This document shows positions 1-64,000 of a DNA stretch of 64,000 bases, in pieces. The translations under genes and the position numbers were made by a program. This DNA comes from Yuukianura sp. NJ FZ-2021. Lineage: Eukaryota. Location of the stretch: the NCBI GenBank assembly GCA_046563655.1, contig CM102289.1, positions 6,510,001 to 6,574,000 of the forward strand, read 5' to 3'. The notes under the pieces were generated by a model. The model was not told where the DNA came from and did not search any database. It saw nothing but the letters and a program-made list of their open reading frames with translations. How positions within the stretch are numbered: position 1 is the stretch's first letter; the number at the start of each line of letters is the position of its first letter.

Positions 1-1209
1 GACGCTTCACGGCTGTCGTTGTCGTCAGCGTCAGCCATAACTTCCCCACCAGCATCAGTTACTACTGGACAACAAAATCGTCCTCTTTTACCTCCCAAAT
101 CGAATTCAACTGTAACTTTACAAAAATTGTTGAACAGCGGTATTCAATACGGAGATACATCTATAAAGAGTCCAACAGTTTTCCAATTGAATCCTAATCG
201 AATTGTTGCCTCGTCCTTGAGCACGGCGGTGCCAACTGTGGCACATCCTAAGAAAAAGAAAATTAAGAAGATCAAAGACCCTGGGGATTCGGCAATCAAA
301 CTCCAATTGGTGACAAAGGAACCTACAGGATTTGACTATGTGACGCACATTGTCCCTCCAGAGTATGAGGTATGTCAATTTGACGTTTTCACGTCGTTAA
401 AACTTTCATTTAGTTCATTCTAACCATCTAAACTGAAATGTCGTATTCTTTTACAGGGTATGACGCATCCGGAAGCACCCCAGCAGATAGAACCGTCTTT
501 TAAGAATGGAAAAAATGTGTTGCTGCTTCATGAGTTTCCGGGCAAGCTGTTCCTCGAGCCATTTCCGTTTGTAGCCGTTCCTGTTGGACGTAAAAACAAG
601 GAAAAATGGAAGCGGCACTGCCCAAAAATACTTGTAGACTCAGACAACTATCATCCCATGGCTAAGAAACTAAAACGAACCGAATCAATGGAACGCCTAG
701 TACTACTTTCCGCTGGACAATGGATGCGTCACCATCAGAAAAAAGTTTCAGAAAAGCTAGCCATGGGTTCAGTTTCTTCAAACGATGGCGCTGTTGCTGC
801 CCAGCCTCAGCCACCACAACCCACCGCAGATTCGGAACCAGTTTTGAAGAAAGTTTGTTTTCGACTTCATGCCAAGAAACTTTGTAGACCTCATCACGCT
901 CGCAACGGAGGTTCGTATCTGGATGTCACAAAACACGTTGGGCCGCTTATAGAAGTTACGCAAGCGCTCAACGGACTGTCGACTGTAACGCCCAACGACT
1001 TTTCAGCTACACCTTCTTTGGCTAACTTTGACTCTGTCGACATGGTCAATATTGCTGCGGATGGTGTTGGACAGCAACAACAAATGTCGCCAGAGTCCTG
1101 TGAAGAAAATAGTAGCACTTGGATGGTTGAATCGATACCGAACATACCGGATGCCCCTGTAGGCGATAGTGAGTTACATAAATTGTTAGCTTCGCAGTTT
1201 GAAGACTAG
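1..1209 (+). CDS. 3' part of an unidentified protein-coding gene (last two exons)
   Basis: Open frame to 369, GT-AG intron 370-456, in-frame exon 457-1209 ending TAG (…HIVPPEYE|GMTHPEAP…ASQFED). S/T/P/Q-rich with a basic KKKKIKK patch. No family recognised; the 5' end lies outside the window. Confidence 0.7.
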
Positions 1210-3115
1210 TTCAACTTAATTATCTGCTAAGGAACTTCGCCTGAATCGTCGTTTTTGATTCACTCTTCAAAAAACAAAAGCAAAAAAAGGAAGTCTGTAT
1301 TTAATTAATCTGTGACGTTGATTTTTGTGATGAGTTTAAACTCCCTTAAAGCCAATCTGCGGTAATCAGGGAGCTGTCAATTGTCATTTGTCAAAAAGCA
1401 ATAGCATAATATGCTTATGCTTTCAATTTTAAACGGGAAACGCTGTTTAGTTGTAAAAGTTCGCCTGCGTGCGGATAAGTATTAACCGACATTTGGAGTG
1501 TAAAAATGTCTTCAAAATTGCCCTGTGATTTGTATTTTCCGCATAATTTGTAACATACGTAGTTTAATTTAACCGTTTGTTGTGTGACTACGCTGCTCCT
1601 GTGGTAGGGAAGCCGTTTTAAAATTTAGTATAAGGAGTTACAGTTAATTTATGAAAAGACAAGAAACTGAAAACTGAAATGTGTTAAGTTTATGTTTCAG
1701 CCACTGGGTTTTGAACAATGAAACATTTTGACTGAAAATCAACATTATAACCTGCCAATCATCGTTAATTTCTCAATTATGTTCCGTTTATTTAATTTAT
1801 CCTAATCAGAAATCCAGAATTTACGTCTAAAGTTTAAGTAAGTTATTATACCTAAGCAGTTAACTATTATACCTCATATTCAATTATGCAATTACTATGT
1901 GTAATTCTCAAGTTCTTGTGACTCAAAGCGTGTTTTTGTTGTAACAATTAATTGGTTTAGTAATGGTGTTGTACTAAAGACTTCATCAAGTTCAGTTAAT
2001 TAGAACTTGGTGGCATTGTAGCAGCAGCGCTAAAGTATACGTGAAAACATGCAAGAATCAACAAAAAAGAACTGACTTGTACTAAAAAGTTAACACCGAA
2101 TCGGAATCATTAAAACAAATAAATTGCAAATTTATTCTTGGTTGGTCTCAAAATTTAAGGTTTTGGGGTACTACATATTTCGAGAAAATTTTAAGTAAAT
2201 TATAAATTCCTTATGTTTTTAAAAATTTTGTTTGACCAGGTTTTTAACGGAAAAACATTTAAAAAAAAATCAAATGTGTTTTTAGTCTCTGTCCTCCGTG
2301 CACACTAAAAAGTGCAAAACAAACTGTTTTTAGAATTCCGGAACTTGACAAGTTTTGCTTGACAAAATGAGAACTTTTAACGTTGTTATGTTGTTCACTT
2401 GATTTTTATTTGAAAAAGTTGAAAGAAGTCGATTAATTGAAGCATTAATCAGTTAATTAATTCAAAAATGGAAAGTTTAGGGAATTTGCCAAAAGAATTG
2501 GAAACAGAACGAGAATTATAGCGACTTTTTACTTGATCTTGTGAGATGGGAAGGGGATGATAAAGTGGGCTGAATCAATACAGCGCCAGGCACTCGATTC
2601 AAACTCTGTAGTGTTTGCCTTCTCTTTTTTTTAATCTGTCAAAAAAAGTTGTTGCTACTGAATCTGAATCAGAAGGATTCAGGATTAGTCACTTTTTTTA
2701 ACCAGTGTTTGCATGATAAGTGAAAAATGATGTCAATTTAGTCAGACTGCCGATAGCCGATTGTCGTAGAATAGGAACAGTTGACCGCTGGTTGTCCTTC
2801 ACCTTCGTTCATTGTCACTCTTTTCTACATTTGGTAAGGTAAATATTTGTTTTTGGTTGTAAATGTTACATTGCATTGCAGTTGTACATTTTAATGGTTG
2901 CAATATTTATTGCTCATTATAAAAGTCATTTTGTTAATTATTATTGTGCAGGCAAGAAGATTGTTCCATATATAAACGCAGACAGATCTGTTTCCGGTCC
3001 CGTCTGCGGTAGCATCGTAAAAAGTTAAACGGTTTAACGAGGTGTTGCAAACCGATTCAGAGACATCAATTTTATCTACTAATTGTGGAACTCGATAACC
3101 AAAATTCAATACGAC

Positions 3116-6100
3116 ATGGCATACCGTAAGATGTTTTTCACTTTCGAACGTTATTTTTTCAAGAAGGCACTTAATTTAATTATAATTCTAAATCCATAGG
3201 TCAAGGAAATATTTCAAAGTATCGGAACTACAAGGCTGCCCCGCTTCACCAACGGTTTTATATTGACAATTTGCACAACATCGCGACTACTTGTCCAAGT
3301 GAGAGTGAATTGGTTCAAGGTAAGATAAGGAAATCGAATGACGCTAAATATAATAAAGTTTTGTTTTTGAAATGTCAATATTTGCTCTTGTGTGGTTTCG
3401 TTTTCAGCAAATCCAGATCGTGTTGCAGTGCCGTTAAACAAAGCTGGAGGAAAGATTGCTATTTTTGAGCTGTCAAAACCGGGCCGTCAAGAAGGAGGAG
3501 TAATTCCAGCGCTTGTACACGGAACAAAGGTGATGGACTTTGCATGGGATCCATTTGACAACACGAGACTCGTTGCTGGTTGTGACGATGGAAGACTTTG
3601 GGTTTGGAGCATTCCTTCATCCGGACTTGACGAATCTACAAACTCTCCTGAGTATATCATGAACGCACACTCGGAAAAGATTTACTTTGTGAAATTCCAT
3701 CCCTTGGTATCAAACGTCCTTGCTACTGGATCTCACGATTCTACAATCCGGATTTGGGATCTCGACAAACAAGCACAAATGATTCTCATTCATATTCCTT
3801 CTCACTTTGTAAGTCGAATTCATCCGAATCAGAAATCGTACGTCACTTTCTAACTTTCAATTTTTACCGGTTGCAGATACAAGTTTTTTGCTTTGCCTGG
3901 AGTCCATGTGGAGCTAAGTTCGGAATTGTATGCAAGGATGGAAAAGTACGAGTGTATGAACCAAGGGTGTCAGTTGATCCGATATTGGAAGCACAAGGTC
4001 CTAATGGAGTTCGTGGTGGTCGCCTTGTTTGGGTTCTGGATGGAAAATATCTAATTGTCGCCGGATTTGACCGGTACGCAATCCTGATCTTAGATTTTTA
4101 CAACTTCTAGCTGCATAAAACTTAAACTTTGCTGAATTCTTAGTTGCTCGGAGCGACAACTTCACATGTTTTCGGCCAGCGATTTAGAGCGAGTGACCAC
4201 ACTCGCATTGGATTCTTCCCCAACAGTGTTAATTCCATTTTATGACGAGGATAGCTCCGTGTTGCTTTTGAGTGGAAGGGTAAGTACTAAATTAGTACTA
4301 CCAATGGTTAACACGAATAGTTTCTGACCTACTCTTTATCGACTAAATTCAATAGGGTGATGTCACCATTTTTGCGTTCGATGTCGTTGCTGAAGCACCA
4401 TTCATTCGCCAGCTTGGACATCATCGTTGCAGCGGACCGCATTTGGGAATTTCTTTTTTGAAGAAGGTGGCATGTGACGTTAAAATTGTGGAATTTGCAA
4501 GAGGATTGAGACTCACCGAGTCAGCTCTGGAGCCTTGGAGTTTCACTGTTCCAAGAGTGAAGGTCTGCAACTATATCTAATGAATACATTTCAAAGTTTT
4601 AGTTGTAAATCTTAACGTGGTTGTTTATTTTGCAGAACGATTACTTCCAAGAAGATTTGTTTCCTCCAACTAAATGTCTTTGGGAACCAACAATGAGTAG
4701 CACGGAGTGGTTTGCAGGGCAAAATGTCAGACCAAAACGCGTCAGCCTTAAGCCCTTACATATGAAATCAAGTAAGAAGTTACCGTAAAACTTGAGCAAG
4801 TTCAGATCTTTAATTTTTTTACTCTGCCTATTCTTTGCAGCGAATATTTTGCCAGAAACGCGCTGGAGACCGGGACGAACTGACTCTAAGAGCTCCGTGA
4901 CTTCGGAAGACAACGAACCAAATTGCAAAATTCCAGACGACCACAATGTGGTTCCCGTGGAGGAAGTGAAAATGATGGAAAAGGAGAATTTTGAAACTCA
5001 AGACGATGCATATGACAAAGAGAACAATGAATGTGAATCTGACAATTCACGGAGGGGATCCGTTCCAGAACCGTTACCACGAAAGAAGTCTGTTTCTGGC
5101 TCATCTTCTGACGAAGTGACAGACGCAAATGGACGTCCTGTTCCACGACCGAGATTCAAAACTAATGTCAGTATGAGTAATCAACTATTATTGTTTTATC
5201 TCACATCTCTAATCTTATTCTTGTATTAGGGAATCCCTATGCTGAGAACCCCTAGTTCATTCCTGGCTAAGAGAATTTCAAGTTTGAACCGAAGTAGTTC
5301 GACGGAAGAGGAGGATCTTTGTGGTAATGGGCTACCAACTTATGCCGAAGCGACAGAAATGGAGCGCAACAATAGCAGTACTAAGAACGGCAATGAAGAC
5401 ACTGTTCGTTTAATTCAGCTTGCAGACGTCCCATTTCGTCAAGCAGAAGAGGCGACCGAGAAAGGCACAATCCATTCAGCAGCCGAACTGTCAACGTCAA
5501 ACGGAAATCATGAAAATGTCAAAGACGCAAACGCTGCAACGGCGCCTGATGTTGAAGACGGATCAACACTGGAGGAGGAGGTGGAAAATGCAAATGAACC
5601 GTTGACAAACGAGCCATCGATTCCATCTCGCGAAGAAACTCCAGAGAGACAGCTTACTGTGGCCGAACGACTGAAGCTTTTTAACCAAAATTTGTCGGAA
5701 AATAGTGCACCAACCGGAAACAGTGAATGGAAAAGGAAACCAGAAAGTGTTCATATTCAACCACCGCCTCAATCTACCACAGCTCCTGCACCAGTTACTG
5801 CTGCATTAGCTCCAGCTCCAACTCAAACTGCCAACGGAGAGAAACAAAAGGAAGTTAGGCACTTGGCACCATTTAGCAAGCCGGAACGAAAGATACCAGC
5901 ACAACAAATGGCATCATCTGGAGTTGAAACGGAAAAGGAGCCTGTCCGAAAAAGACTTGAAACAGTATTCGGTAAATTATCACAACTTTATGAATCTTCG
6001 ACTTCATTTTTATGGTATTTTCTATTATTTTTAGGCCAAGTTTCTAAATATCGGAATTTCAAGGCCGCTCCACTCCATAAGAAATTTCACATTGAAAATC

Positions 6101-8068
6101 TACGTACAATTAGTACGACATGTCCCGGGGAAAGTGAGCTAATTCAAGGTAAAAACTTGTAATACTGTGCGTATTTTTAGTGTTTCAGATAAACTTTGCT
6201 ACGAATTTTCAAAAAAAAAAAATTTTTTTTTAGCAAATCCGGATCGGTTGGCCGTGCCGTTGAACACTCCTGGTGGAAAATTGGCGATTTTCGAAGTTGC
6301 TAAAGCAGGACGTCAAGCCGATGGAGTCATTCCTGCTCTTGTTCATGGAACCAAAATTATGGACTTCATGTGGGATCCATTCGACAATGCAAGATTGGTA
6401 GTTGGATGTGATGATGGCCGAATTTTCATCTGGACAATCCCGGAAGATGGTCTCAAGGAGCAAACAAATGAACCAGATTATAGCATCTACGCACACTCAG
6501 AAAAGATATTCTTCACACGATTCCATCCCTTGGCAAAGGATGTGTTAGCAACAGGCTCTTATGATCTGACGATTCGAATTTGGGATCTGGATCAGCGAGA
6601 GGCGGAGATTTTGATTCAATTGGATACTGCACAGGTTTGAATTTAAAATATGCAAGTTTATCTAAAAAAAAATGAATTAAATTGCATGATGGAAATATCT
6701 TTTCAGATTCAAATATTCAGTTTCTCATGGAGTCCTTGTGGTTCCAAATTCGCTACAGCCTGTAAAGACGGAAAAGTGCGAATCTATCAGCCAAGAATCA
6801 GTACGGATCCGGAGTTGGAAGCAGTCGGTCCAGCTGGTGTTCGTGGCGGGCGTGTCGTTTGGGTTCTTGATGGAAAATATCTGGTTGTAGCAGGATTTGA
6901 CAGGTAAAAATTCATGCTAAAGTCCGTAATGTTAGATTTTTTGAAATTTCGACGATTGACTTCTCGCTGTGGTTTTTCCAGATCTTCAGAACGACAGCTC
7001 CATGTGTACTCATCCGAAGACTTAACCAAAGTGTTCACAACCTCTCTTGATGTGTCGCCAGCCATCTTGGTTCCGTTCTATGATGAAGACAGTTCGATCT
7101 TGTTTCTCAGCGGCAGAGTAAGCTTTTCAGTATAAGAAACGTTTAGTAGACAAAAATATTTACATATGATTATTTTTATAAATATAGGGTGACAGTACAA
7201 TTTTTGCCTTTGACGTTGTTGAAGACTCGCCTCCACTTAAGAAACTGAGCGACCATCGCTGCGCAGGAGCCCATCAAGGCATTTCTTTTTTGAAGAAAAA
7301 TGCATGTGACGTACGAAATGTGGAATTTGCAAAGGCATGGCGGTTGACTGAATCTGTTGCCGAACCTTGGTCTTTCACCGTGCCGCGCGTGAAAGTAATT
7401 TTAAATATTGAATTGAACAACATTATGACATTGTAGCTCAAACGATGACTTACGTTAATTTTATACACATTTTAGAATGAGTTCTTTCAAGACGATTTGT
7501 TCCCGCCTACAAAATGTCTATGGGAACCAACAATGGACAGTCAGGAGTGGTTTTCTGGAGGGTCTGCGAAACCCAGACGAATTAGCCTCAAGCCAACGAA
7601 TATGAAAGCGGGTAAGCAAAAAAGTTTAATTATTTTGAATGCTATTCTCAAAAGATTTGCTTTACTTTCAATTTTTTGAAATCTGATTTGATTAAGTTGG
7701 AGAAGTAAATGTTTCATCAGCTGCCGCAGCCACAACGGAGGCTCAGGGCAAAGGTGACGTTGGACAGAAGAATGGAACCAAAATTGGAACAGATATTTCT
7801 AAAATCAAGGATTCGGCCGCTGTATGGCACAAATTACTACCACAGCTTTGGACTTGTAACAAAATAATTATTTTTTGTGTGTCATTTTAGTACGAACTGG
7901 AGGATGCCATAAAGCAGAAGATGGTTCTGAACATGAAGTTGGAGCAGGATTCAATGGAAGGAGTGGATGAGTCAGAATGGGTGAGCGGAACTGCAAATTG
8001 AAACCTGACGCTTGGATTTAATTGTTAAACTAATTTGCTTCTTCCGTTTTTTTTAGAATGAGGATTGA
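3116..8068 (+). CDS. pod1: Coronin-7/pod1-like WD40 actin-binding protein with two coronin modules, a long acidic/Pro-rich linker and an acidic C-terminal tail
   Basis: Spliced start MAYR|QGNISKYRN (ATG 3116, intron 3126-3199). Repeated motifs ANPDR.AVPL, MDF.WDPFD, FHPL..VLATGS, WSPCG, PFYDEDSS, CDV..VEFA, FQ.DLFPPT. C-terminus LEQDSMEGVDESEW|NED* is typical of coronin-7. Confidence 0.92.
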
Positions 8069-10373
8069 ACTAGGCCAATGTCATTTTTTGAAGAAAAACG
8101 CCCAGTGTTTGACACAAAAGACAATGTCAAAGTTTTGCAAATTGGATAACAAACTTAAAATTAAGCGTGTTTTGTCAAAATTTAACGAATACTCTTTTCA
8201 TCCAAACATATCTAGTCTAGTTAAAAATGCCTTCTCGTTTTGCATGTTTGGTGTATTGAATGCTCTATCACAATTCTCCTAACTTAATTGTTTACAATAC
8301 TCTACTCAGTATTCCTCAAATCTAGTCTATTGTTTTAGTTTTATCGATTAATTGGAATCGAATGCTGTGAAACACTGCTTCATTTTAAGTTTTTACTAAC
8401 AATGGAAAAATTAGTTGGAACAAGGTAATGTAGACTATAAAAAGGGAGTAACAAGTTGCCGCAATTTTCTTAGGATTGTTTACTCTTAACTGTTATAAAA
8501 CGTCACAAACTCATAAGAGTGCTAAAATTAGTGTTTACAGTTAACTTGAATCACGGAAGTTTACATTTCCTAAATCCTTTCTCACTTTTTGCCTCTACCA
8601 TCGAAACTGCCTCTATCGCTCACAACGTGTTCTTAAAAAAATTATAAAATTGCTGACAATGCAATTTGTGCAGCATGGTGACAGACGGACGTGTGCTTTT
8701 TGTCAAGGTCAACATAGGTCAAATGATCATTGTCAGCGTTTTGATAAACAATATGTTCATGTACACGCGCAAACAGAATGCCTAAAACACATCGACTTAA
8801 GCACCAATCCTACATTTATGCTGTTCAGACTTTCAAAATTTAAGACTCAAAATGCAAAGCACAATTTAGCATATGATCTGAACTTTTTTTTATAAAACGA
8901 ACATTTGGATACATTTTTTTAAATCAAAACTTTCATGTGTGTAGTTTCTAAGTGCTTAGAATTGTGCGATGTTTGGTTTGTAATTTAGCAAGATGTAAGT
9001 GTGTCGTTATCGTTCAAAAACTTTTGGAAATAAATTCGTTTTGGTTTTCAATTTTGAAATGTGAATGTTTTCAAATTCAAAATTTTGAGTATAATTGAAA
9101 AACTGAATACTCTTCGTGTAGTACCGGCATCGCACGTAAGGAAGGACTAAAGTAAGGAAGTAAGGACTTCGTGCTGTTTCGAATTTACTAAAACTGCATT
9201 TTGCAATGAAATTTTCGGGGTTGAAATGAAGTGTACAAAGTACATCTACTATTACAATTGTGCAAAATAAATATACATGCTTTCTCATTGGCTGTTCAGA
9301 GATTGGGAATTGCAAAACGTCGTCGAAGAGGGTGTTTGGATGGTGTTGCTGTTCAAATGCTAGTGGGGAACTGTACGAACAGCGTAGGTTCTCAAACAAC
9401 CAAACAGTAAAATGTTCTTTCTCAAAGCAATTCAGCCACTTCTGTGGTTGCAGATCACTTTCAACTTAGTATAGAGTTACAAATTTCTCACGCTTTTTGC
9501 ACATTATACTTCCCTGTCAAGTTTCTGCCACAAGTGGTAACCCTCCAAGCTCTGTCACGCTGTCAGGAACAAGTCAGTCGGACGGCTTCGGCTTAAGCTT
9601 TTAGTGAAAGCTTTACGTGAGCTTAAGCATCGCCGAAATAACTTTCAACCACTTCCATTCTAGTAGTTTTATGTCATGATTTGTTCAGTTTTTTTTATTT
9701 TAGATTGTATTTATATATGTGACATTTTAGATAACGTGTGCACGTAGTTTTAGAAAAGTAACATCATTTTTTCACAGTTGCACTCAACATTTAATAAAAT
9801 GTTAGGCTTGGAGAATAACTTGTGAACCAAAGAAAATTATGTAAAAGTTGGCTTTGGTATAAATTTAAACCAGGTCAGTTTCATTTTTCTGATTTTGGAA
9901 AAATGGCTTTAGGCAATTCCAAATTGGCAGGTAGGCTTAGTTACGACTAAAAAAAACTTTCAGCTGTAGACAATGTTAAAAAGCATATAGGATCGTGACC
10001 TGTTTTTTAGTTGATATTTGCAATTTAATTTGTGAGGACACACGTCACAGTAAAAGCCACAAGTTAACTTTGGAAATAAAAACAAGTTTCAAATAGCCTT
10101 GACTTGACTTTTTTCCAAAGAACAATTTGCTATACAAATGCATTTGTCCAAGCATTACCAAAAAAATGGAACATTTTGGAATTAATTCTTGGAACTTGTA
10201 AGTTGAGTGGAAGACGTGTGCAGTTCCAAATTATAAAATGCTACCCAGAACAGACAAATTTTTCAAAAGAAAAGTTAACTTCTAAAGACGGTAGAAAGTT
10301 CTGCACCTTCACTGAAATCGACATAAGGATTTTTAAAAGTTGTAACTTTAAAATCGTCTCGAAAGTTTTCAAA

Positions 10374-11695
10374 ATGTTCTTACTGTTGTTGGCTTTATTT
10401 GCGTCGGCCACCGCGCAATCGCCAATGTCTTCAGTTTGTCAGGGCTTTAATCCGCCACTACCGAATCCTTATCTGGCAATGGCAGTGTCTCCTTATACGA
10501 AAGAGCAATGGACACCATGGGACCATCCAGGAACGACGTTGAAAGATGTCCAAGAAATTGTCAACCTAGTCGGACCTTGTACAAGAGCTATAACTACGTA
10601 CAGTATGGGAGTTTACAGTAAGACAAGAATTTTTTTTAGAATTTTAGAATTTTTTTTAGCTTTTTGCTGTGAGCTTTTGGCTTCCTTTTAAAAAAAATCG
10701 CGGTACCAATTCTGAAAATAACGAAAATTTTCGACATTTTTGTGGTGTGCTATACGCAATGAAAATGATCCAAGAATACCGTATTGCCTGGAATATATTT
10801 ACCGCGCTAATTTTCGTCATTTGAAATCATTACAGAGGGTAACTACCAAGATCCTGGCGGTTGGGCTGGTCCTAAAATGTTTCGCAATGCTCTGATACCA
10901 ATAGCTGCCGCCAACTACAACCTTGACAACCCTCAAAACGATGGAACCGTGGCTATAACTGTCACTCCCGGAATTTACCAAATTGACGACGACTTGGCTG
11001 TTCAAAAAACAGAAATTGAAAACGCTTTCCTAGCTGCTGACTACGCCAATGGAGTAGTTAAAGGAACTGTTAAAAGTATTGTGTTTACAAACGAGTATAT
11101 TACAAATTATGCCAGAGGATTTTATGTTTATGGGTTACTACTACGCAGCAAAAGTAGAGCTGAACGTTCCAATATTAAGATTGGTGTTAGAATTCACACT
11201 TGTTGGGCAATGGATCCTAATCCTAATGAATGGATTCGTAATCAAGCAGATTACGCGCCTCTCAAGAACATTTTGACCGAAATTGCTAAAATTTCGGATT
11301 TTGTGATGTGCAATATCTACCCGCCGGCACCCTTTAATTCAGCCAATATTGGTTGGGCAGTTGGTAATGTCACTCAAATGTACACTGCTGCTAAGAAGGG
11401 GTTTCAAAGTGTCAATCAAAATATCAATGTCATTCTTGGTGAAACGGGGTGGTCATCTGATCTTCCCAATTTTTACAATGCACAGCAATACAACACTCCA
11501 AAGAACCTAATTGCGTACTGGAAAGCAATTAACACTTGGTGTAACGCTAACAAAGTGGAGTGTAACATGTTTGAAGCCATTGATGAATCATGGAAGAATA
11601 GATCTGATCAGGGAGGAGCTCTGGGTGGTGAAACTAAATTTGGCTTATGGGTTAGAGACGGAACTGGAAAATACATTGGGAAAGATAAATTATAA
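10374..11695 (+). CDS. Secreted glycoside hydrolase family 17-like beta-1,3-glucanase/glucanosyltransferase (2 exons)
   Basis: Signal peptide MFLLLLALFASATA; intron 10618-10835. GH17-type motifs IVFTNEY (acid/base Glu), VILGETGWSS (nucleophile Glu), FEAIDESWK and ETKFGLW. Confidence 0.82.
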
Positions 11696-12417
11696 TTTAA
11701 CTTCAAACACAATTAGTTCCGGTTGATTACAATAAAATTCAAATTTTCCATTTATTCGGATAAAAACAAAATTTTGTTGTTTCTATGTTGTTGTTTATTA
11801 AAAATCCGGGAAGCGAGCTGCATTTGCGTCAGCAACTCTGAATTTCAATTTTCAAAACCGTCGTTGAATAGTAATTCATTAAGCTTTATGTGGTACATAA
11901 TAGTGCAACTACCTTGCCAAAAACAAAGGATTTATAAAAAAAAAAAACAGAGATTGCACAAATTTTGAATAAATTATTTTCACTTTTACTCTGCATTTGA
12001 AATTTTCGGCTTATTTGGTAGTTATAATTTTATTACTCATCTGAACTTCTTTGTTGCTTACTTTGGCACAAACAAATTTTCATTTCAATTCAGTTGATTT
12101 TACGGTTTGATTTTTATTAGTATGAGGGTAATCCAGTTGTCCAGAGAGTAGATTTGCAACTAAAGATCATTAACCTGCGTCATTGCGCAAATTTAGATTA
12201 GTATGCTAGATCATGTGTGTTTTGATGATCATGACGATGATGCTGATTCCTAGAACGTTATCTTACAGTAAACAGTGATTTCGAGGAACTAGGAAACAAC
12301 ACCAGGGAGCGGCAAATAAAAACAGTGAAAACGAAAGTACTCGACACCATACCGTTCTGAGCAATTCAAAAGAGCATTCCAACTTCTACAAAACTTTCTT
12401 GGAAAAGCGTTACTGAA

Positions 12418-12718
12418 ATGGTGTCAAAGTTTAACTTCAATTTCTTTCTTGGTAATTAACACAATTCAAAATGATTAGTTGTCTATCATTACAAAATCGT
12501 CAAACTAATTTTTTTTTTGTTTCTTAGCTTTTGCTGTTATTTTTGGAGTTGGTGTGTTAGTAAGTGACGTTTTATCGGAACCACTTCAAAATCGGCAGTG
12601 CATTGGACCACTTCAACCTTGCGTTTCAGCGACATCTTGTTGCACCGGAAAATGCAATTTGTTTGAGATGAAGTGCTGGTGCACACCAAATCGATACACT
12701 TGTCCCCCAGGAAAATAG
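12418..12718 (+). CDS. Small secreted cysteine-rich knottin (ICK)-like peptide, 2 exons; absent from the ORF track
   Basis: Exon 12418-12451, GT-AG intron 12452-12527, exon 12528-12718: MVSKFNFNFFLAFAVIFGVGVLVSDVLSEPLQNRQCIGPLQPCVSATSCCTGKCNLFEMKCWCTPNRYTCPPGK*. AATAAA at 12861. Confidence 0.8.
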
Positions 12719-13724
12719 GTTTTACAAAAGCGTTGAAAAGTAAATTTGAAAAAGGTGTGTAAGTTTAAAAAATTTAAAAAAAAAATTGTTTTTGAATTTT
12801 TTCCAGATGTACGTCAAGAAAAGGATTTTTGTATGAGTAGAGTAGCAAGGCAAGAGTGCAAATAAATTCATTTTTAACTCAAATGTTTTTTCTTCCTCCT
12901 TTTTTTTTGCTAGCTTGATTATTCTTCATCAACATTTTTCTCAACGTAAAATTCTAATTTTTGTCAAAAATTTGAAAAACTAATTGTCATTAATTTTTTC
13001 ACGGACGTCATCATATATTTTGTTTTCAAGTTTGGTACTGGTTAACCAAGTCTTGTGACGTTTGTTGTATGAAACGGAAAGCATTTGACCAAAGAAGTGC
13101 TTTGCCTCTGAAATTTTTTTGACGACCAGCACGAGGAAGTTAGTCATTCAATTCCGACTGCTTTTTGCTTATTCAATTCCCAGAAAGATTTGTTACCACT
13201 TCCAGTTTATGGGACTGTGTGATGAGGATGGTACTGCCGAATTGTGAAGCATTACAAGCGTCACTGCGATTTCTATGTAAAGTTTTGTTAGCGTCGGGGG
13301 ATGAATTTTGTCTGTGTTAGTCTATATCCTTTTTCTCTTAATCCCCTTCCTAATAAGTTGGCTTGTAACGACAGAATCATAAGTAAAAACTTTAACATTT
13401 GGTTAGACAGAGTTGCACTTTTAGACAACAATTTTAAGTCTAGGCTTTGCTAATGTTTTGAATTCCGCAAAAAAAAATTGCAGGACTTTCATGAGTTCAA
13501 CGAAACAGTGGCTGCGGGCCTGCTTGGTGTAAAAGTCAAACCATCCTTCTGCTGACGATTTGCAGCCTTCTTTGTGCCAATTTCTCGGCAGTCAAAGTTT
13601 TGACATGGTCGAATGCGGCCACTTTACAATTGCTCTTTAGTGTAACTTATAAAGTAGAATTTCAAATTGTAGAATTTGTTTAGTCTACTTTTGTCACAAG
13701 TGAAACGATTTTTGCTTCTTCAAC

Positions 13725-16700
13725 ATGAAGAAAATCAAAAAGTTTATTCCGCTTCCAAGTAGCAAGAAGGAAACCGATAATGATTTTCTCAATTTGTCTA
13801 TTTCGAGTGGAGTTTCGGATGGTATGCTTTTAGCAATTATAATTCAAAAACCAGAATTTTAAAAATTAAAATTTTCCAAAAAAACATTTTGTATAGTTTT
13901 CGATTAATTTTAAATTTTACGTATGCTCTGCAGAGAGTTCTGGAAAGGACATGCGTGTAAAATCGAAAGTGAAAAACAATTATACGAAATGGCCAATTAA
14001 AGTCATGGGACATGCCGAGGGGAAGGTTAGGCTTTTCATGGTTGATAGAACAAGAACAATCATAAAAAAAAGTGTACTAATTTTGTTTTTTTTTCTTCTT
14101 TTTTGAAATTTTAATAGAAATCGAAGGAAATTGAAAAGAATGACGCTGAAAGTGTTGATTCAACACCATCACCAAAGCCAAAATCAAAGCAAAAAGTTTA
14201 TACTGTGGCTTCCTACGAACAAGAATTACTTAATTTCAAAATATTCCAGTTCGAACAAAACTTAGAAAACCTTGACAGTTTAAAGAGACCAGAATTTCGT
14301 GATAAGAGTGACAAGAGAGTTACGAAAATTGGACAAAGACTGAATCTGAAGCAATGTGACACGGACTTCTATGATTGGAAGATGAACGTCCAGTTGTTTT
14401 TGGCAAGACCAGACTTACGTTTAAAAATTCTCAGGATTCTGCCTCACAGTTTCCGAAAAGTTGTGTATCACTTTCAAGAAAAAGTTTTGGTGCAAAGCAG
14501 TGTAAGTCCAACAACGCAAAGAACAACTTAATCTCAATTAAACTTAACTATAAGTAACTATTTTTTTTTAATTCTAGGTTGAAGAATTTTGGAAATCGGT
14601 AGAACACTGCAGCGAAGAAATTTGGTCAGAAATTGTTGTAAAATCAATTAACCGGATTCTGAGTCTTCCAGAACAAGCTACAGAGCAAGATTTACTGACG
14701 AATTTAGGCCTAAAGTATGTTTTTAATTATAAATTTTAAAAATTCAATTCCTTTTTTTAAAGTTCACAAAAATGTTTTAAAAAGGGTTTTGGGAGAAATT
14801 TGGAACTACTTTGACACAAAACCGCCAGCGCCTTTGATGGATGACGAAATGGATTCCATTGCAAAGTTTCAGATGGATACAATTTTGGCGAAACTGGAAA
14901 CGGAAATTGTAAACTCCGCTAAGCAAATGTAAGGTTCGAATGAATCTGTATCTACTTTTTAATTCACGATTAACGCAACTTTTTAAAACAATCTTGAAAC
15001 AGATTTACTTACAACGTACCTGAAGTGTCACTCCAGAATTTAAATGCGGCGATTCCGAGATTTTGTAAAGAGCTCAAAGACAACCAATCTTACTGGAAAG
15101 GAGTCTTCCAACAATACAAGTAAGCATTTAAAAAAAAAGTTAAAATTAGAAGTGACTTTCCTTCGGTTTTCTAAAATTTATTCTTTTATGACAAATTTTA
15201 GAATCAAGCTGGATATGTACGAAATCATTTACTCTGTGTGGGATTTAGAGGTATATTTTACTTTTTACTAATTATGGGCAATTTGCAAATTTTATTTTGT
15301 GTTATGTAGATTTCTGATGCTGTGAAGCCAATGTTGGAAAATGCCAAATCAAACCTAGTGAAAGTTAAATTCGAAGACAAATATCCAATTCTTACACAAA
15401 ATTTTGATTCGGATCGTGACATTGCCTTGTTCTCATTGTTTCAAGCTCTCCGAAAATTTGCTAGGTGAGTTCAAATTGCAAAAAAAGTTTATAATAAAAG
15501 AAAATAAAAACTTTCTTCTTTTTACAGCTTGACTGAAAAAACTGCTTTACCAAATTTTGTTCACGTCAAAGCCTTTGTGTATTCTTGGTTTCGTGACTTT
15601 GTTCCACAGTGGATTGATGTAGCATGTTACAGAGCAATGACCCGAATTCATAATGCTGTGAAAAAGGATAACTTGGAACCAATCACCCCGGGCTGCAAAC
15701 GAAGTCATTCATCTACGTTTACAGTCGACACGTTTGCGGCGGTAAACATCAAACTTATACGTTTTCAATTCAAAAATGCTAAACAATTTTCTTTAAAATT
15801 CAGATGGAAATTTCTTGGCATGAGCTTGAATGGCCACATCCAGAAGAATCTTATAGCTTTGTGATTCTCACTTTGAAAAATTTTGACCGATGCATTCAAT
15901 TTTACGCTGAAAGCATTTGCAACCGTCTTGAGGAACTAGAAAATGCAAATTTTTACTGTATTGGTGGTTCGGATGAGGTTAGATCAAAGTTTTCAAAAAT
16001 CTTTAAAAAAAACAGTTTTCAAGAAAAAGTGTGTGAATTTTTCTTTCAGCTTTTTGTTGCAATCAATAACGTGGAGTATGTCTCAAAGAAAGTGGGCACA
16101 ATTGCCGAAAACCTTGGAATTGCTCACGTTCTGGAGAAATTGTCAAATTATGTGGAGCGGAGTGATGCGCAGACGCCAAGTTTACCACGGCGTGGAAATC
16201 GCACATCGATTGAGCAATGTAAAGAAACCCCGCCAAATATTATTCAAAATTGGAGGGAGAACGTACACAGGAGAGTCTCATCTTGTCTGATCCTTACCTA
16301 CGATAAGGTGATGCAATTTCCAAAAACGAATCAAATTAGTTCAAAAATAACATTTTAATTTTGCTTTTCTTTTCAAATTTAGCAAATCGAACCGCTTTTG
16401 ACTATGTTCATGGAAACAGCAGCGTCTCCTTCCAGAGCGGAAGACTCAGACAAAGTTATAATTATGCTGTTTGGAATTCTGGAACGCATGACTGCACAGC
16501 TGGAAGCTACCGAATATGCCCGAGCATTTCCGACCATCGCCGACAAAGTTCTGGATTCATTTATTGGTTTTGCCGAGAGAACTATTGCCGTACGAAAAGA
16601 ACTTTAAATTTATAAAAAAAAATTTGAATTAATTTTTGATTTTCTACTTTTCTACACTTTAGGGAACAAAATCTCTTCAATTTTTTCAACACTTGGAGGA

Positions 16701-17457
16701 CATGCTTATCAAAATTTCCGCTCTGTTTAAGAAAGTTGGAGTTGGCGAAGTAGTTGAGAAAAGGGAAGATGAAATTTCGACACTCCACGAAAAAATTCGA
16801 CTATACAAAATTTCAACTGAAAAATTAATCGCTGAGTACCTGAAGAAGCGTTACGAAGATCAGAATTCGTCGGATCGACATTCCCAAGAAGGATTCCTTA
16901 CAGTCATTGCCAATTATCGCGAAGAGGGCCAAGCTTTGAAGATGGTCGTTCTCAACGCATCTCTACTGAAGGCGGGAGACGTCAATTCCTACGTTAGATT
17001 CAAAATTTATCCAAATACTCCAACTGCCAAAGGCATGCCACCAAATTACTGTTCAAAAGTTCAAAAGTGCACAAAGTACCCGTTATACCAAGAAACGTTT
17101 GAGATGTAAGTTTGCAAAAATTAAAAAAAAACTGAAAAATGGAAATTTTAAATAGTGTTTTATCAATCTTTTAGAAACCTGTCAAAAGCTGATTTAAACT
17201 CAGGTGGTTTTATTCACTTTTGGATCAAGACTGGATATATTTGTAACTGGAAATTCAGTGGAGAAGCGTTTCTACCATTCGAAAAGATCTCACAGTCTTG
17301 TCCCGAAGTCAATGACCCAGCTGAACAAAATAAACTTCCACTCACACTCCCCACCAAACAAAATTTGAGAATTTTGGATATTTTGGAAGATCGAAAGGAC
17401 AAAAACGGAACAAAATTTTCAACAACGCAGCGACAAAGAATAAGTTTAAATAAATAG
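13725..17457 (+). CDS. Divergent BAIAP3/Munc13-4 (Unc-13-4)-like protein: MUN domain plus degenerate C-terminal C2 domain
   Basis: Multi-exon frame joinable without stops. MHD1-like segment WFRDFVPQWIDVACYRAMTRIHNAVKKD…WHELEWP…CIQFYA. C2-like segment LKMVVLNA…YVRFKIYP…SKVQKCTKYPLYQETF…FSGEAFLPF. Confidence 0.8.
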
Positions 17458-17560
17458 GATTGCGTTACTTCAATAACCAAGAAGTAAAATATTGTAACTT
17501 TTGTAAATTGAGTAAGAATTGGCGTTTAAATTGTATTTTAATTGAAAATAAATAAACTAG

Positions 17561-17633
17561 AAATGGTATATGTTGAAAATAAAAATACTAAAAATGGTAT
17601 ATGTTGAAAATAAAAATACTAAAAAATGGTATA
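17561..17633. repeat. Short tandem repeat (~30-31 bp unit AAATGGTATATGTTGAAAATAAAAATACTA); third copy interrupted by the MITE
   Basis: Two near-complete copies, then ATGGTATA; the remainder TATGTTGAAAA resumes at 18060. Confidence 0.8.
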
Positions 17634-18059
17634 AGTAATGGACCAATTTTAGAAACCACGCTATCCCTCTTTCTCCCTCCTCTTTTACCGCCAACTTCCA
17701 CTACTTTTTTTTAGTAGTGGAGAGAAGGCGAGAAGAGAAATTGTGAAAACTCAACTCAATGTAAGAGTTTTGCACATTACTCCAAGTTTTACGGTAACCG
17801 TGGGAGGAGTGAAATGAGAAGAGCCAATCAGAGGAGTTTCTAAAATTGGTCCGGACCAATTTTAGAAACTCCTCTGATTGGCTCTTCTCATTTCACTCCT
17901 CCCACGGTTACCGTAAAACTTGGAGTAATGTGCAAAACTCTTACATTGAGTTGAGTTTTCACAATTTCTCTTCTCGCCTTCTCTCCACTAGTTGGAAGTT
18001 GGCGGTATAAGAGGAGGGAGAAAGAGGGATAGCGTGGTTTCTAAAATTGGTCCATTACG
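17634..18059. mobile_element. Palindromic dimer of a MITE with a TA target-site duplication (Tc1/mariner-type signature)
   Basis: 17635-17852 and 17853-18058 are near-perfect reverse complements with no spacer (centre GGTCC|GGACC). Each half has its own TIRs GGACCAATTTTAGAAAC…GTTTCTAAAATTGGTCC. TA on both sides (17632-33, 18060-61). Confidence 0.88.
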
Positions 18060-18415
18060 TATGTTGAAAAAAAAACAATTTAAGAAACCAAAACGAACTT
18101 AGGTGAAATTTTTTTTATTCTGAACTTGAAGAGAAAAGCAATTGCACCAAACTAATTACTATGCAGGTCATTAAAGTTGCAAACAAGTTATAGGGTATCG
18201 AATTTGGCGAAAGATCTATTTGTACAGTACAAATCAAAAGTAATTTTCTGAAAGTCATAGTCTAGAGTTTTTAACACACTTTAACTTAGTTTAAATGTTA
18301 ACATTTAACAAAATTGTGAACAAATATATTAGAACTTGTAAAGATCACAAATATTCAAATGTACAGGTAACTGTCATGAACAATGTGCATGAAAGTGAAT
18401 GAAACTCCTGAAAGT

Positions 18416-21400
18416 TTACACTGATGACGCTTCATGCTGCGATTCGCTGATGGCGGACTTGCGTGGTGGCTCTGCCCATGGCTATAAAAAGTATTAAAAA
18501 TTTCAGAAAAGGATTTAATATTTTTAATTTGTTTAAAGGTTGTATTTGGTTAACAACATCGATTAACACCAAACAACATCAGCTAACCTGTAGTTCACCG
18601 GATGCAAAAAACGAGTATAAACTCACGCCGCAAATGTGAATAAGAGCCACCAAAAGAAAGACTTTCCCCCGTTCATCAAACCAATTCCTCTGAAATTTAT
18701 GATTTCAACAAAGTTAAAAAAACCGTTTTTGAAAGTACTGTTATTTTTTTTAAACTAAACCCCGAATTGGCGGTAGCACGCCATTGGTGCGAGGCGCAAT
18801 GGTACGAACGAATTGGTGCGAAACTAATTGATGCGAATGCTCCATTGGTCCGAATGGTCCATTGCTCCGAAGCAACAAAAGTCCGATACCAATAGGTGCG
18901 AAAGATTAATTCGCTTATTTCCGATTGCAAATCCGAAATCCGTTTTTGGCGATCGCATCTCCTTCTTGTTAAGATAGATTAATTATTAAGATTCTAATTA
19001 ACAATTTCACATGTAGATTGAGAATTTATAGTATAACCAATGGATACCAAGAATTGTTCTTTGTTATATCTCCGCTCCGAAGGCGCGCGTTAGGTTTGGT
19101 TGGCATAATACCAATAATTTCGAACTAATAATTAATCTTTCGTAGCTGTGGGGTAGGAAAAAGTAAGGTAGCCGGCGTGACCACCGGACCATGGTGCCCA
19201 TTTACCCACTGGAGGCTTACCAATACTGTTTTCCCACATAGTGAATAATCTTTCGCACCAATTAACCTTTCGGGCCAATTAATATTTCGCACCAATTGGT
19301 TTCGTACCCATGCTGCTTCGGAGCAATGACCATTCGGACCAATGCAGCATTCGCACCAATTGGTTTCGTACTATTTCATTCGAACCATTGCGCTTCGCAC
19401 CAATTCATTCGCACCAATGGCATGGAACCGTATTTTGCAACCCATCGAAAAACTTTCGGAGCAATCCAGCCGGAAAGCATTCCCGCCGAATTTGATATTC
19501 CCATCAGAATTCCAGCATATCGTGGAGCAATATCCAAAGGATTCACATAGAACCCTAGCAATACAACAAAGGAAAATGTTAGCATAATTCAAGCTTAAGT
19601 TGCTACAACATTATAATTAGTGTTTTAAATTAACAAATGTTAAAAAACAATGTTGTCTTCAAACCAGAGATTGCAATTCCGGAGATGCCAACTGACAAAC
19701 ACAGACAGATTAGACCAAAATCTATATCAGTTGAAAGTACGACCAGGAAAAGAAAAAATGTTTCCATCCCAAAGCCGATGCAGATGGACGCTTTTCGAAC
19801 TTGAGTGGTTGTCATAATTTTCTTTTGACGGAAATAGTCAGCAAGAATTCCACCAATGGGAACGACGATTGTCAACATAAGCTATGAAAGAACGCCCGAA
19901 CATAATACTTGAAAACATCATCATAATTAGAAAATGAAGTTACTTCAGCATTTTTTTTTACCTCTGTTGGAGTATGTTGTTCTCCAAGATATGTTACTTG
20001 CGCGTAAACTACAACCTGGAATGTCCAAGAATGACAAAAGCTTGCGACAATGATTGCATATACAGGTTTCGATCGAAAAATTTGCCCCCATGGGGTTGTC
20101 CGAATAGTTGGAACTGAATTTGACACAGGACCGATTGACTTCTCAATAAAATTCAGTTCCCGGGCTGTGATAGTCGGATCCTTTGCTGGCTCTTTACCCG
20201 CTAGCCACAACCAAACAAAGTACCAAACAATGCCAGCACATCCTATAATAACATGAACAGCTTTAAAAACTAAAATGCAACAAGCAAAATTAAATATTTT
20301 AACAAATAGACCATAAAAGTAATATGGTGCAATCCAACTGAAACGTTCAACGAGCCACGCCGAGATGGGAAATCCCGCCGCGGTTCCGCCGTATGACCCA
20401 CACAATGCCAGCGTTGCTAACTGAGATCGTTCCAGCGGAGGTGCCCATCTTTTCCAAATTTCATGGCAGGCAGGAAGAGTAACACCCTGAAAGTACAACT
20501 CAATTTTTTTTCACGAAAGTTCTGTAAAAATTTAAAAATGTGTTTATTTTTTGAAAAAGTACATCAACGAGCCCATGTAAAGTCCTAACAATGAGAAGCA
20601 TCACCCACCCGCCTCGGGCTGCCGCTGGCACGACCATGTTCAAAACAGCAGAACAAAAAATTGCAGCACCGAAAACCCTGTTTTGAAACCAAAATCAACT
20701 CCGGGTTTTTTTACCGGTTTGGCGGAGGCACATTACCGGTTTGCTGGATATCTCGCTGCTAGTAGTCCTCCGGGAATTTGAGTTACAAAACATCCAGCAA
20801 AATATGATGATGTCACCAGCCATTGAATCCAAGAATTCTAATTAAGGAAAACATGAAACTTTAAAACTTTAGAATTTTTGAATTTACAGGAACTCAAAAT
20901 TTTTCGATTTTCCCTAAAATCTGGTTCGTTTTACAAAAAATCGACAACTCACTTTTATATCTGGATCAAATTTTACCATCTTCGCAATGGCAACTCCAAG
21001 ATTGCAGCGTATACCAAAAGATATGAAGAAACCTTATATGAAAAAAATAGCGTAATTTTTTTTTCAACTATAATTATTTCAGTTACCCATGCTTGCCAGT
21101 AGAGCGACAGTGTATCGCTTGCTTAAGTTTGGACAGCAAAATTGGACACATTTGTCAATGGGACGCAATTGCGGACTTTGGATTGTTGTTGAAATGAAAG
21201 ACTCCCGTCCACTCTGAACGCTAATGTAAGATGGCCTTCCAAGCCAACCAAAACGTTTGATGAGATAGACATTGCAGATAAAGACTTTTTAAGAAATTTC
21301 AAAATTTTTTAGATAGATACTTTGACAAACCAACTTACATTCCACTCTGTCCAGATTGTTCACACATATTAAATTGCACAGTACTAAATCAAGTGAATAC

Positions 21401-21525
21401 GATTAATATAAATGAATTAAAATTTTATTAATTACGATTTTATTTTCTAGTTGAGTTGTTTGATTTTACCTTGTTGAGGGTCTGGGTGTTTTAGTTGCTG
21501 ATGTTTTAGGTGTTTTGTTTGCCAT
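18416..21525 (-). pseudogene. VGlut/SLC17 copy C, probable pseudogene
   Basis: Same exon structure as the neighbouring copies, but in-frame TAGs at 20838-20840 (W codon in paralogs) and 19882-19884 (H codon), a 660-bp insertion in an exon, and substitutions FCRSW>FCHSW, GVTYP>GVTLP, GY>GC. Confidence 0.7.
18771..19430. mobile_element. Non-autonomous foldback-like element with inverted arrays of ~15-bp subterminal repeats
   Basis: Ends CGGTAGCACGCCATTGGTGCGA and (reverse complement) CGGTTCCATGCCATTGGTGCGA. ATTGGTGCGAA-like units on the left, TTCGCACCAAT units on the right. Removing it restores the VGlut frame …VAKY|QFG. Confidence 0.8.
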
Positions 21526-22236
21526 TTCTCTGATTAAGTCTGTGTCCTGTTCCTCACTACACCGAATTAATAATTGTTACACTAACGAAAGTTCATGCTG
21601 ATATCGTTTTTATATTGATTGTCGGACTGAAGGCGTCTTATCATGGTTCGGAATAGTTAAACTAAATATAATAATTAATTTTCAATTTTTTCTCTCCGAA
21701 ACACTTTTTGATCACGTTGAGCGTAGCTGTCCATATAGGTAAATTGAGAATTAGTACGCAGCATAAAGTGGTTAATTAATAATTAATTAAGCAACTTAAT
21801 TATTAAGTTACTTCTTTAAGGAAATTGAAAACAGAAACTCTTAATTAGTGTTAGTGGTTCCTCGACAATCTCAGGGAATGCTTTCGATTTCGACTTTCTA
21901 CTAAAAGCATAGCTGCGTAACTGAATAAAAACGGTTGAAATTTTCTACCGAGTTATTCAACGAAACTAATTAATTATTATAAATTTAAATTTATTATAAT
22001 AAATAAATTTAATTTATTATTATAAACTAACGAAATTATTTAATTTGGGTGTAAGTGTTGTAAAATAAAAACTTATATTTTAGAAAAATTCAACGAAACT
22101 GATTTTTTTTTTGCAAAAAATATGAAACTAACTTTCAGACGTGAGTGCAAAATTCGCTTGAAAATATTTTGTATTATTTTATATTGCAGTATGAAACGCA
22201 ATGTTGAGAAATTTTACTTCTGTTAACGCTGTCGTT

Positions 22237-24688
22237 TCAACGTTCTTCTCTACAGGTGGCGCTGATGAGTGGTCTTGGTAACTCCGGCGGTGGTTCTGCC
22301 CAAGGCTATGACAAAAGTAATTAAATTATGAAACGAAATCAATCCAGAAAAGCACTTTCGATTACTTCGATTACTTGTGAACTACGCCGATTATATCCAC
22401 TTACTTGTAATTCACCGGATGCATAAAACCAATAGAAAATTACACCGCAGATGTGAATGAAGGCCGCAAGAAGGAAGACTTTCTCCCATGCCTCATAATG
22501 TGCCTGCAAATTTGTTATTACAAAAAGTTCATACAAATTATTTCAATTTAAATTATGTTACTGTATATTTTTGTGAAAAACTGCACCATGTCTTTTGTAA
22601 TCCATTGAACAACATTCGGACCAATCCACGCAGACAGCGTCCCCACCGCGTTCGATATTCCCATCAAAATTCCAGCATAACGTGGAGCGATATCCAAATG
22701 ATTCACATTGAAACCTGAAAATCAAAATTAACGTCAAAAATTAATCCCAACAACTACATTTTTCAATTTACAAGTCTTAAATTTTAAAACCTGAAATGGC
22801 AAACCCGGAGATGCCAATTGCCAAAGTGAGAAACAGTATGGCAAATCCTGCATTATTTTTTGAAACAGCCACAAGAATCAGGAAAAACGCCTCCATTCCA
22901 AATCCTCCGCAGTTGAACACTTTCCGAACTTGTGTTGTTGTCATAATGTTGTTTCGGCGGAGGTAATCAGCAAGAATTCCGCCAATGGGAACGACGATTG
23001 TCATCAAGAGATGTGGCAGGGCGCCAATAGTTCCTCCCTTTAAAATTTTTAAAATTCGGAATTTGGAAATCAAAAATTGTTTGTGTTTCATCAAATTTTG
23101 TTTACTTCTGCCGCAGTGAGTTGGAATTCCTCTACCAAATACGTCACTTGAGAGATGAGTAGCAAGTAGAAGGTCCAGGAGCGACAAAAGCTGGCGACAA
23201 TGATTGCGTACACAGGTTTTGATCGAAAAATTTGCCCCCAAGGAGTTGTCCAGAAATTTGGAACTGAACTGGACACAGGTCCAATTGCTTTCTCAATGTA
23301 ATGCAGTTCCTGAGCCGTAATAGTTGGATGTTTTGATGGTTTCTCAAACGCCAGCCACAACCACACGAAATACCAAACGATGCCAGCAATTCCTAAAAAT
23401 GAAAATTTTTGTAACTAAAAAAGTAAACAAATGCAGAACCAGACGGAATTCCAGATTGAATTTTTTGAAACAGTGATATGCATCACCATAAAAGTAAAAC
23501 GGTGCACTCCAACTGATGCCACCCACGAGCCACCCCGACACGGGCATTCCCAATACAGCCCCACCGTAAGACCCACAAAATGCCAACGTAGCCAACCGAG
23601 ATCTTTCCAGCGGCGGTGCCCACCATCTCCAAATTCCATGGCAGGCTGGATATGTAACACCCTGAAAGTTCAATTCAGAAAACGTAAACTTCAAGAAAAT
23701 TCATACTTTTTTTTTTCGAAAAATACATCAACCAGCCCTTGCAAAATCCTGACGACGAGAAGCATTCCCCAACCGCCTTGGGCTGCTGCTGGAACTGCCA
23801 TGTTCAGAACAGCAGAACCAAATATGGCAGTACCAAAAATCCTGTTTTGAAAATTTGAAATAAACGAATGTCCGTAGCGTGACGAGTTTTCTAGAAATAG
23901 TTTACCGGTTTGCTGGATATCTTGCAGCTAGTAGTCCTCCAGGAACTTGAGTCACAAGATATCCAACAAAATACGATGATGTCACCAGTCCCCGAATCCT
24001 AGCATCCCAGTTAAACAATGGTTTCTTAAAAAACAAAACAAAAATTGAGGCTACACATCTATTTCGTGTTACTGGCTAGTGGCTACTCACTTTTGTTACT
24101 GGATCAGGTTTAACCATTTCCACAATGGCAACTCCAAGATTACATCGTATACCGAAAGATATTAAGAAACCTGTTGCATAAACAACAACAAATATTTTTT
24201 AATACGACTTTTCTAAAATTTTGGAAATTTGAATTACCGATGCTTGCCAGAATGGCGATAGTGTATCGCTTGCTTAACTCTGGACAACAAAATCGGACAC
24301 ACATGTCAATGGGGCACAATGGCGGATGTTGGATTGTTGTTGAATTGGAGGACTCCCGCTCACTTTGTTCACTAATAAGAGATGGCCTTCGAAGCCAACC
24401 AAAACGTTTGATTTGAAAGAAATTGCGGATAATGACTTTTTAAAAGGATTGAGAACTTTAGGGTTAGGAACTTTGACAAACTAGCTTACTTTCCACTTGT
24501 TACTTGTTGAGATAGCTCACTCATATTAAACTGCACAGTACTAAATCAAGCAAAAACTATTAACATGTGAAATAAAATTTTATTAAAAATTAAAATTAAA
24601 AGTTTATAAAAATCAACAATTGTTGATTTTTATTTTCTATTTCAGTTTGATTTTACCTCGTTGAGGGTCTGGGTGTCTTATTTGCCAT
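22237..24688 (-). CDS. Vesicular glutamate transporter-like (SLC17) copy B, with a frameshifted, shortened C-terminal tail
   Basis: [81 protein letters not shown] 2-nt deletion relative to copy A gives …[16 protein letters not shown]. Confidence 0.85.
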
Positions 24689-25860
24689 TTCTCTGGTTAC
24701 ACTTGCGTCCTGTTCATCACTACACCAAATTAATAACAGTTACACTAACGAAATTTTATGCTGATATCGTTTTTATATTAATGGTCGGACTGAAGGCAAC
24801 TAAAAACGTCTTATCATAGTTTGGAATAGTTAAACTAAATATAATAATTATTTTTCAATTTTTTCTCTACGAAACTTTTTTGATCACGGTACGAGTGTAA
24901 CAGTAAGGATAGGCAAATTGAGCATTAGTACGCAGTATAAAGTGGTTAATTAATAATTAATCAAGCAACTTAATTATTAAGTTACTTCTTTCAGGAAATT
25001 GGAACCAGAAAGTCTTAATTAGTGTTAAGCGTAGAGACCTCCTACACTACGTAAGCACTACTACTAACGTAAGCACACCGTAGGAACTGAACATTAGCTT
25101 TTGAGATTTTCTACTGAGTATTCAACAGAAACGAAAACTTTTTTTGCAAAAACATGAAACTAACTCTCTGACGTGAATGCAAAATTCGTTTGAAAATGTT
25201 TTGTATTATTTTATATTGAAGTTTTTGCACTTGGTAGAAAACCGTCGTAGTTTTGATTAATTGTAATTTTGGTGCTGTATAGTTTAGTACCACTAAAATA
25301 TGGAAAGAGCGTAGCTGACCTGAAAGCGTGTTTTTTGTCTTAAAAAAATTGAAAGATATAAAAAAAAACTGCTGCCAATTTATTACTGTATAAATCAATA
25401 ATGTTACAAATCAACACTTTTTCAAAAACTAAATTCGGAGTTTAGTTTGTTGAATAACTCTAATATTTAACAAAATTTGTAACAAATATGAGAGAAAACT
25501 TGTAGAAATCACAGATATTAAGTATGTACTTATTGTCACAAAATGTTGTAATAATTTCAAAATCACATAATACGTTAAACCATATTTTTAGGACTCTCAA
25601 AAGCAAATTCAAATGATTTCTGTTGTCTACGAGTTGTTTGTAAATATATAGGTGAACAATCTGTACGTAAACTTAATTTGTTGATAATCTCGGATAGTTT
25701 TTTTTTTAATATTTGTTGAATTCAGATTTTTTTTATTATAACATAATACTATATTGAGGTTTCTTTCTGAAACGGAAATATAGTACATGTTTGAGTACGA
25801 ATTTCATGATTTACTTATTGGTCGGCACTTTCGATGTTAATCAATAAGACTTTTTTTTTC

Positions 25861-26008
25861 AAATTCTTTTTAGATGGACTAACGAAACTCGATACTTTCA
25901 AAACCAAAAAATTGATAGGTTTTCATAATGGCCTTATGAAAACCTATTAAACCTTATGAAAACCATACCTTCAGTTCTATTCAATTCATGTCCATCTAAA
26001 AACAATTT
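25861..26008. mobile_element. Small MITE-like inverted-repeat element
   Basis: AAATTCTTTTTAGATGGAC … GTCCATCTAAAAACAATTT (18/19 inverted match) around an internal 14-bp hairpin ATAGGTTTTCATAA/TTATGAAAACCTAT. No TSD established. Confidence 0.5.
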
Positions 26009-26723
26009 TCAGTTACGTTTTTTCAAATACTTTTTTGAAGCAAATTCTTGGCACCATTTTTGTTCAACAAAAAAGTTCTTGAAAACCGTACAAGTTTCGG
26101 CAAGTCGGCACTTTTGAAGGCACTTGGGTCAAGAAATATCTCATTTTTTAAACCAATTTTTTTCCTCAAAAATTTCAAGCCTTTGGACGATCATTTGCTT
26201 GAAAATTTACACTTATGGCCTTGTGTAAGTTTTCAAGCTATGAATCTGCAAACGCCAATGTCAACACCGCGAAAATTTAAAATTTGGCTAGAAATTCTTG
26301 ACCTTCAGTGTTCGATTTGTATCACGTTTCCACGTTTAGAGTTCCACGCATTCCCTTGGACCATTCATTCCTTAACTTAACCAACATTACCGTAATCTAC
26401 TGATGTATCTTCGGTTAAACTACCCGAACCAGAATCTCTCTCAAGTATTGTCATCAATTATTGGCTTCCGAGTTACTTAGCTTGTTTCTATTGGTGGAGA
26501 GTCGACAAGGGTCACAAGGTCAGTGTCAAAAGTGGGGTGAACTTTGAACTCTTCCTTATTTGATTATTTTCTCATCGTGGCAAATTCAAAATCCAACTGG
26601 ATATTGTCGAGTTATTACTTTTTTGGGAAGGAGTGATTCAGCATGTTGAGTCTTGGCAGAAGGAGTTCCCTTGTGAACGTGTAGTCTCCAACTCGTTGGA
26701 ACTCCTGACTGACTTGGGCGGTT

Positions 26724-29494
26724 TTATTCGTATTTGGGCTGGAACACACCAGCAGAATTTGTTTGAGGGTCCGTTGGCCATTGGTTGAACGGATTGGTGG
26801 AAACGGTTGACGTCGAGTTGTAACCTGTAGGTGGCGCTGACGGCTGAAAACATAGTATTTTACAATTTAAATAACCCGCGTGTTATGAATTTCAAACACA
26901 GTGTTGGGAAATTTTACTTCAGTTAACGCTGTCGTTTCAACGTTTTTCTCTACAGGTGGCGCTGATGACGGGTCTTGGTAATACTCCGGCGGTGGTTCTG
27001 CCCAAGGCTGTGACAAAAGTAATTCAATTATGAAACGAAATCAATCCAGAAAAGCACTTTCGATTACTTCGATTACTTGTGAACTACGCCGATTATATCC
27101 ACTTACTTGTAATTCACCGGATGCATAAAACCAATAGAAAATTACACCGCAGATGTGAATGAAGGCCGCAAGAAGGAAGACTTTCTCCCATTCCTCATGC
27201 CAACGTGTCTACGAAAACGTGATTTCAAAAAAGTTCATATAATTTATTTCAGTTTAAATTCTGTTTCTGTATATTTTTCTGAAAAACTGCACCTTGTCTT
27301 TTGTAATCCATTGAACAACATTCGGACCAATCCATCCAGACAACGTCCCCACCGCGTTTGATATTCCCATCAAAATTCCAGCATAACGTGGAGCGATATC
27401 CAAATGATTCACATTGAAACCTGAAAATCAAAATTTTTAGCACGGGTGACGTCAAAATTAATTCATTTAAACAACTACATTTTTCTATTTACAAATGTTA
27501 AATTTTAAACCTGAAATGGCAAACCCGGAGACGCCAACTGCCAAAGTAAGAAACAGTACGGCAAATCCCGCATTATTTTTTGACACAGCGACAAGAATCA
27601 GGAAAAACGCCTCCATTCCAAATCCACCGCAGTTGAACACTTTCCGAACTTGTGTTGTTGTCATAATGTTGTTTCGACGGAGGTAATCAGCAAGAATTCC
27701 GCCAATGGGAACGATAATTGTCATCAAGAGATGAGGCAGGGCACCTATTGTTCCTCCCTTCAAATTTTTGAAAATTCAGAATTTGGAAGTCAAAGAATAT
27801 TTGTGCTACAGTGAATTGGGCTTACTTCTGCCACAGTGAATTCGAATTCTTCTGCGAAATACGTCGCTTGCGAGTTGAGTAGCAAGTAGAAAGTCCAAGA
27901 GCGACAAAAGTTGGCCACAATGATGGCATACACAGGTTTCGATCGAAAAATTTGCCCCCAGGGGGTTGTCCAAAAATTTGGAACTGAACTGGATACAGGT
28001 CCAATTGCCTTCTCAATGTAGTGCAGTTCCTGAGCCGTAATAGTTGGATGTTTTGCTGGTTTCTCAAACGCCAGCCACAACCACACGAAATACCAAACGA
28101 TGCCGGCAATTCCTAAAAACAAAAATTTTTGAAAATTAAAATAAATGCAGACTCAGATGGAATTCAAGATTGAATTTTTTTGAAACATAGGTGCATCACC
28201 ATAAAAGTAAAACGGTGCACGCCAACTGATGCCACCGACGAGCCACCCCGACACGGGAAATCCCACTACGGCCCCACCGTAGGATCCGCAAAATGCCAAC
28301 GTAGCCAGCCGAGATCTTTCCAGTGGCGGCGCCCACCATCTCCAAATTCCATGGCAGGCTGGATATGTAACGCCCTACAAGTAAATTGCAAACCATGTAA
28401 GCTTTTCAAAAAAAAATTGGAGGCTATTTTTTTTAAAGAAAAATACCTCAACGAGCCCTTGCAAAATCCTGACAACGAGAAGTACTCCCCAACCGCCTTG
28501 GGCTGCTGCTGGAACTGCCAAGTTCAAAACAGCAGAACCAAAAATGGCAGTACCGAAAATCCTATTTTGTAAATACTCAATCAATCCCCAAATTTTTACC
28601 AATTTGCCAGAAACACTTTACCGGTTTGCTGGATATCTTGCAGCTAGTAGTCCTCCAGGAACTTGAGTCACAAAGTATCCAACAAAATATGATGATGTCA
28701 CCAGCCCTCGAATCCAAGTATCCCAGGTAAACAATGGTTTCTTAAAAAAAAGAAATACAACGCAAAGATGAACTATTGCACACAAAATTCGTTTTTGAAA
28801 TAAAAACTTGCTGCTCACTTTTGTTACCGGATCAGGTTTAATCATTTCCACAATGGCAACTCCAAGATTACAGCGTATACCAAAGGATATTAAGAAACCT
28901 GTTGCATAAAACAACAACAAATATTTAATTTTTTTAATACAACTTTTTCTTCAATTTTGAAAATTGGATTTACCGATGCTTGCCAGAATGGCAACAGTGT
29001 ATCGCTTGCTTAAATCTGGACAACATGGACACTCCGGTCGGATGTACTTGTCAATATGACGTAGTGGCGGACGTTCGATTGTTGGTGAATCTATAGACTG
29101 CCACTCATCCTCTCCACCAAGAGATGGCCTTCAATACACAACAAAATTTTGAAAAAACTAAAAAGTCGAAATACATGTAGAGCTACGATCAAACACCAAC
29201 TGAAACAAGCAAACTTTTTCAGGATAACTAAGGAAAAAAAGTCAAAGTTGACAAAGAGAAAACTTACTTTCCACTTCGTTGAGGCTTTTCACTGATATTA
29301 AATTCCTCATATTGTACATTGCTAGTTCAGGAAAAACAAAATAGAAAAGATTACACGTAAACTATAAAAATGCACTTAAATTTTATAACTTTTCTTTCAT
29401 TAATGTTACGATTTGATTTTCAGTTTTTATTTGATTACCTTGCTAAGATTCCGGATGTTTTATCCTTGATGATGTTGGTTAAATTTGCTACCAT
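26724..29494 (-). CDS. VGlut: Vesicular glutamate transporter (SLC17A6/7/8-like) copy A, full length
   Basis: N-terminal [25 protein letters not shown] segment typical of arthropod VGlut. [51 protein letters not shown]. Last exon PSAPPTGY…QPKYE*. Confidence 0.88.
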
Positions 29495-30676
29495 TTTTAC
29501 TCCTCCCTTCGAAAAAATTGTTAGACTATTAATTTTATACCTCATTTTGCTACAAAATCCTGCTTAAAATAGCTGAAGTTCAATATAAGTGAACACTATG
29601 ATGCATAGTAAAGCATTTACCTGGCTGTAGAGTGTTGGCAAGCAATCGGGACGTGAACAGATCAGTGAAAACTGACAAAGGAAAAGAAATCAGGTGAACG
29701 TGGGCGTGAAAACTTGTGTTTAAATTGCCAAAAATTTATTAGCAAATTATGTTGTTGAAATTGATATTTTCTTGTGATACGATAGTGTTGTGAAGGAGAA
29801 ACTGTGCTTAATTTAATTTTAACTGTGGTCTAAAACTCTATTAAACTAAAATTAGGACTGTAGGGTGTGGGAAGTGCCAGACTCCTCTGCAAAGACCAGG
29901 GCGGAAGTGAAAGTCCTACGGAAGATTTCGGGTGAAAGCAGAGGAACTGGGCGGATTCATCATCTGTCAAATGCAGGGATTCTGATAATCATTTTTGTTA
30001 TACGCATGCGTGAACTACATTTTTGATCCCACCTAAGGTGGTCTTATTATATCGATCTTCATTTTCACTTTCCCCTATAGTGGTTTACTGTGTAAACGCC
30101 TTTCCAGCAAATTATGTAATCTAAACGCGTATTTAATTTTCCCCAAAGTCCTATCTAAGTCATCTGCAAAATTGGGGTGAAGTGTATTAAAATTAAAAAT
30201 TTCTGAATTAAAATTTCCACCAGAAAACAAAGTCGTGAATTAAATGCAAGTCCACTTTTATAGAATGAAGAAATTGAAATTCAAAATAGGGCGTCATAAT
30301 TTGTTAGACAAAACCCTAAATACATTTGGGATAGGCAACAAATGTCAAAAAAAAACACAAAAGCCATTTTTTTTAATTATTCGAAGCGTATTTCGAATTT
30401 CAATTTCATTTTTGCGGAAAACCACATGCTGTTAACTCGATTTAGAGTTTCTGGAAAAAACAGACTTAATATGTCAAACATCTATGACTTAAGAAAAATT
30501 TTCATGGAACGCCAAAAATAAGCATACGCAAATTAACGTTAACTAATAACAATTAACTAAACAAGGCTAGCTTTAATTAACGTACTGGATATAAACACAG
30601 TCTGCAGACGCTTCGGCAGCAATTCTTATTTCAGAATTCCAGTCTTTTTTGATTATCAAAAAAAATTTTTGAAAAC

Positions 30677-31336
30677 ATGAACGTTTCAGTTTTATTTTTT
30701 GTAGCCCTAGGTTTGATTGTGTGTTCAAGCGACGTTGTATCTGGAGGTGCCACTGGTGTCGGTGGAACTGAAGTTCAAGTCATTCCAAACACCAATTTGC
30801 TGACAGGCGTCTACTATAGAATCGGACTGCCAGATCATGACTTTTCCGTTTTGACTTGGGCCGACATCAACGTACAGGGATCGTCTACCGCCAAGTATAT
30901 TCAAATGGATGACCATGTTGACCGGACACACCGGTACGTCCAAGGTGGAAACTGGTATAGAGATGGGCTATGGTTCTTCAGACCTACAGACAAACCTGGG
31001 TTTTACGAACTTCGCTGTGGCGGTAATGCAAACGTGATGATGGTAGCAAGTTCGGAAAAAATTTCGGCCGAACCGTCCACCGCTCCTCCGGATCACTACT
31101 TGACTTATTCCCGAACTAATGGATCAGACAATGAAAAGTGGGAGGTCATACCGGGTCCGGGAGGTCAAACGTTTCGGTTGAGAAACTACGGTATGGATGG
31201 GTTTGCCGTGACGACACACCGATTCGGATCGTTCTACCGATGGGTTAAGGTCAAACAGCAGACGGGTGAAGGAAGGTCAAATTCATGTGGATTTGAAACA
31301 TCAAGATTTACCTTCAAAGCAGTAAAGGCCTTCTGA
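30677..31336 (+). CDS. Intronless secreted protein, family member 1 (possible beta-trefoil/ricin-B-like fold)
   Basis: 219-aa ORF with signal peptide; TATAAA at 30590. Repeated W-x-hydrophobic…G-x-Y/F-x-L/I-R/H units (LWFFRPTDKPGFYELR; KWEVIPGPGGQTFRLRN). Fold is inferred. Confidence 0.8.
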   Translation: MNVSVLFFVALGLIVCSSDVVSGGATGVGGTEVQVIPNTNLLTGVYYRIGLPDHDFSVLTWADINVQGSSTAKYIQMDDHVDRTHRYVQGGNWYRDGLWFFRPTDKPGFYELRCGGNANVMMVASSEKISAEPSTAPPDHYLTYSRTNGSDNEKWEVIPGPGGQTFRLRNYGMDGFAVTTHRFGSFYRWVKVKQQTGEGRSNSCGFETSRFTFKAVKAF

Positions 31337-31655
31337 GCGTAGGTTTTAAAGCCGTTTTTTCGACGATTCATAATTTCATTTTTCAAAAAATAAAATTTCA
31401 CAGTTTGCCGTTCGAATTGCTAACATCTCAAGTGTTAGTATAATAATGTTAAAAAATTAGAAAATTTTAATCAGAAGGTAATGAACATTAATTTAAAATA
31501 AATGGCAGTTTTTGTAATCCAGAATTTTCAAGCGCTGTTTTTAGATTGTATCCACGGACTAATTGCTTCTTAAGTGTAATTTAATAGTTAAAAATTTGTT
31601 ATAAAAAGGTAATTTACAAAAAGCCTTTCATCAAAACAACCTCATTTTTTTGAAA

Positions 31656-32339
31656 ATGGATTTCAAGATTATCTTTGCGTTGTCCGTGGTTGTAATTGCC
31701 ATTGGCAGTTCTTCTCTCGCAACTGCAGATGCAACGGGTGCTGGCGATGCAGAAATTAAAGTCATCGAGCAAACAAATCTGCTGACCGGCGTCTACTACC
31801 GAATCACGTTACCGCACTACCTATTTGCCTATTTGACCTGGGCTGACAGGATGGTTAACGGCTTGAACGATGGCTTCCTTTTGCAGATGGACGACCATGA
31901 GTACAGGGCAGCCAAGTATGTTCAAGGAGGAGAATGGTACCAAGACGCCCTCTGGTACATTACTTCCACAGATATGGCCGGATTCTACAAAATTCACAAC
32001 GGAGCTGACAAACATCGAGTAATTGCAGTGACTACCGAGCCACTGACTCCACCGGACCAAGCTCCAACGGACTACTACTTGACCTCAATCATAGACTGTC
32101 CTACGAACAACACGTACTGGGAAATTGTACCAACAGGAGACCTGGACACTTATGAACTTCGGAATTATGGACTTCAAGGACTCGCTGCGACTGCGCTCCG
32201 ATTTGGAGATTTTTATCGTTGGATTCGTCTGAAACAACAAGCAGAGGATGGACGACGCGTCAGTTTCGACGAAACAGCTTCTACTCACTTCAGATTCAAA
32301 GCCGTTGCTGTATCTTTGGGAGATCAGCAACAGGATTAA
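31656..32339 (+). CDS. Intronless secreted protein, family member 2
   Basis: ATG at 31656, signal peptide, TATAAAA at 31600. Clear paralog of members 1 and 3 (NLLTGVYYRI, QMDDH, RFGDFYRW). Confidence 0.82.
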   Translation: MDFKIIFALSVVVIAIGSSSLATADATGAGDAEIKVIEQTNLLTGVYYRITLPHYLFAYLTWADRMVNGLNDGFLLQMDDHEYRAAKYVQGGEWYQDALWYITSTDMAGFYKIHNGADKHRVIAVTTEPLTPPDQAPTDYYLTSIIDCPTNNTYWEIVPTGDLDTYELRNYGLQGLAATALRFGDFYRWIRLKQQAEDGRRVSFDETASTHFRFKAVAVSLGDQQQD

Positions 32340-32724
32340 ATAAGCACAACGGCCCATAAACGATTCCGAACTGGCACCATATATTTTAAAATTTCATTTT
32401 CAAAATTTGAAAGTGATTTTTATAATTTGGAACATTGGAGTGTGTAAAATTGCAAAATTTTAAATTAAAGCTTATCGATTTATTTCTGCAACACATTTTG
32501 GAATTGCCTAAGATTTTTGCATTCTAATAAATCCAAACCATTTCTGTAAAAAAAAAAAAGGTCAAGGTCACGCAGTTGTTTTTCTCTGGTATTACTTTCC
32601 AATTTGACGTTCAAAATAAGTTGATATCACGCCATTTGCTTGATACAAATAAAAATGAGAAAGAAGTTGAGCATATTTTATCTGCCAAATTGAATGTGAT
32701 TGACCTTCAAAACAAAAAATGATC

Positions 32725-33095
32725 ACTAATATAGCATACGTACTTGTAAGCTAACTTTAAAACCAACAGCAATTAACTAAAAATGAAAATAAGCTTAAAT
32801 AAGGTAACTTTATGTTACAAAAATTCCAGATCTTTTAACAACTATTCTTATTTTAGAACTGTCCCTTTCCTTCGGAGATAAAGAAATGTTCGTCTTGAAA
32901 ATAAAATTTTAGCTTTTGAAAAATTCAGTTTTCTTGTTTGTTTCTTGTCAGGAGCTGGAATCAGGGGCGCTGAAATTCAAAGTAATTTCAATTTTCCAAA
33001 AACAGAATTGTCCAAAACAGAAACGTCGGTGTATTAATAATCAAATTCTTGTGTATCCGAAGTGACTCGATGCACATATTACGGAGTGTGTCTCT
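32725..33095 (+). pseudogene. Decayed 5' relic of a member-1-like gene and its promoter
   Basis: AGCATACG…CAATTAACTAAA…ATTCTTATTTTAGAA resembles 30520-30640. GGAGCTGGAATCAGGGGCGCTGAAATTCAA (GAGIRGAEIQ) resembles GATGVGGTEVQ. No intact frame. Confidence 0.45.
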
Positions 33096-33101
33096 AATTT
33101 A

Positions 33102-33298
33102 CAGGGTTGCAAAAAATATATACTAAAAACCAGCGAAATATTTAAATAAATGCAATATTTACTGAAAAAGCTGGAAATATTTACTAGCTTAACATTACGG
33201 GCAGGGGGAAATAAATAAATATTTCGTAACAAAAATGCTCGAAATATTGATTTTGTTAACATTACAGGCATGGGAAGTAAATATTTTTTGCAACCCTG
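33102..33298. mobile_element. hAT-type MITE (197 bp)
   Basis: Perfect 18-bp TIRs CAGGGTTGCAAAAAATAT and an exact 8-bp TSD CTAATTTA (33094-33101 and 33299-33306). Confidence 0.92.
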
Positions 33299-33602
33299 CT
33301 AATTTAACACGTTTTTCTCTAAAAAATGAAATTGTCCAAAAAAGATTTCTATGTTTCAAATTTCTATTTCTAATTACCACACGTACGCTCCAATGTCATA
33401 AAAATTTATCAATTTGAAATCAGAAAGTAATGCGTATAATATAAAATAAATGACGTTTTTCTCATTTCAAAATTTAAACGCATTTTACATTAAGATAAAG
33501 CACTAATTGCTTCTTAAGTTTAAGTCAATAGTTTTAAAAAATCGGTATAAAAAGCGACTTTAAAAAAAATTAACCAAACAGCTCTTTATTTCTTTTCAAA
33601 AA

Positions 33603-34271
33603 ATGGATATCGTTCTTGCTTTGTCCGTCGGTGTCATTGCCCTTGGCAATTGTCACCTTGCATCCGCCGGTGCAACTGGTGCGTCAGGCACTGAAATCAA
33701 AGTAATTGAGCAGTCGAATCTGCTTACGGGAGTATACTACCGAATCAGCCTACCATACTACGCGTTTTCTTATTTGAGCTGGGCTGACAAAATGGTTGAC
33801 GGCATGAGCGACGCTTTCTTTATTCAAATGGACGACCACGAGTACCGAGCTTCCAAGTATGTTCCAGGCGGAAACTGGTACAAAGACGCCCTGTGGTACT
33901 TTACTCCCACCGATACTGCCGGATTCTACAAAATCCATAATGGAGCTGACAAAAGCCGAGTAATTGCTGTAACTACTGAACGAGTTTCACCACCAGATGA
34001 CGCTCCACTTGACTACTACTTGGCTTCAATCAAAGACTGTCAGACGAACAACACCTACTGGGAAATTGTACCAACATCTAATTTTGATACGTACGAACTT
34101 CGAAACTTGGGAATGCAAGGACTCGCTGCAACTGCGCTCCGATTTGGAGATTTTTACCGCTGGGTTCGTCTTGAACAACAAGCGGATGATGGACGGCGTG
34201 TCAATTTTGATGAAACGGCTACTACGCACTTCAGAATCAAAGCTGCTGCGGTAACTTTGCGTGATCAATAG
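33603..34271 (+). CDS. Intronless secreted protein, family member 3 (closest to member 2)
   Basis: 222-aa ORF, signal peptide, TATAAAA at 33546; upstream region homologous to that of member 2. Confidence 0.82.
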   Translation: MDIVLALSVGVIALGNCHLASAGATGASGTEIKVIEQSNLLTGVYYRISLPYYAFSYLSWADKMVDGMSDAFFIQMDDHEYRASKYVPGGNWYKDALWYFTPTDTAGFYKIHNGADKSRVIAVTTERVSPPDDAPLDYYLASIKDCQTNNTYWEIVPTSNFDTYELRNLGMQGLAATALRFGDFYRWVRLEQQADDGRRVNFDETATTHFRIKAAAVTLRDQ

Positions 34272-36357
34272 GACTAAACTACAACTGACCATAAAATTTC
34301 TTGGACAACGAGGCATGGACTTTGGATATAAATAAAATCGTGATGAAATTAAACTTCATAATTTTTCTTGGTTTGAAACAATTGGGTTTGAGTATTTCAA
34401 AATTTTGAATAAAAAAAATAGCGCAGCATTAGTATATTCTTTTTTTTAAATTTAAGCGAATGTTGGAAGCTTTTAATGTCTTTACATAGTTTGCAAAAAA
34501 TTAAAAACTATGTGGATAATTGTTGTAAATAGACCTGTAGCTGCGTCTGCGCAGAAATTTTGTGTCAGTATTGTTCTTCTATTTGAAGCCAAATATGGCA
34601 AGACTTTTTTTTGGTGGATTATGAACTTGTGTTGCAAAGTTGTGAGTTAAAGAGTCTCTCTAAAAAGAGAAAGTTTGTTTTCTCAATGTGGTCATTTCCC
34701 TTCCGCCGTAATTTCAATTTCTTGTCTTCCATCGATTATGCCATTTCTCAAAGTGACTCTCCCTTGGCTCAAATGATTACGTATTTACGCAGAAGGTACA
34801 AAAGAACAATAAGACATAAAAGGACATGAGAGAGTCTATGCCATAAATCAGTGCATGACCAATGGGAACAAGAACTTGAAGACGTACTGTCTCATTTGTA
34901 CTTGGCCCATTACATCAGAAACGTGTTTTCATTAGGAATTGGCACGTTTTAGGTTTTTAGAAAACGTAAATCAAAACCAGGAAGTCAAAAATATGGATTC
35001 CTAACCTATAGCCTTCACAAAATAATTTTCCTTTCGTCAATTTTTTTTTGTTAAAAAGCAAAATTGTGAAAATATTGTTTTTTCAATTTGGGGCATGGCC
35101 TCTTTAGAAATTTCGTCCTTGACCGCAGTTCCAGGTATGAAACGAGAACAAATGATTTACAATGGCTCACTTTTTCTGTCGAAATTTCGAGACCATTTCT
35201 GAGAATTCATTTCCAAAAAGGACAAGGTAATGAAAATGTATCACTTGTTGTGCAATTGCACAATTGGAATTGCATATGAGTGTGTGCATTTTTATGAGGG
35301 CGGCAAATGAACAATTTCATGTGAAATTGAAAGGAAGTTTAAGCAAGTGATGAACAGGATGAAGGGAGAATTTGTTCACTATGTCAATTGTTTAGTGCTT
35401 GAATACATGAATATGCACAAGTTACAAAGGTACTTACTGTAGGATTGTTAATGCAAGGATGACCTACTTTTTCACTTTCAATACACCCTAGGTACCGGTT
35501 TCCCTTAAGTGCTCCTGCTCATGCTCTTTCAAAAAAAGTTTCCAAGATCGAAGCATTCCTATCCCAAGGGACCCCTCCCTTGGCTCCAACCTTTTGTTTG
35601 TCAAATATCTTTGTAGCTTTTTTCAAAATTTTGTAACTTTTTTGGGTCATGGTTGTAACATTTTCCAAGTAAAAAGTTAGGGTAAGTCCAATATAACCTA
35701 AGGGGTGAGTCAGAAGTGTACTGAGAGTCTTCCAGAACTTTTGTGTAAAGAATTTACTTGTTGGTAGTGGGGGTATTTGGGGATCCCTTAAGTGGCTGAT
35801 AATTGAATAGGAAGTAATTGATGGAAGTGGTGGGATGAGGTGAGGGAGCAGGTTAATTTTGCCATGAGATCCACAGTAAATAAAGTCCTGAGAGGCTCAA
35901 GTCTTGTCGAGTTAGAAAGTGGCCGTTCAAAATTTTGATGCCATTAACAATAACATTTTCACTCTTCATACACCCTCCTTGTCATCCATCGACTTATACA
36001 CAGGAAATTAGTTTCATTTTCATTCACATTCAGAAACATTAATTACAATCCAATTTTAATTAGAAAAGTTTCCACTTTGGGCGTGGTGTGTGAATTTAAA
36101 AATTTTGGACTTTTACGCAAGGACGAAGCAAACGGAATATTAATTCTGGTAATCAAAATTACAGATAAGTTTAGAATTATTGTAGAAAAAGTTTGAGAGA
36201 TTTTGATTTATAGCTTCAGTTTTTTTTCGTTTAAAAGCTGTGCATTTCCCATTTCCCCAAAATCGTTTTAGAAAGAAATTTATTCGCTCCTAATTTTGTT
36301 TGTCTGTTTGATTTTTTTTAGTTCTCATGCAGTGAGTCCAGTGGAATTGACAGGAAG

Positions 36358-38390
36358 ATGAAATTCTTCGTTTTAGTGATCAGTATTAGCAGCTTGTTTT
36401 TTCAAATTGAAGTTAATTGTTTGCCAAGGACGACCAAGACCGTGCCAAAGTCGCTCAAAATTTTCGGCGTTCCACCTGCCACGCCAGATTCAAATGAATC
36501 CACCGAATTTTCGCGCTACATGAGAGACATTTTAAACGAAGATAGAGTAAGTTTTTCTCAAATTCGAAACTTTGCAGTTTAAAATTTGCAAAGGCCGGTT
36601 TTTGGTGCTGGATACTTTGCTTTTTTCAATTAAAAGTTTTGGCAGAAGTACAATTGCCTCGGGGTTTTTATATTTTTGTGTCAGTGGGCTTTTAGTGAGA
36701 AGAAACTAATTTTGCAATTTACAACTTTTGAACTATGCTAATTTTAATTTCCTAAAAAATGCAACATCGCTTTATTTGGAATTCTTGGCAAAGATAACCA
36801 TTAACCAAGCTTCGGAATGCCATTTCTTTGTAAATTGAAATGCAGGAAGTGGTGGCGGAACCAAATTCAAATCGGCCCGGAAAAGACCCACGACAATTTC
36901 ATCATGTATTCAATTTGCAGTTCAGTGGTCTAGCTGAGTTGCTGAGACGTCCGGCTGATGATCGCTGTACAAGTTGCAGTAAGTTGAGATTTAGAAGAAA
37001 AGAACGCTGCAAGCGTAAATACTCTTAAATATTTTGAATTTGCAGCTTGTGGCGCAAGTCATCGAGAAGAAAGAATCGTTGGCGGGAGAATAGCTGAAGT
37101 AAACTCGTATCCTTGGTTGGCCGCTCTCCAGTATCGACAAAAATTTTATTGTGGCGGTGCCTTGATTAGTAACAGGTAATACAAAAACTGCACTTTTTTT
37201 TTGAATTTTGAAATTTTGCTTGAAAAAACTATCATTGCTGGCGTAGATACATTTTGACTGCAGCGCACTGTATCCATGGAGTGCCTAAAGACCAAATTAC
37301 AATTGTGTTGGGAGAGCATGATCGAAATAACACGGAAGAATCACAAGTTCAGTACAGGAAAATAGCGTCATTTGAACGACATCCGGAGTTTCAACGTGCA
37401 ACATTTAATAACGACATTGCAGTATTACGAATGGATAAACCAATCAAATTCAACCGTTACGTATCTCCTGCATGCTTACCAATTGAATACGGTAACAACA
37501 AATTTTCCTTCAAATATTTTATGATTGATGTTTTTTAAAATGTCTCGAATTCCCTTAAATCCAAACTTTATTTTTAGAGGAAGAAGACTTTGATGGTGAA
37601 GTGGGAATGGTTGCAGGGTAATATTTTAGTATTTTTTATATTTAAAAAATTTACCAACTTTTTCAAAAAATTTTGGAATTCCAATTTTTAGTTGGGGACG
37701 AACGGAGGAGAAGGGGAAACCATCTACAATTTTACGCGAAGTCCCTGTTCCAATCATGACCAATGAGGTCTGGAAAAAAATTCAATTCTTTTGTTTAAAT
37801 TTTGTCTGCTACATTTTGAAAAGCATGCCTTCTAATTTTTAGGAGTGTACAAAAACAAAATATACAGTGAGAGAAATCACAAGTAAGAACACAACTTGCT
37901 CGGAAGAGAGATAAATGCTTTAACAAATCTTTGAAATCTCAAATGCAAAAATTTTTTTGAATTACAAATTAGAAATTTTGTAAACATGGCGAATGTTGTT
38001 CTAGGTACCATGATGTGTGCTGGCTATGAGCATGGAAAACTAGACGCATGTCAAGGAGACAGTGGTAATGTTTCGTTGGCCTTTGACCTTTGACCATGTT
38101 TTGCTTTTATATGTTTATATTCCCAAATACTTTATAGGTGGACCACTAAATTGGGAACCCAACGACAGCAAAGATATCAAGTACGTAATTGGAATTGTGT
38201 CATGGGGTCAAGGTTGTGCCAGAATTGGATACCCAGGTAAACAAACTTCTACTTTTGAATTCTAAGAAATGCTATCACTTACTTTCCAATTTCAAAATTT
38301 ATTTCTGTAGGCGTGTACACAAGGATTACAAAGTACTTGGAATGGATTCGACTCAAAACATTGGATTCTTGTTTCTGCTCTATTCCCTAA
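36358..38390 (+). CDS. Trypsin-like serine protease (S1A) with signal peptide and pro-region
   Basis: CG…EER|IVGG activation site, TAAHC, NDIAVL, DACQGDS|GGP, GIVSWGQGC, GVYTR; multi-exon. Confidence 0.92.
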
Positions 38391-39388
38391 ACAGCCTGAA
38401 CTTTTTGATCCAGTATGAAAATACCGATGTTTGTGATTTTGTTTTGTTTAAAAAGAAGTTTTTAATCAACTTAAAACGTTTGAAACCTTTGTACCACATG
38501 ATCTCACGGTGTAAGGAAACTCTAGGTTAAAAGTTTTCAAAACGGAGCCTTTGTTTCAAATTTCTCTTCTAAAATTTCTTCTGAAATCAACTAAAAACTA
38601 GTCATTTTCGGAACAAGCCAGAGGGCCTGTATTACTTTTGATTTCGGTTCTATGTGTTTTCAAAGTTTAAATTTTGGTATGCTGTCTTATCATTAACTGT
38701 CAACCGACATCAGTTTCAGTAGAATAAAAACCTACGTGCTGGCTATAAAATTTTTAAGATTCGTTTGAAAATTGTTGAAAACGGAATCTGGTGATTGATG
38801 ATTAATTTGATTTAACAAAAAGAAAGGAAGCGCTAAAATTTAAATTGCTTTGTTCGGAATCTTTGTTTTTGAATTAGCTTCCACTATGTGCAAATCATTT
38901 TAATTTGTCACTAGGTTGGGGTAATTTTTTGTGTTTTGCTAGTACAGCTAGTACTAGGTTTAGTCTAGAGATTTCCAAAGTTAGAAAAAAAAGGTTGGAC
39001 GAACAATATGCAACGAGAATGCAATTTTCAAAAATATTTTAACTCTGCTTATTGTTGCACCGTATTTGGTTGCGTCGCATGTGCAGTCCCCATTAGAGGT
39101 TATTTACTTTGACGCAGCTTTCCACTTCGCCAAAATTCCATTTTGGGAAAATTTCTTTTAAAAAGGTAGTAAAAAAAAAATAAAAGATGTGTTGTAAAAA
39201 TTGTTCTCAAAAAGTCGTCCAATTTCGGTCAATTTGACGTTTGGTGTCAATTTCACCTTCTTTTTTTCTTTTGTCTTATTACAGAAATAGTGTGATCTAG
39301 ATATTATCTAGTCCATTAAAAAAAATTCGAAACCAAACTCGTCTTTGATACACGGTAGGCACTCCGAATTTTTAAATACTTTTTCAAA

Positions 39389-40864
39389 ATGCTGCAATTT
39401 CAAAGCATTTTTGCCCTCTTGTTTCTGATACCGTATTGGAATTCGGCGCATGAGCAGTCACAACTAGTCACAATTCCAGTGGCAAAACTGTCAAGTTGTC
39501 TCAGACAGGGGAACGTGACCTTTGTATTGCGAAATCGACATTCTAAACTTTACGAAAAGTTAAATTACCAGTGGAATACTTTCAACTACATTGAACCCCT
39601 GGGCTATATTGTTCCAGAAAATACCGCGCAGGTTCAAGTAGCTGTGACATGTACAAGAACCCTTGACTTCCATATTGCTATTAAAAGTGGGGGACACTCC
39701 TATGAAAAATATTCCTTTGGAAATGGCAGCTCAGTGGTCATTGACCTCCAGAAATTCAACTTTGTTGAGGTCAATCGGAAGAAGTCAACTGCCTACGTTG
39801 GTCCAGGAGTGCTCGCAGGTCAACTTGAATATCAACTTTGGAAAGATGGTAACTACGTACTTCCAGCTGCAGTATGCATTTCTGTTGGTTTTGGCGGAGC
39901 AACGCTTGGCGGAGGGCTGAGTTGGTTATCTAAAAAGTTTGGAATGACAACCGACAACGTTTTAGAATTTGAAATGGTAACAGCAGACGGACAAATTTTG
40001 ACAGTCAATTCCTATCAAAATCAAGATTTGTTTTGGGCCCTGCGCGGAGGAGGTGGTGGAAACTTTGGAATTGTAACAAATTTTAAACTTCGAATTTTTG
40101 ATGCAAGTGGGTTGCATTACAAATTGATCGTCTTGCGTTACCCTTTGAGAGAAGCTGGCACAGTAGTTGACGCTATTCAAAAATTTTGTTTGAAATATGT
40201 GAACAGAACAACTTTTCTATTTGCTGTTTTCAATGAAACTGGCATCGTTGTGCAACTGTTGGGTTTTAATTTGTCTCGTCGTAATGCAAATAAACTTATT
40301 CGAGAATTTCCAGAGCCTGCAGCAACTTTAGTTAATAGGTTTTCAACTCTTCCGGAATTGGCTGTCTTTTTTCCAATTTCAACCAAAATAACTAAAGTAT
40401 CTGAATTGAAGGATCCGTCTAACTTAAGAGAAGTTCCAAATTTCAAAAAAGTCAAGTCATACTATGTCAACAGAGTAGTTGAAAGTGCTACAATTCAAAA
40501 GCTGGGAAGCGTTTTAGGTCGTATACCCCCAACCTTCCACGTATACATAATCTCTTATGGAGGAGCAATCAACCACATTCCGAAACACAAAACGGCTTTT
40601 GTACACCGCAACTCTATCTACAATGTTGAGCTCAAAATTGGTTCAAATGATTCCGCCAAAATGTCTTGGGTGAAGGACTTTGACGCGGCAATTTCAAATG
40701 TAGAAAATTGTGAAAGTTATCAAAATATGGTCGACGCAACACTTCCAGACTACTTGCAGCGATATTATGGATCGAACCTGTATCGCCTCCGTGAAATCAA
40801 AACCAAGTACGATCCGACCAACTTCTTCAATTTCCCGCAATCCATTCCACCACTTAAAATCTAA
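39389..40864 (+). CDS. Intronless secreted FAD-linked oxidoreductase (berberine bridge enzyme/AA7-like) 1
   Basis: IKSGGHSYE (FAD-linking His), AVCISVGFGG (second-linkage Cys), DLFWALRGGGGGNFGIVT, C-terminal BBE motif YYGSNLYRLREIKTKYDPTNFF.FPQSIP. Confidence 0.92.
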   Translation: MLQFQSIFALLFLIPYWNSAHEQSQLVTIPVAKLSSCLRQGNVTFVLRNRHSKLYEKLNYQWNTFNYIEPLGYIVPENTAQVQVAVTCTRTLDFHIAIKSGGHSYEKYSFGNGSSVVIDLQKFNFVEVNRKKSTAYVGPGVLAGQLEYQLWKDGNYVLPAAVCISVGFGGATLGGGLSWLSKKFGMTTDNVLEFEMVTADGQILTVNSYQNQDLFWALRGGGGGNFGIVTNFKLRIFDASGLHYKLIVLRYPLREAGTVVDAIQKFCLKYVNRTTFLFAVFNETGIVVQLLGFNLSRRNANKLIREFPEPAATLVNRFSTLPELAVFFPISTKITKVSELKDPSNLREVPNFKKVKSYYVNRVVESATIQKLGSVLGRIPPTFHVYIISYGGAINHIPKHKTAFVHRNSIYNVELKIGSNDSAKMSWVKDFDAAISNVENCESYQNMVDATLPDYLQRYYGSNLYRLREIKTKYDPTNFFNFPQSIPPLKI

Positions 40865-41194
40865 ACTTGCCAAGCATCATTGATAATTCTTGTATGCTAA
40901 CATTGGCTCGGTAAGAAGTTTCCAAACAGTTACTAGTGATAAAAAAATTACCTTATAATTCATAAAATAAAGGTTTCAAAGTTTCAAAAGTGATTTTGCA
41001 CATAGATCATTGTACCAAACATGTGGAAAACTTTTTCATATTAAGTTTCAAATTCAAACTGTCAATAAGAAGAACAATATGTCATAAATTAATACTCTGT
41101 GCCCATGAATTTTCTTTAAAAAAAAAGCAACCTAAAAAGCCAGGAACAGAAATTTGAAAACCATACGGCAGCAAGTTTTAAACGATTCAGTACC

Positions 41195-42706
41195 ATGTTA
41201 GTTAAAATGTTACTTTTTCAAAATCTTTTAAAAATGTTAGTGGTAGCACCGGACTTGCCTATTGCAGTCGCTGGGTTGCTGCAACGCCTAACCTTAGTGC
41301 AACTATCTACTTGCCTAAAGTTGGCTCAAGTGACATTTGTACCGCGAGATTCAAATTCCGTAAATTACAAAAAATTAAACTACCAGTGGAATACTTTCAA
41401 CTACATTGAACCTATGGGCTACATAGTTCCAGAAAACACCGTACAGGTTCAAGCAACGGTCCTATGTACAAGGAAGCTCAATGTTTCAATTGCAATCAAA
41501 AGTGGTGGACATTCTTATGAGAAATATTCATTCGGAGATGGTAACTCTGTGGTCATTGACCTCCAGAAACTGAATACTGTCAAGGTCAACCCAAGAAGGT
41601 CAACTGCAAAAGTTGGGGCAGGAGTGCTTGGAGCTCAGCTGAGCTACTACATTTGGAAAAATGGAAACTTTGTAACACCAACTGGAATGTGCATCTCCGT
41701 AAGTTATGGCGGAGTAGCTTTAGGTGGTGGATACAGTTGGTTGTCTCCAAAGTTTGGAATGGTGGCTGACAGTCTATTGGGAATGGAAGTTGTAACAGCA
41801 GCGGGAGCCATTTTGAGAGTCGATTCCCGCCAAAATCAAGATTTGTTTTGGGCACTACGCGGAGGTGGCGGAAACTTTGGAATTGTAACGAATTTTAAAA
41901 CTAGAATATTTAATGCCGCCGATCTTCGCTACACCATTGTTGTGCTGAAATATCCTTTAACCCAAACCAGTGCACTATTTGATGCTATGCAAAAGTTTTG
42001 TATGAAGTACCAGAGGAAATCCGTTGCGCTTATTGGAGGAGTACTGAATACTGGAATTATTATTTGGCTTTTTGATACGAACTTATCTCAAGACGATATG
42101 CGTCAATACATTCAAGAATTCCCACCACCTTCATCGCAATCTGTCAACACATTTTCCACTTTTCCAGAAGTTGTGCTCTATTATCCTGTTTCAGTTAATG
42201 TGTCCAAAGTTTCAGATCTAAAGGATGCTTCCCGCTTAGTAGCTGTCCCGGTTACGGAAAAGGTAAAATCTTACTATGTCCGAAAAGTTGTTGGAAACAA
42301 TGCGATTCAAAATTTGAGTAATGTTTTGGCGCGTATTCCCCCAAGCTACGAATTCTACATTCTCTCCAACGCCGGTGCGATCAACAAAATTCCAAAAAGT
42401 GAAACAGCTTTTGTGCATCGCAATGCCATCTACTACATTGAAGTAAAGATTTTTCCGGATCGGCGAGGAGGAATGGCTCCTTCTTGGAACAAGGACTTTC
42501 AAGCGGCAATTTCAAATGTGGAAGATGGTGAAAGTTTTCAAAACATGATTGATGGAACACTTCCCGACTATTTGCAACGCTACTACGCATCAAATCTTCA
42601 ACGCCTGCGTCGAATCAAAACCAAATACGATCCAACCAATTACTTCAATTATCCTCAGTCGATTCCGCCGCTTAAGATTTCCCGCGGGAAAGAAATCTTT
42701 CTTTAA
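41195..42706 (+). CDS. Intronless FAD-linked oxidoreductase (BBE/AA7-like) 2, tandem paralog
   Basis: Same motifs: IKSGGHSYE, GMCISVSYGG, LFWALRGGGGNFGIVT, KTKYDPTNYFNYPQSIP. Confidence 0.92.
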   Translation: MLVKMLLFQNLLKMLVVAPDLPIAVAGLLQRLTLVQLSTCLKLAQVTFVPRDSNSVNYKKLNYQWNTFNYIEPMGYIVPENTVQVQATVLCTRKLNVSIAIKSGGHSYEKYSFGDGNSVVIDLQKLNTVKVNPRRSTAKVGAGVLGAQLSYYIWKNGNFVTPTGMCISVSYGGVALGGGYSWLSPKFGMVADSLLGMEVVTAAGAILRVDSRQNQDLFWALRGGGGNFGIVTNFKTRIFNAADLRYTIVVLKYPLTQTSALFDAMQKFCMKYQRKSVALIGGVLNTGIIIWLFDTNLSQDDMRQYIQEFPPPSSQSVNTFSTFPEVVLYYPVSVNVSKVSDLKDASRLVAVPVTEKVKSYYVRKVVGNNAIQNLSNVLARIPPSYEFYILSNAGAINKIPKSETAFVHRNAIYYIEVKIFPDRRGGMAPSWNKDFQAAISNVEDGESFQNMIDGTLPDYLQRYYASNLQRLRRIKTKYDPTNYFNYPQSIPPLKISRGKEIFL

Positions 42707-42858
42707 ATTTGACTTTACATTCATCTCTACCTTGGATTCCGGGATTCATAATTTTTTTTTTGCTTTTTGAAAAATTATATACCTTATTGGTTACTTTACT
42801 TTAATTGGTGTAGTACTGCGCATGTTTCTGAATTAAAAAAATTATATTACTTTTAAAA

Positions 42859-44552
42859 TTATATTGGCCATACGATATCTTCAATCCATTGGATATATGA
42901 CTGAACGTTGGTATAAATCCCTGGTTGATAGCCACAAACACGAGCGCCGAACGATGTTACGCCGACGATGTAATAAAGACATGGAATTTTGGTGTCGCTT
43001 ATAACCAACGGTCCACCGCTGTCACCCTGCAAATGTAAAAATTCATTAAAAATAAAAATTTGGAAAAAAAATTACTAGGTTTGTTCCTAACACTGCAAGT
43101 ATCTTTTCCACGAGTTGTTGATCCAGCACAAATTTGACTCCGAATAATTCCCTGTGGGTACCTGTAAAATTTAAGCTTGAAATTTGGTCTTTGACTTTTC
43201 AAAAATTTAGCTAATTTTTACTTTAAGCGTCGTTCTGCATCATTGTTATAGTAATTGTTGCAGTCAGTTGTGCTAAATCGTGTTAAGTTAACGACTTGAA
43301 GCACTTCACTTTGCTCTCCAAGTCCCACTCGACCCCACCCTGTCGTCGACATATTGTCAACCAGTTCTGGGCGAAGAATAGCCTGAGGAAGGCATGCTGG
43401 ACGAATTGCTTGTGAAAATTTCACTGGCTTTTCTAGTCGAATCAGCGCAAGGTCGTTGTACTTTCTGGGGCGATGGTACTCTGGATGAATTAAAATTTGA
43501 CTTATTTTGGTAACTGTTCGGCGTGGATCATTAGATGCAGCTTCAGTCATGTGTATGTCACCAAGCAGTACATAAGTAGGCTTCCTGTTTAAATTCAAAT
43601 ACTTTTTTTTCCCCAGAAATTTCGTACAATTGATTGAAAACTATGTTTTTGAAAAGCTTACGCTCCTGGTGTGACACAGTGCGCAGCCGTTAGCACAAAG
43701 TTGTCACTGATGAGAGTTCCACCACACTGCCATGTTAGTTCCGCTTTGCTTGATCCATATCCTAGACCTACCTGCGGAACATTAAAAAAATTAAATTCCA
43801 ATGGGAATTTTAACGTCAACTTCAAACATAAAAGCGGAAAAATTTAACTTCACACCATGTGCGGATATTCTTCTTCGCGGGCATTTCTTCCCCCAACGAT
43901 AAATCCTATACTACGTGAAAGAGCGGAGCATTTGACCTCTTTGACCCCATAGTCGACCTTGTCCAAAGCTTCGAGTGGTAAAAATGGAACAGCAGTATAA
44001 GTATTTTCCAGTAGTAACTTTTTGTATTCCTCACATTCTAAAAAACGGTAACAAAAGAGAGATATTCTTTAAAAGCAAACTACCAATTCTGTGTTACACG
44101 CGTTTAGTTTCTTACTAGTTTCACTAATTCTTGGTTTGGTCGGACAACACACAACGGCCTTCCCTTGGACCTAAATTTGGACTTGTTTTAATTTCAATAA
44201 TTTCAAATTCAAATTTTAAAGTAAATGTTAAATTGTAAAGTATGCTAAGCATAAGAGTAGACCAAAGATGTTAACTGTTCAATTATTACTTGAGCTTGAC
44301 AAAGTGTTGGATTGACGCCTGCTCGTAAGTCAGAAATTGCTGAGGGACAATTTCGCAAAAGTTTGCAAGTTCCGTCTTCTCTTCGTTTAGATTCAGTTTT
44401 ACAAGGGCTATCTAGAGGACCAACAGAACAACATTTTCTTTCTAGAAGTGTCAAAAATTAGTTGAAGAAATCTTACCTGCTTGACCAAACACTTGACCTA
44501 GGACAACAATCAACAAAAGTAAGGAAATAAGTATTTGAACTCTGTGATTCAT
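42859..44552 (-). CDS. CLIP-domain serine protease (snake/persephone-like)
   Basis: Signal peptide [19 protein letters not shown]. Clip cysteines CKTE…[12 protein letters not shown]…PTLC…AVVCCP. Activation site [35 protein letters not shown]. Confidence 0.9.
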
Positions 44553-45315
44553 TTCAAAATCCGACTCCCTGAACAGGATTAACACAAATGACAAATTTTC
44601 GTGCTAAGAAGTATGTGCTCTCTCAAACTCAAAGTCGATAGGTAGCTGTTGAAACGTGTCTTTTTGAAAAACGCGGCAATTTCAGCACCGTTGAGTTAAA
44701 ATTATTTGTGGAATTGTCTAGGAAGGTACGAAAGTTATTTTTAAAAAACGGGGCAACAAAGCCATGGCCTTCACTTTCATGTTTTTTAGTCTTTCTTCAC
44801 ACTAAACAGGTTTTTAAAAGTCACATTTGTATTGTAGCTATCGATAAGTTCAAAAAAAAGCATTGCTTAGTCACTTACATTAGATTTAGAACCTTTATTG
44901 GTGGATATCGTTCTTTTAAGCTAGAAACTTGGAAAACGATTGCAATTTCACCTGTGGTGGAAATTCCATAATAATTATAACTCAAAATATTTTTTCAGGT
45001 TAAGGTCCAAATTTGCATAAAATAAAGAGTATATTGCTGAAGTTGAATAGTTAAGCTTTTGTTTTTGCTAAGATTTGCAACTGTTTTTTTTACTAAGTTA
45101 TGGGTCAGTAATTCCCACAGTGCGACGGGTTTAGAAAAAAAAGGAGAATATTTACCCATGAATGCCTTGTCCAGTGTACATATTGCAAAAAAAACTAGTT
45201 TTAATTAAATTTATAGTACAACTATACCTAAAATTTCTGCACTCCTATCCAGAGTGTAGCATTTCATTTATTCAATTCATTTTGTTTCATTTGTCGCATA
45301 CGTTTCCCTTACATT

Positions 45316-46277
45316 ATGCAGTTTCAAGTTCACCTTCGTCTCAAATTGGAAGTATTTTTTATACTCGTAATTGTACTAGTAGTGAATGTTTGGGTCAGTT
45401 GTGGCAATGAAGTGATTCCGCCTGATTGTTGCAATCCAGCAGAAGCCGAAATCAAATTTTTGGACGGAAGTGGCGGTGGTCAAGATGTCGCATGCTCATG
45501 CGCGGAAACTTTAACTTCGCAGCGTTTCACTGGTGTAGCTACCAAAGGCGGATTTCTGTGCTGTGAAATAGGTTATATGCTTTTTAAACAGTTCAATGAT
45601 TCTTTTTAAATTTTAAAATGTATAATTCTGAATTTAGGAAACATAACAGATGAAACGGAGACACTTCGATTAGTATTCTTCTTCTCAGTGTCTCGTATGA
45701 TAGAAATGGGAAATATACTAACCAATACTGACTGTGGATTAGCAACAATTTGTATGGTAAGCTGTGTCGATGTACTTCAACGTCGAAAGCCAGACAATAG
45801 CGAACCTGCAACATCGATGGGTAGTCCAGCACGTGCTGGAATGTATGTGGCAGCGTGGCAGTTGGGATACAATGCATCAGAAAAACAAGGTACTACGGAA
45901 TTAAACTGTTCACAACGCTGTTTGGATGCAGCCTCTCGAAATTGCAAATCAGTCAATCCGGTTGCAAAATTTTGGATTCGGATGTTCCCGGTTATTTATA
46001 ATTTCCATATCTTTGGAACTGCAGTTTATACTCAAACGTGGAAAGTTATGACCATGGTTCAGGCGGTAGGATTGCCGGTGTACCGATTCATACGATTTGT
46101 GTTAGCATTAATACTACAAAGTTTTCGATGAAATCTAAATACAATACCTCTTTTTCCGTCCACTTTCGACGACAAAGTTTAAAACAAGTCAATCCGTTTT
46201 CTAATCACTTTAGAAGCTGCCACAAAAGCACAAGCACCCCTCAACACAAAAAGTCTAATAATACTTTGATTAAGTAG
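45316..46277 (+). CDS. Secreted Cys-rich protein, possibly PAN/apple-like and frameshifted; model uncertain
   Basis: Hydrophobic N-terminus and Cys-rich exon 1, intron ~45572-45649. LNCSQRCLDAASRNCKSVN lies in one frame and WNCSLYS in another. Confidence 0.35.
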
Positions 46278-47094
46278 AGGTTTTCTAAACATTTTTCTTA
46301 TTGTAAACCTGGACTAAATTCAAAAATAAAATGTTTGTATTTCACATGAAAAAAATCATATTTCATATCTTCATTTCGTTGAGAAAAAGCTTCACTTCAT
46401 CTTTCTGAGTGACCGTGTTACTTAAAAACTTGTAGAATAAAGTTTCGTCGGAATCCTCAAAATGTCATCAAGCGGAGGGACAGCAACATACAGGGTGAGC
46501 GACAGTAATACCATTAATAATACGCCGTATGTTAAGTCACGAAACAAAAATGGAATGCACAACACGGAAGTTGTCTACTTCCGGTGAAGCCTCAAGCGGA
46601 TTAGTCACCACCAGTTCATGCAACTAAATCAAAAATTAGCTAAACCAAAACCGTACTTTTTTAATGCAAAACGAAACTGTCCAGTACAGAGGTGTTGACT
46701 TTTTCAATCCGTACTTTTCAAATACTGTAGCAACTTAAAACAACGTTTAAGGCATTTCGGGAATTTTGAAAACTTGACAAATATATTTAAGTTTTATGTT
46801 TAGTGAGTTTTGAGAAAATCACAACTTAAAAATCAATTTGTAAAAATCGGTGAAAAAGGGGTATGAACTAAACTTGGAACTTTTGACAAAAAAAGTTGCG
46901 TGCGCATTTTTATTGATTTTTCAGGATTTAACATAAACTTCCTGCTTTCACCCTTCGACTTCCCATCGGTTCTAGGGATCCCGGCTTGTATTTTCTCTTT
47001 AGACTTTCTATATTTTGCCCAAAAAAAAATTAACTTGATTTCTTAATTGATTTATACCTTGATTAGCTATTTGAAACCTCAAAGCATTAAGGTT

Positions 47095-48857
47095 ATGGGT
47101 CAACTCTGGAGTTTATTGTTCAACACGAATCATTCAATCAACCAATCAACCAATTTTTCTCAACACAATCCTCAAAGTAACCATGTTGTGGAATTTGAAA
47201 ATTTGCCGGTGCCATTAGCTCTTCGGAATCCATACGTGCTCGAAACAGTGTTTTCATATTTGGATCTCAAATCGTTGAAATCTGCGAAACTTGTTTCAAA
47301 ATTTTGGACAAAAGAGGCTTGCCGAGCTTTTCGATCGAAAATATTCATTCGACATTTTCCGGGGGCCAAAACAGAGTTCGGCACAGTTTCGCAGTTTATT
47401 ACCGCAAATAGTTTGGCCCAAGATCACGCACTCCTCATCTCATTGCTCAATTTTCCATGGCATTCAGAAGGAGAGTCATATGGAAACGTGCCATATCGAA
47501 AGTTGTCTCCTCAAGAAATCTACTTCCAGCAAAACAGTATCACCTACGCAGAGGAAATAACAGCAGTTATTAAAAGAATGTCGGATACTGGCGCAATATT
47601 GACTGAACTTCGGCTCGAAATGGCGTTAGTGAATGAAGTTGACGCTAAACTTTTGGTTGAGATGCTCACTGCGTCTCCCAGTCTGCGTAGATTGGCTCTG
47701 GATTTTATCCGAGCAACAAATGAAGCTTGCCAAGCCATTCCACTTGACTCTTTCCAGTGTTTGCAGCGATTGGAAACGTTTTCTTTTGGAGTTCAATATG
47801 TTGAAGACATCATTGAAGAAGCAGTCAGCAAAGAAAGTTATCTTCATTTGATGAAGTTGTTTGCACAAGTCAAATATCTTGACTTGGAACTGTGGCATCA
47901 GTATTACTCCAGGCGAAGTGACAGATGTTTTCAAAAGTACTGCCTTGAAGCACTGAGTTCTGAAACTAGAACTACTGGAAGTACATTTTCAAATTTGGAG
48001 GGAATCCGCCTCAACAAAGCTTCTACTGCCCCACTTTTATTGGCTTTCCCTAGGAAATTGAATGTTTTCAGTCTGAGAACTAATACTGACGAGTGGGATT
48101 TGATGGAATTCCTTGGTTTACATTGCGAAACGCTCGAAATTTTGGAGCTCAGCATTGGACGGTTATTTTTTCAAGAAGATTATGTACGCGATCTAGGTGA
48201 CGGTTCTGGCTCATTTCCAAGTCTTAGGTGCTTGAACTATCAAGTTTTTAATCCTGTGGAACCAGACGAGTTCTTTGAGGATCTGGCAGATCCACTCAAT
48301 TTAAGAACTGCAATTTTGGTACAATTATATAATATCAGTATTATGTATTATTACTGTAAGTATATAAATCCATTATGTGAAATATTTATTTTCAGCGGGG
48401 GGAGTTTTCCAAATGGAATCCATCACTGGCGGAACTTGCCATTGTCTTAGTCTTTCCAGACACGGATAAGTATTTCAACTACATTTTTCCAGAATTCACC
48501 ACGGACGGTTCATACGTTCAAATCAATCAACTGAAGTATTTGGGAATTAATTTCATTGGCGACTGCAATTCCGAATTGGTCATGCGCCTTCATCGCCAAT
48601 TTCCAAATTTGGAAACCTTGAGACATTTTAAAGAAGAACCAAAAAATGAAAAGACCAAAGGTTGGTGGAGGACAAGAAAGAGACATTTCGTAATTTGTGA
48701 ACATTTTCTACGTAGGCATGGAGGTCATGCGCAGAAGTATTGCAAATACACAAAAAGTTTTGAAACAGAGAGGGAATGGATAGGAATGCCCTCATATTTT
48801 AATATTTTGTCGGATATGGCGAAATATTTGTTCCAAGACAAACACTTCTTTTGGTAA
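47095..48857 (+). CDS. F-box protein with LRR-like C-terminal region, copy 1 (2 exons)
   Basis: MGQLWS start; F-box-like ALRNPYVLETVFSYLDLKSLKSAKLVSKFW; intron 48319-48395; LxxLxL repeats. Confidence 0.82.
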
Positions 48858-49053
48858 TAATAATAAAAGCCAGTTTAGAAATGTGTAATTTTAAATTTAA
48901 TTTATTTTTTAGGTTTACATGCCTAAAAATGCCACTAAAAAGTTGATTTTGCAACTTCTAAAAGTACACTAAAAGACAAACTATGATAACGCTAATAGTG
49001 ATAACGCTAACGTTTCTGCAAGAGCCACGAAGAATTTTATGTACGTTTGAATT

Positions 49054-51319
49054 TTAAGTAACGGGGAGATCCATTATGATTTGGCGGGAAATTTTTCCAG
49101 TTTTACCTTTTGGTAGTTCAGGTAAAATGTAGAGACCGCCCCTCAAATGCTTGTAGTTTGCCATCTTTCCTGTAAAAATCCAAAAATAAGCCCATAAATT
49201 GATTTTGAAAATTTGCACGATTTGTTTATGAATTTGCAGTTTTGTATAATTTCTTTGGTTAACCGTTTGCAAATTGACGAATTTGTTCTGCAGTTGCCGC
49301 TATACCTTCTCTGGATTTCTTGAGGGTGACGAATGCCCGTGGAATTCTATCGCCACCATCAGGATCCGGTACGCCAACGACGCAAACTTCTGCTACGTCT
49401 GGATGTGAAGCAATGACGTCCTCTAGCTCAGTTGGTGAAACCTAAGTAAGAAAAAAGCAAAGTAAAAGGGAATTTCATATTGTCATTTCAGAAAAAAATA
49501 AAATCGACTAACATGGTTGCCGAAATATTTGAAAATCTCTTTGATCCGATCTACCAGGAACAAAAAATGATTTTCAGCATAGTAGCCAAGGTCTCCAGTC
49601 AAAAACCATCCGTCCACAAATGCTTTAGCAGTAGCCTTTTGTACAAAATTAAATTTCCAAACAAACAATCAGAAAAATGTATATTTTTTTTGGTAAAAAC
49701 TCATATGAATACTTCGGGGTTTTTGTAGTATTTGAAAAATAAAGTAGGAGCTTTGACACAAATTTCTCCGCGTTGACCTGGGCCCAGAATTTGACCCGTT
49801 TCTGGGTCACGTATTTGAAGTTCAATTCCGGGCGTCACTTTTCCAATTGAAAATGGAGGCATATCTGAAATTTTGAAACTAACATTCAAAAATATCGCTC
49901 CACTTAAAATTAAGAGTTCAAAAAAGTGTCAAATGTTAACTTGTTTCAGCCAAGTATTTTTACCGGGATATTTGAGCGGCAATTTTGAACCTACGACGTT
50001 CCCAGAGCTAATCGGACAAACCTCCGTGAGACCATATATCTGAAAACAAAAATTTCAAAAAATAAATTTCGAAAAAATACGTTTTTGAAAATAATTTCTA
50101 AGAGTAATTTTACAATTAGGACAGCTTTCATGTTAGGTAACTTCATAATGGTAGCTTCAATAGCTGGCGTGATTGGTGCGCCCCCTGTTGAAGCATATTC
50201 GAGACTCGTAAGGTCATAATTCTTAGCTTGAGGGTCGTTGACCAACTGAAGCAAAAACGTGGGAAATCCAAAGATCAATCCTGGTTTGAACTTGTCAACA
50301 GCTCGGAAAATGTTTTCTTTTGAAATTCGCGGCATCGTTAAACAAGTAGCGCCACTCAACATACAACCCAACGGAAACATGGATCCTGAGATATGTGTTC
50401 CCTTGGACGCCATTAATGTAGGTTTGTCCGTCGGAAGTGGCATGTAGAATTGCAGCGACAGAATTTGATGTAGCAGGCTTCTGTGTGTATGTACAGCGCC
50501 CTTGCTCTTCCCCGTAGTTCCACTTGTGCATAAAATCATCGCAATGTCATTCTCCGACAATTTCGAAGGCGGGACTTCTAAAATTCAAAATTTTCAAAAA
50601 ATTGGCAGAGTTGCCAGCGTCATTTTTTAAGGCGTATCCTTACGAGTTCCATCGTCCTCAAATATGTCTTCCACGGTTGCGCATGTGCCAAAGTCACCTT
50701 TGTCGCCAATGACAATGACTTCTACGTCCCAATAAATTTGAGAAGCAACACTGAGACACATTTTGAACGTGTCCGGTTCACATAGAATCCAACCTGCACG
50801 TGACTCTTCAACTCGATCAAGCAGTGTTTCTTAAAAATGCCAAAATTCAAAATCATAAATCTTTTACTTTAAATGTCTTTTTTTAATTTCAAAAACCTTC
50901 GTCATCTTCTGGATACGACGCTCGAACAATTCCATTTGCTCTCCACACGCCCAAAAATATTATGTGAATATGGACCATGTCATAGGGCATATAAATCAAC
51001 GTGTCACCTTTCCGCATTCCATGTTTGTAAAAGTAACTGGCAACACGAGCTGTCAATTCTTCAATTTCGTCATAAAAGTGACTTCGACCACTGACAACGT
51101 CAATCTACAAAAATGATTCTCAAGATTGTTTAAATCAGGATTAAAAAGCTTAAAGTAAAGTAATATCTGGTTTCAAAATTTTGTACTAACAATAAACGTT
51201 TCTTTTCCATTTAGCTTATGTTCTTTTACACGTTCAAGAAGATACTCTGGAACTGTTTGCTTATTGATACATTCCACTAAATTTTCAAATTTAAAGTCGC
51301 TCGAAATGGTATTCTCCAT
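49054..51319 (-). CDS. 4-coumarate-CoA ligase/luciferase-like acyl-CoA synthetase (ANL superfamily)
   Basis: AMP-binding ILCTSGTTGKSKG, TGGAP, YGLTE, TGDLGYY, DRIKEIFKY, ELPKGKTGKI; multi-exon. Confidence 0.92.
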
Positions 51320-51632
51320 AGCCAGAACTGTTTATGCCAAAACTTTGTTCTTCGCTCCATAACTTATAATGTCCAAAACGACAGTAATTGACGAGATAAC
51401 TTAATTGACAAGACATGCAATCCGTTATGAAAAGGAGCTCAGTAACTTTAATCAATCATTCTTATAAGATACACAACTGTCTCGGAGTTCATTAACAATG
51501 TCATTTTTGGGCGTCAAAATCAAACATCAAATTGACTTGAAAAAGACGAATTGATTTTTTTACGCGTATCAGTAAGGCTTTTCTTTATTTATAAATTAGC
51601 AACTTATGCATGGAAGGCACTGCATTGAAGTT

Positions 51633-53395
51633 TTACCCAAAAAAATAATTTGACCTGTAGTTGAACAAAACTTTAGACATGTCGGAAAGAATATTGAAAT
51701 ATGAGGGCATTCCTATCCAACCCATTTCTGTTTCAAATTTTTGTGTGTATTGGCAATACTTCTGTGTATGACTTCCATGCTTCCTTAAATAATGTTCACA
51801 AACAACAAAATGTCTTTGTTTTGTCCTCCACCAACCTTTGACCTTCTCTTCTTTCCGTTCTTCCTTAAAATGTCTCAAGATTTCTAAATTTGGAAATTGG
51901 CGATGTAGGCGCATGACCAATTCGGAATTGCAGTCGCCAATGAAGTTAATTCCCAAAAACTTCAGTTGATTGATTTGAATGCTTGAACCGTTCGTGGTGA
52001 ATTCTGGAAAAATGTAGTTGAAATACTTGTCCTTGTCTGGAAAAACTAACACAATTGCAAGTTCGGTGAGAGTCGGGTATTTTGAACAGAATTTCTCCTC
52101 CTGTAAACAATGCAATTAATATCTGATTGCGGTCAATTTCAGTTCAATTATCGAATTTGTTTTGTTCATACCAACAATGCATCTCTTAAATTCAATGGAT
52201 CCGCAAGTTCCGCAAAAAAATCTGGATCATCAGGGCTATAAACTTTATAGTTCAAACATCTTAGTGCTGGAAATGAAATGCCATTTTTCGCAAGGTCCCG
52301 TTCGTAATCCTCGTTGTCGCATAAGCGACCCAGAGCGAGTTCCAAAATCTCGAGCGTTTCTGAATGTAAGGCAAGAAACTCCATTAAATTCCTTTCGTTC
52401 GTATTTGTTCTGAAATTGAAAATTTTCAATTTCCCGGGAAAAGCCAATGAACGTGAAGGACTTGGAGAGGGAAAATACAGTCGTATTCCTTCCAAATTTG
52501 AAAATTTGTGTGAATTAGGTTCAGAATTTAGTGCTTCAATACATTTTTCCTGAAAGTAAAAGTCATTTAGTCTGAAAAAATACTGTCGCCACAGCTCTAT
52601 GTCAAGATACTTGACCTGTGCAAACAGCTTCATCAAGTGAAGATAACTTTCTTTGCTGACTGCTTCCTCCATGATGTCCTCAACGTATTGTACTCCAAAA
52701 GAAAACGTTTCCAATTGCTGGAGACAATGGAACGAATCTAGTGGAATGGCTTGGCAGGCTTCATCTGTTGCTCGGATAAAATCCAGAGCCAATCTGCGCA
52801 GACTCGGAGACGCAGTGAGCATCTCGACCAAAAGTTTAGCGTCAACTTCATTCACTAACGCCATCTCGAGCCGAAGTTCAGTCAATATTGCACCAGTATC
52901 CGACATTCTTTTGATAACTGCTGTTATTTCCTTGGCGTAGGTGATACTGTTTTCCTGGAAGTAGATTTCTTGAGGAGACAACTTTCGATATGGTAAGTTT
53001 CCATATGACTCTCCCTCTGAATGCCATGGAAAATTGAGCAATGAGATGAGGAGTGCGTGGTCTTGGGCCAAACTATTTGCGGTAATAAACTGCGAAACTG
53101 TGCCGAAGTCTGTTTCGGCCCCCGGAAAATGCCGAATGAATATTTTCGATCTAAAAGCTCGGCACGCCTCCTTTGTCCAAAATTTTGAAACGAGTCTTGC
53201 TGATTTCAACGAGTTGAGATCCAAATATGAAAACACTGTTTCGAGCGCGTATGGATTTCGAGTAGCTAACGGTACCGTTTTCGGTAAATTTTCAAATTCC
53301 ATAACATCGTTATTTTGAGGATTGTGTTGAGAAAAATTGGTTGATTGGTTGATTGAATGATTCGTCTTGAACAACACACTCCAGAGTTGACCCAT
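51633..53395 (-). CDS. F-box/LRR-like protein, copy 2 (2 exons)
   Basis: Highly similar to copy 1 in inverted orientation; same intron position. Confidence 0.82.
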
Positions 53396-54092
53396 ATCTT
53401 AATGCTTTGAGCTCCTTATTAGTTAATAGGAATTAAGAAGTCAAGTTACATTTTTTGTACAAAATTAGAAACTCTGAAACTAAAATACCAACCGGGACCA
53501 CTGAAACCGAAATATGCGAAGAGTGGAAAGGAGGAAGTTGTGTTTTATACACTAGACTGAAAAATCAATAAAATTGCGTACGCAACTTCTCTTTGTCAAA
53601 AGTTTCAATTTTATTTTATATCCCTATATTCCACCGATTCTTACAAATTGATTTTTAAGCAGTGATTTTCGAAAATTCACTAAAAGTTGAAAGTATTTGT
53701 CTTTTCAAAATTCCGGAAACGCTTTTCAAAGTTCCTACAGTATTTGAGAATTACGGATCAAAAAAGCTAACGACCACGACCCCTGTTCTTGACAGTTTCA
53801 AATTACTACATAAAAAAATACCGTTTGGGGGTTACCTTATTGTTAATTTAGTTGCACAGTTTATAACTTAATTCCCTTGATTTTGTGTTTGTTTAAATTT
53901 GTTAACGTTCCTGCACTTTTAAATTTAACCACAACGGAACGTTTTGCCAACTGAATACCACTGCTCTTGAAATATGTTAGCACAATAATAATGACAATGA
54001 TTTTAGACTTATTTCGTAATGACTCCTATAATTAAAAATATGGCCGAATTATAACCTGATGTGATTTAAAGAGTGAAGCTTATCTGGTTGCT

Positions 54093-54550
54093 TTAAATTT
54101 GACATTTATCCGATGCACTTTTGCGTCGACTCTTCGCTGGTGCCGCTTCATCGCCAATTTGACTTCCAGTGCCAGTTCCCTGCTCGTTTCCTTCACTCCC
54201 GGTCCCGGCTTTGCTCTGGTCACTACGAGGTGAATGACCTTTGCTGCTACTTGCTGTTTGTTTGTTTATTCGTTTTTCCTTTAATTCTTGTTGCTTCTGC
54301 AAGTTGTATTTTTTATCAGCCGTCTTTTGCGCTTTTTCACAATGGATGCAGGTCATCGAATTACTTTTGTAGTCATGTCTCCTACAATACTTCCCATAAT
54401 TGCCACTATTAAAGAATTTGATACTTTTAAGGCAATGAAAAATCAACTTCCCATTAACTTTCAATTAGTAAATTTGTTTAAACTTAATCTAATTTTGAGA
54501 TTGGTTTTTAAGATGTTATGGGATTCTTTATAATACCTTCCCGAAGCCAT
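54093..54550 (-). CDS. Small orphan protein (~108 aa) with a CxxH-x8-CxxC putative zinc-binding motif and a basic/low-complexity tail
   Basis: Exon 54550-54537 (MASG+AG), GT-AG intron, exon 54405-54093 in frame: MASGSGNYGKYCRRHDYKSNSMTCIHCEKAQK…DKCQI*. Confidence 0.55.
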
Positions 54551-54831
54551 TTTTGATTCAAAATGGAAAATCCTTGGTTTAAATGTAGTAGGACTTTTCT
54601 CTTAACTCAAATAATAGCAAACCCAAGCCTACACTGACGACACCTCGATTGTTTCCATTTTACAGCAACAAAAATGCTATTTTTAATCATTGTATATTTC
54701 TGTTCAAGCTTTTTTTAAAACAAGAATTTTAAAGGCTTGCAATACTATAATTCCGATTCTGTCTGTAGTACCTGAAAAGGCTATTTTAAACAATTTTAGG
54801 AAGTTTTGATTGTCTGTTCTATTCTTAGTTT

Positions 54832-56597
54832 TTACCGAAAAAAATAATGTGTTTTGTATTTGAACAAAATATTAGACATGTCCGTAAGCACATTACAATA
54901 CGATGGCATTCCAATCCAACTCTGCTGCATTTCCACGTTTTGCGAGTACACACAATACTTGTTCGTATGCGTTCCATGCTTCCTCAGAAAATGTTCACAA
55001 ATGACGAAATGTCTTTTTCTTGTCCTCCACCAACCTTTGACCTTTTCAACTTTTTGTTCTTTGAAATGTCTCAGGGTTTCCAAATTTGGAAATTGGCGAT
55101 GAAGACGCATGACCAATTCGGAGTTGCAATCTCCAATGAAACTAATTGCCAAAAATGTTAGTTGCTTGATTTCAACGTTTGAACCGTTTGTGGTGAATTC
55201 TGGAAAAATGTAGTTGAAATACTTGTCCTTGTCTGGAAATACTACGGTAATAGCGAGTTCCGTGAGGGATGGATACCGTGAGGAAAATTGCTCCCGCTAA
55301 AAATATTTTCACATTTATTCAAAATCAATCAATTTTTATATTTTTCACTATAATTATTATTTTGTTATACCAAAAATGTAGTTCTTAGGTTAAACGGATC
55401 TGCGAGTTCTGGGAAAAATTCATCTGGTTCAACAGGATGGTAGACTTCATAGTTTAAACACCTTAAAGCTGGAAATGAGTGACAGTTTCCTCCAAGGTCA
55501 CGTTCGTATTCTTCTTCGCCGTAACATAATCGACCAAAGTTGAGGTCCAAAATTTCCAGCGTTTGCGAATGTAAGGCGAAAAACTCCACTAAATCCCGTT
55601 CGTTCCTATTAGCTTGCGCACTGAAAACTTTCAATTTCCCGGGAAAGGCGAGTGAAAGTGAATGAGGTCCACACGCAGGATTGAGACGGATACCCTCCAA
55701 ATTTGAAAATATGTTTCGATTACTGTTGGAATTTAGCTCCTCTAAGCAATACTTTTGAAAGTAGTAGTCACTTCGTCTGCAATAGTACTGCCGCCACAGT
55801 TCCAGGTCAAGATATTTGACTTGTGCAAACAACTTCATCAAATGAAGATAACTTTCTTTGCTGACAACTTCATCCATTATGTCTTCAACATATTGAACTC
55901 CAAAAGAAAACGTTTCCAATTGCTGCAAACACTGAAAAGAGTCAAGTGGAATGGCTTGGCAGGCTTGATCTGTTGCTCGGATAAAATCCAGGGCCAATCT
56001 GCGCAGACTCGGAGATGCAGTGAGCATCTCAACCAAAAGTTTAGCGTCAATTTCATTTACTAACGCCATCTCGAGTCGAAGTTCAGTTAATATTGCGCCA
56101 GTATCGGACATTCTTTTGATAACTGCTATTATTTCCCTGGCGTAGGTGATACTGTTTTCCTGGAAGTAGATTTCTTGAGGAGATAACTTTCGATATGGCA
56201 TGTTTCCATATGACTCTCCCTCTGAATGCCACGGAAAATTGAGCAATGAAATGAGGAGTGCGTGATCTTGGGCCAAACTATTTGCGGTAATAAACTGCGA
56301 AACTGTGCCGAAGTCTGTTTCGGCCCCCGGAAAATGCCGAATGAATATTTTCGATCTAAAAGCTCGGCAAGCCTCTTTTGTCCAAAATTTTGAAACGAGT
56401 CTTGCAGATTTCAACGATTTGAGATCCAAAAATGAAAACACTGTTTCGAGTACGTATGGATTTTGAAGAGCTAATGGTACCGGTTTTGGCAAATTTTCAA
56501 ACACCACAACATCGTTACTTTGAAGATTGTGTTGAGCAAAACTATTGCAGGATTCAGAATGATTAGTGTTGAACAACAAACTCCAGAGTTGACCCAT
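54832..56597 (-). CDS. F-box/LRR-like protein, copy 3 (2 exons)
   Basis: MGQLWS start at 56597; paralog of copies 1 and 2 with the same intron. Confidence 0.82.
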
Positions 56598-57326
56598 ACC
56601 TGTAATGCTTTGAGCTTTCAAATAGTTAATCAAGTATGAATTATGATGTCAAGTTACACTTTACGTGCAAAAGTTTGAAAAGAAAATACAAAGCCGGTAC
56701 CACTGGAACAGAAAGATTCAAAGACGAAGAGTGAAAGTAGGAAGTTTATGAATGTTTATAAAAATCAATAAAATTGCGTGCGCAGCTTTTTTTTCAAAAA
56801 TTTCAATTTTATTTCATATCCTATTCCACCGATTTTTACAAATTGGTTTTTACATTGTGATTTTCTCAAAATTCACTAAAAATTGAAAATATTTGTCAAA
56901 TTTTCAAAATTCCTGAAATGCCTGAATTTTTTTTAAAGTTCCTACATTATTTGAAAATTATGGATTGAAAAACCCAACACCTCTGTACTTGATAGCTTCA
57001 TATTCCATAAAAAAGTACGGGTTTGGTTTAGCTAATTGTTGATTTAGTTGCTCTCAGTTTAAAACTTAATTTGCTTGATTTTGTTACATTTTTTAAAGTT
57101 AACGTTCCTGCACCTTTAATAACCCTAACGGAACGTTTTGTCAGCTGAACACCCTCTCTTTTGAAATATCGTACAACACAATAATGGCATTGATTTTAAA
57201 ATTTTTGCGTAATGGTTTCTGGAATTCACGAAATGAACGAACTGCTGACTTGATTTTAAAAAGTGTTATGACTACAATGTTAAAGTCGGTTAAAGTAGAA
57301 TGACGAATGAGGTGGAAGGTTAGGAA

Positions 57327-60300
57327 TCAAAACTTGAGTTTCTTTGGGGTTTCCCATGTAAAGCCTTCACGTCCAAAGTGGCCATAAGAACTGGTTGCCT
57401 GATAAATCGGTTTGCGCAAGTCCAAATCCCTACGAACACAAAACAAACATAATGTGAACAAATTGACCACAATAAAGCAAACACAAACGTTAAATATACA
57501 CTATAAAAGTTGACGTACTTGACAATTTTGCCAGGTCGAAGATCAAAGTTTTCTTTGACAATTTTAAGAAGTTCTTTCTGGGTTTTGCTGGAAGTTCCAT
57601 AGTCAAAGACGCTGATGGAAGTTGGCTCAGCGACACCAATGGCATAAGACACTTGAACGAGGCAGCGACGGCAAAGACCAGCGCTAACGAGAGACTTAGC
57701 AACCCAACGAGCCGCGTAAGCTGCAGATCTGTCCACTTTTGTAAAATCTTTTCCAGAGAAAGCACCACCGCCATGAGCACCCCAACCACCATAAGTATCC
57801 ACGATAATTTTTCGCCCAGTGAGACCCGCGTCACCCTAAAGTAAAAGTAAACACGTCAAGTACGAATGTGTAACACAATTTGTTGCCTATCTAACCTGAT
57901 TTTAACATTTAGCTTACCATTGGTCCACCAATGATGAAGTCTCCGCAAGGATTGATGTGGTATTTGGTTTCAGAGTCAAGATACTTGGCTGGAATCACTT
58001 CCTTGATGACTTTGGTCATGATTTCTTCTCTTAGTTGCTCCAGTGTTATTTTCTCAGAATGTTGAGTTGAAACAACGACGGAATGAACTCGGACTGGAAC
58101 GCATGCTCCGTGGTCAAAATAATACTCGCAAGTGACCTACAAAAACCATACGACAGAGGTCAACAACTTGAAACTTTATTGTTGCTGTAATTACAAATTT
58201 CTCGTTACCTGAGTTTTGGAATCCGGACGACCCCACCAGAATAGTCCATTTCGTCTTAGTTCTGACAACTTTTGATTCAGCTTATGAGCTAAAACAACCG
58301 TGAGTGGCATGTATTCTTCAGTTTCATCCGTGGCATAACCGAACATAAGACCCTGCGTCACAGTGAGGAAATCATCGTCATTTTATTTCATTTTTGAAAA
58401 CCCATTGAACACCTTCCAAAAAGCGTGAAGCAGTGAAAATTGGACAAGCTTTGATATTTTTAACAAATGTCAACACAGTTCCCCAACGTCCTTGTTCTAA
58501 AATTAGGTTAAAGATTAAAAGCCAAGACTAAAATTAGGCCAAATTGTGCACGTCATAAATTGTTAAAGTAAAAAAAAATTAAAAAAAGAAACGCATGCCG
58601 AAAAGCAAAAAAAAATGTTAAAATCCGTTTCCGCGTGTAGCAAAGAACGTGTTCTGCGGTCTGTACGGTGATTTAAGAGGCGATATCGATCAGTCAGAAG
58701 TCGTGCCAAAAAATAGTTCTAGAAAAAAGAACGCCACGAGCGTAAAAAACGAAAATGTCATTCTGTCAAGTGCGAAACATTCCAAAACAAGTGCAAAAAA
58801 GGTTAAAACACCTTCAAAGAGAAAAGTTAAAAATAAAACTAACGATTAGCACTACTAATGTGTAATGTCAAATTACGAAATTAGCCGAAAAAGTGAAACC
58901 AAAAGTACTGCACAGTTAGCATAAAAAAAGGTGTAGAAAAAGTCATAAAATGTGAAAGTTTATGCAGAGGAATTGACTTAAGGCAGAGATTGTGCTGGTG
59001 TACCCTTACAGGGCCCGATTCACGAATTGACATATTTGTTAACATGAAATTTATATGTCAATGTCTCTGACCTGATCCCCAGCCCCAATGTCCTCTGCAT
59101 GCCGGTCAATATGAACGCCTGAGGCAATATTTGGACTTTGTTGCTCCAATGCCAGTAACAAATTGCATGTACTATGATCAAATCCTAGAAGAGCAATAAA
59201 TAACAGTTCCATTTCATTCCATTGTTAGAGTTAGTAATTCAACACTTCAAACAATGCGTTGATGCTGTTGATTGAGCCAATTTCTTCAAAACCATTTCAT
59301 TAATGTAACTCCCGAAGCTTAGTAGTAAAATTTCATCAGCCAATTGTTGACATGCTGAAGCGCATGGGCGGAGGAGAGGAAACTGCGCATGTCACAACAA
59401 GGGAGATTGCGAAACAATTTTGAAAGGTCAACCTGGTCACCAGCTCCCAAGTCCTCTTCTTCACGGGCGATGTGAACACCACTTGCAATTTCTGGACTTT
59501 GTTCCTCAATTGCAATTAGCAAATTACAAGTTTTGTAGTCAAATCCTATGAAGGTTATGTTTAAAATTAAGTTGTTACAAAATCATTGGATTTGGGGTTT
59601 CTAAATTGATTGAAGTCATTCTGTCGTTTTTAAGCTGCATTAACCAGTATCAGTTAATCTACTGAGGTTAAAATGCGACATTTCCTTTGATCTCAAATCT
59701 TGAGAGAACTATGAAGATGATGCAATACTCTTAAAACACTATTTCAATTTAGACAAGATTAATGGGAATTATCCATCCCATTTCATAAGCTATGATTGAA
59801 AAATGGCTTCTTTGAGTCTCAACTGACGCTAAGGATGACCCTGGCAGATAAGGCGACTAACCTTTAGATGAATCGTCATAGCCTATGTGCTGTATGGTTC
59901 CTCGGACCACTTTCTGGTAATCTACTACCGCCTTGGAAGTAATTTCGCCGCAGATGAGAACCATTCCTGTCTTTGTAACTGTCTCTGTAAAGATTACAAG
60001 CATTAATATTTAAGATTAAAAGTCATACATACTTAATTTATTAGAAGTATTTCTGGAAAGTGACAAAAGTCTCCTCACCACAGGCAACTTTAGCATCCGG
60101 ATCTTGTTTCAAATGAGCATCTAGAATGGCGTCACTGATTTGATCACACATCTTATCTGGAAAAGTCAATACAATGGGGTGAGGTCATGGCCATATTAGA
60201 ATTACAAGTACGATCTATGATTACAATCTGGGAAAAACGTGCGCACAGACACAGAGCGTTTTCGGTGTAGGACTATCATCAACAAAGAAAAAAGTGGAGC

Positions 60301-60716
60301 GTCTGACGTGTGTCGGAGGTCAACTTTACCCCATTTTGAAATATTTTTTAAGTTTTCAAAAGCTGTCTTTGGAAAAAACCGCTTGAGTAGATAAACGTTG
60401 ACCGATAGCCTCTCGCTCTTGTGACTCTGCTGTGCTGACTCTACTTCCTCAAACGCCTTAATTTAAAATCTTATTCGAATTCGTTCCAAAGAAGATTTGG
60501 CACGCCAACAAAAGTAAAGGAAACCACCCAACCCAGTATTTCAAAAAAAATGAGAAACCATTTTAGTAATTTAGTAAATCACTGATTTTCAGAAAATTTA
60601 CCTGGATGACCTTCGCCAACTGATTCAGAAGTGAACAGAAATGTCTCTCCCTCTTCCAAATTGGCTTCGACGAATCTGCTTCCAGTGGAGACATGGTTCC
60701 CGTTTACGGTAGCCAT
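57327..60716 (-). CDS. Sam-S: S-adenosylmethionine synthetase (MAT)
   Basis: [75 protein letters not shown]…WETPKKLKF*. Confidence 0.97.
59072..59184 (-). other. Sam-S: Sam-S mutually exclusive exon, downstream variant ([38 protein letters not shown])
   Basis: 113 nt, AG/GT flanked, same phase as and paralogous to 59433-59545. Confidence 0.9.
59433..59545 (-). other. Sam-S: Sam-S mutually exclusive exon, upstream variant ([38 protein letters not shown])
   Basis: 113 nt, AG/GT flanked; including both exons would shift the frame. Confidence 0.9.
59973..59999 (-). promoter_or_regulatory. METTL16/METT-10-type m6A hairpin overlapping the 3' splice site of Sam-S intron 60078-59985
   Basis: Pre-mRNA UUGUAA-U-CU-UUACAG|AGAC-AG-UUACAA: stem UUGUAA/UUACAA plus CU/AG closes a loop with UACAGAGAC; the motif AG is the splice acceptor (A at 59986). 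Confidence 0.8.
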
Positions 60717-63109
60717 AGTTAATAATATAGTTCAAGTCGCGAAAGACGAAAAAGCGTCTTCTTCAGTACCTAAATTCAAAAAGACAATAACTGATTATGT
60801 ACTTTATTCCATTCCCAGTTGTAAATGCATTGTTGGTTTGTTAACTAAAGTCTATCGGATTCGGAATAGAAAGCTGTGTATCGGATATCTCAGTTTAGTG
60901 CAAACATACGACCGAAAAGAATAAAACGGTGGATGACCTCTGACCTATTACCTGATGACCCAAACGCGTGTTTGGAATGAACTCTCGATGGCCACTACAC
61001 ACCGGATGGGGCCCCAAATCCGAAAAGAAAGAGCTCAAAATGTGCAGTGCACGAGAAAATTTCAAAAGAGTATAAAATATAAAGGCACTACACTAATCCA
61101 ATGAAAAGTTACACTCCGGAAATTCGGGAAAATGGACGTCGCGGCTCGCGGATGCGTGATACTAGGAAATATAGCAAATATGCATAAAAAACATGAAAAG
61201 ATTTTGCTTTAAACTTTGTAAATTACGCACGTTTTAGCTAGCGATTCTTAATCGTAACCTTAACGAGTTGGCTCGTAATCAATGTTAGGAAGCTCTACTA
61301 TTCGTTTATTTCGCAGATTAGTTTCAGTTGCTACAAGGTTACAGTTACAATAGATTTCCGACTGTCGTGTGTGTCTTCATCATCATCTGTAACTTTGAAT
61401 GTTTAAGGATATTTAGCATCATGCGCTCGACAAACGTCGTGTACTAGACTAACCTATCTTGAAATTTCGTAACTCCAGAATCTTCTGAGGGGACTGTCGC
61501 AACTTTCACATTGCAGAGGATTAGTGCACTCAAGAAATCAATGTCGCGTTACGTTTTACGGATAGGAAATAAGAGAAAAAATTGTGGTTACGGTTGTGTC
61601 TACGAGTAAGTACTGAAAGGAGATTCGATAATTTCGTTACCATCTGATATTTTTGACACGGATGCTATTTTTTGGAGGATAAATTATATTTTATGACACT
61701 TTTTACTATGGAATTTCGAATTTCTCTTGTCAAGGTTTACAGCAAGGTGAGAACAATAACCTATTCTTCATAGCTAACAGGCTTCGCACAAAATTTGCAC
61801 AAATGTTGGAAATTTTGAACAAGTTTCCTTACCTTGACAAAATGCTTTTGTGACTTTTCAGTTAAGACGACTGTCTGTGGTTCTAGTCCAGCCACTTTCC
61901 TTTGAAGTTCAAGAGCAACTGGCGCAAGAGGATGTTGAATGGTGGAGTGACCAGAATAAAAGAACAGTTCTGTCGTGACGGATTAACTGACTACGCTATG
62001 CTTTTTCATCTCGTTCGTCCAAGGCAGTTTTAACTTCTTGATAAGGACAACCTCGAACACAATTTAGTGGTAAGGGAGGTGTCGGAATTGGAATTCTTCT
62101 CGAATTGAATAGTATCTGTTTCTGTAGTTTAATAGTTTACTGTTAAAGCCTACTAAACTGTCATGATAATAGTATATGAACTTTAAACTCATTTTGTTCG
62201 GCAGGGTTCGACGCATAAATAAAACCGGTTTCAAGGCGTGCTACGCTACATTCAACAATGAACCAGGAGAAGTTTGTCCCCCGGGTTAGTTTCGCCTTCG
62301 CCTCTGACAATGTTCTACTGGTCATATTTACAAATAAGATGCTACTAGTATTCGAGCTACTTTCAATTCAAATTATAGTTAGAATCCTGTTTGACCACAA
62401 TTTCCAGATTACCATGTCTTCAGACGGGATGGTTTAAGTCTGAGAGACCAGCTCGAACACGAGGAGGTTTTTAGCTGACCATGACGTCGTAAATGTGCGA
62501 ACTCACGTCAATGGAAACGAGCTTTTCGTTGGTGACCTTTGTGACAAACAACATTTGACGTTTGTTGTTTGTATTGTATTTCACGAAAACTTAACTTTTT
62601 ACAATAGGCTGCAAGATTGTCTAATTTTTGGAATAAACTGGTTTCTAATTTTTATTAGCCCTGTCGAAAACAATTTGGAATCATCTAGGATGCCGGTGAC
62701 ATTCTTTTGTCAATTATCATCAAGACACAGTTTGCCCAGAAGAAAAAACTGAAACAAAAATCATTCTTTTAGTCACATGAATTCCAAACTGCTTTTTCCA
62801 AGTCAAACAAATCCATTTTCAATATAAAATGGAGGATTTACGACGCCACGTTGATACTATAACCAAGCGCGTTTGTGAACCGTAACTTCCCGTCCTAATA
62901 TTTCCACGACAGAGTTTAACGTCGTCAACTTTCATTCATCACAACTAAAATTGCACAACTTCCTTGTGATGGTGACGACGGCAATGAAAACATTAACCAG
63001 TTAAGATCAAAATTGTAATTTCATTTGAAAAAGTTACGATTTCCTTATTCCTATTGAATAAAACCAATTAATTTTCCGCGGTTGTCCTAATTTCTTAGGT
63101 CGTGATTAT

Positions 63110-63423
63110 GGTCCCATGACTTTTCTGCGTATGAATTGCTTCGAAGTGAATTGCTACGAATCCAATTCTCCAAAAATAGTTTTATATGGTAACTTAACCT
63201 AGCCTATTTTTATAATCAATTATTTTTAAAACAAGACTAGCTAATAATAATTAAAAATATAGTTAGCCTAACCAAATCTGCCTTACGATTTAACCTAATC
63301 TATTTACTCTAAACACCTTAATCTAAACTAATTCAATTTCGGGGCAATGTACTTTTTGGAGCCATTGGATTCGTAGCAATTCATGCTTCGGAGCATTTGA
63401 TTCGACGTAATGGCGTGACACCC
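63110..63423. mobile_element. Second, diverged foldback-like non-autonomous element related to 18771-19430
   Basis: 20-bp perfect inverted match TGAATTGCTACGAATCCAAT (63147-63166 and 63364-63383), TTCGGAGCA units, central TAACCT repeats. Termini GGTCCCATG… and (rc) GGGTGTCACGCCATT… resemble the two ends of the first element. Confidence 0.65.
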
Positions 63424-64000
63424 TTGACTATACTAGATACACCGCATTTTCTATGACCCAATTTTTTTTTATGAAAACGGGAAAACACTTACTACGTTTT
63501 GCGAAACGTGAGCGCTGCGTATTTCCTTTGTCATCAATAATAAGTATCAATCGATCTAGTCATTTCTTGTCACGAGTTTTCCCGGGAAAGTTCCAATTTT
63601 AGTAACAAAAATCAAAACGACGCATTTTCTTTTTCCATACACACTTTCACGTCTGTGTCATTTTTTTCCTACCGACGTCAATTACAATGAATGAGTCAGG
63701 TCAGGTTCGGAAATCCTCAGGCTTAATTTTTCCATTTTAAGGTTCATATTTCTCCGTATTTGCTTTGTTTTAATAACTTTTGTCCACAGGGGCCACGAAA
63801 TGTTTTCGTATTTTGCGACTCAGTTTTGAGATCACTCGGTGCCCTTTATTGCATGATGCAATGACGGCTCGTTTGTCGTTAACGGAAGTGGATGTGGTAA
63901 GGAGCGCGCGTTTTCGCAAGCGGAATTTCCCAATGTTTTGGAGAAAATCGGCGGAGAAAGGGCATGTGATGTTTCAATGGGAAACAAAGCTACATACACC

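Follow-up and report, generated by a model that had tools for sequence, protein, structure and literature searches.

A coronin-7 gene with two C-type coronin domains in Yuukianura and a related species

Background

The two propellers of coronin-7 have differed from each other since early in eukaryote history (PMC3203266), and the N-propeller is described as dating back to the last common ancestor of eukaryotes. The class-3 coronins (Coro7/POD-1) are described in that work as having two tandem coronin domains split by a unique region and a C-terminal CA domain with a conserved Trp, 20-30 aa beyond the second domain; they lack a coiled coil, group with one another by domain and occur as one homolog per genome. 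Mucor circinelloides coronin-3, which consists of the C-domain only, is described there as well. In human Coro7 the first propeller, beta-1, is a CCT/TRiC client and the main N-WASP-binding half. The debranching model of PMC12592476 leaves the beta-1 binding site undetermined, and PMC12992956 states that the two propellers, at 27% similarity, give no basis for predicting what sets beta-1 apart. A literature search by title and start of the abstract, with most subscription papers and supplements outside its range, returned no coronin-7 with two C-type domains (C+C, as opposed to the canonical N+C), and among the matches listed there was no coronin work for Collembola, springtail, Folsomia or Orchesella. 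Whether the C+C form is new may also depend on the species lists in PMC3203266.

Results and discussion

The gene lies on contig CM102289.1 of Yuukianura sp. NJ FZ-2021, in a window of 64,000 nucleotides (the whole stretch of DNA analysed, to whose forward strand all coordinates refer); the host and the relatives compared with it are probably springtails. In our exon model, 18 exons separated by GT-AG introns join into a single open frame of 1230 aa, from the ATG at 3116 to a stop codon ending at 8068, in the order unit 1, linker, unit 2 and CA tail. HMM searches place coronin domains at residues 6-401 and 759-1154 of one predicted frame, and we hold the two-unit architecture with high confidence. 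Unit 1, a C-type coronin domain in the N position (3200..4771; exons 3200-3319, 3408-3808, 3877-4073, 4144-4279, 4356-4562 and 4636-4771), spans residues about 5-402 and matches Pfam DUF1899, WD40 and WD40_4, and unit 2 is a C-type domain in its ancestral position (6035..7611; exons 6035-6148, 6234-6634, 6707-6903, 6982-7117, 7188-7394 and 7476-7611). Each is built of six exons, the first of 120 nt in unit 1 and 114 nt in unit 2, the others of 401, 197, 136, 207 and 136 nt in both. The low-complexity linker between them (4841..5971; exons 4841-5166 and 5230-5971) is about 356 aa long, compared with 71 in human Coro7, and the tail (7697..8068; exons 7697-7821, 7891-7980 and 8057-8068) carries a CA domain, with a central helix and an acidic Trp motif, before the stop.

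Both units are of the C-type, as the preliminary description had claimed, and its coordinates and signatures proved right. Units 1 and 2 share 271 of 398 aligned residues (68-68.7% identity), whereas the N- and C-modules of 143 other tandem coronins are 24.6-38.1% identical. The C- and N-modules of Orchesella coronin-7 match unit 1 at 66% and 28% identity and unit 2 at 72% and 30%, respectively. At 36 columns that separate N- from C-modules, unit 1 carries 26 C-type, 1 N-type and 9 other residues, compared with 30 N and 2 C in a control N-module; the C-HMM outscores the N-HMM for unit 1 (592 vs 238 bits) as for unit 2 (622 vs 246 bits). The same C+C gene is present in L026, a metagenome contig from a second, related species, and all four units of the two species retain 76-81 of 82 conserved C-columns. 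The HxxxI half of the C-type semi-CRIB, a motif taken from PMC4855144, is visible by alignment in units 1 and 2. A beetle C-module, used as a proxy for unit 1, is predicted to form a complete coronin domain by itself (pTM 0.87), with a target-normalised TM of 0.91-0.94 to coronin-1 structures; by this proxy the fold would be that of the short coronins (coronin-1A/1B and the genome's own).

A phylogeny of the separate N- and C-units had been set beforehand as the test that could overturn this assignment. In our tree, obtained by a quick search from 61 module rows (of 15 fragment rows set aside here, 14 were used in the placement test of the relative L027, see below), unit 1 groups with the springtail-type C-modules (SH-aLRT 100), and both units fall inside the animal C-module clade, in a tree that holds no short coronin. 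Forcing unit 1 among the N-modules is 555 log-likelihood units worse and is rejected (p-AU 1e-83); the first domain thus lies outside the ancient N-type clade that characterises canonical N+C genes. A set of 383 sequences contains 241 two-module proteins, of which 238 are N+C, 2 are C+C (the window and L026) and 1 is unassignable. The relatives Orchesella and L028 still have an N+C coronin-7; more springtail sequences may exist, for example four further members of the Orchesella cluster.

The gene in L026 shares all 17 introns in position and phase (17/17) with that in the window. Between the species, 339 of 397 residues are identical in unit 1 (dN 0.097), 340 of 397 in unit 2 (dN 0.10) and 54 of 72 in the tail, dS is 1.5-3.1 or saturated, and dN/dS is 0.03-0.07 in the units and about 0.19 in the linker. 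Both units are under purifying selection. Because L026 is another species with an independent assembly, the C+C gene is not an assembly artefact; that reading, or that of a recent decaying duplication, for which we found nothing, is also contradicted by the low dN/dS, by the 75 of 116 fourfold sites that differ between units 1 and 2 and by the 17 nt of the longest DNA run common to them, and we give it practically no weight. Gene conversion between the units left no signal in the informative sites (117 ortholog-type, 23 within-species and 17 control-type). Calling the protein near-homodimeric was an overstatement, since 57 of 395 columns are fixed unit 1/unit 2 differences in both species. The flanks of the window showed no synteny match with those of L026 and L028.

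No N-type exons had been seen in 1209-3116, which our N-HMM search bears out: no pieces of an N-type module were found there or elsewhere in 74 kb, where each of the 10 N-HMM hits with E below 1e-4 falls on an exon of unit 1 or unit 2. Genome searches found no canonical N+C pod1 or N-module beyond the window gene, and two N-module pieces of L028, compared with the genome, match nothing but unit 1, unit 2 and the short coronin (24-45% identity). The two coronin loci found are the window gene and one short coronin (G000:C8:706146-708760, approximately). The C8 matches were ruled out as a canonical pod1, being this short coronin with its coiled-coil tail, and a C6 match resembles by eye an unrelated WD40 gene. 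The genome assembly may be incomplete. The proposal that an internal duplication of the C-module replaced the N-module finds support in the tree and AU test together with the genome searches, which turned up no N+C gene elsewhere.

The regions outside the units have kept a coronin-7 character. Linker residues 403-530 align with the linkers of Orchesella and L028 (scores 128 and 117, reached by 0 of 500 shuffles) and score no better than shuffles against the tails, and the phase-0 intron of the linker is also present in L026 and L028. To judge from this likeness, unit 1 is followed by the ancestral linker between N- and C-modules, and therefore the copy occupies the N position. The tail aligns with insect and mammalian coronin-7 tails, so that the acidic, W-containing tail was correctly described as kept; about 40 aa separate unit 2 from the CA domain, a distance that is similar or longer in Orchesella and L028, against the 20-30 aa of the class definition. 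The protein has a single acidic-W motif, at residue 1220, and neither that motif nor a CA tail was found after unit 1.

Both units very likely share one mRNA and one 1230-aa protein, because they lie in one open frame, because no acidic-W tail or AATAAA occurs between them and because linker and exon structure are conserved in L026. A rival arrangement, in which each domain is a gene of its own or in which an internal promoter yields mostly a short transcript and unit 1 is expressed independently, could draw on the five Met codons of the linker, but both linker exons are open in frame in two species, neither AATAAA nor ATTAAA occurs in 4772-5971, and the linker motifs and intron match those of a canonical single gene, which makes such an arrangement very improbable.

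The other class-3 traits are present: two tandem coronin domains split by a unique region, a CA domain with the conserved Trp, grouping with class-3 domains and, as in Coro7, POD-1 and Dpod1, no coiled coil and one locus found in the genome. The trimer motif R-[VILM]-x-x-[VIL]-E is absent, while the short coronins have one domain and a coiled coil and the C8 gene carries the motif; a crude heptad score is 0.33 here and 0.68 in the short coronin tail, our positive control. The C+C gene is a variant of class-3 coronin and not a new kind of system. The nearest named sequence, Orchesella dallaii coronin (P0001, 1229 aa), likewise joins two coronin domains by a long hexapod-type linker, with motifs in common, and ends in a CA domain; it differs in its first domain, which in Yuukianura is a C-type paralog, and in an inter-domain identity of 29.0%. 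Human Coro7 shares the CA tail with its acidic Trp motif and hydrophobic central helix as well as the C-type semi-CRIB HxxxI, whereas its beta-1 domain type is absent here.

Seven intron positions and phases had been reported as shared between the units. Six lie on the same column and in the same phase, but the intron at the 5' border shares only its phase (phase 1), being two codons further upstream in unit 1. The idea of a clean swap of a symmetric 1-1 cassette likewise stands in part: the C-module of L028 has phase-1 introns at both borders, but in this gene, the one canonical springtail-type structure available, the N-module lacks introns both at codon 4 and at its 3' end and is not phase-1 flanked, so that two new splice junctions are needed. 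We propose that the six C-propeller exons were duplicated together with their flanking phase-1 splice sites and that the copy came to rest behind the start codon and ahead of the old linker, the N-propeller being lost; the route would be an intragenic or whole-gene tandem duplication combined with deletion. The start exon (2952..3125, the 5' limit being predicted) holds the ATG at 3116 and 10 coding nt, which specify Met-Ala-Tyr and the first base of Arg, and a non-coding exon probably ends near 2833-2838. L026 shares this 10-nt piece and its phase-1 donor, and in-frame stops precede the ATG in both species. The coding piece is probably a remnant of the ancestral coronin-7 N-terminus, in which case the donor after codon 3 would be a GT within the old Arg-4 codon. 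A MAWRF start occurs in 68 of 143 two-module proteins, but the canonical springtail-type genes of Orchesella and L028 start MMRRF and MSRRF, which weakens the reading as a remnant of MAWR.

An N-propeller lost first, as in Mucor circinelloides, and a C-module duplicated later would lead to the same end state, and a C-only coronin-7 is already on record; L027, whose 5' end is absent from its contig, could be an intermediate. We consider this order of events unlikely: none of the relatives seen is C-only, the long ancestral linker would have to have persisted while there was no N-terminal domain, and the placements of L027 give AU values of 0.77, 0.36 and 0.12. If it were true, selection would have acted on having two propellers and not on propeller type. 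Replacement of the N-propeller by the C-copy, long ago and in what is the lineage's only coronin-7 (POD-1) gene, with debranching retained, is the explanation that we think probable overall. Compared with the single domain of the Mucor protein, a second C-type domain before the old linker here keeps the tandem.

Under this explanation, we rather expect, by analogy with human Coro7, that the C+C protein would still dismantle Arp2/3 branches: the CA tail would bind Arp3, unit 2 the daughter filament, and unit 1, on its long flexible linker, would act as a second claw in the role of beta-1 in the human model. The swap would be tolerated because the F-actin affinities of human beta-1 and beta-2 are similar and one semi-CRIB motif is sufficient. 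The copy may not fill every beta-1 role, because in human Coro7 beta2-CA is a weaker debrancher than the whole protein and fails to restore trafficking, and most N-WASP binding resides in the N-half (PMC12592476, PMC4855144).

A point against retained function is that unit 1 lacks the F-actin-binding Arg of coronin-1A and -1B. Residue 29, in the exon at 3202..3318 by alignment, is His in unit 1 and Arg in unit 2 of both species, in the column of coronin-1A Arg29 and coronin-1B Arg30. This column was set by C-module alignment to PDB 2aq5 and 9qey and to the genome's own short coronin; since a PDB search with the 39-aa exon gave no match, the Arg column was fixed through P0079. PMC3339874, the only paper on the residue-level coronin-actin interface that our search found, reports that this Arg is required for F-actin binding by coronin-1A and -1B and that coronin-1C binds actin even without it. 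Among insect-like sequences after de-duplication, a basic residue at the column is absent from 76 of 77 N-modules, whereas all 71 C-modules carry Arg or Lys there, and the change to His in unit 1 is suggestive, as one site. Unit 1 also has a longer stem than unit 2 in the tree (0.21 vs 0.11) with more stem changes (26 vs 6), and in rate tests 3 of the 4 comparisons with springtail-type outgroups reach p<0.01. The same gene history could thus have ended in a re-specialised unit 1, no longer a canonical F-actin binder but partner-binding or autoinhibitory, in place of the arthropod N-propeller. We regard this as possible, though doubtful: His29 is one of 26 changes, of which 3 match the springtail N residue and 2 the N consensus, so that a general convergence on N-type residues is unsupported; neither of the two tests with an insect outgroup is significant; three of the "unit 1" states are found in L027 as well, in its C-position module, and may be older than the duplication; and coronin-1C, as noted, and human beta-1 do bind F-actin.

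Conclusions

The conserved C+C gene is a natural domain-swap experiment on the purpose of the front (N) domain. It offers two domains separated by no more than 57 fixed differences; one of these domains has long been in the N position (synonymous sites are saturated), and therefore the effects of position and of sequence can be tested against each other. If the dependence of beta-1 on CCT/TRiC is sequence-specific, the C+C protein may fold without that chaperonin. We suggest, tentatively, that the N-propeller can be replaced by its partner domain and that the N position then reshapes the newcomer; because the copy seems to have lost the actin-binding Arg, like arthropod N-propellers, the first claw of hexapods may not be a standard F-actin binder. 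The gene clearly exemplifies the replacement of a domain by its ancient paralog within a single gene, and the C+C form provides a rare-event marker for what is probably a springtail clade.

Two C-type modules in one gene

The coronin-7 gene, with exons fitted by coordinate on the window sequence, comprises 18 coding exons from an ATG at 3116 to a stop at 8068, all 17 introns being GT-AG, in a single open frame of 1230 aa. In the predicted protein, four residues precede unit 1 (residues about 5-402; 3200-4771); some 356 aa of linker separate it from unit 2 (residues 759-1155; 6035-7611), and the tail that follows measures about 75 aa. Its nearest named relative, joined to it with full support in the tree, is that of the springtail Orchesella dallaii, and the animal itself is on these grounds probably a springtail.

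The preliminary description took both units to be of the C type, the second propeller module of canonical (N+C) coronin-7, and identities, profiles and phylogeny all bear this out. The two units share 271 of 398 residues and differ at 75 of 116 fourfold sites, and the identity of unit 1 to the Orchesella modules is 66% for C and 28% for N. N and C profiles made from nine canonical coronin-7 proteins found two full modules in 144 of 285 sequences; the window protein's own two modules are 68.7% identical, compared with 24.6-38.1% in the other 143. In an enlarged set, insect- and isoform-rich like the first and with only one named springtail, two modules were present in 241 of 383 sequences, of which 238 were N+C, one was divergent with almost equal N and C scores, and two were C+C, namely the window protein and that of metagenome locus L026. 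In a quick IQ-TREE run on 61 separate modules, the unit 1s of both species fall among the springtail-type C-modules, in a clade of seven rows (SH-aLRT 100), and 28 N-modules form a separate branch (support 99). Placement of unit 1 among the N-modules was rejected (20 rows, 390 columns; delta lnL 555, p-AU 1.4e-83). Within the C clade, sisterhood of units 1 and 2 was weakly preferred over two alternatives (p-AU 0.034), and by KH and SH tests it was not significantly better. By descent the protein is a class-3 coronin.

The intron pattern had been described as seven positions and phases shared by the units. Six borders match in both column and phase; the 5' border intron is of phase 1 in both units and lies two codons apart, so that only its phase agrees. 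Six bases into the exon that opens unit 1, the window (3200-3205) and its counterpart in a second species (L026:377-382) both have a second AG, which would give the same border as in unit 2; perhaps the acceptor shifted, or perhaps both AGs are used. In the canonical gene of L028, a metagenome locus from the same broad group, the C-module has five of the seven borders, both phase-1 borders included. Its N-module has three other introns, none at module borders, one of them a single base off a C-module intron and within alignment uncertainty.

The C-type copy in the N position

Behind unit 1, the linker shares motifs with the post-N-module linkers of Orchesella and L028 (scores 128 and 117, reached by 0 of 500 shuffles) and is unlike either tail, the tail scores being reached by 186 and 479 of 500 shuffles. 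A C-type copy occupies the N position, ahead of the ancestral post-N linker. The start MAYR resembles MAWRF, the commonest start among two-module proteins (68 of 143), and in both the window and L026 the first donor GT forms the last two bases of a would-be Arg codon. The old start would then have been kept, with the donor arising in codon 4, although two canonical springtail-type proteins begin MMRRF and MSRRF.

A second species and the age of the duplication

Of 102 pattern hits in a metagenome scan, six were confirmed as matches, and these fall in five loci. L026 carries an entire C+C gene of 18 exons with an open 1215-aa frame, and its 17 introns all agree with the window in position and phase, the 10-nt first coding piece included; this agreement is partly built in, as the model was guided by the window protein and its splice-site weights were trained on the window. 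Between the two species, unit 1 is 85% and unit 2 86% identical, with dN about 0.10, dS 1.5-3.1 or saturated and dN/dS 0.03-0.07; identity in the linker falls to 55% (dN/dS about 0.19). The low dN/dS in both units indicates that both copies are maintained. Site patterns gave no signal of gene conversion between units (117 ortholog-type, 23 within-species, 17 control-type), which together with the saturated synonymous sites implies that the duplication predates the split of the two species.

A third related species (L027:19-1508) provides the linker and half a C-module only; it shows a weak affinity to unit 1 (79%), and the AU test does not separate its placements. Three derived residues of its C-position module are found in unit 1 and one in unit 2; there is an intron at residue 177. 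The remaining loci, L029 and L030, hold more distant arthropod-like genes. A search with the Orchesella C-module returned 784 proteins at E < 1e-150 among 5286 candidates; among the 120 matches listed, Orchesella alone exceeded 61% identity and no protein was C+C.

Divergence of unit 1

Unit 1 has a longer stem in the tree than unit 2 and 26 derived fixed changes against 6; unit rate tests were significant in three of four comparisons with springtail-type outgroups and in neither of two with an insect outgroup. By these sequence measures unit 1 has diverged more than unit 2. One change stands out: it falls at the column of coronin-1A Arg29, a residue on which coronin-1A and -1B, and not -1C, depend to bind actin (PMC3339874). 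Both unit 1s have His here, and both unit 2s, L027, L028 and Orchesella have Arg. With duplicate domain heads removed, 71 of 71 insect-like C-modules have Arg or Lys and 76 of 77 insect-like N-modules lack a basic residue; in other animals, 18 of 35 N-modules have Arg. Most mammal and fish N-modules listed keep a basic residue. This concerns one site only, and unit 1 shows no broader convergence on N residues (3 of 26 changes).

Genome search and neighbouring genes

A search for a canonical pod1 found no N-module in the 98.7-Mb assembly (22 contigs), which is possibly incomplete. Of 14 matches to the Orchesella protein (25 candidates, each scored), 12 lie at the coronin-7 locus on contig C7, none of them in the query's N-module part, and two weak ones are on contig C8. 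Two N-module pieces of L028 matched only weakly, to the same two loci. Pfam scans gave three WD40_4 and five DUF1899 matches, at the coronin-7 locus and C8, plus a sub-threshold hit on contig C3. C8 carries a short coronin, which has a coiled coil and the trimer motif, rather than a canonical pod1. A profile scan of 74 kb (3120 six-frame pieces) detected no N-type remnant.

Upstream of the gene lies the 3' end of an SCA7 zinc-binding domain (ataxin-7-like) gene (window 1-1209, +), continuing from L025:8845-9981 in the adjoining stretch, and further upstream are CAF1A-like and chitin-binding peritrophin genes. Downstream, a 294-aa frame at 10811-11692 (+) matches glycosyl hydrolase family 17 and is, at a guess, a candidate horizontally acquired glucanase. 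A 501-aa FAD-binding berberine-bridge-type oxidase (39359-40861, +) and a 528-aa frame that begins similarly (41120-42703, +) are possibly tandem horizontally acquired genes. Three tandem frames of about 230-245 aa at 30653-34268 (+) have similar signal-peptide-like starts, and at least three related genes at 47047-56648 (47047-48447 +, 52169-53398 -, 55368-56648 -) have F-box-like starts by eye; one member scanned from each group had no Pfam match.

Predicted function and significance

In human Coro7 the CA tail (a central helix and acidic Trp motif) binds Arp3, and each of the two propellers binds F-actin at 5-11 uM. Debranching is weaker with beta2-CA than with the full protein, and ER-Golgi transport is rescued by the full protein alone; the debranching model does not fix where beta-1 binds (PMC12592476). 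One intact semi-CRIB suffices, and the N-half accounts for most N-WASP binding (PMC4855144); CCT/TRiC binds the first propeller only (PMC12992956). By sequence comparison the CA tail, unit 2 and linker of the window protein are intact, and each of its units retains 76-81 of the 82 conserved C columns. A beetle C-module alone, a proxy for unit 1, is predicted to fold as a full coronin domain. On the simplest reading, by analogy with human Coro7, the window protein would act as a debranching factor, with unit 1 supplying the second claw.

A survey of 723 coronins reported a C-only coronin-7 in Mucor, and parts of its main text contain no C+C form (PMC3203266). We found no C+C coronin-7 in the literature searched. 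Duplication of one domain with loss of another is commonplace; coronin specialists would probably be surprised that so old a domain was lost, and the C+C protein makes the role of beta-1 testable.

Follow-up and report, generated by a model that had tools for sequence, protein, structure and literature searches.

A METTL16-type motif in a hairpin at the intron 2 acceptor of a SAM-synthetase gene: a candidate site of splicing feedback

The analyzed window, a stretch of 64,000 nucleotides from contig CM102289.1 of Yuukianura sp. NJ FZ-2021, encodes on its minus strand a SAM synthetase (methionine adenosyltransferase). The gene is complete, with an ATG at 60716, a TGA stop at 57329..57327 and eight coding exons (Table 1). 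Its spliced translation is an open protein of 403 amino acids, and the exon model contains two alternative versions of exon 4, which are located just downstream of exon 3 and are mutually exclusive, as the reading frame is shifted if both of them, or neither, are included. Individual exons match the Pfam domains PF00438, PF02772, and PF02773, and the spliced protein shares 92.5% identity with the database SAM synthetase P0001 and 83.7% identity with the protein of Allacma fusca. On a maximum-likelihood tree of 33 rows, the protein is grouped, with weak support (87/70), with those of the springtails Allacma, Folsomia, and Orchesella and with several further proteins, apart from the insects, which makes a springtail or a near relative the probable host.

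Table 1. Features of the SAM-synthetase gene and of its intron 2 acceptor (window coordinates).
Feature	Position	Strand	Basis
SAM synthetase (methionine adenosyltransferase) coding region	57327..60716	-	exon model, spliced translation, Pfam domains
Exon 2, 78 nt, carries first base of Glu codon	60079..60156	-	sequence reading and ORF translation
Intron 2, 94 nt, GTGAGG...TTACAG, phase 1 in Glu codon of ACETV	59985..60078	-	sequence reading
In-frame TAA, 12 codons into retained intron 2	60041..60043	-	ORF 60041..60184
Candidate branch point UAUUAAU, branch A 60003, 18 nt from acceptor	60002..60008	-	sequence
Hairpin 5' arm UUGUAAU, intron positions -15 to -9	59993..59999	-	sequence, folding
METTL16-type nonamer, UACAG then AGAC; candidate m6A at acceptor A 59986	59981..59989	-	motif definition in PMC8208822, PMC9286414
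Exon 3, 123 nt	59862..59984	-	sequence reading, translation, Pfam
Hairpin 3' arm GUUACAA, exon positions +6 to +12, Val-Thr-Lys codons	59973..59979	-	sequence, folding
Alternative exon 4a, 113 nt	59433..59545	-	exon model, spliced translation
Alternative exon 4b, 113 nt, mutually exclusive with 4a	59072..59184	-	exon model, spliced translation

Exon 2 ends with ...GCC TGT G at 60079, intron 2 extends from GTGAGG (60078) to TTACAG (59985), and exon 3 starts with AGACAGTTACAAAG at 59984; across the junction, the codons G/AG ACA GTT ACA AAG encode E T V T K after V A C. The acceptor and the first exonic bases, UACAG followed by AGAC at 59989..59981, form the only TACAGARA within the SAM-synthetase gene, and in UACAGAGA(C) the fourth base coincides with the acceptor A. 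The pyrimidine tract at this acceptor is short, and it is preceded by the sequence UAUUAAU at 60002..60008, which we take to be a match to the branch-point consensus YNYURAY. Retention of intron 2 adds 12 codons and then reaches a TAA at 60043..60041 (ORF 60041..60184), which would make the transcript non-productive. An earlier sequence-only reading of this DNA had placed the acceptor of the 94-nt intron between VAC and ETVTK inside a hairpin loop and had pointed to an in-frame UAA 12 codons into the retained intron; its statements on the sequence, read on the minus strand, are all correct. A possible alternative acceptor upstream in intron 2 (CCAG) was rejected because its distance of 26 nt from the donor is presumably too short.

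The acceptor is enclosed by two arms, UUGUAA (59999..59994) and UUACAA (59978..59973), that are exact complements and form a stem of 6 bp, which is lengthened to 7 bp by a U:G pair of 59993 with 59979. The resulting hairpin spans the whole stretch from the candidate branch point to exon 3. When folded alone as a 31-mer, as used in published in vitro assays, the RNA forms the outer stem and leaves the target A unpaired, each with P = 0.94; the hairpin is also kept in the minimum free energy structure of the 161-nt context. The acceptor hairpin is thermodynamically marginal: the 46-nt fold is no better than shuffled sequences (MFE -4.1 kcal/mol, z = -0.11, equalled by 89 of 200 shuffles), and the 161-nt context is not unusually stable (z = +0.19). 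A register-free thermodynamic test with intron-only shuffling supported, at z = 1.4, a hairpin in the window that encloses the acceptor with the A unpaired.

A splicing switch at such a site is known from nematodes. In the work of Mendel et al. (2021, PMC8208822) on C. elegans sams-3, the intron 2/exon 3 junction reads UACAG followed by AAAC, and its acceptor A is methylated by METT-10; this methylation needs a stem-loop and, on a rich diet, blocks U2AF35-dependent splicing, and it is the m6A itself, rather than protein binding or structure, that is responsible for the block. The part of the sequence-only reading that named acceptor m6A deposited by METT-10 as a block to sams splicing in C. 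elegans is borne out by this paper. The window motif fits the published 8-mers for 3' splice-site targets, UACAGAGA/UACAGAAA, as well as the worm nonamer, which ends in C. Mendel et al. also describe a METTL16-type motif at the sams acceptors of fly and silk moth; in junction RNAs of approximately 30 nt from both, human METTL16 modifies the acceptor A in vitro, whereas worm METT-10 is inefficient; an acceptor device common in invertebrates was proposed (PMC8208822). In the published description of substrate architecture (PMC10018337), a stem is followed by a transition region, in which a U is paired to A19 and a U or G faces position 22, and by a loop composed of a linker of variable length and U14-A15-C16-A17-G18. 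Two other reports are negative. A 2026 Drosophila study reports UACAGAAAC at the Sams intron 4/exon 5 junction, with no m6A peak there and with unchanged levels of mature mRNA and intron in Mettl16 mutants on normal food, and it makes Drosophila the only hexapod tested in vivo (PMC13608003); the fly work covered the normal diet only, and the worm switch is triggered by a rich diet (PMC13608003, PMC8208822). In a 2026 preprint, the one testable mouse acceptor among those proposed for METTL16 showed no methylation (10.64898/2026.10.16.759739). Since acceptor feedback has already been described in worms and noted in insects, the site in the window would be a new example and not a new mechanism.

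Among the named systems, the C. elegans sams-3/4/5 genes resemble the window in the host, a SAM-synthetase pre-mRNA, in UACAG with the acceptor A as target, in the opening of the exon with A-R-A-C (AAAC in the worm, AGAC in the window), in a stem-loop across the junction (a predicted one in the window), in uridines 5' of the motif that may face A+1 and C+4, and in a non-productive outcome when the site is unused (PMC8208822, PMC10018337). Compared with sams-3 intron 2, the window intron lies in phase 1 in the Glu of ACETV and its exon starts with ARAC, set here against the published worm AAAC. In a pairing register shared by lineages that have the motif (see below), the window hairpin would fit the published arrangement of stem, transition region, and loop (PMC10018337), with U-6 facing A+1 and U-7 facing C+4 in the manner of the worm U10-A19 and U9-C22. 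In this mapping, G+2 and A+3 would have their equivalents in G20 and A21 of MAT2A hp1, the stem would be reached after a single C.A mismatch, and the linker would have a length of 0. Two differences from the worm stand out: the window stem begins one mismatch later with no linker before UACAG, whereas the worm numbering, mapped from the text, implies 3 nt; and retention is the only evident outcome in the window, whereas the worm has a further option in an alternative acceptor upstream.

The Drosophila Sams and Bombyx mori sams genes, whose acceptors are methylated in vitro by human METTL16, resemble the window in having the motif at a hexapod or pancrustacean SAM-synthetase acceptor and in belonging to a host-gene family that also has alternative isoforms; the motif of the fly differs (UACAGAAAC in the fly, UACAGAGAC in the window). 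The vertebrate MAT2A 3'-UTR hairpins hp1-hp6 share the UACAGAGA core (A-G-A at positions 19-21, as in hp1) and the setting in a hairpin, and their SAM feedback acts on the enzyme encoded here, but they are located in the 3' UTR rather than at a splice site and act through METTL16 dwell time and a vertebrate-only C-terminal region. The U6 snRNA site at A43 (UACAGAGAA) agrees in both core sequence and enzyme; however, it resides in the internal bulge of a non-coding RNA and has no regulatory splice-site role. A MAT2A-like array of 3'-UTR hairpins (UACAGAGAA) was ruled out for the window gene, since no TACAGARA occurs on either strand between the stop codon (57327) and position 39288. A search of Rfam with positions 56300..60900 (E <= 10) gave no matching family, and its two chance matches were located elsewhere.

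The motif by itself carries limited information. TACAGARA alone is not rare, because the window contains 6 occurrences versus 5.3 expected. A phase-1 intron within Glu-Thr forces the exon to open with A-R-A-C; the ARAC half is therefore dictated by the codons, and only the intronic UAC counts as free evidence. A random acceptor reads UACAG in approximately 1 of 14 cases (~7%), a rough estimate from general splice-site frequencies rather than a computed value. UACAG is present in none of the seven other acceptors of the SAM-synthetase gene.

We compared the acceptor with metagenomic sequences by scanning for a degenerate pattern of E-T-V-x-K-T-G-M-x4-G-E-I-T, in which the last G of an intron was allowed to replace the first base of the Glu codon. 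The scan yielded at least 116 loci, and all counts that follow are among the matches listed. The frame is uninterrupted (cDNA-like or intronless) in 85 of the 116 loci; an intron three codons upstream is present in five, with a protein of the copepod Tigriopus as the best match; and the remaining 26 carry an intron at exactly the window's position. The latter were assigned by nucleotide alignability to 10 lineages, an assignment that rests on short exons. UACAG is found at the acceptor in four of these lineages: an insect group of six loci termed group B (L020, L046, L085, L097, L107, and L109), in which the exon 3 peptide of L046 is identical to Periplaneta and Papilio proteins; the insect-type L030; the Daphnia-type L074, with an exon 3 that is 100% identical to a Daphnia pulicaria protein; and the divergent L087. 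The other six have AUCAG (springtail-type L065, with an exon 3 that is 95% identical at the protein level to that of the window), CACAG (hymenopteran-type L014 and L050), CUCAG (fish-type L053), CGUAG (L012), CAUAG or CACAG (group H, seven loci), and UGUAG (group I, five loci).

UACAG therefore recurs at this acceptor in several pancrustacean-type lineages, and with the window included it is present in 5 of 11 lineages among the matches listed. This fraction is, on a rough scale, far above the expectation of ~7%, and the motif is clearly not universal. What does exceed chance is the place of the motif at one particular SAM-synthetase acceptor, with UACAG there in these 5 of 11 lineages, among the matches listed. 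Every one of the 9 rows that contain the motif has a U at -6. The closest relative among the matches listed is the springtail-type pair L065/L066, in which the L065 exon is 100% identical in DNA to the cDNA-like L066 and L066 shares 86.6% identity with the protein of the window across 403 amino acids; its acceptor reads AUCAG after a long U-rich tract and lacks UACAG. Footprinting within insect group B was uninformative, because the entire intron is 87% conserved.

A common register, in which intron position -d pairs with exon position +(d-3), became apparent when the window fold was set beside that of group B. Counted in this register, which was picked after these two folds had been inspected, five representatives with the motif (window, L107, L030, L074, and L087) form 37 of 55 possible pairs versus 24.6 +/- 3.3 after shuffling of the intron ends, and the fraction of 20,000 shuffles that reach 37/55 is 0.0001. 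Eight other registers gave 20-32 pairs in the same five representatives. For eight representatives lacking the motif, the count was 33 of 88 pairs, versus 35.0 +/- 4.0 in shuffles. Further members of groups B, H, and I were omitted from these counts so that no lineage was counted repeatedly. In a gap-free alignment of the sequences with the motif, 69.0% of 84 cells are paired, versus 35.7-58.7% in slid registers and 35.6% in the gap-free alignment of lineages without the motif; column shuffles of the former alignment gave 65.1 +/- 2.5%, and 46 of 500 reached the observed 69.0%. U-rich intron ends pair easily with purine-rich exon starts.

Covariation within the register does not reach significance: 85 of 500 shuffles attain the observed number of four pairs with changes on both sides, and the covariation score of the motif alignment is reached by 64 of 500. 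RNAalifold predicted no pairs on a MAFFT alignment of nine motif junctions, in which gaps had been placed in the intron side. The register-free thermodynamic test found the acceptor enclosed with the A unpaired in three of five group B sequences (z = 1.9-2.2), and found no enclosing hairpin with an unpaired A in L030, L074, and L087. In L087, as well as in L102 and L108, two loci without the motif, the acceptor is folded inside a stem of the CACAG/CUGUG type. Thus, the motif and the pairing potential go together, and the evidence for a conserved structure is moderate and depends in part on a register picked post hoc.

We tentatively favor the interpretation that the intron 2 acceptor in the window is the counterpart of the METT-10/METTL16 target at the C. 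elegans sams-3/4/5 intron 2/exon 3 acceptor. It has to be weighed against the possibility, doubtful in our view but serious, that the site was inherited and is now idle, UACAG being a relic of an ancestral ecdysozoan site or simply tolerated, with intron 2 spliced regardless of SAM. Such idleness would agree with the negative in vivo result in Drosophila on normal food (PMC13608003), with the loss of the motif in L014 and in L065, the nearest relative among the matches listed, both of which keep the intron, and with a hairpin that is marginal and has no significant covariation. It is harder to reconcile with UACAG having been kept here in 5 of 11 lineages (among the matches listed), with the invariant U at -6 in 9 of 9 motif rows, and with the greater one-register pairing of lineages that have the motif compared with those that lack it; moreover, the fly study covered the normal diet only, whereas it is a rich diet that triggers the worm switch.

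Two further explanations appear quite improbable. A hairpin could hide the pyrimidine tract and the AG and thereby tune splicing efficiency or acceptor choice without any methylation, and the stem indeed covers the entire stretch between the candidate branch point and the exon, while L102 and L108, both without the motif, and L087 also fold their acceptors into a CACAG/CUGUG-type stem; however, at -4.1 kcal/mol the window stem is weak, purely structural control leaves the recurrence of UACAG unexplained, and in the worm splicing is blocked by m6A and not by binding or structure (PMC8208822). We give equally little credence to coincidence, that is, to an ordinary acceptor with UAC before its AG, at which the codon-forced ARAC happens to complete the motif. 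Only three bases are free, and the 6 versus 5.3 TACAGARA occurrences in the window would suit this explanation, but the same three bases stand at the same acceptor in four other lineages among the matches listed, and the motif has also been reported in nematodes, fly, and silk moth (PMC8208822).

Under the favored interpretation of a METTL16 target, the pre-mRNA would fold into a 7-bp stem with a C.A mismatch and two uridines facing A+1 and C+4, and UACAG would be exposed at the tip. When SAM is plentiful, METTL16 would methylate the acceptor adenosine 59986, and the m6A would weaken U2AF35 binding at an acceptor with a short pyrimidine tract; intron 2 would be retained, translation would terminate at the TAA after 12 codons, and less enzyme would be made. 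When SAM is low, the site would stay unmethylated and be spliced normally. Methylation, U2AF35 sensitivity, and SAM dependence in this animal are proposed here by analogy with the published systems, and the acceptor site is likely to be methylatable in vitro. The sequence-only reading had proposed a working SAM-feedback switch, which is partly supported: the sequence elements are in place, namely UACAG on the acceptor A, a stem-loop that leaves this A unpaired, little in the way of a pyrimidine tract, and a stop upon retention, but the proposal is weakened by the marginal hairpin, the codon-dictated exonic half of the motif, AUCAG in L065, and the negative Drosophila result in vivo. With a negative fly result on normal food and a close relative that has lost the motif, SAM sensing in vivo should be regarded with caution. 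As for the "layered control" with the mutually exclusive exons that the same reading envisaged, the adjacency is real, but nothing ties the acceptor site to exons 4a and 4b.

These observations can be joined in a broader scenario, which we regard as unlikely in its full form. A linker-less METTL16 hairpin, with UACAG as its whole apical loop closed by the U facing A+1, might be an ancient pancrustacean SAM sensor that was kept in Daphnia-type, springtail, and several insect lineages, was lost repeatedly (in another springtail-type, in hymenopteran-type, and in the copepod-type lineages that moved the intron), and comes into play only when methionine or SAM is in excess; with the first AG blocked, a tandem CAG located 6 nt downstream (59981..59979) could give an in-frame product without Glu-Thr. 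A sensor used only under such excess would account for the negative Drosophila result on normal food. If functional, the site in the window would carry feedback on SAM synthesis through acceptor m6A beyond the nematodes, into a hexapod that is not an insect, and would back the proposal by Mendel et al. of a device common in invertebrates (PMC8208822). The negative Drosophila result has reopened the question whether the site is used in arthropods, and for this question the lineages compared here provide natural controls, since the motif and the shared register are jointly present in some of them and jointly absent in close relatives.

The SAM-synthetase gene contains two alternative versions of exon 4, and spliced models with either of them give a full-length SAM synthetase. 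The two resulting proteins are 92.5% and 91.8% identical to the database protein P0001, and database proteins matched them about equally. In the metagenome, the copepod-type loci L043, L039, L054, and L075 match this exon two or three times in tandem, over residues about 105-143, with three matches in L043. Many predicted insect SAM synthetases are 439-474 aa long, and gene predictors may have joined both exon-4 alternatives end to end in these proteins. From these observations taken together, the exon-4 duplication looks old and widespread among pancrustaceans.

Features of the SAM-synthetase region
Feature	Position	Strand	Remark
Alternative exon 4a (SAM synthetase)	59545..59433	-	113 nt
Alternative exon 4b (SAM synthetase)	59184..59072	-	113 nt
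Single open frame	55368..56648	-	427 aa; directly downstream of the SAM-synthetase gene, same strand

A second CAG lies 6 nt into exon 3 (59981..59979, minus strand; UACAG|AGACAG|UU), and splicing there, if used, would remove Glu-Thr in frame; the insect-type group B loci (L020 and others) have the identical tandem arrangement. Among the matches listed, the intron of copepod-type loci L025, L039, L054, L099, and L106 (best match to a Tigriopus protein) lies three codons upstream of the intron-2 position in the window; their junction reads ...cag|GTN GCN TGY GAR, whereas the intron in the window falls within the Glu codon, and UACAG is absent at the shifted acceptor of these five loci. At the junctions of metagenome loci L102, L108, and L087, the predicted fold places the acceptor within a short stem, in which CACAG or UUACAG pairs with the Thr-Val codon sequence CUGUG(G) around an AAA loop, hiding the AG rather than exposing it. 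The F-box domain (PF00646) matches the 427-aa frame weakly, at E = 5.8e-4, slightly below the gathering score.
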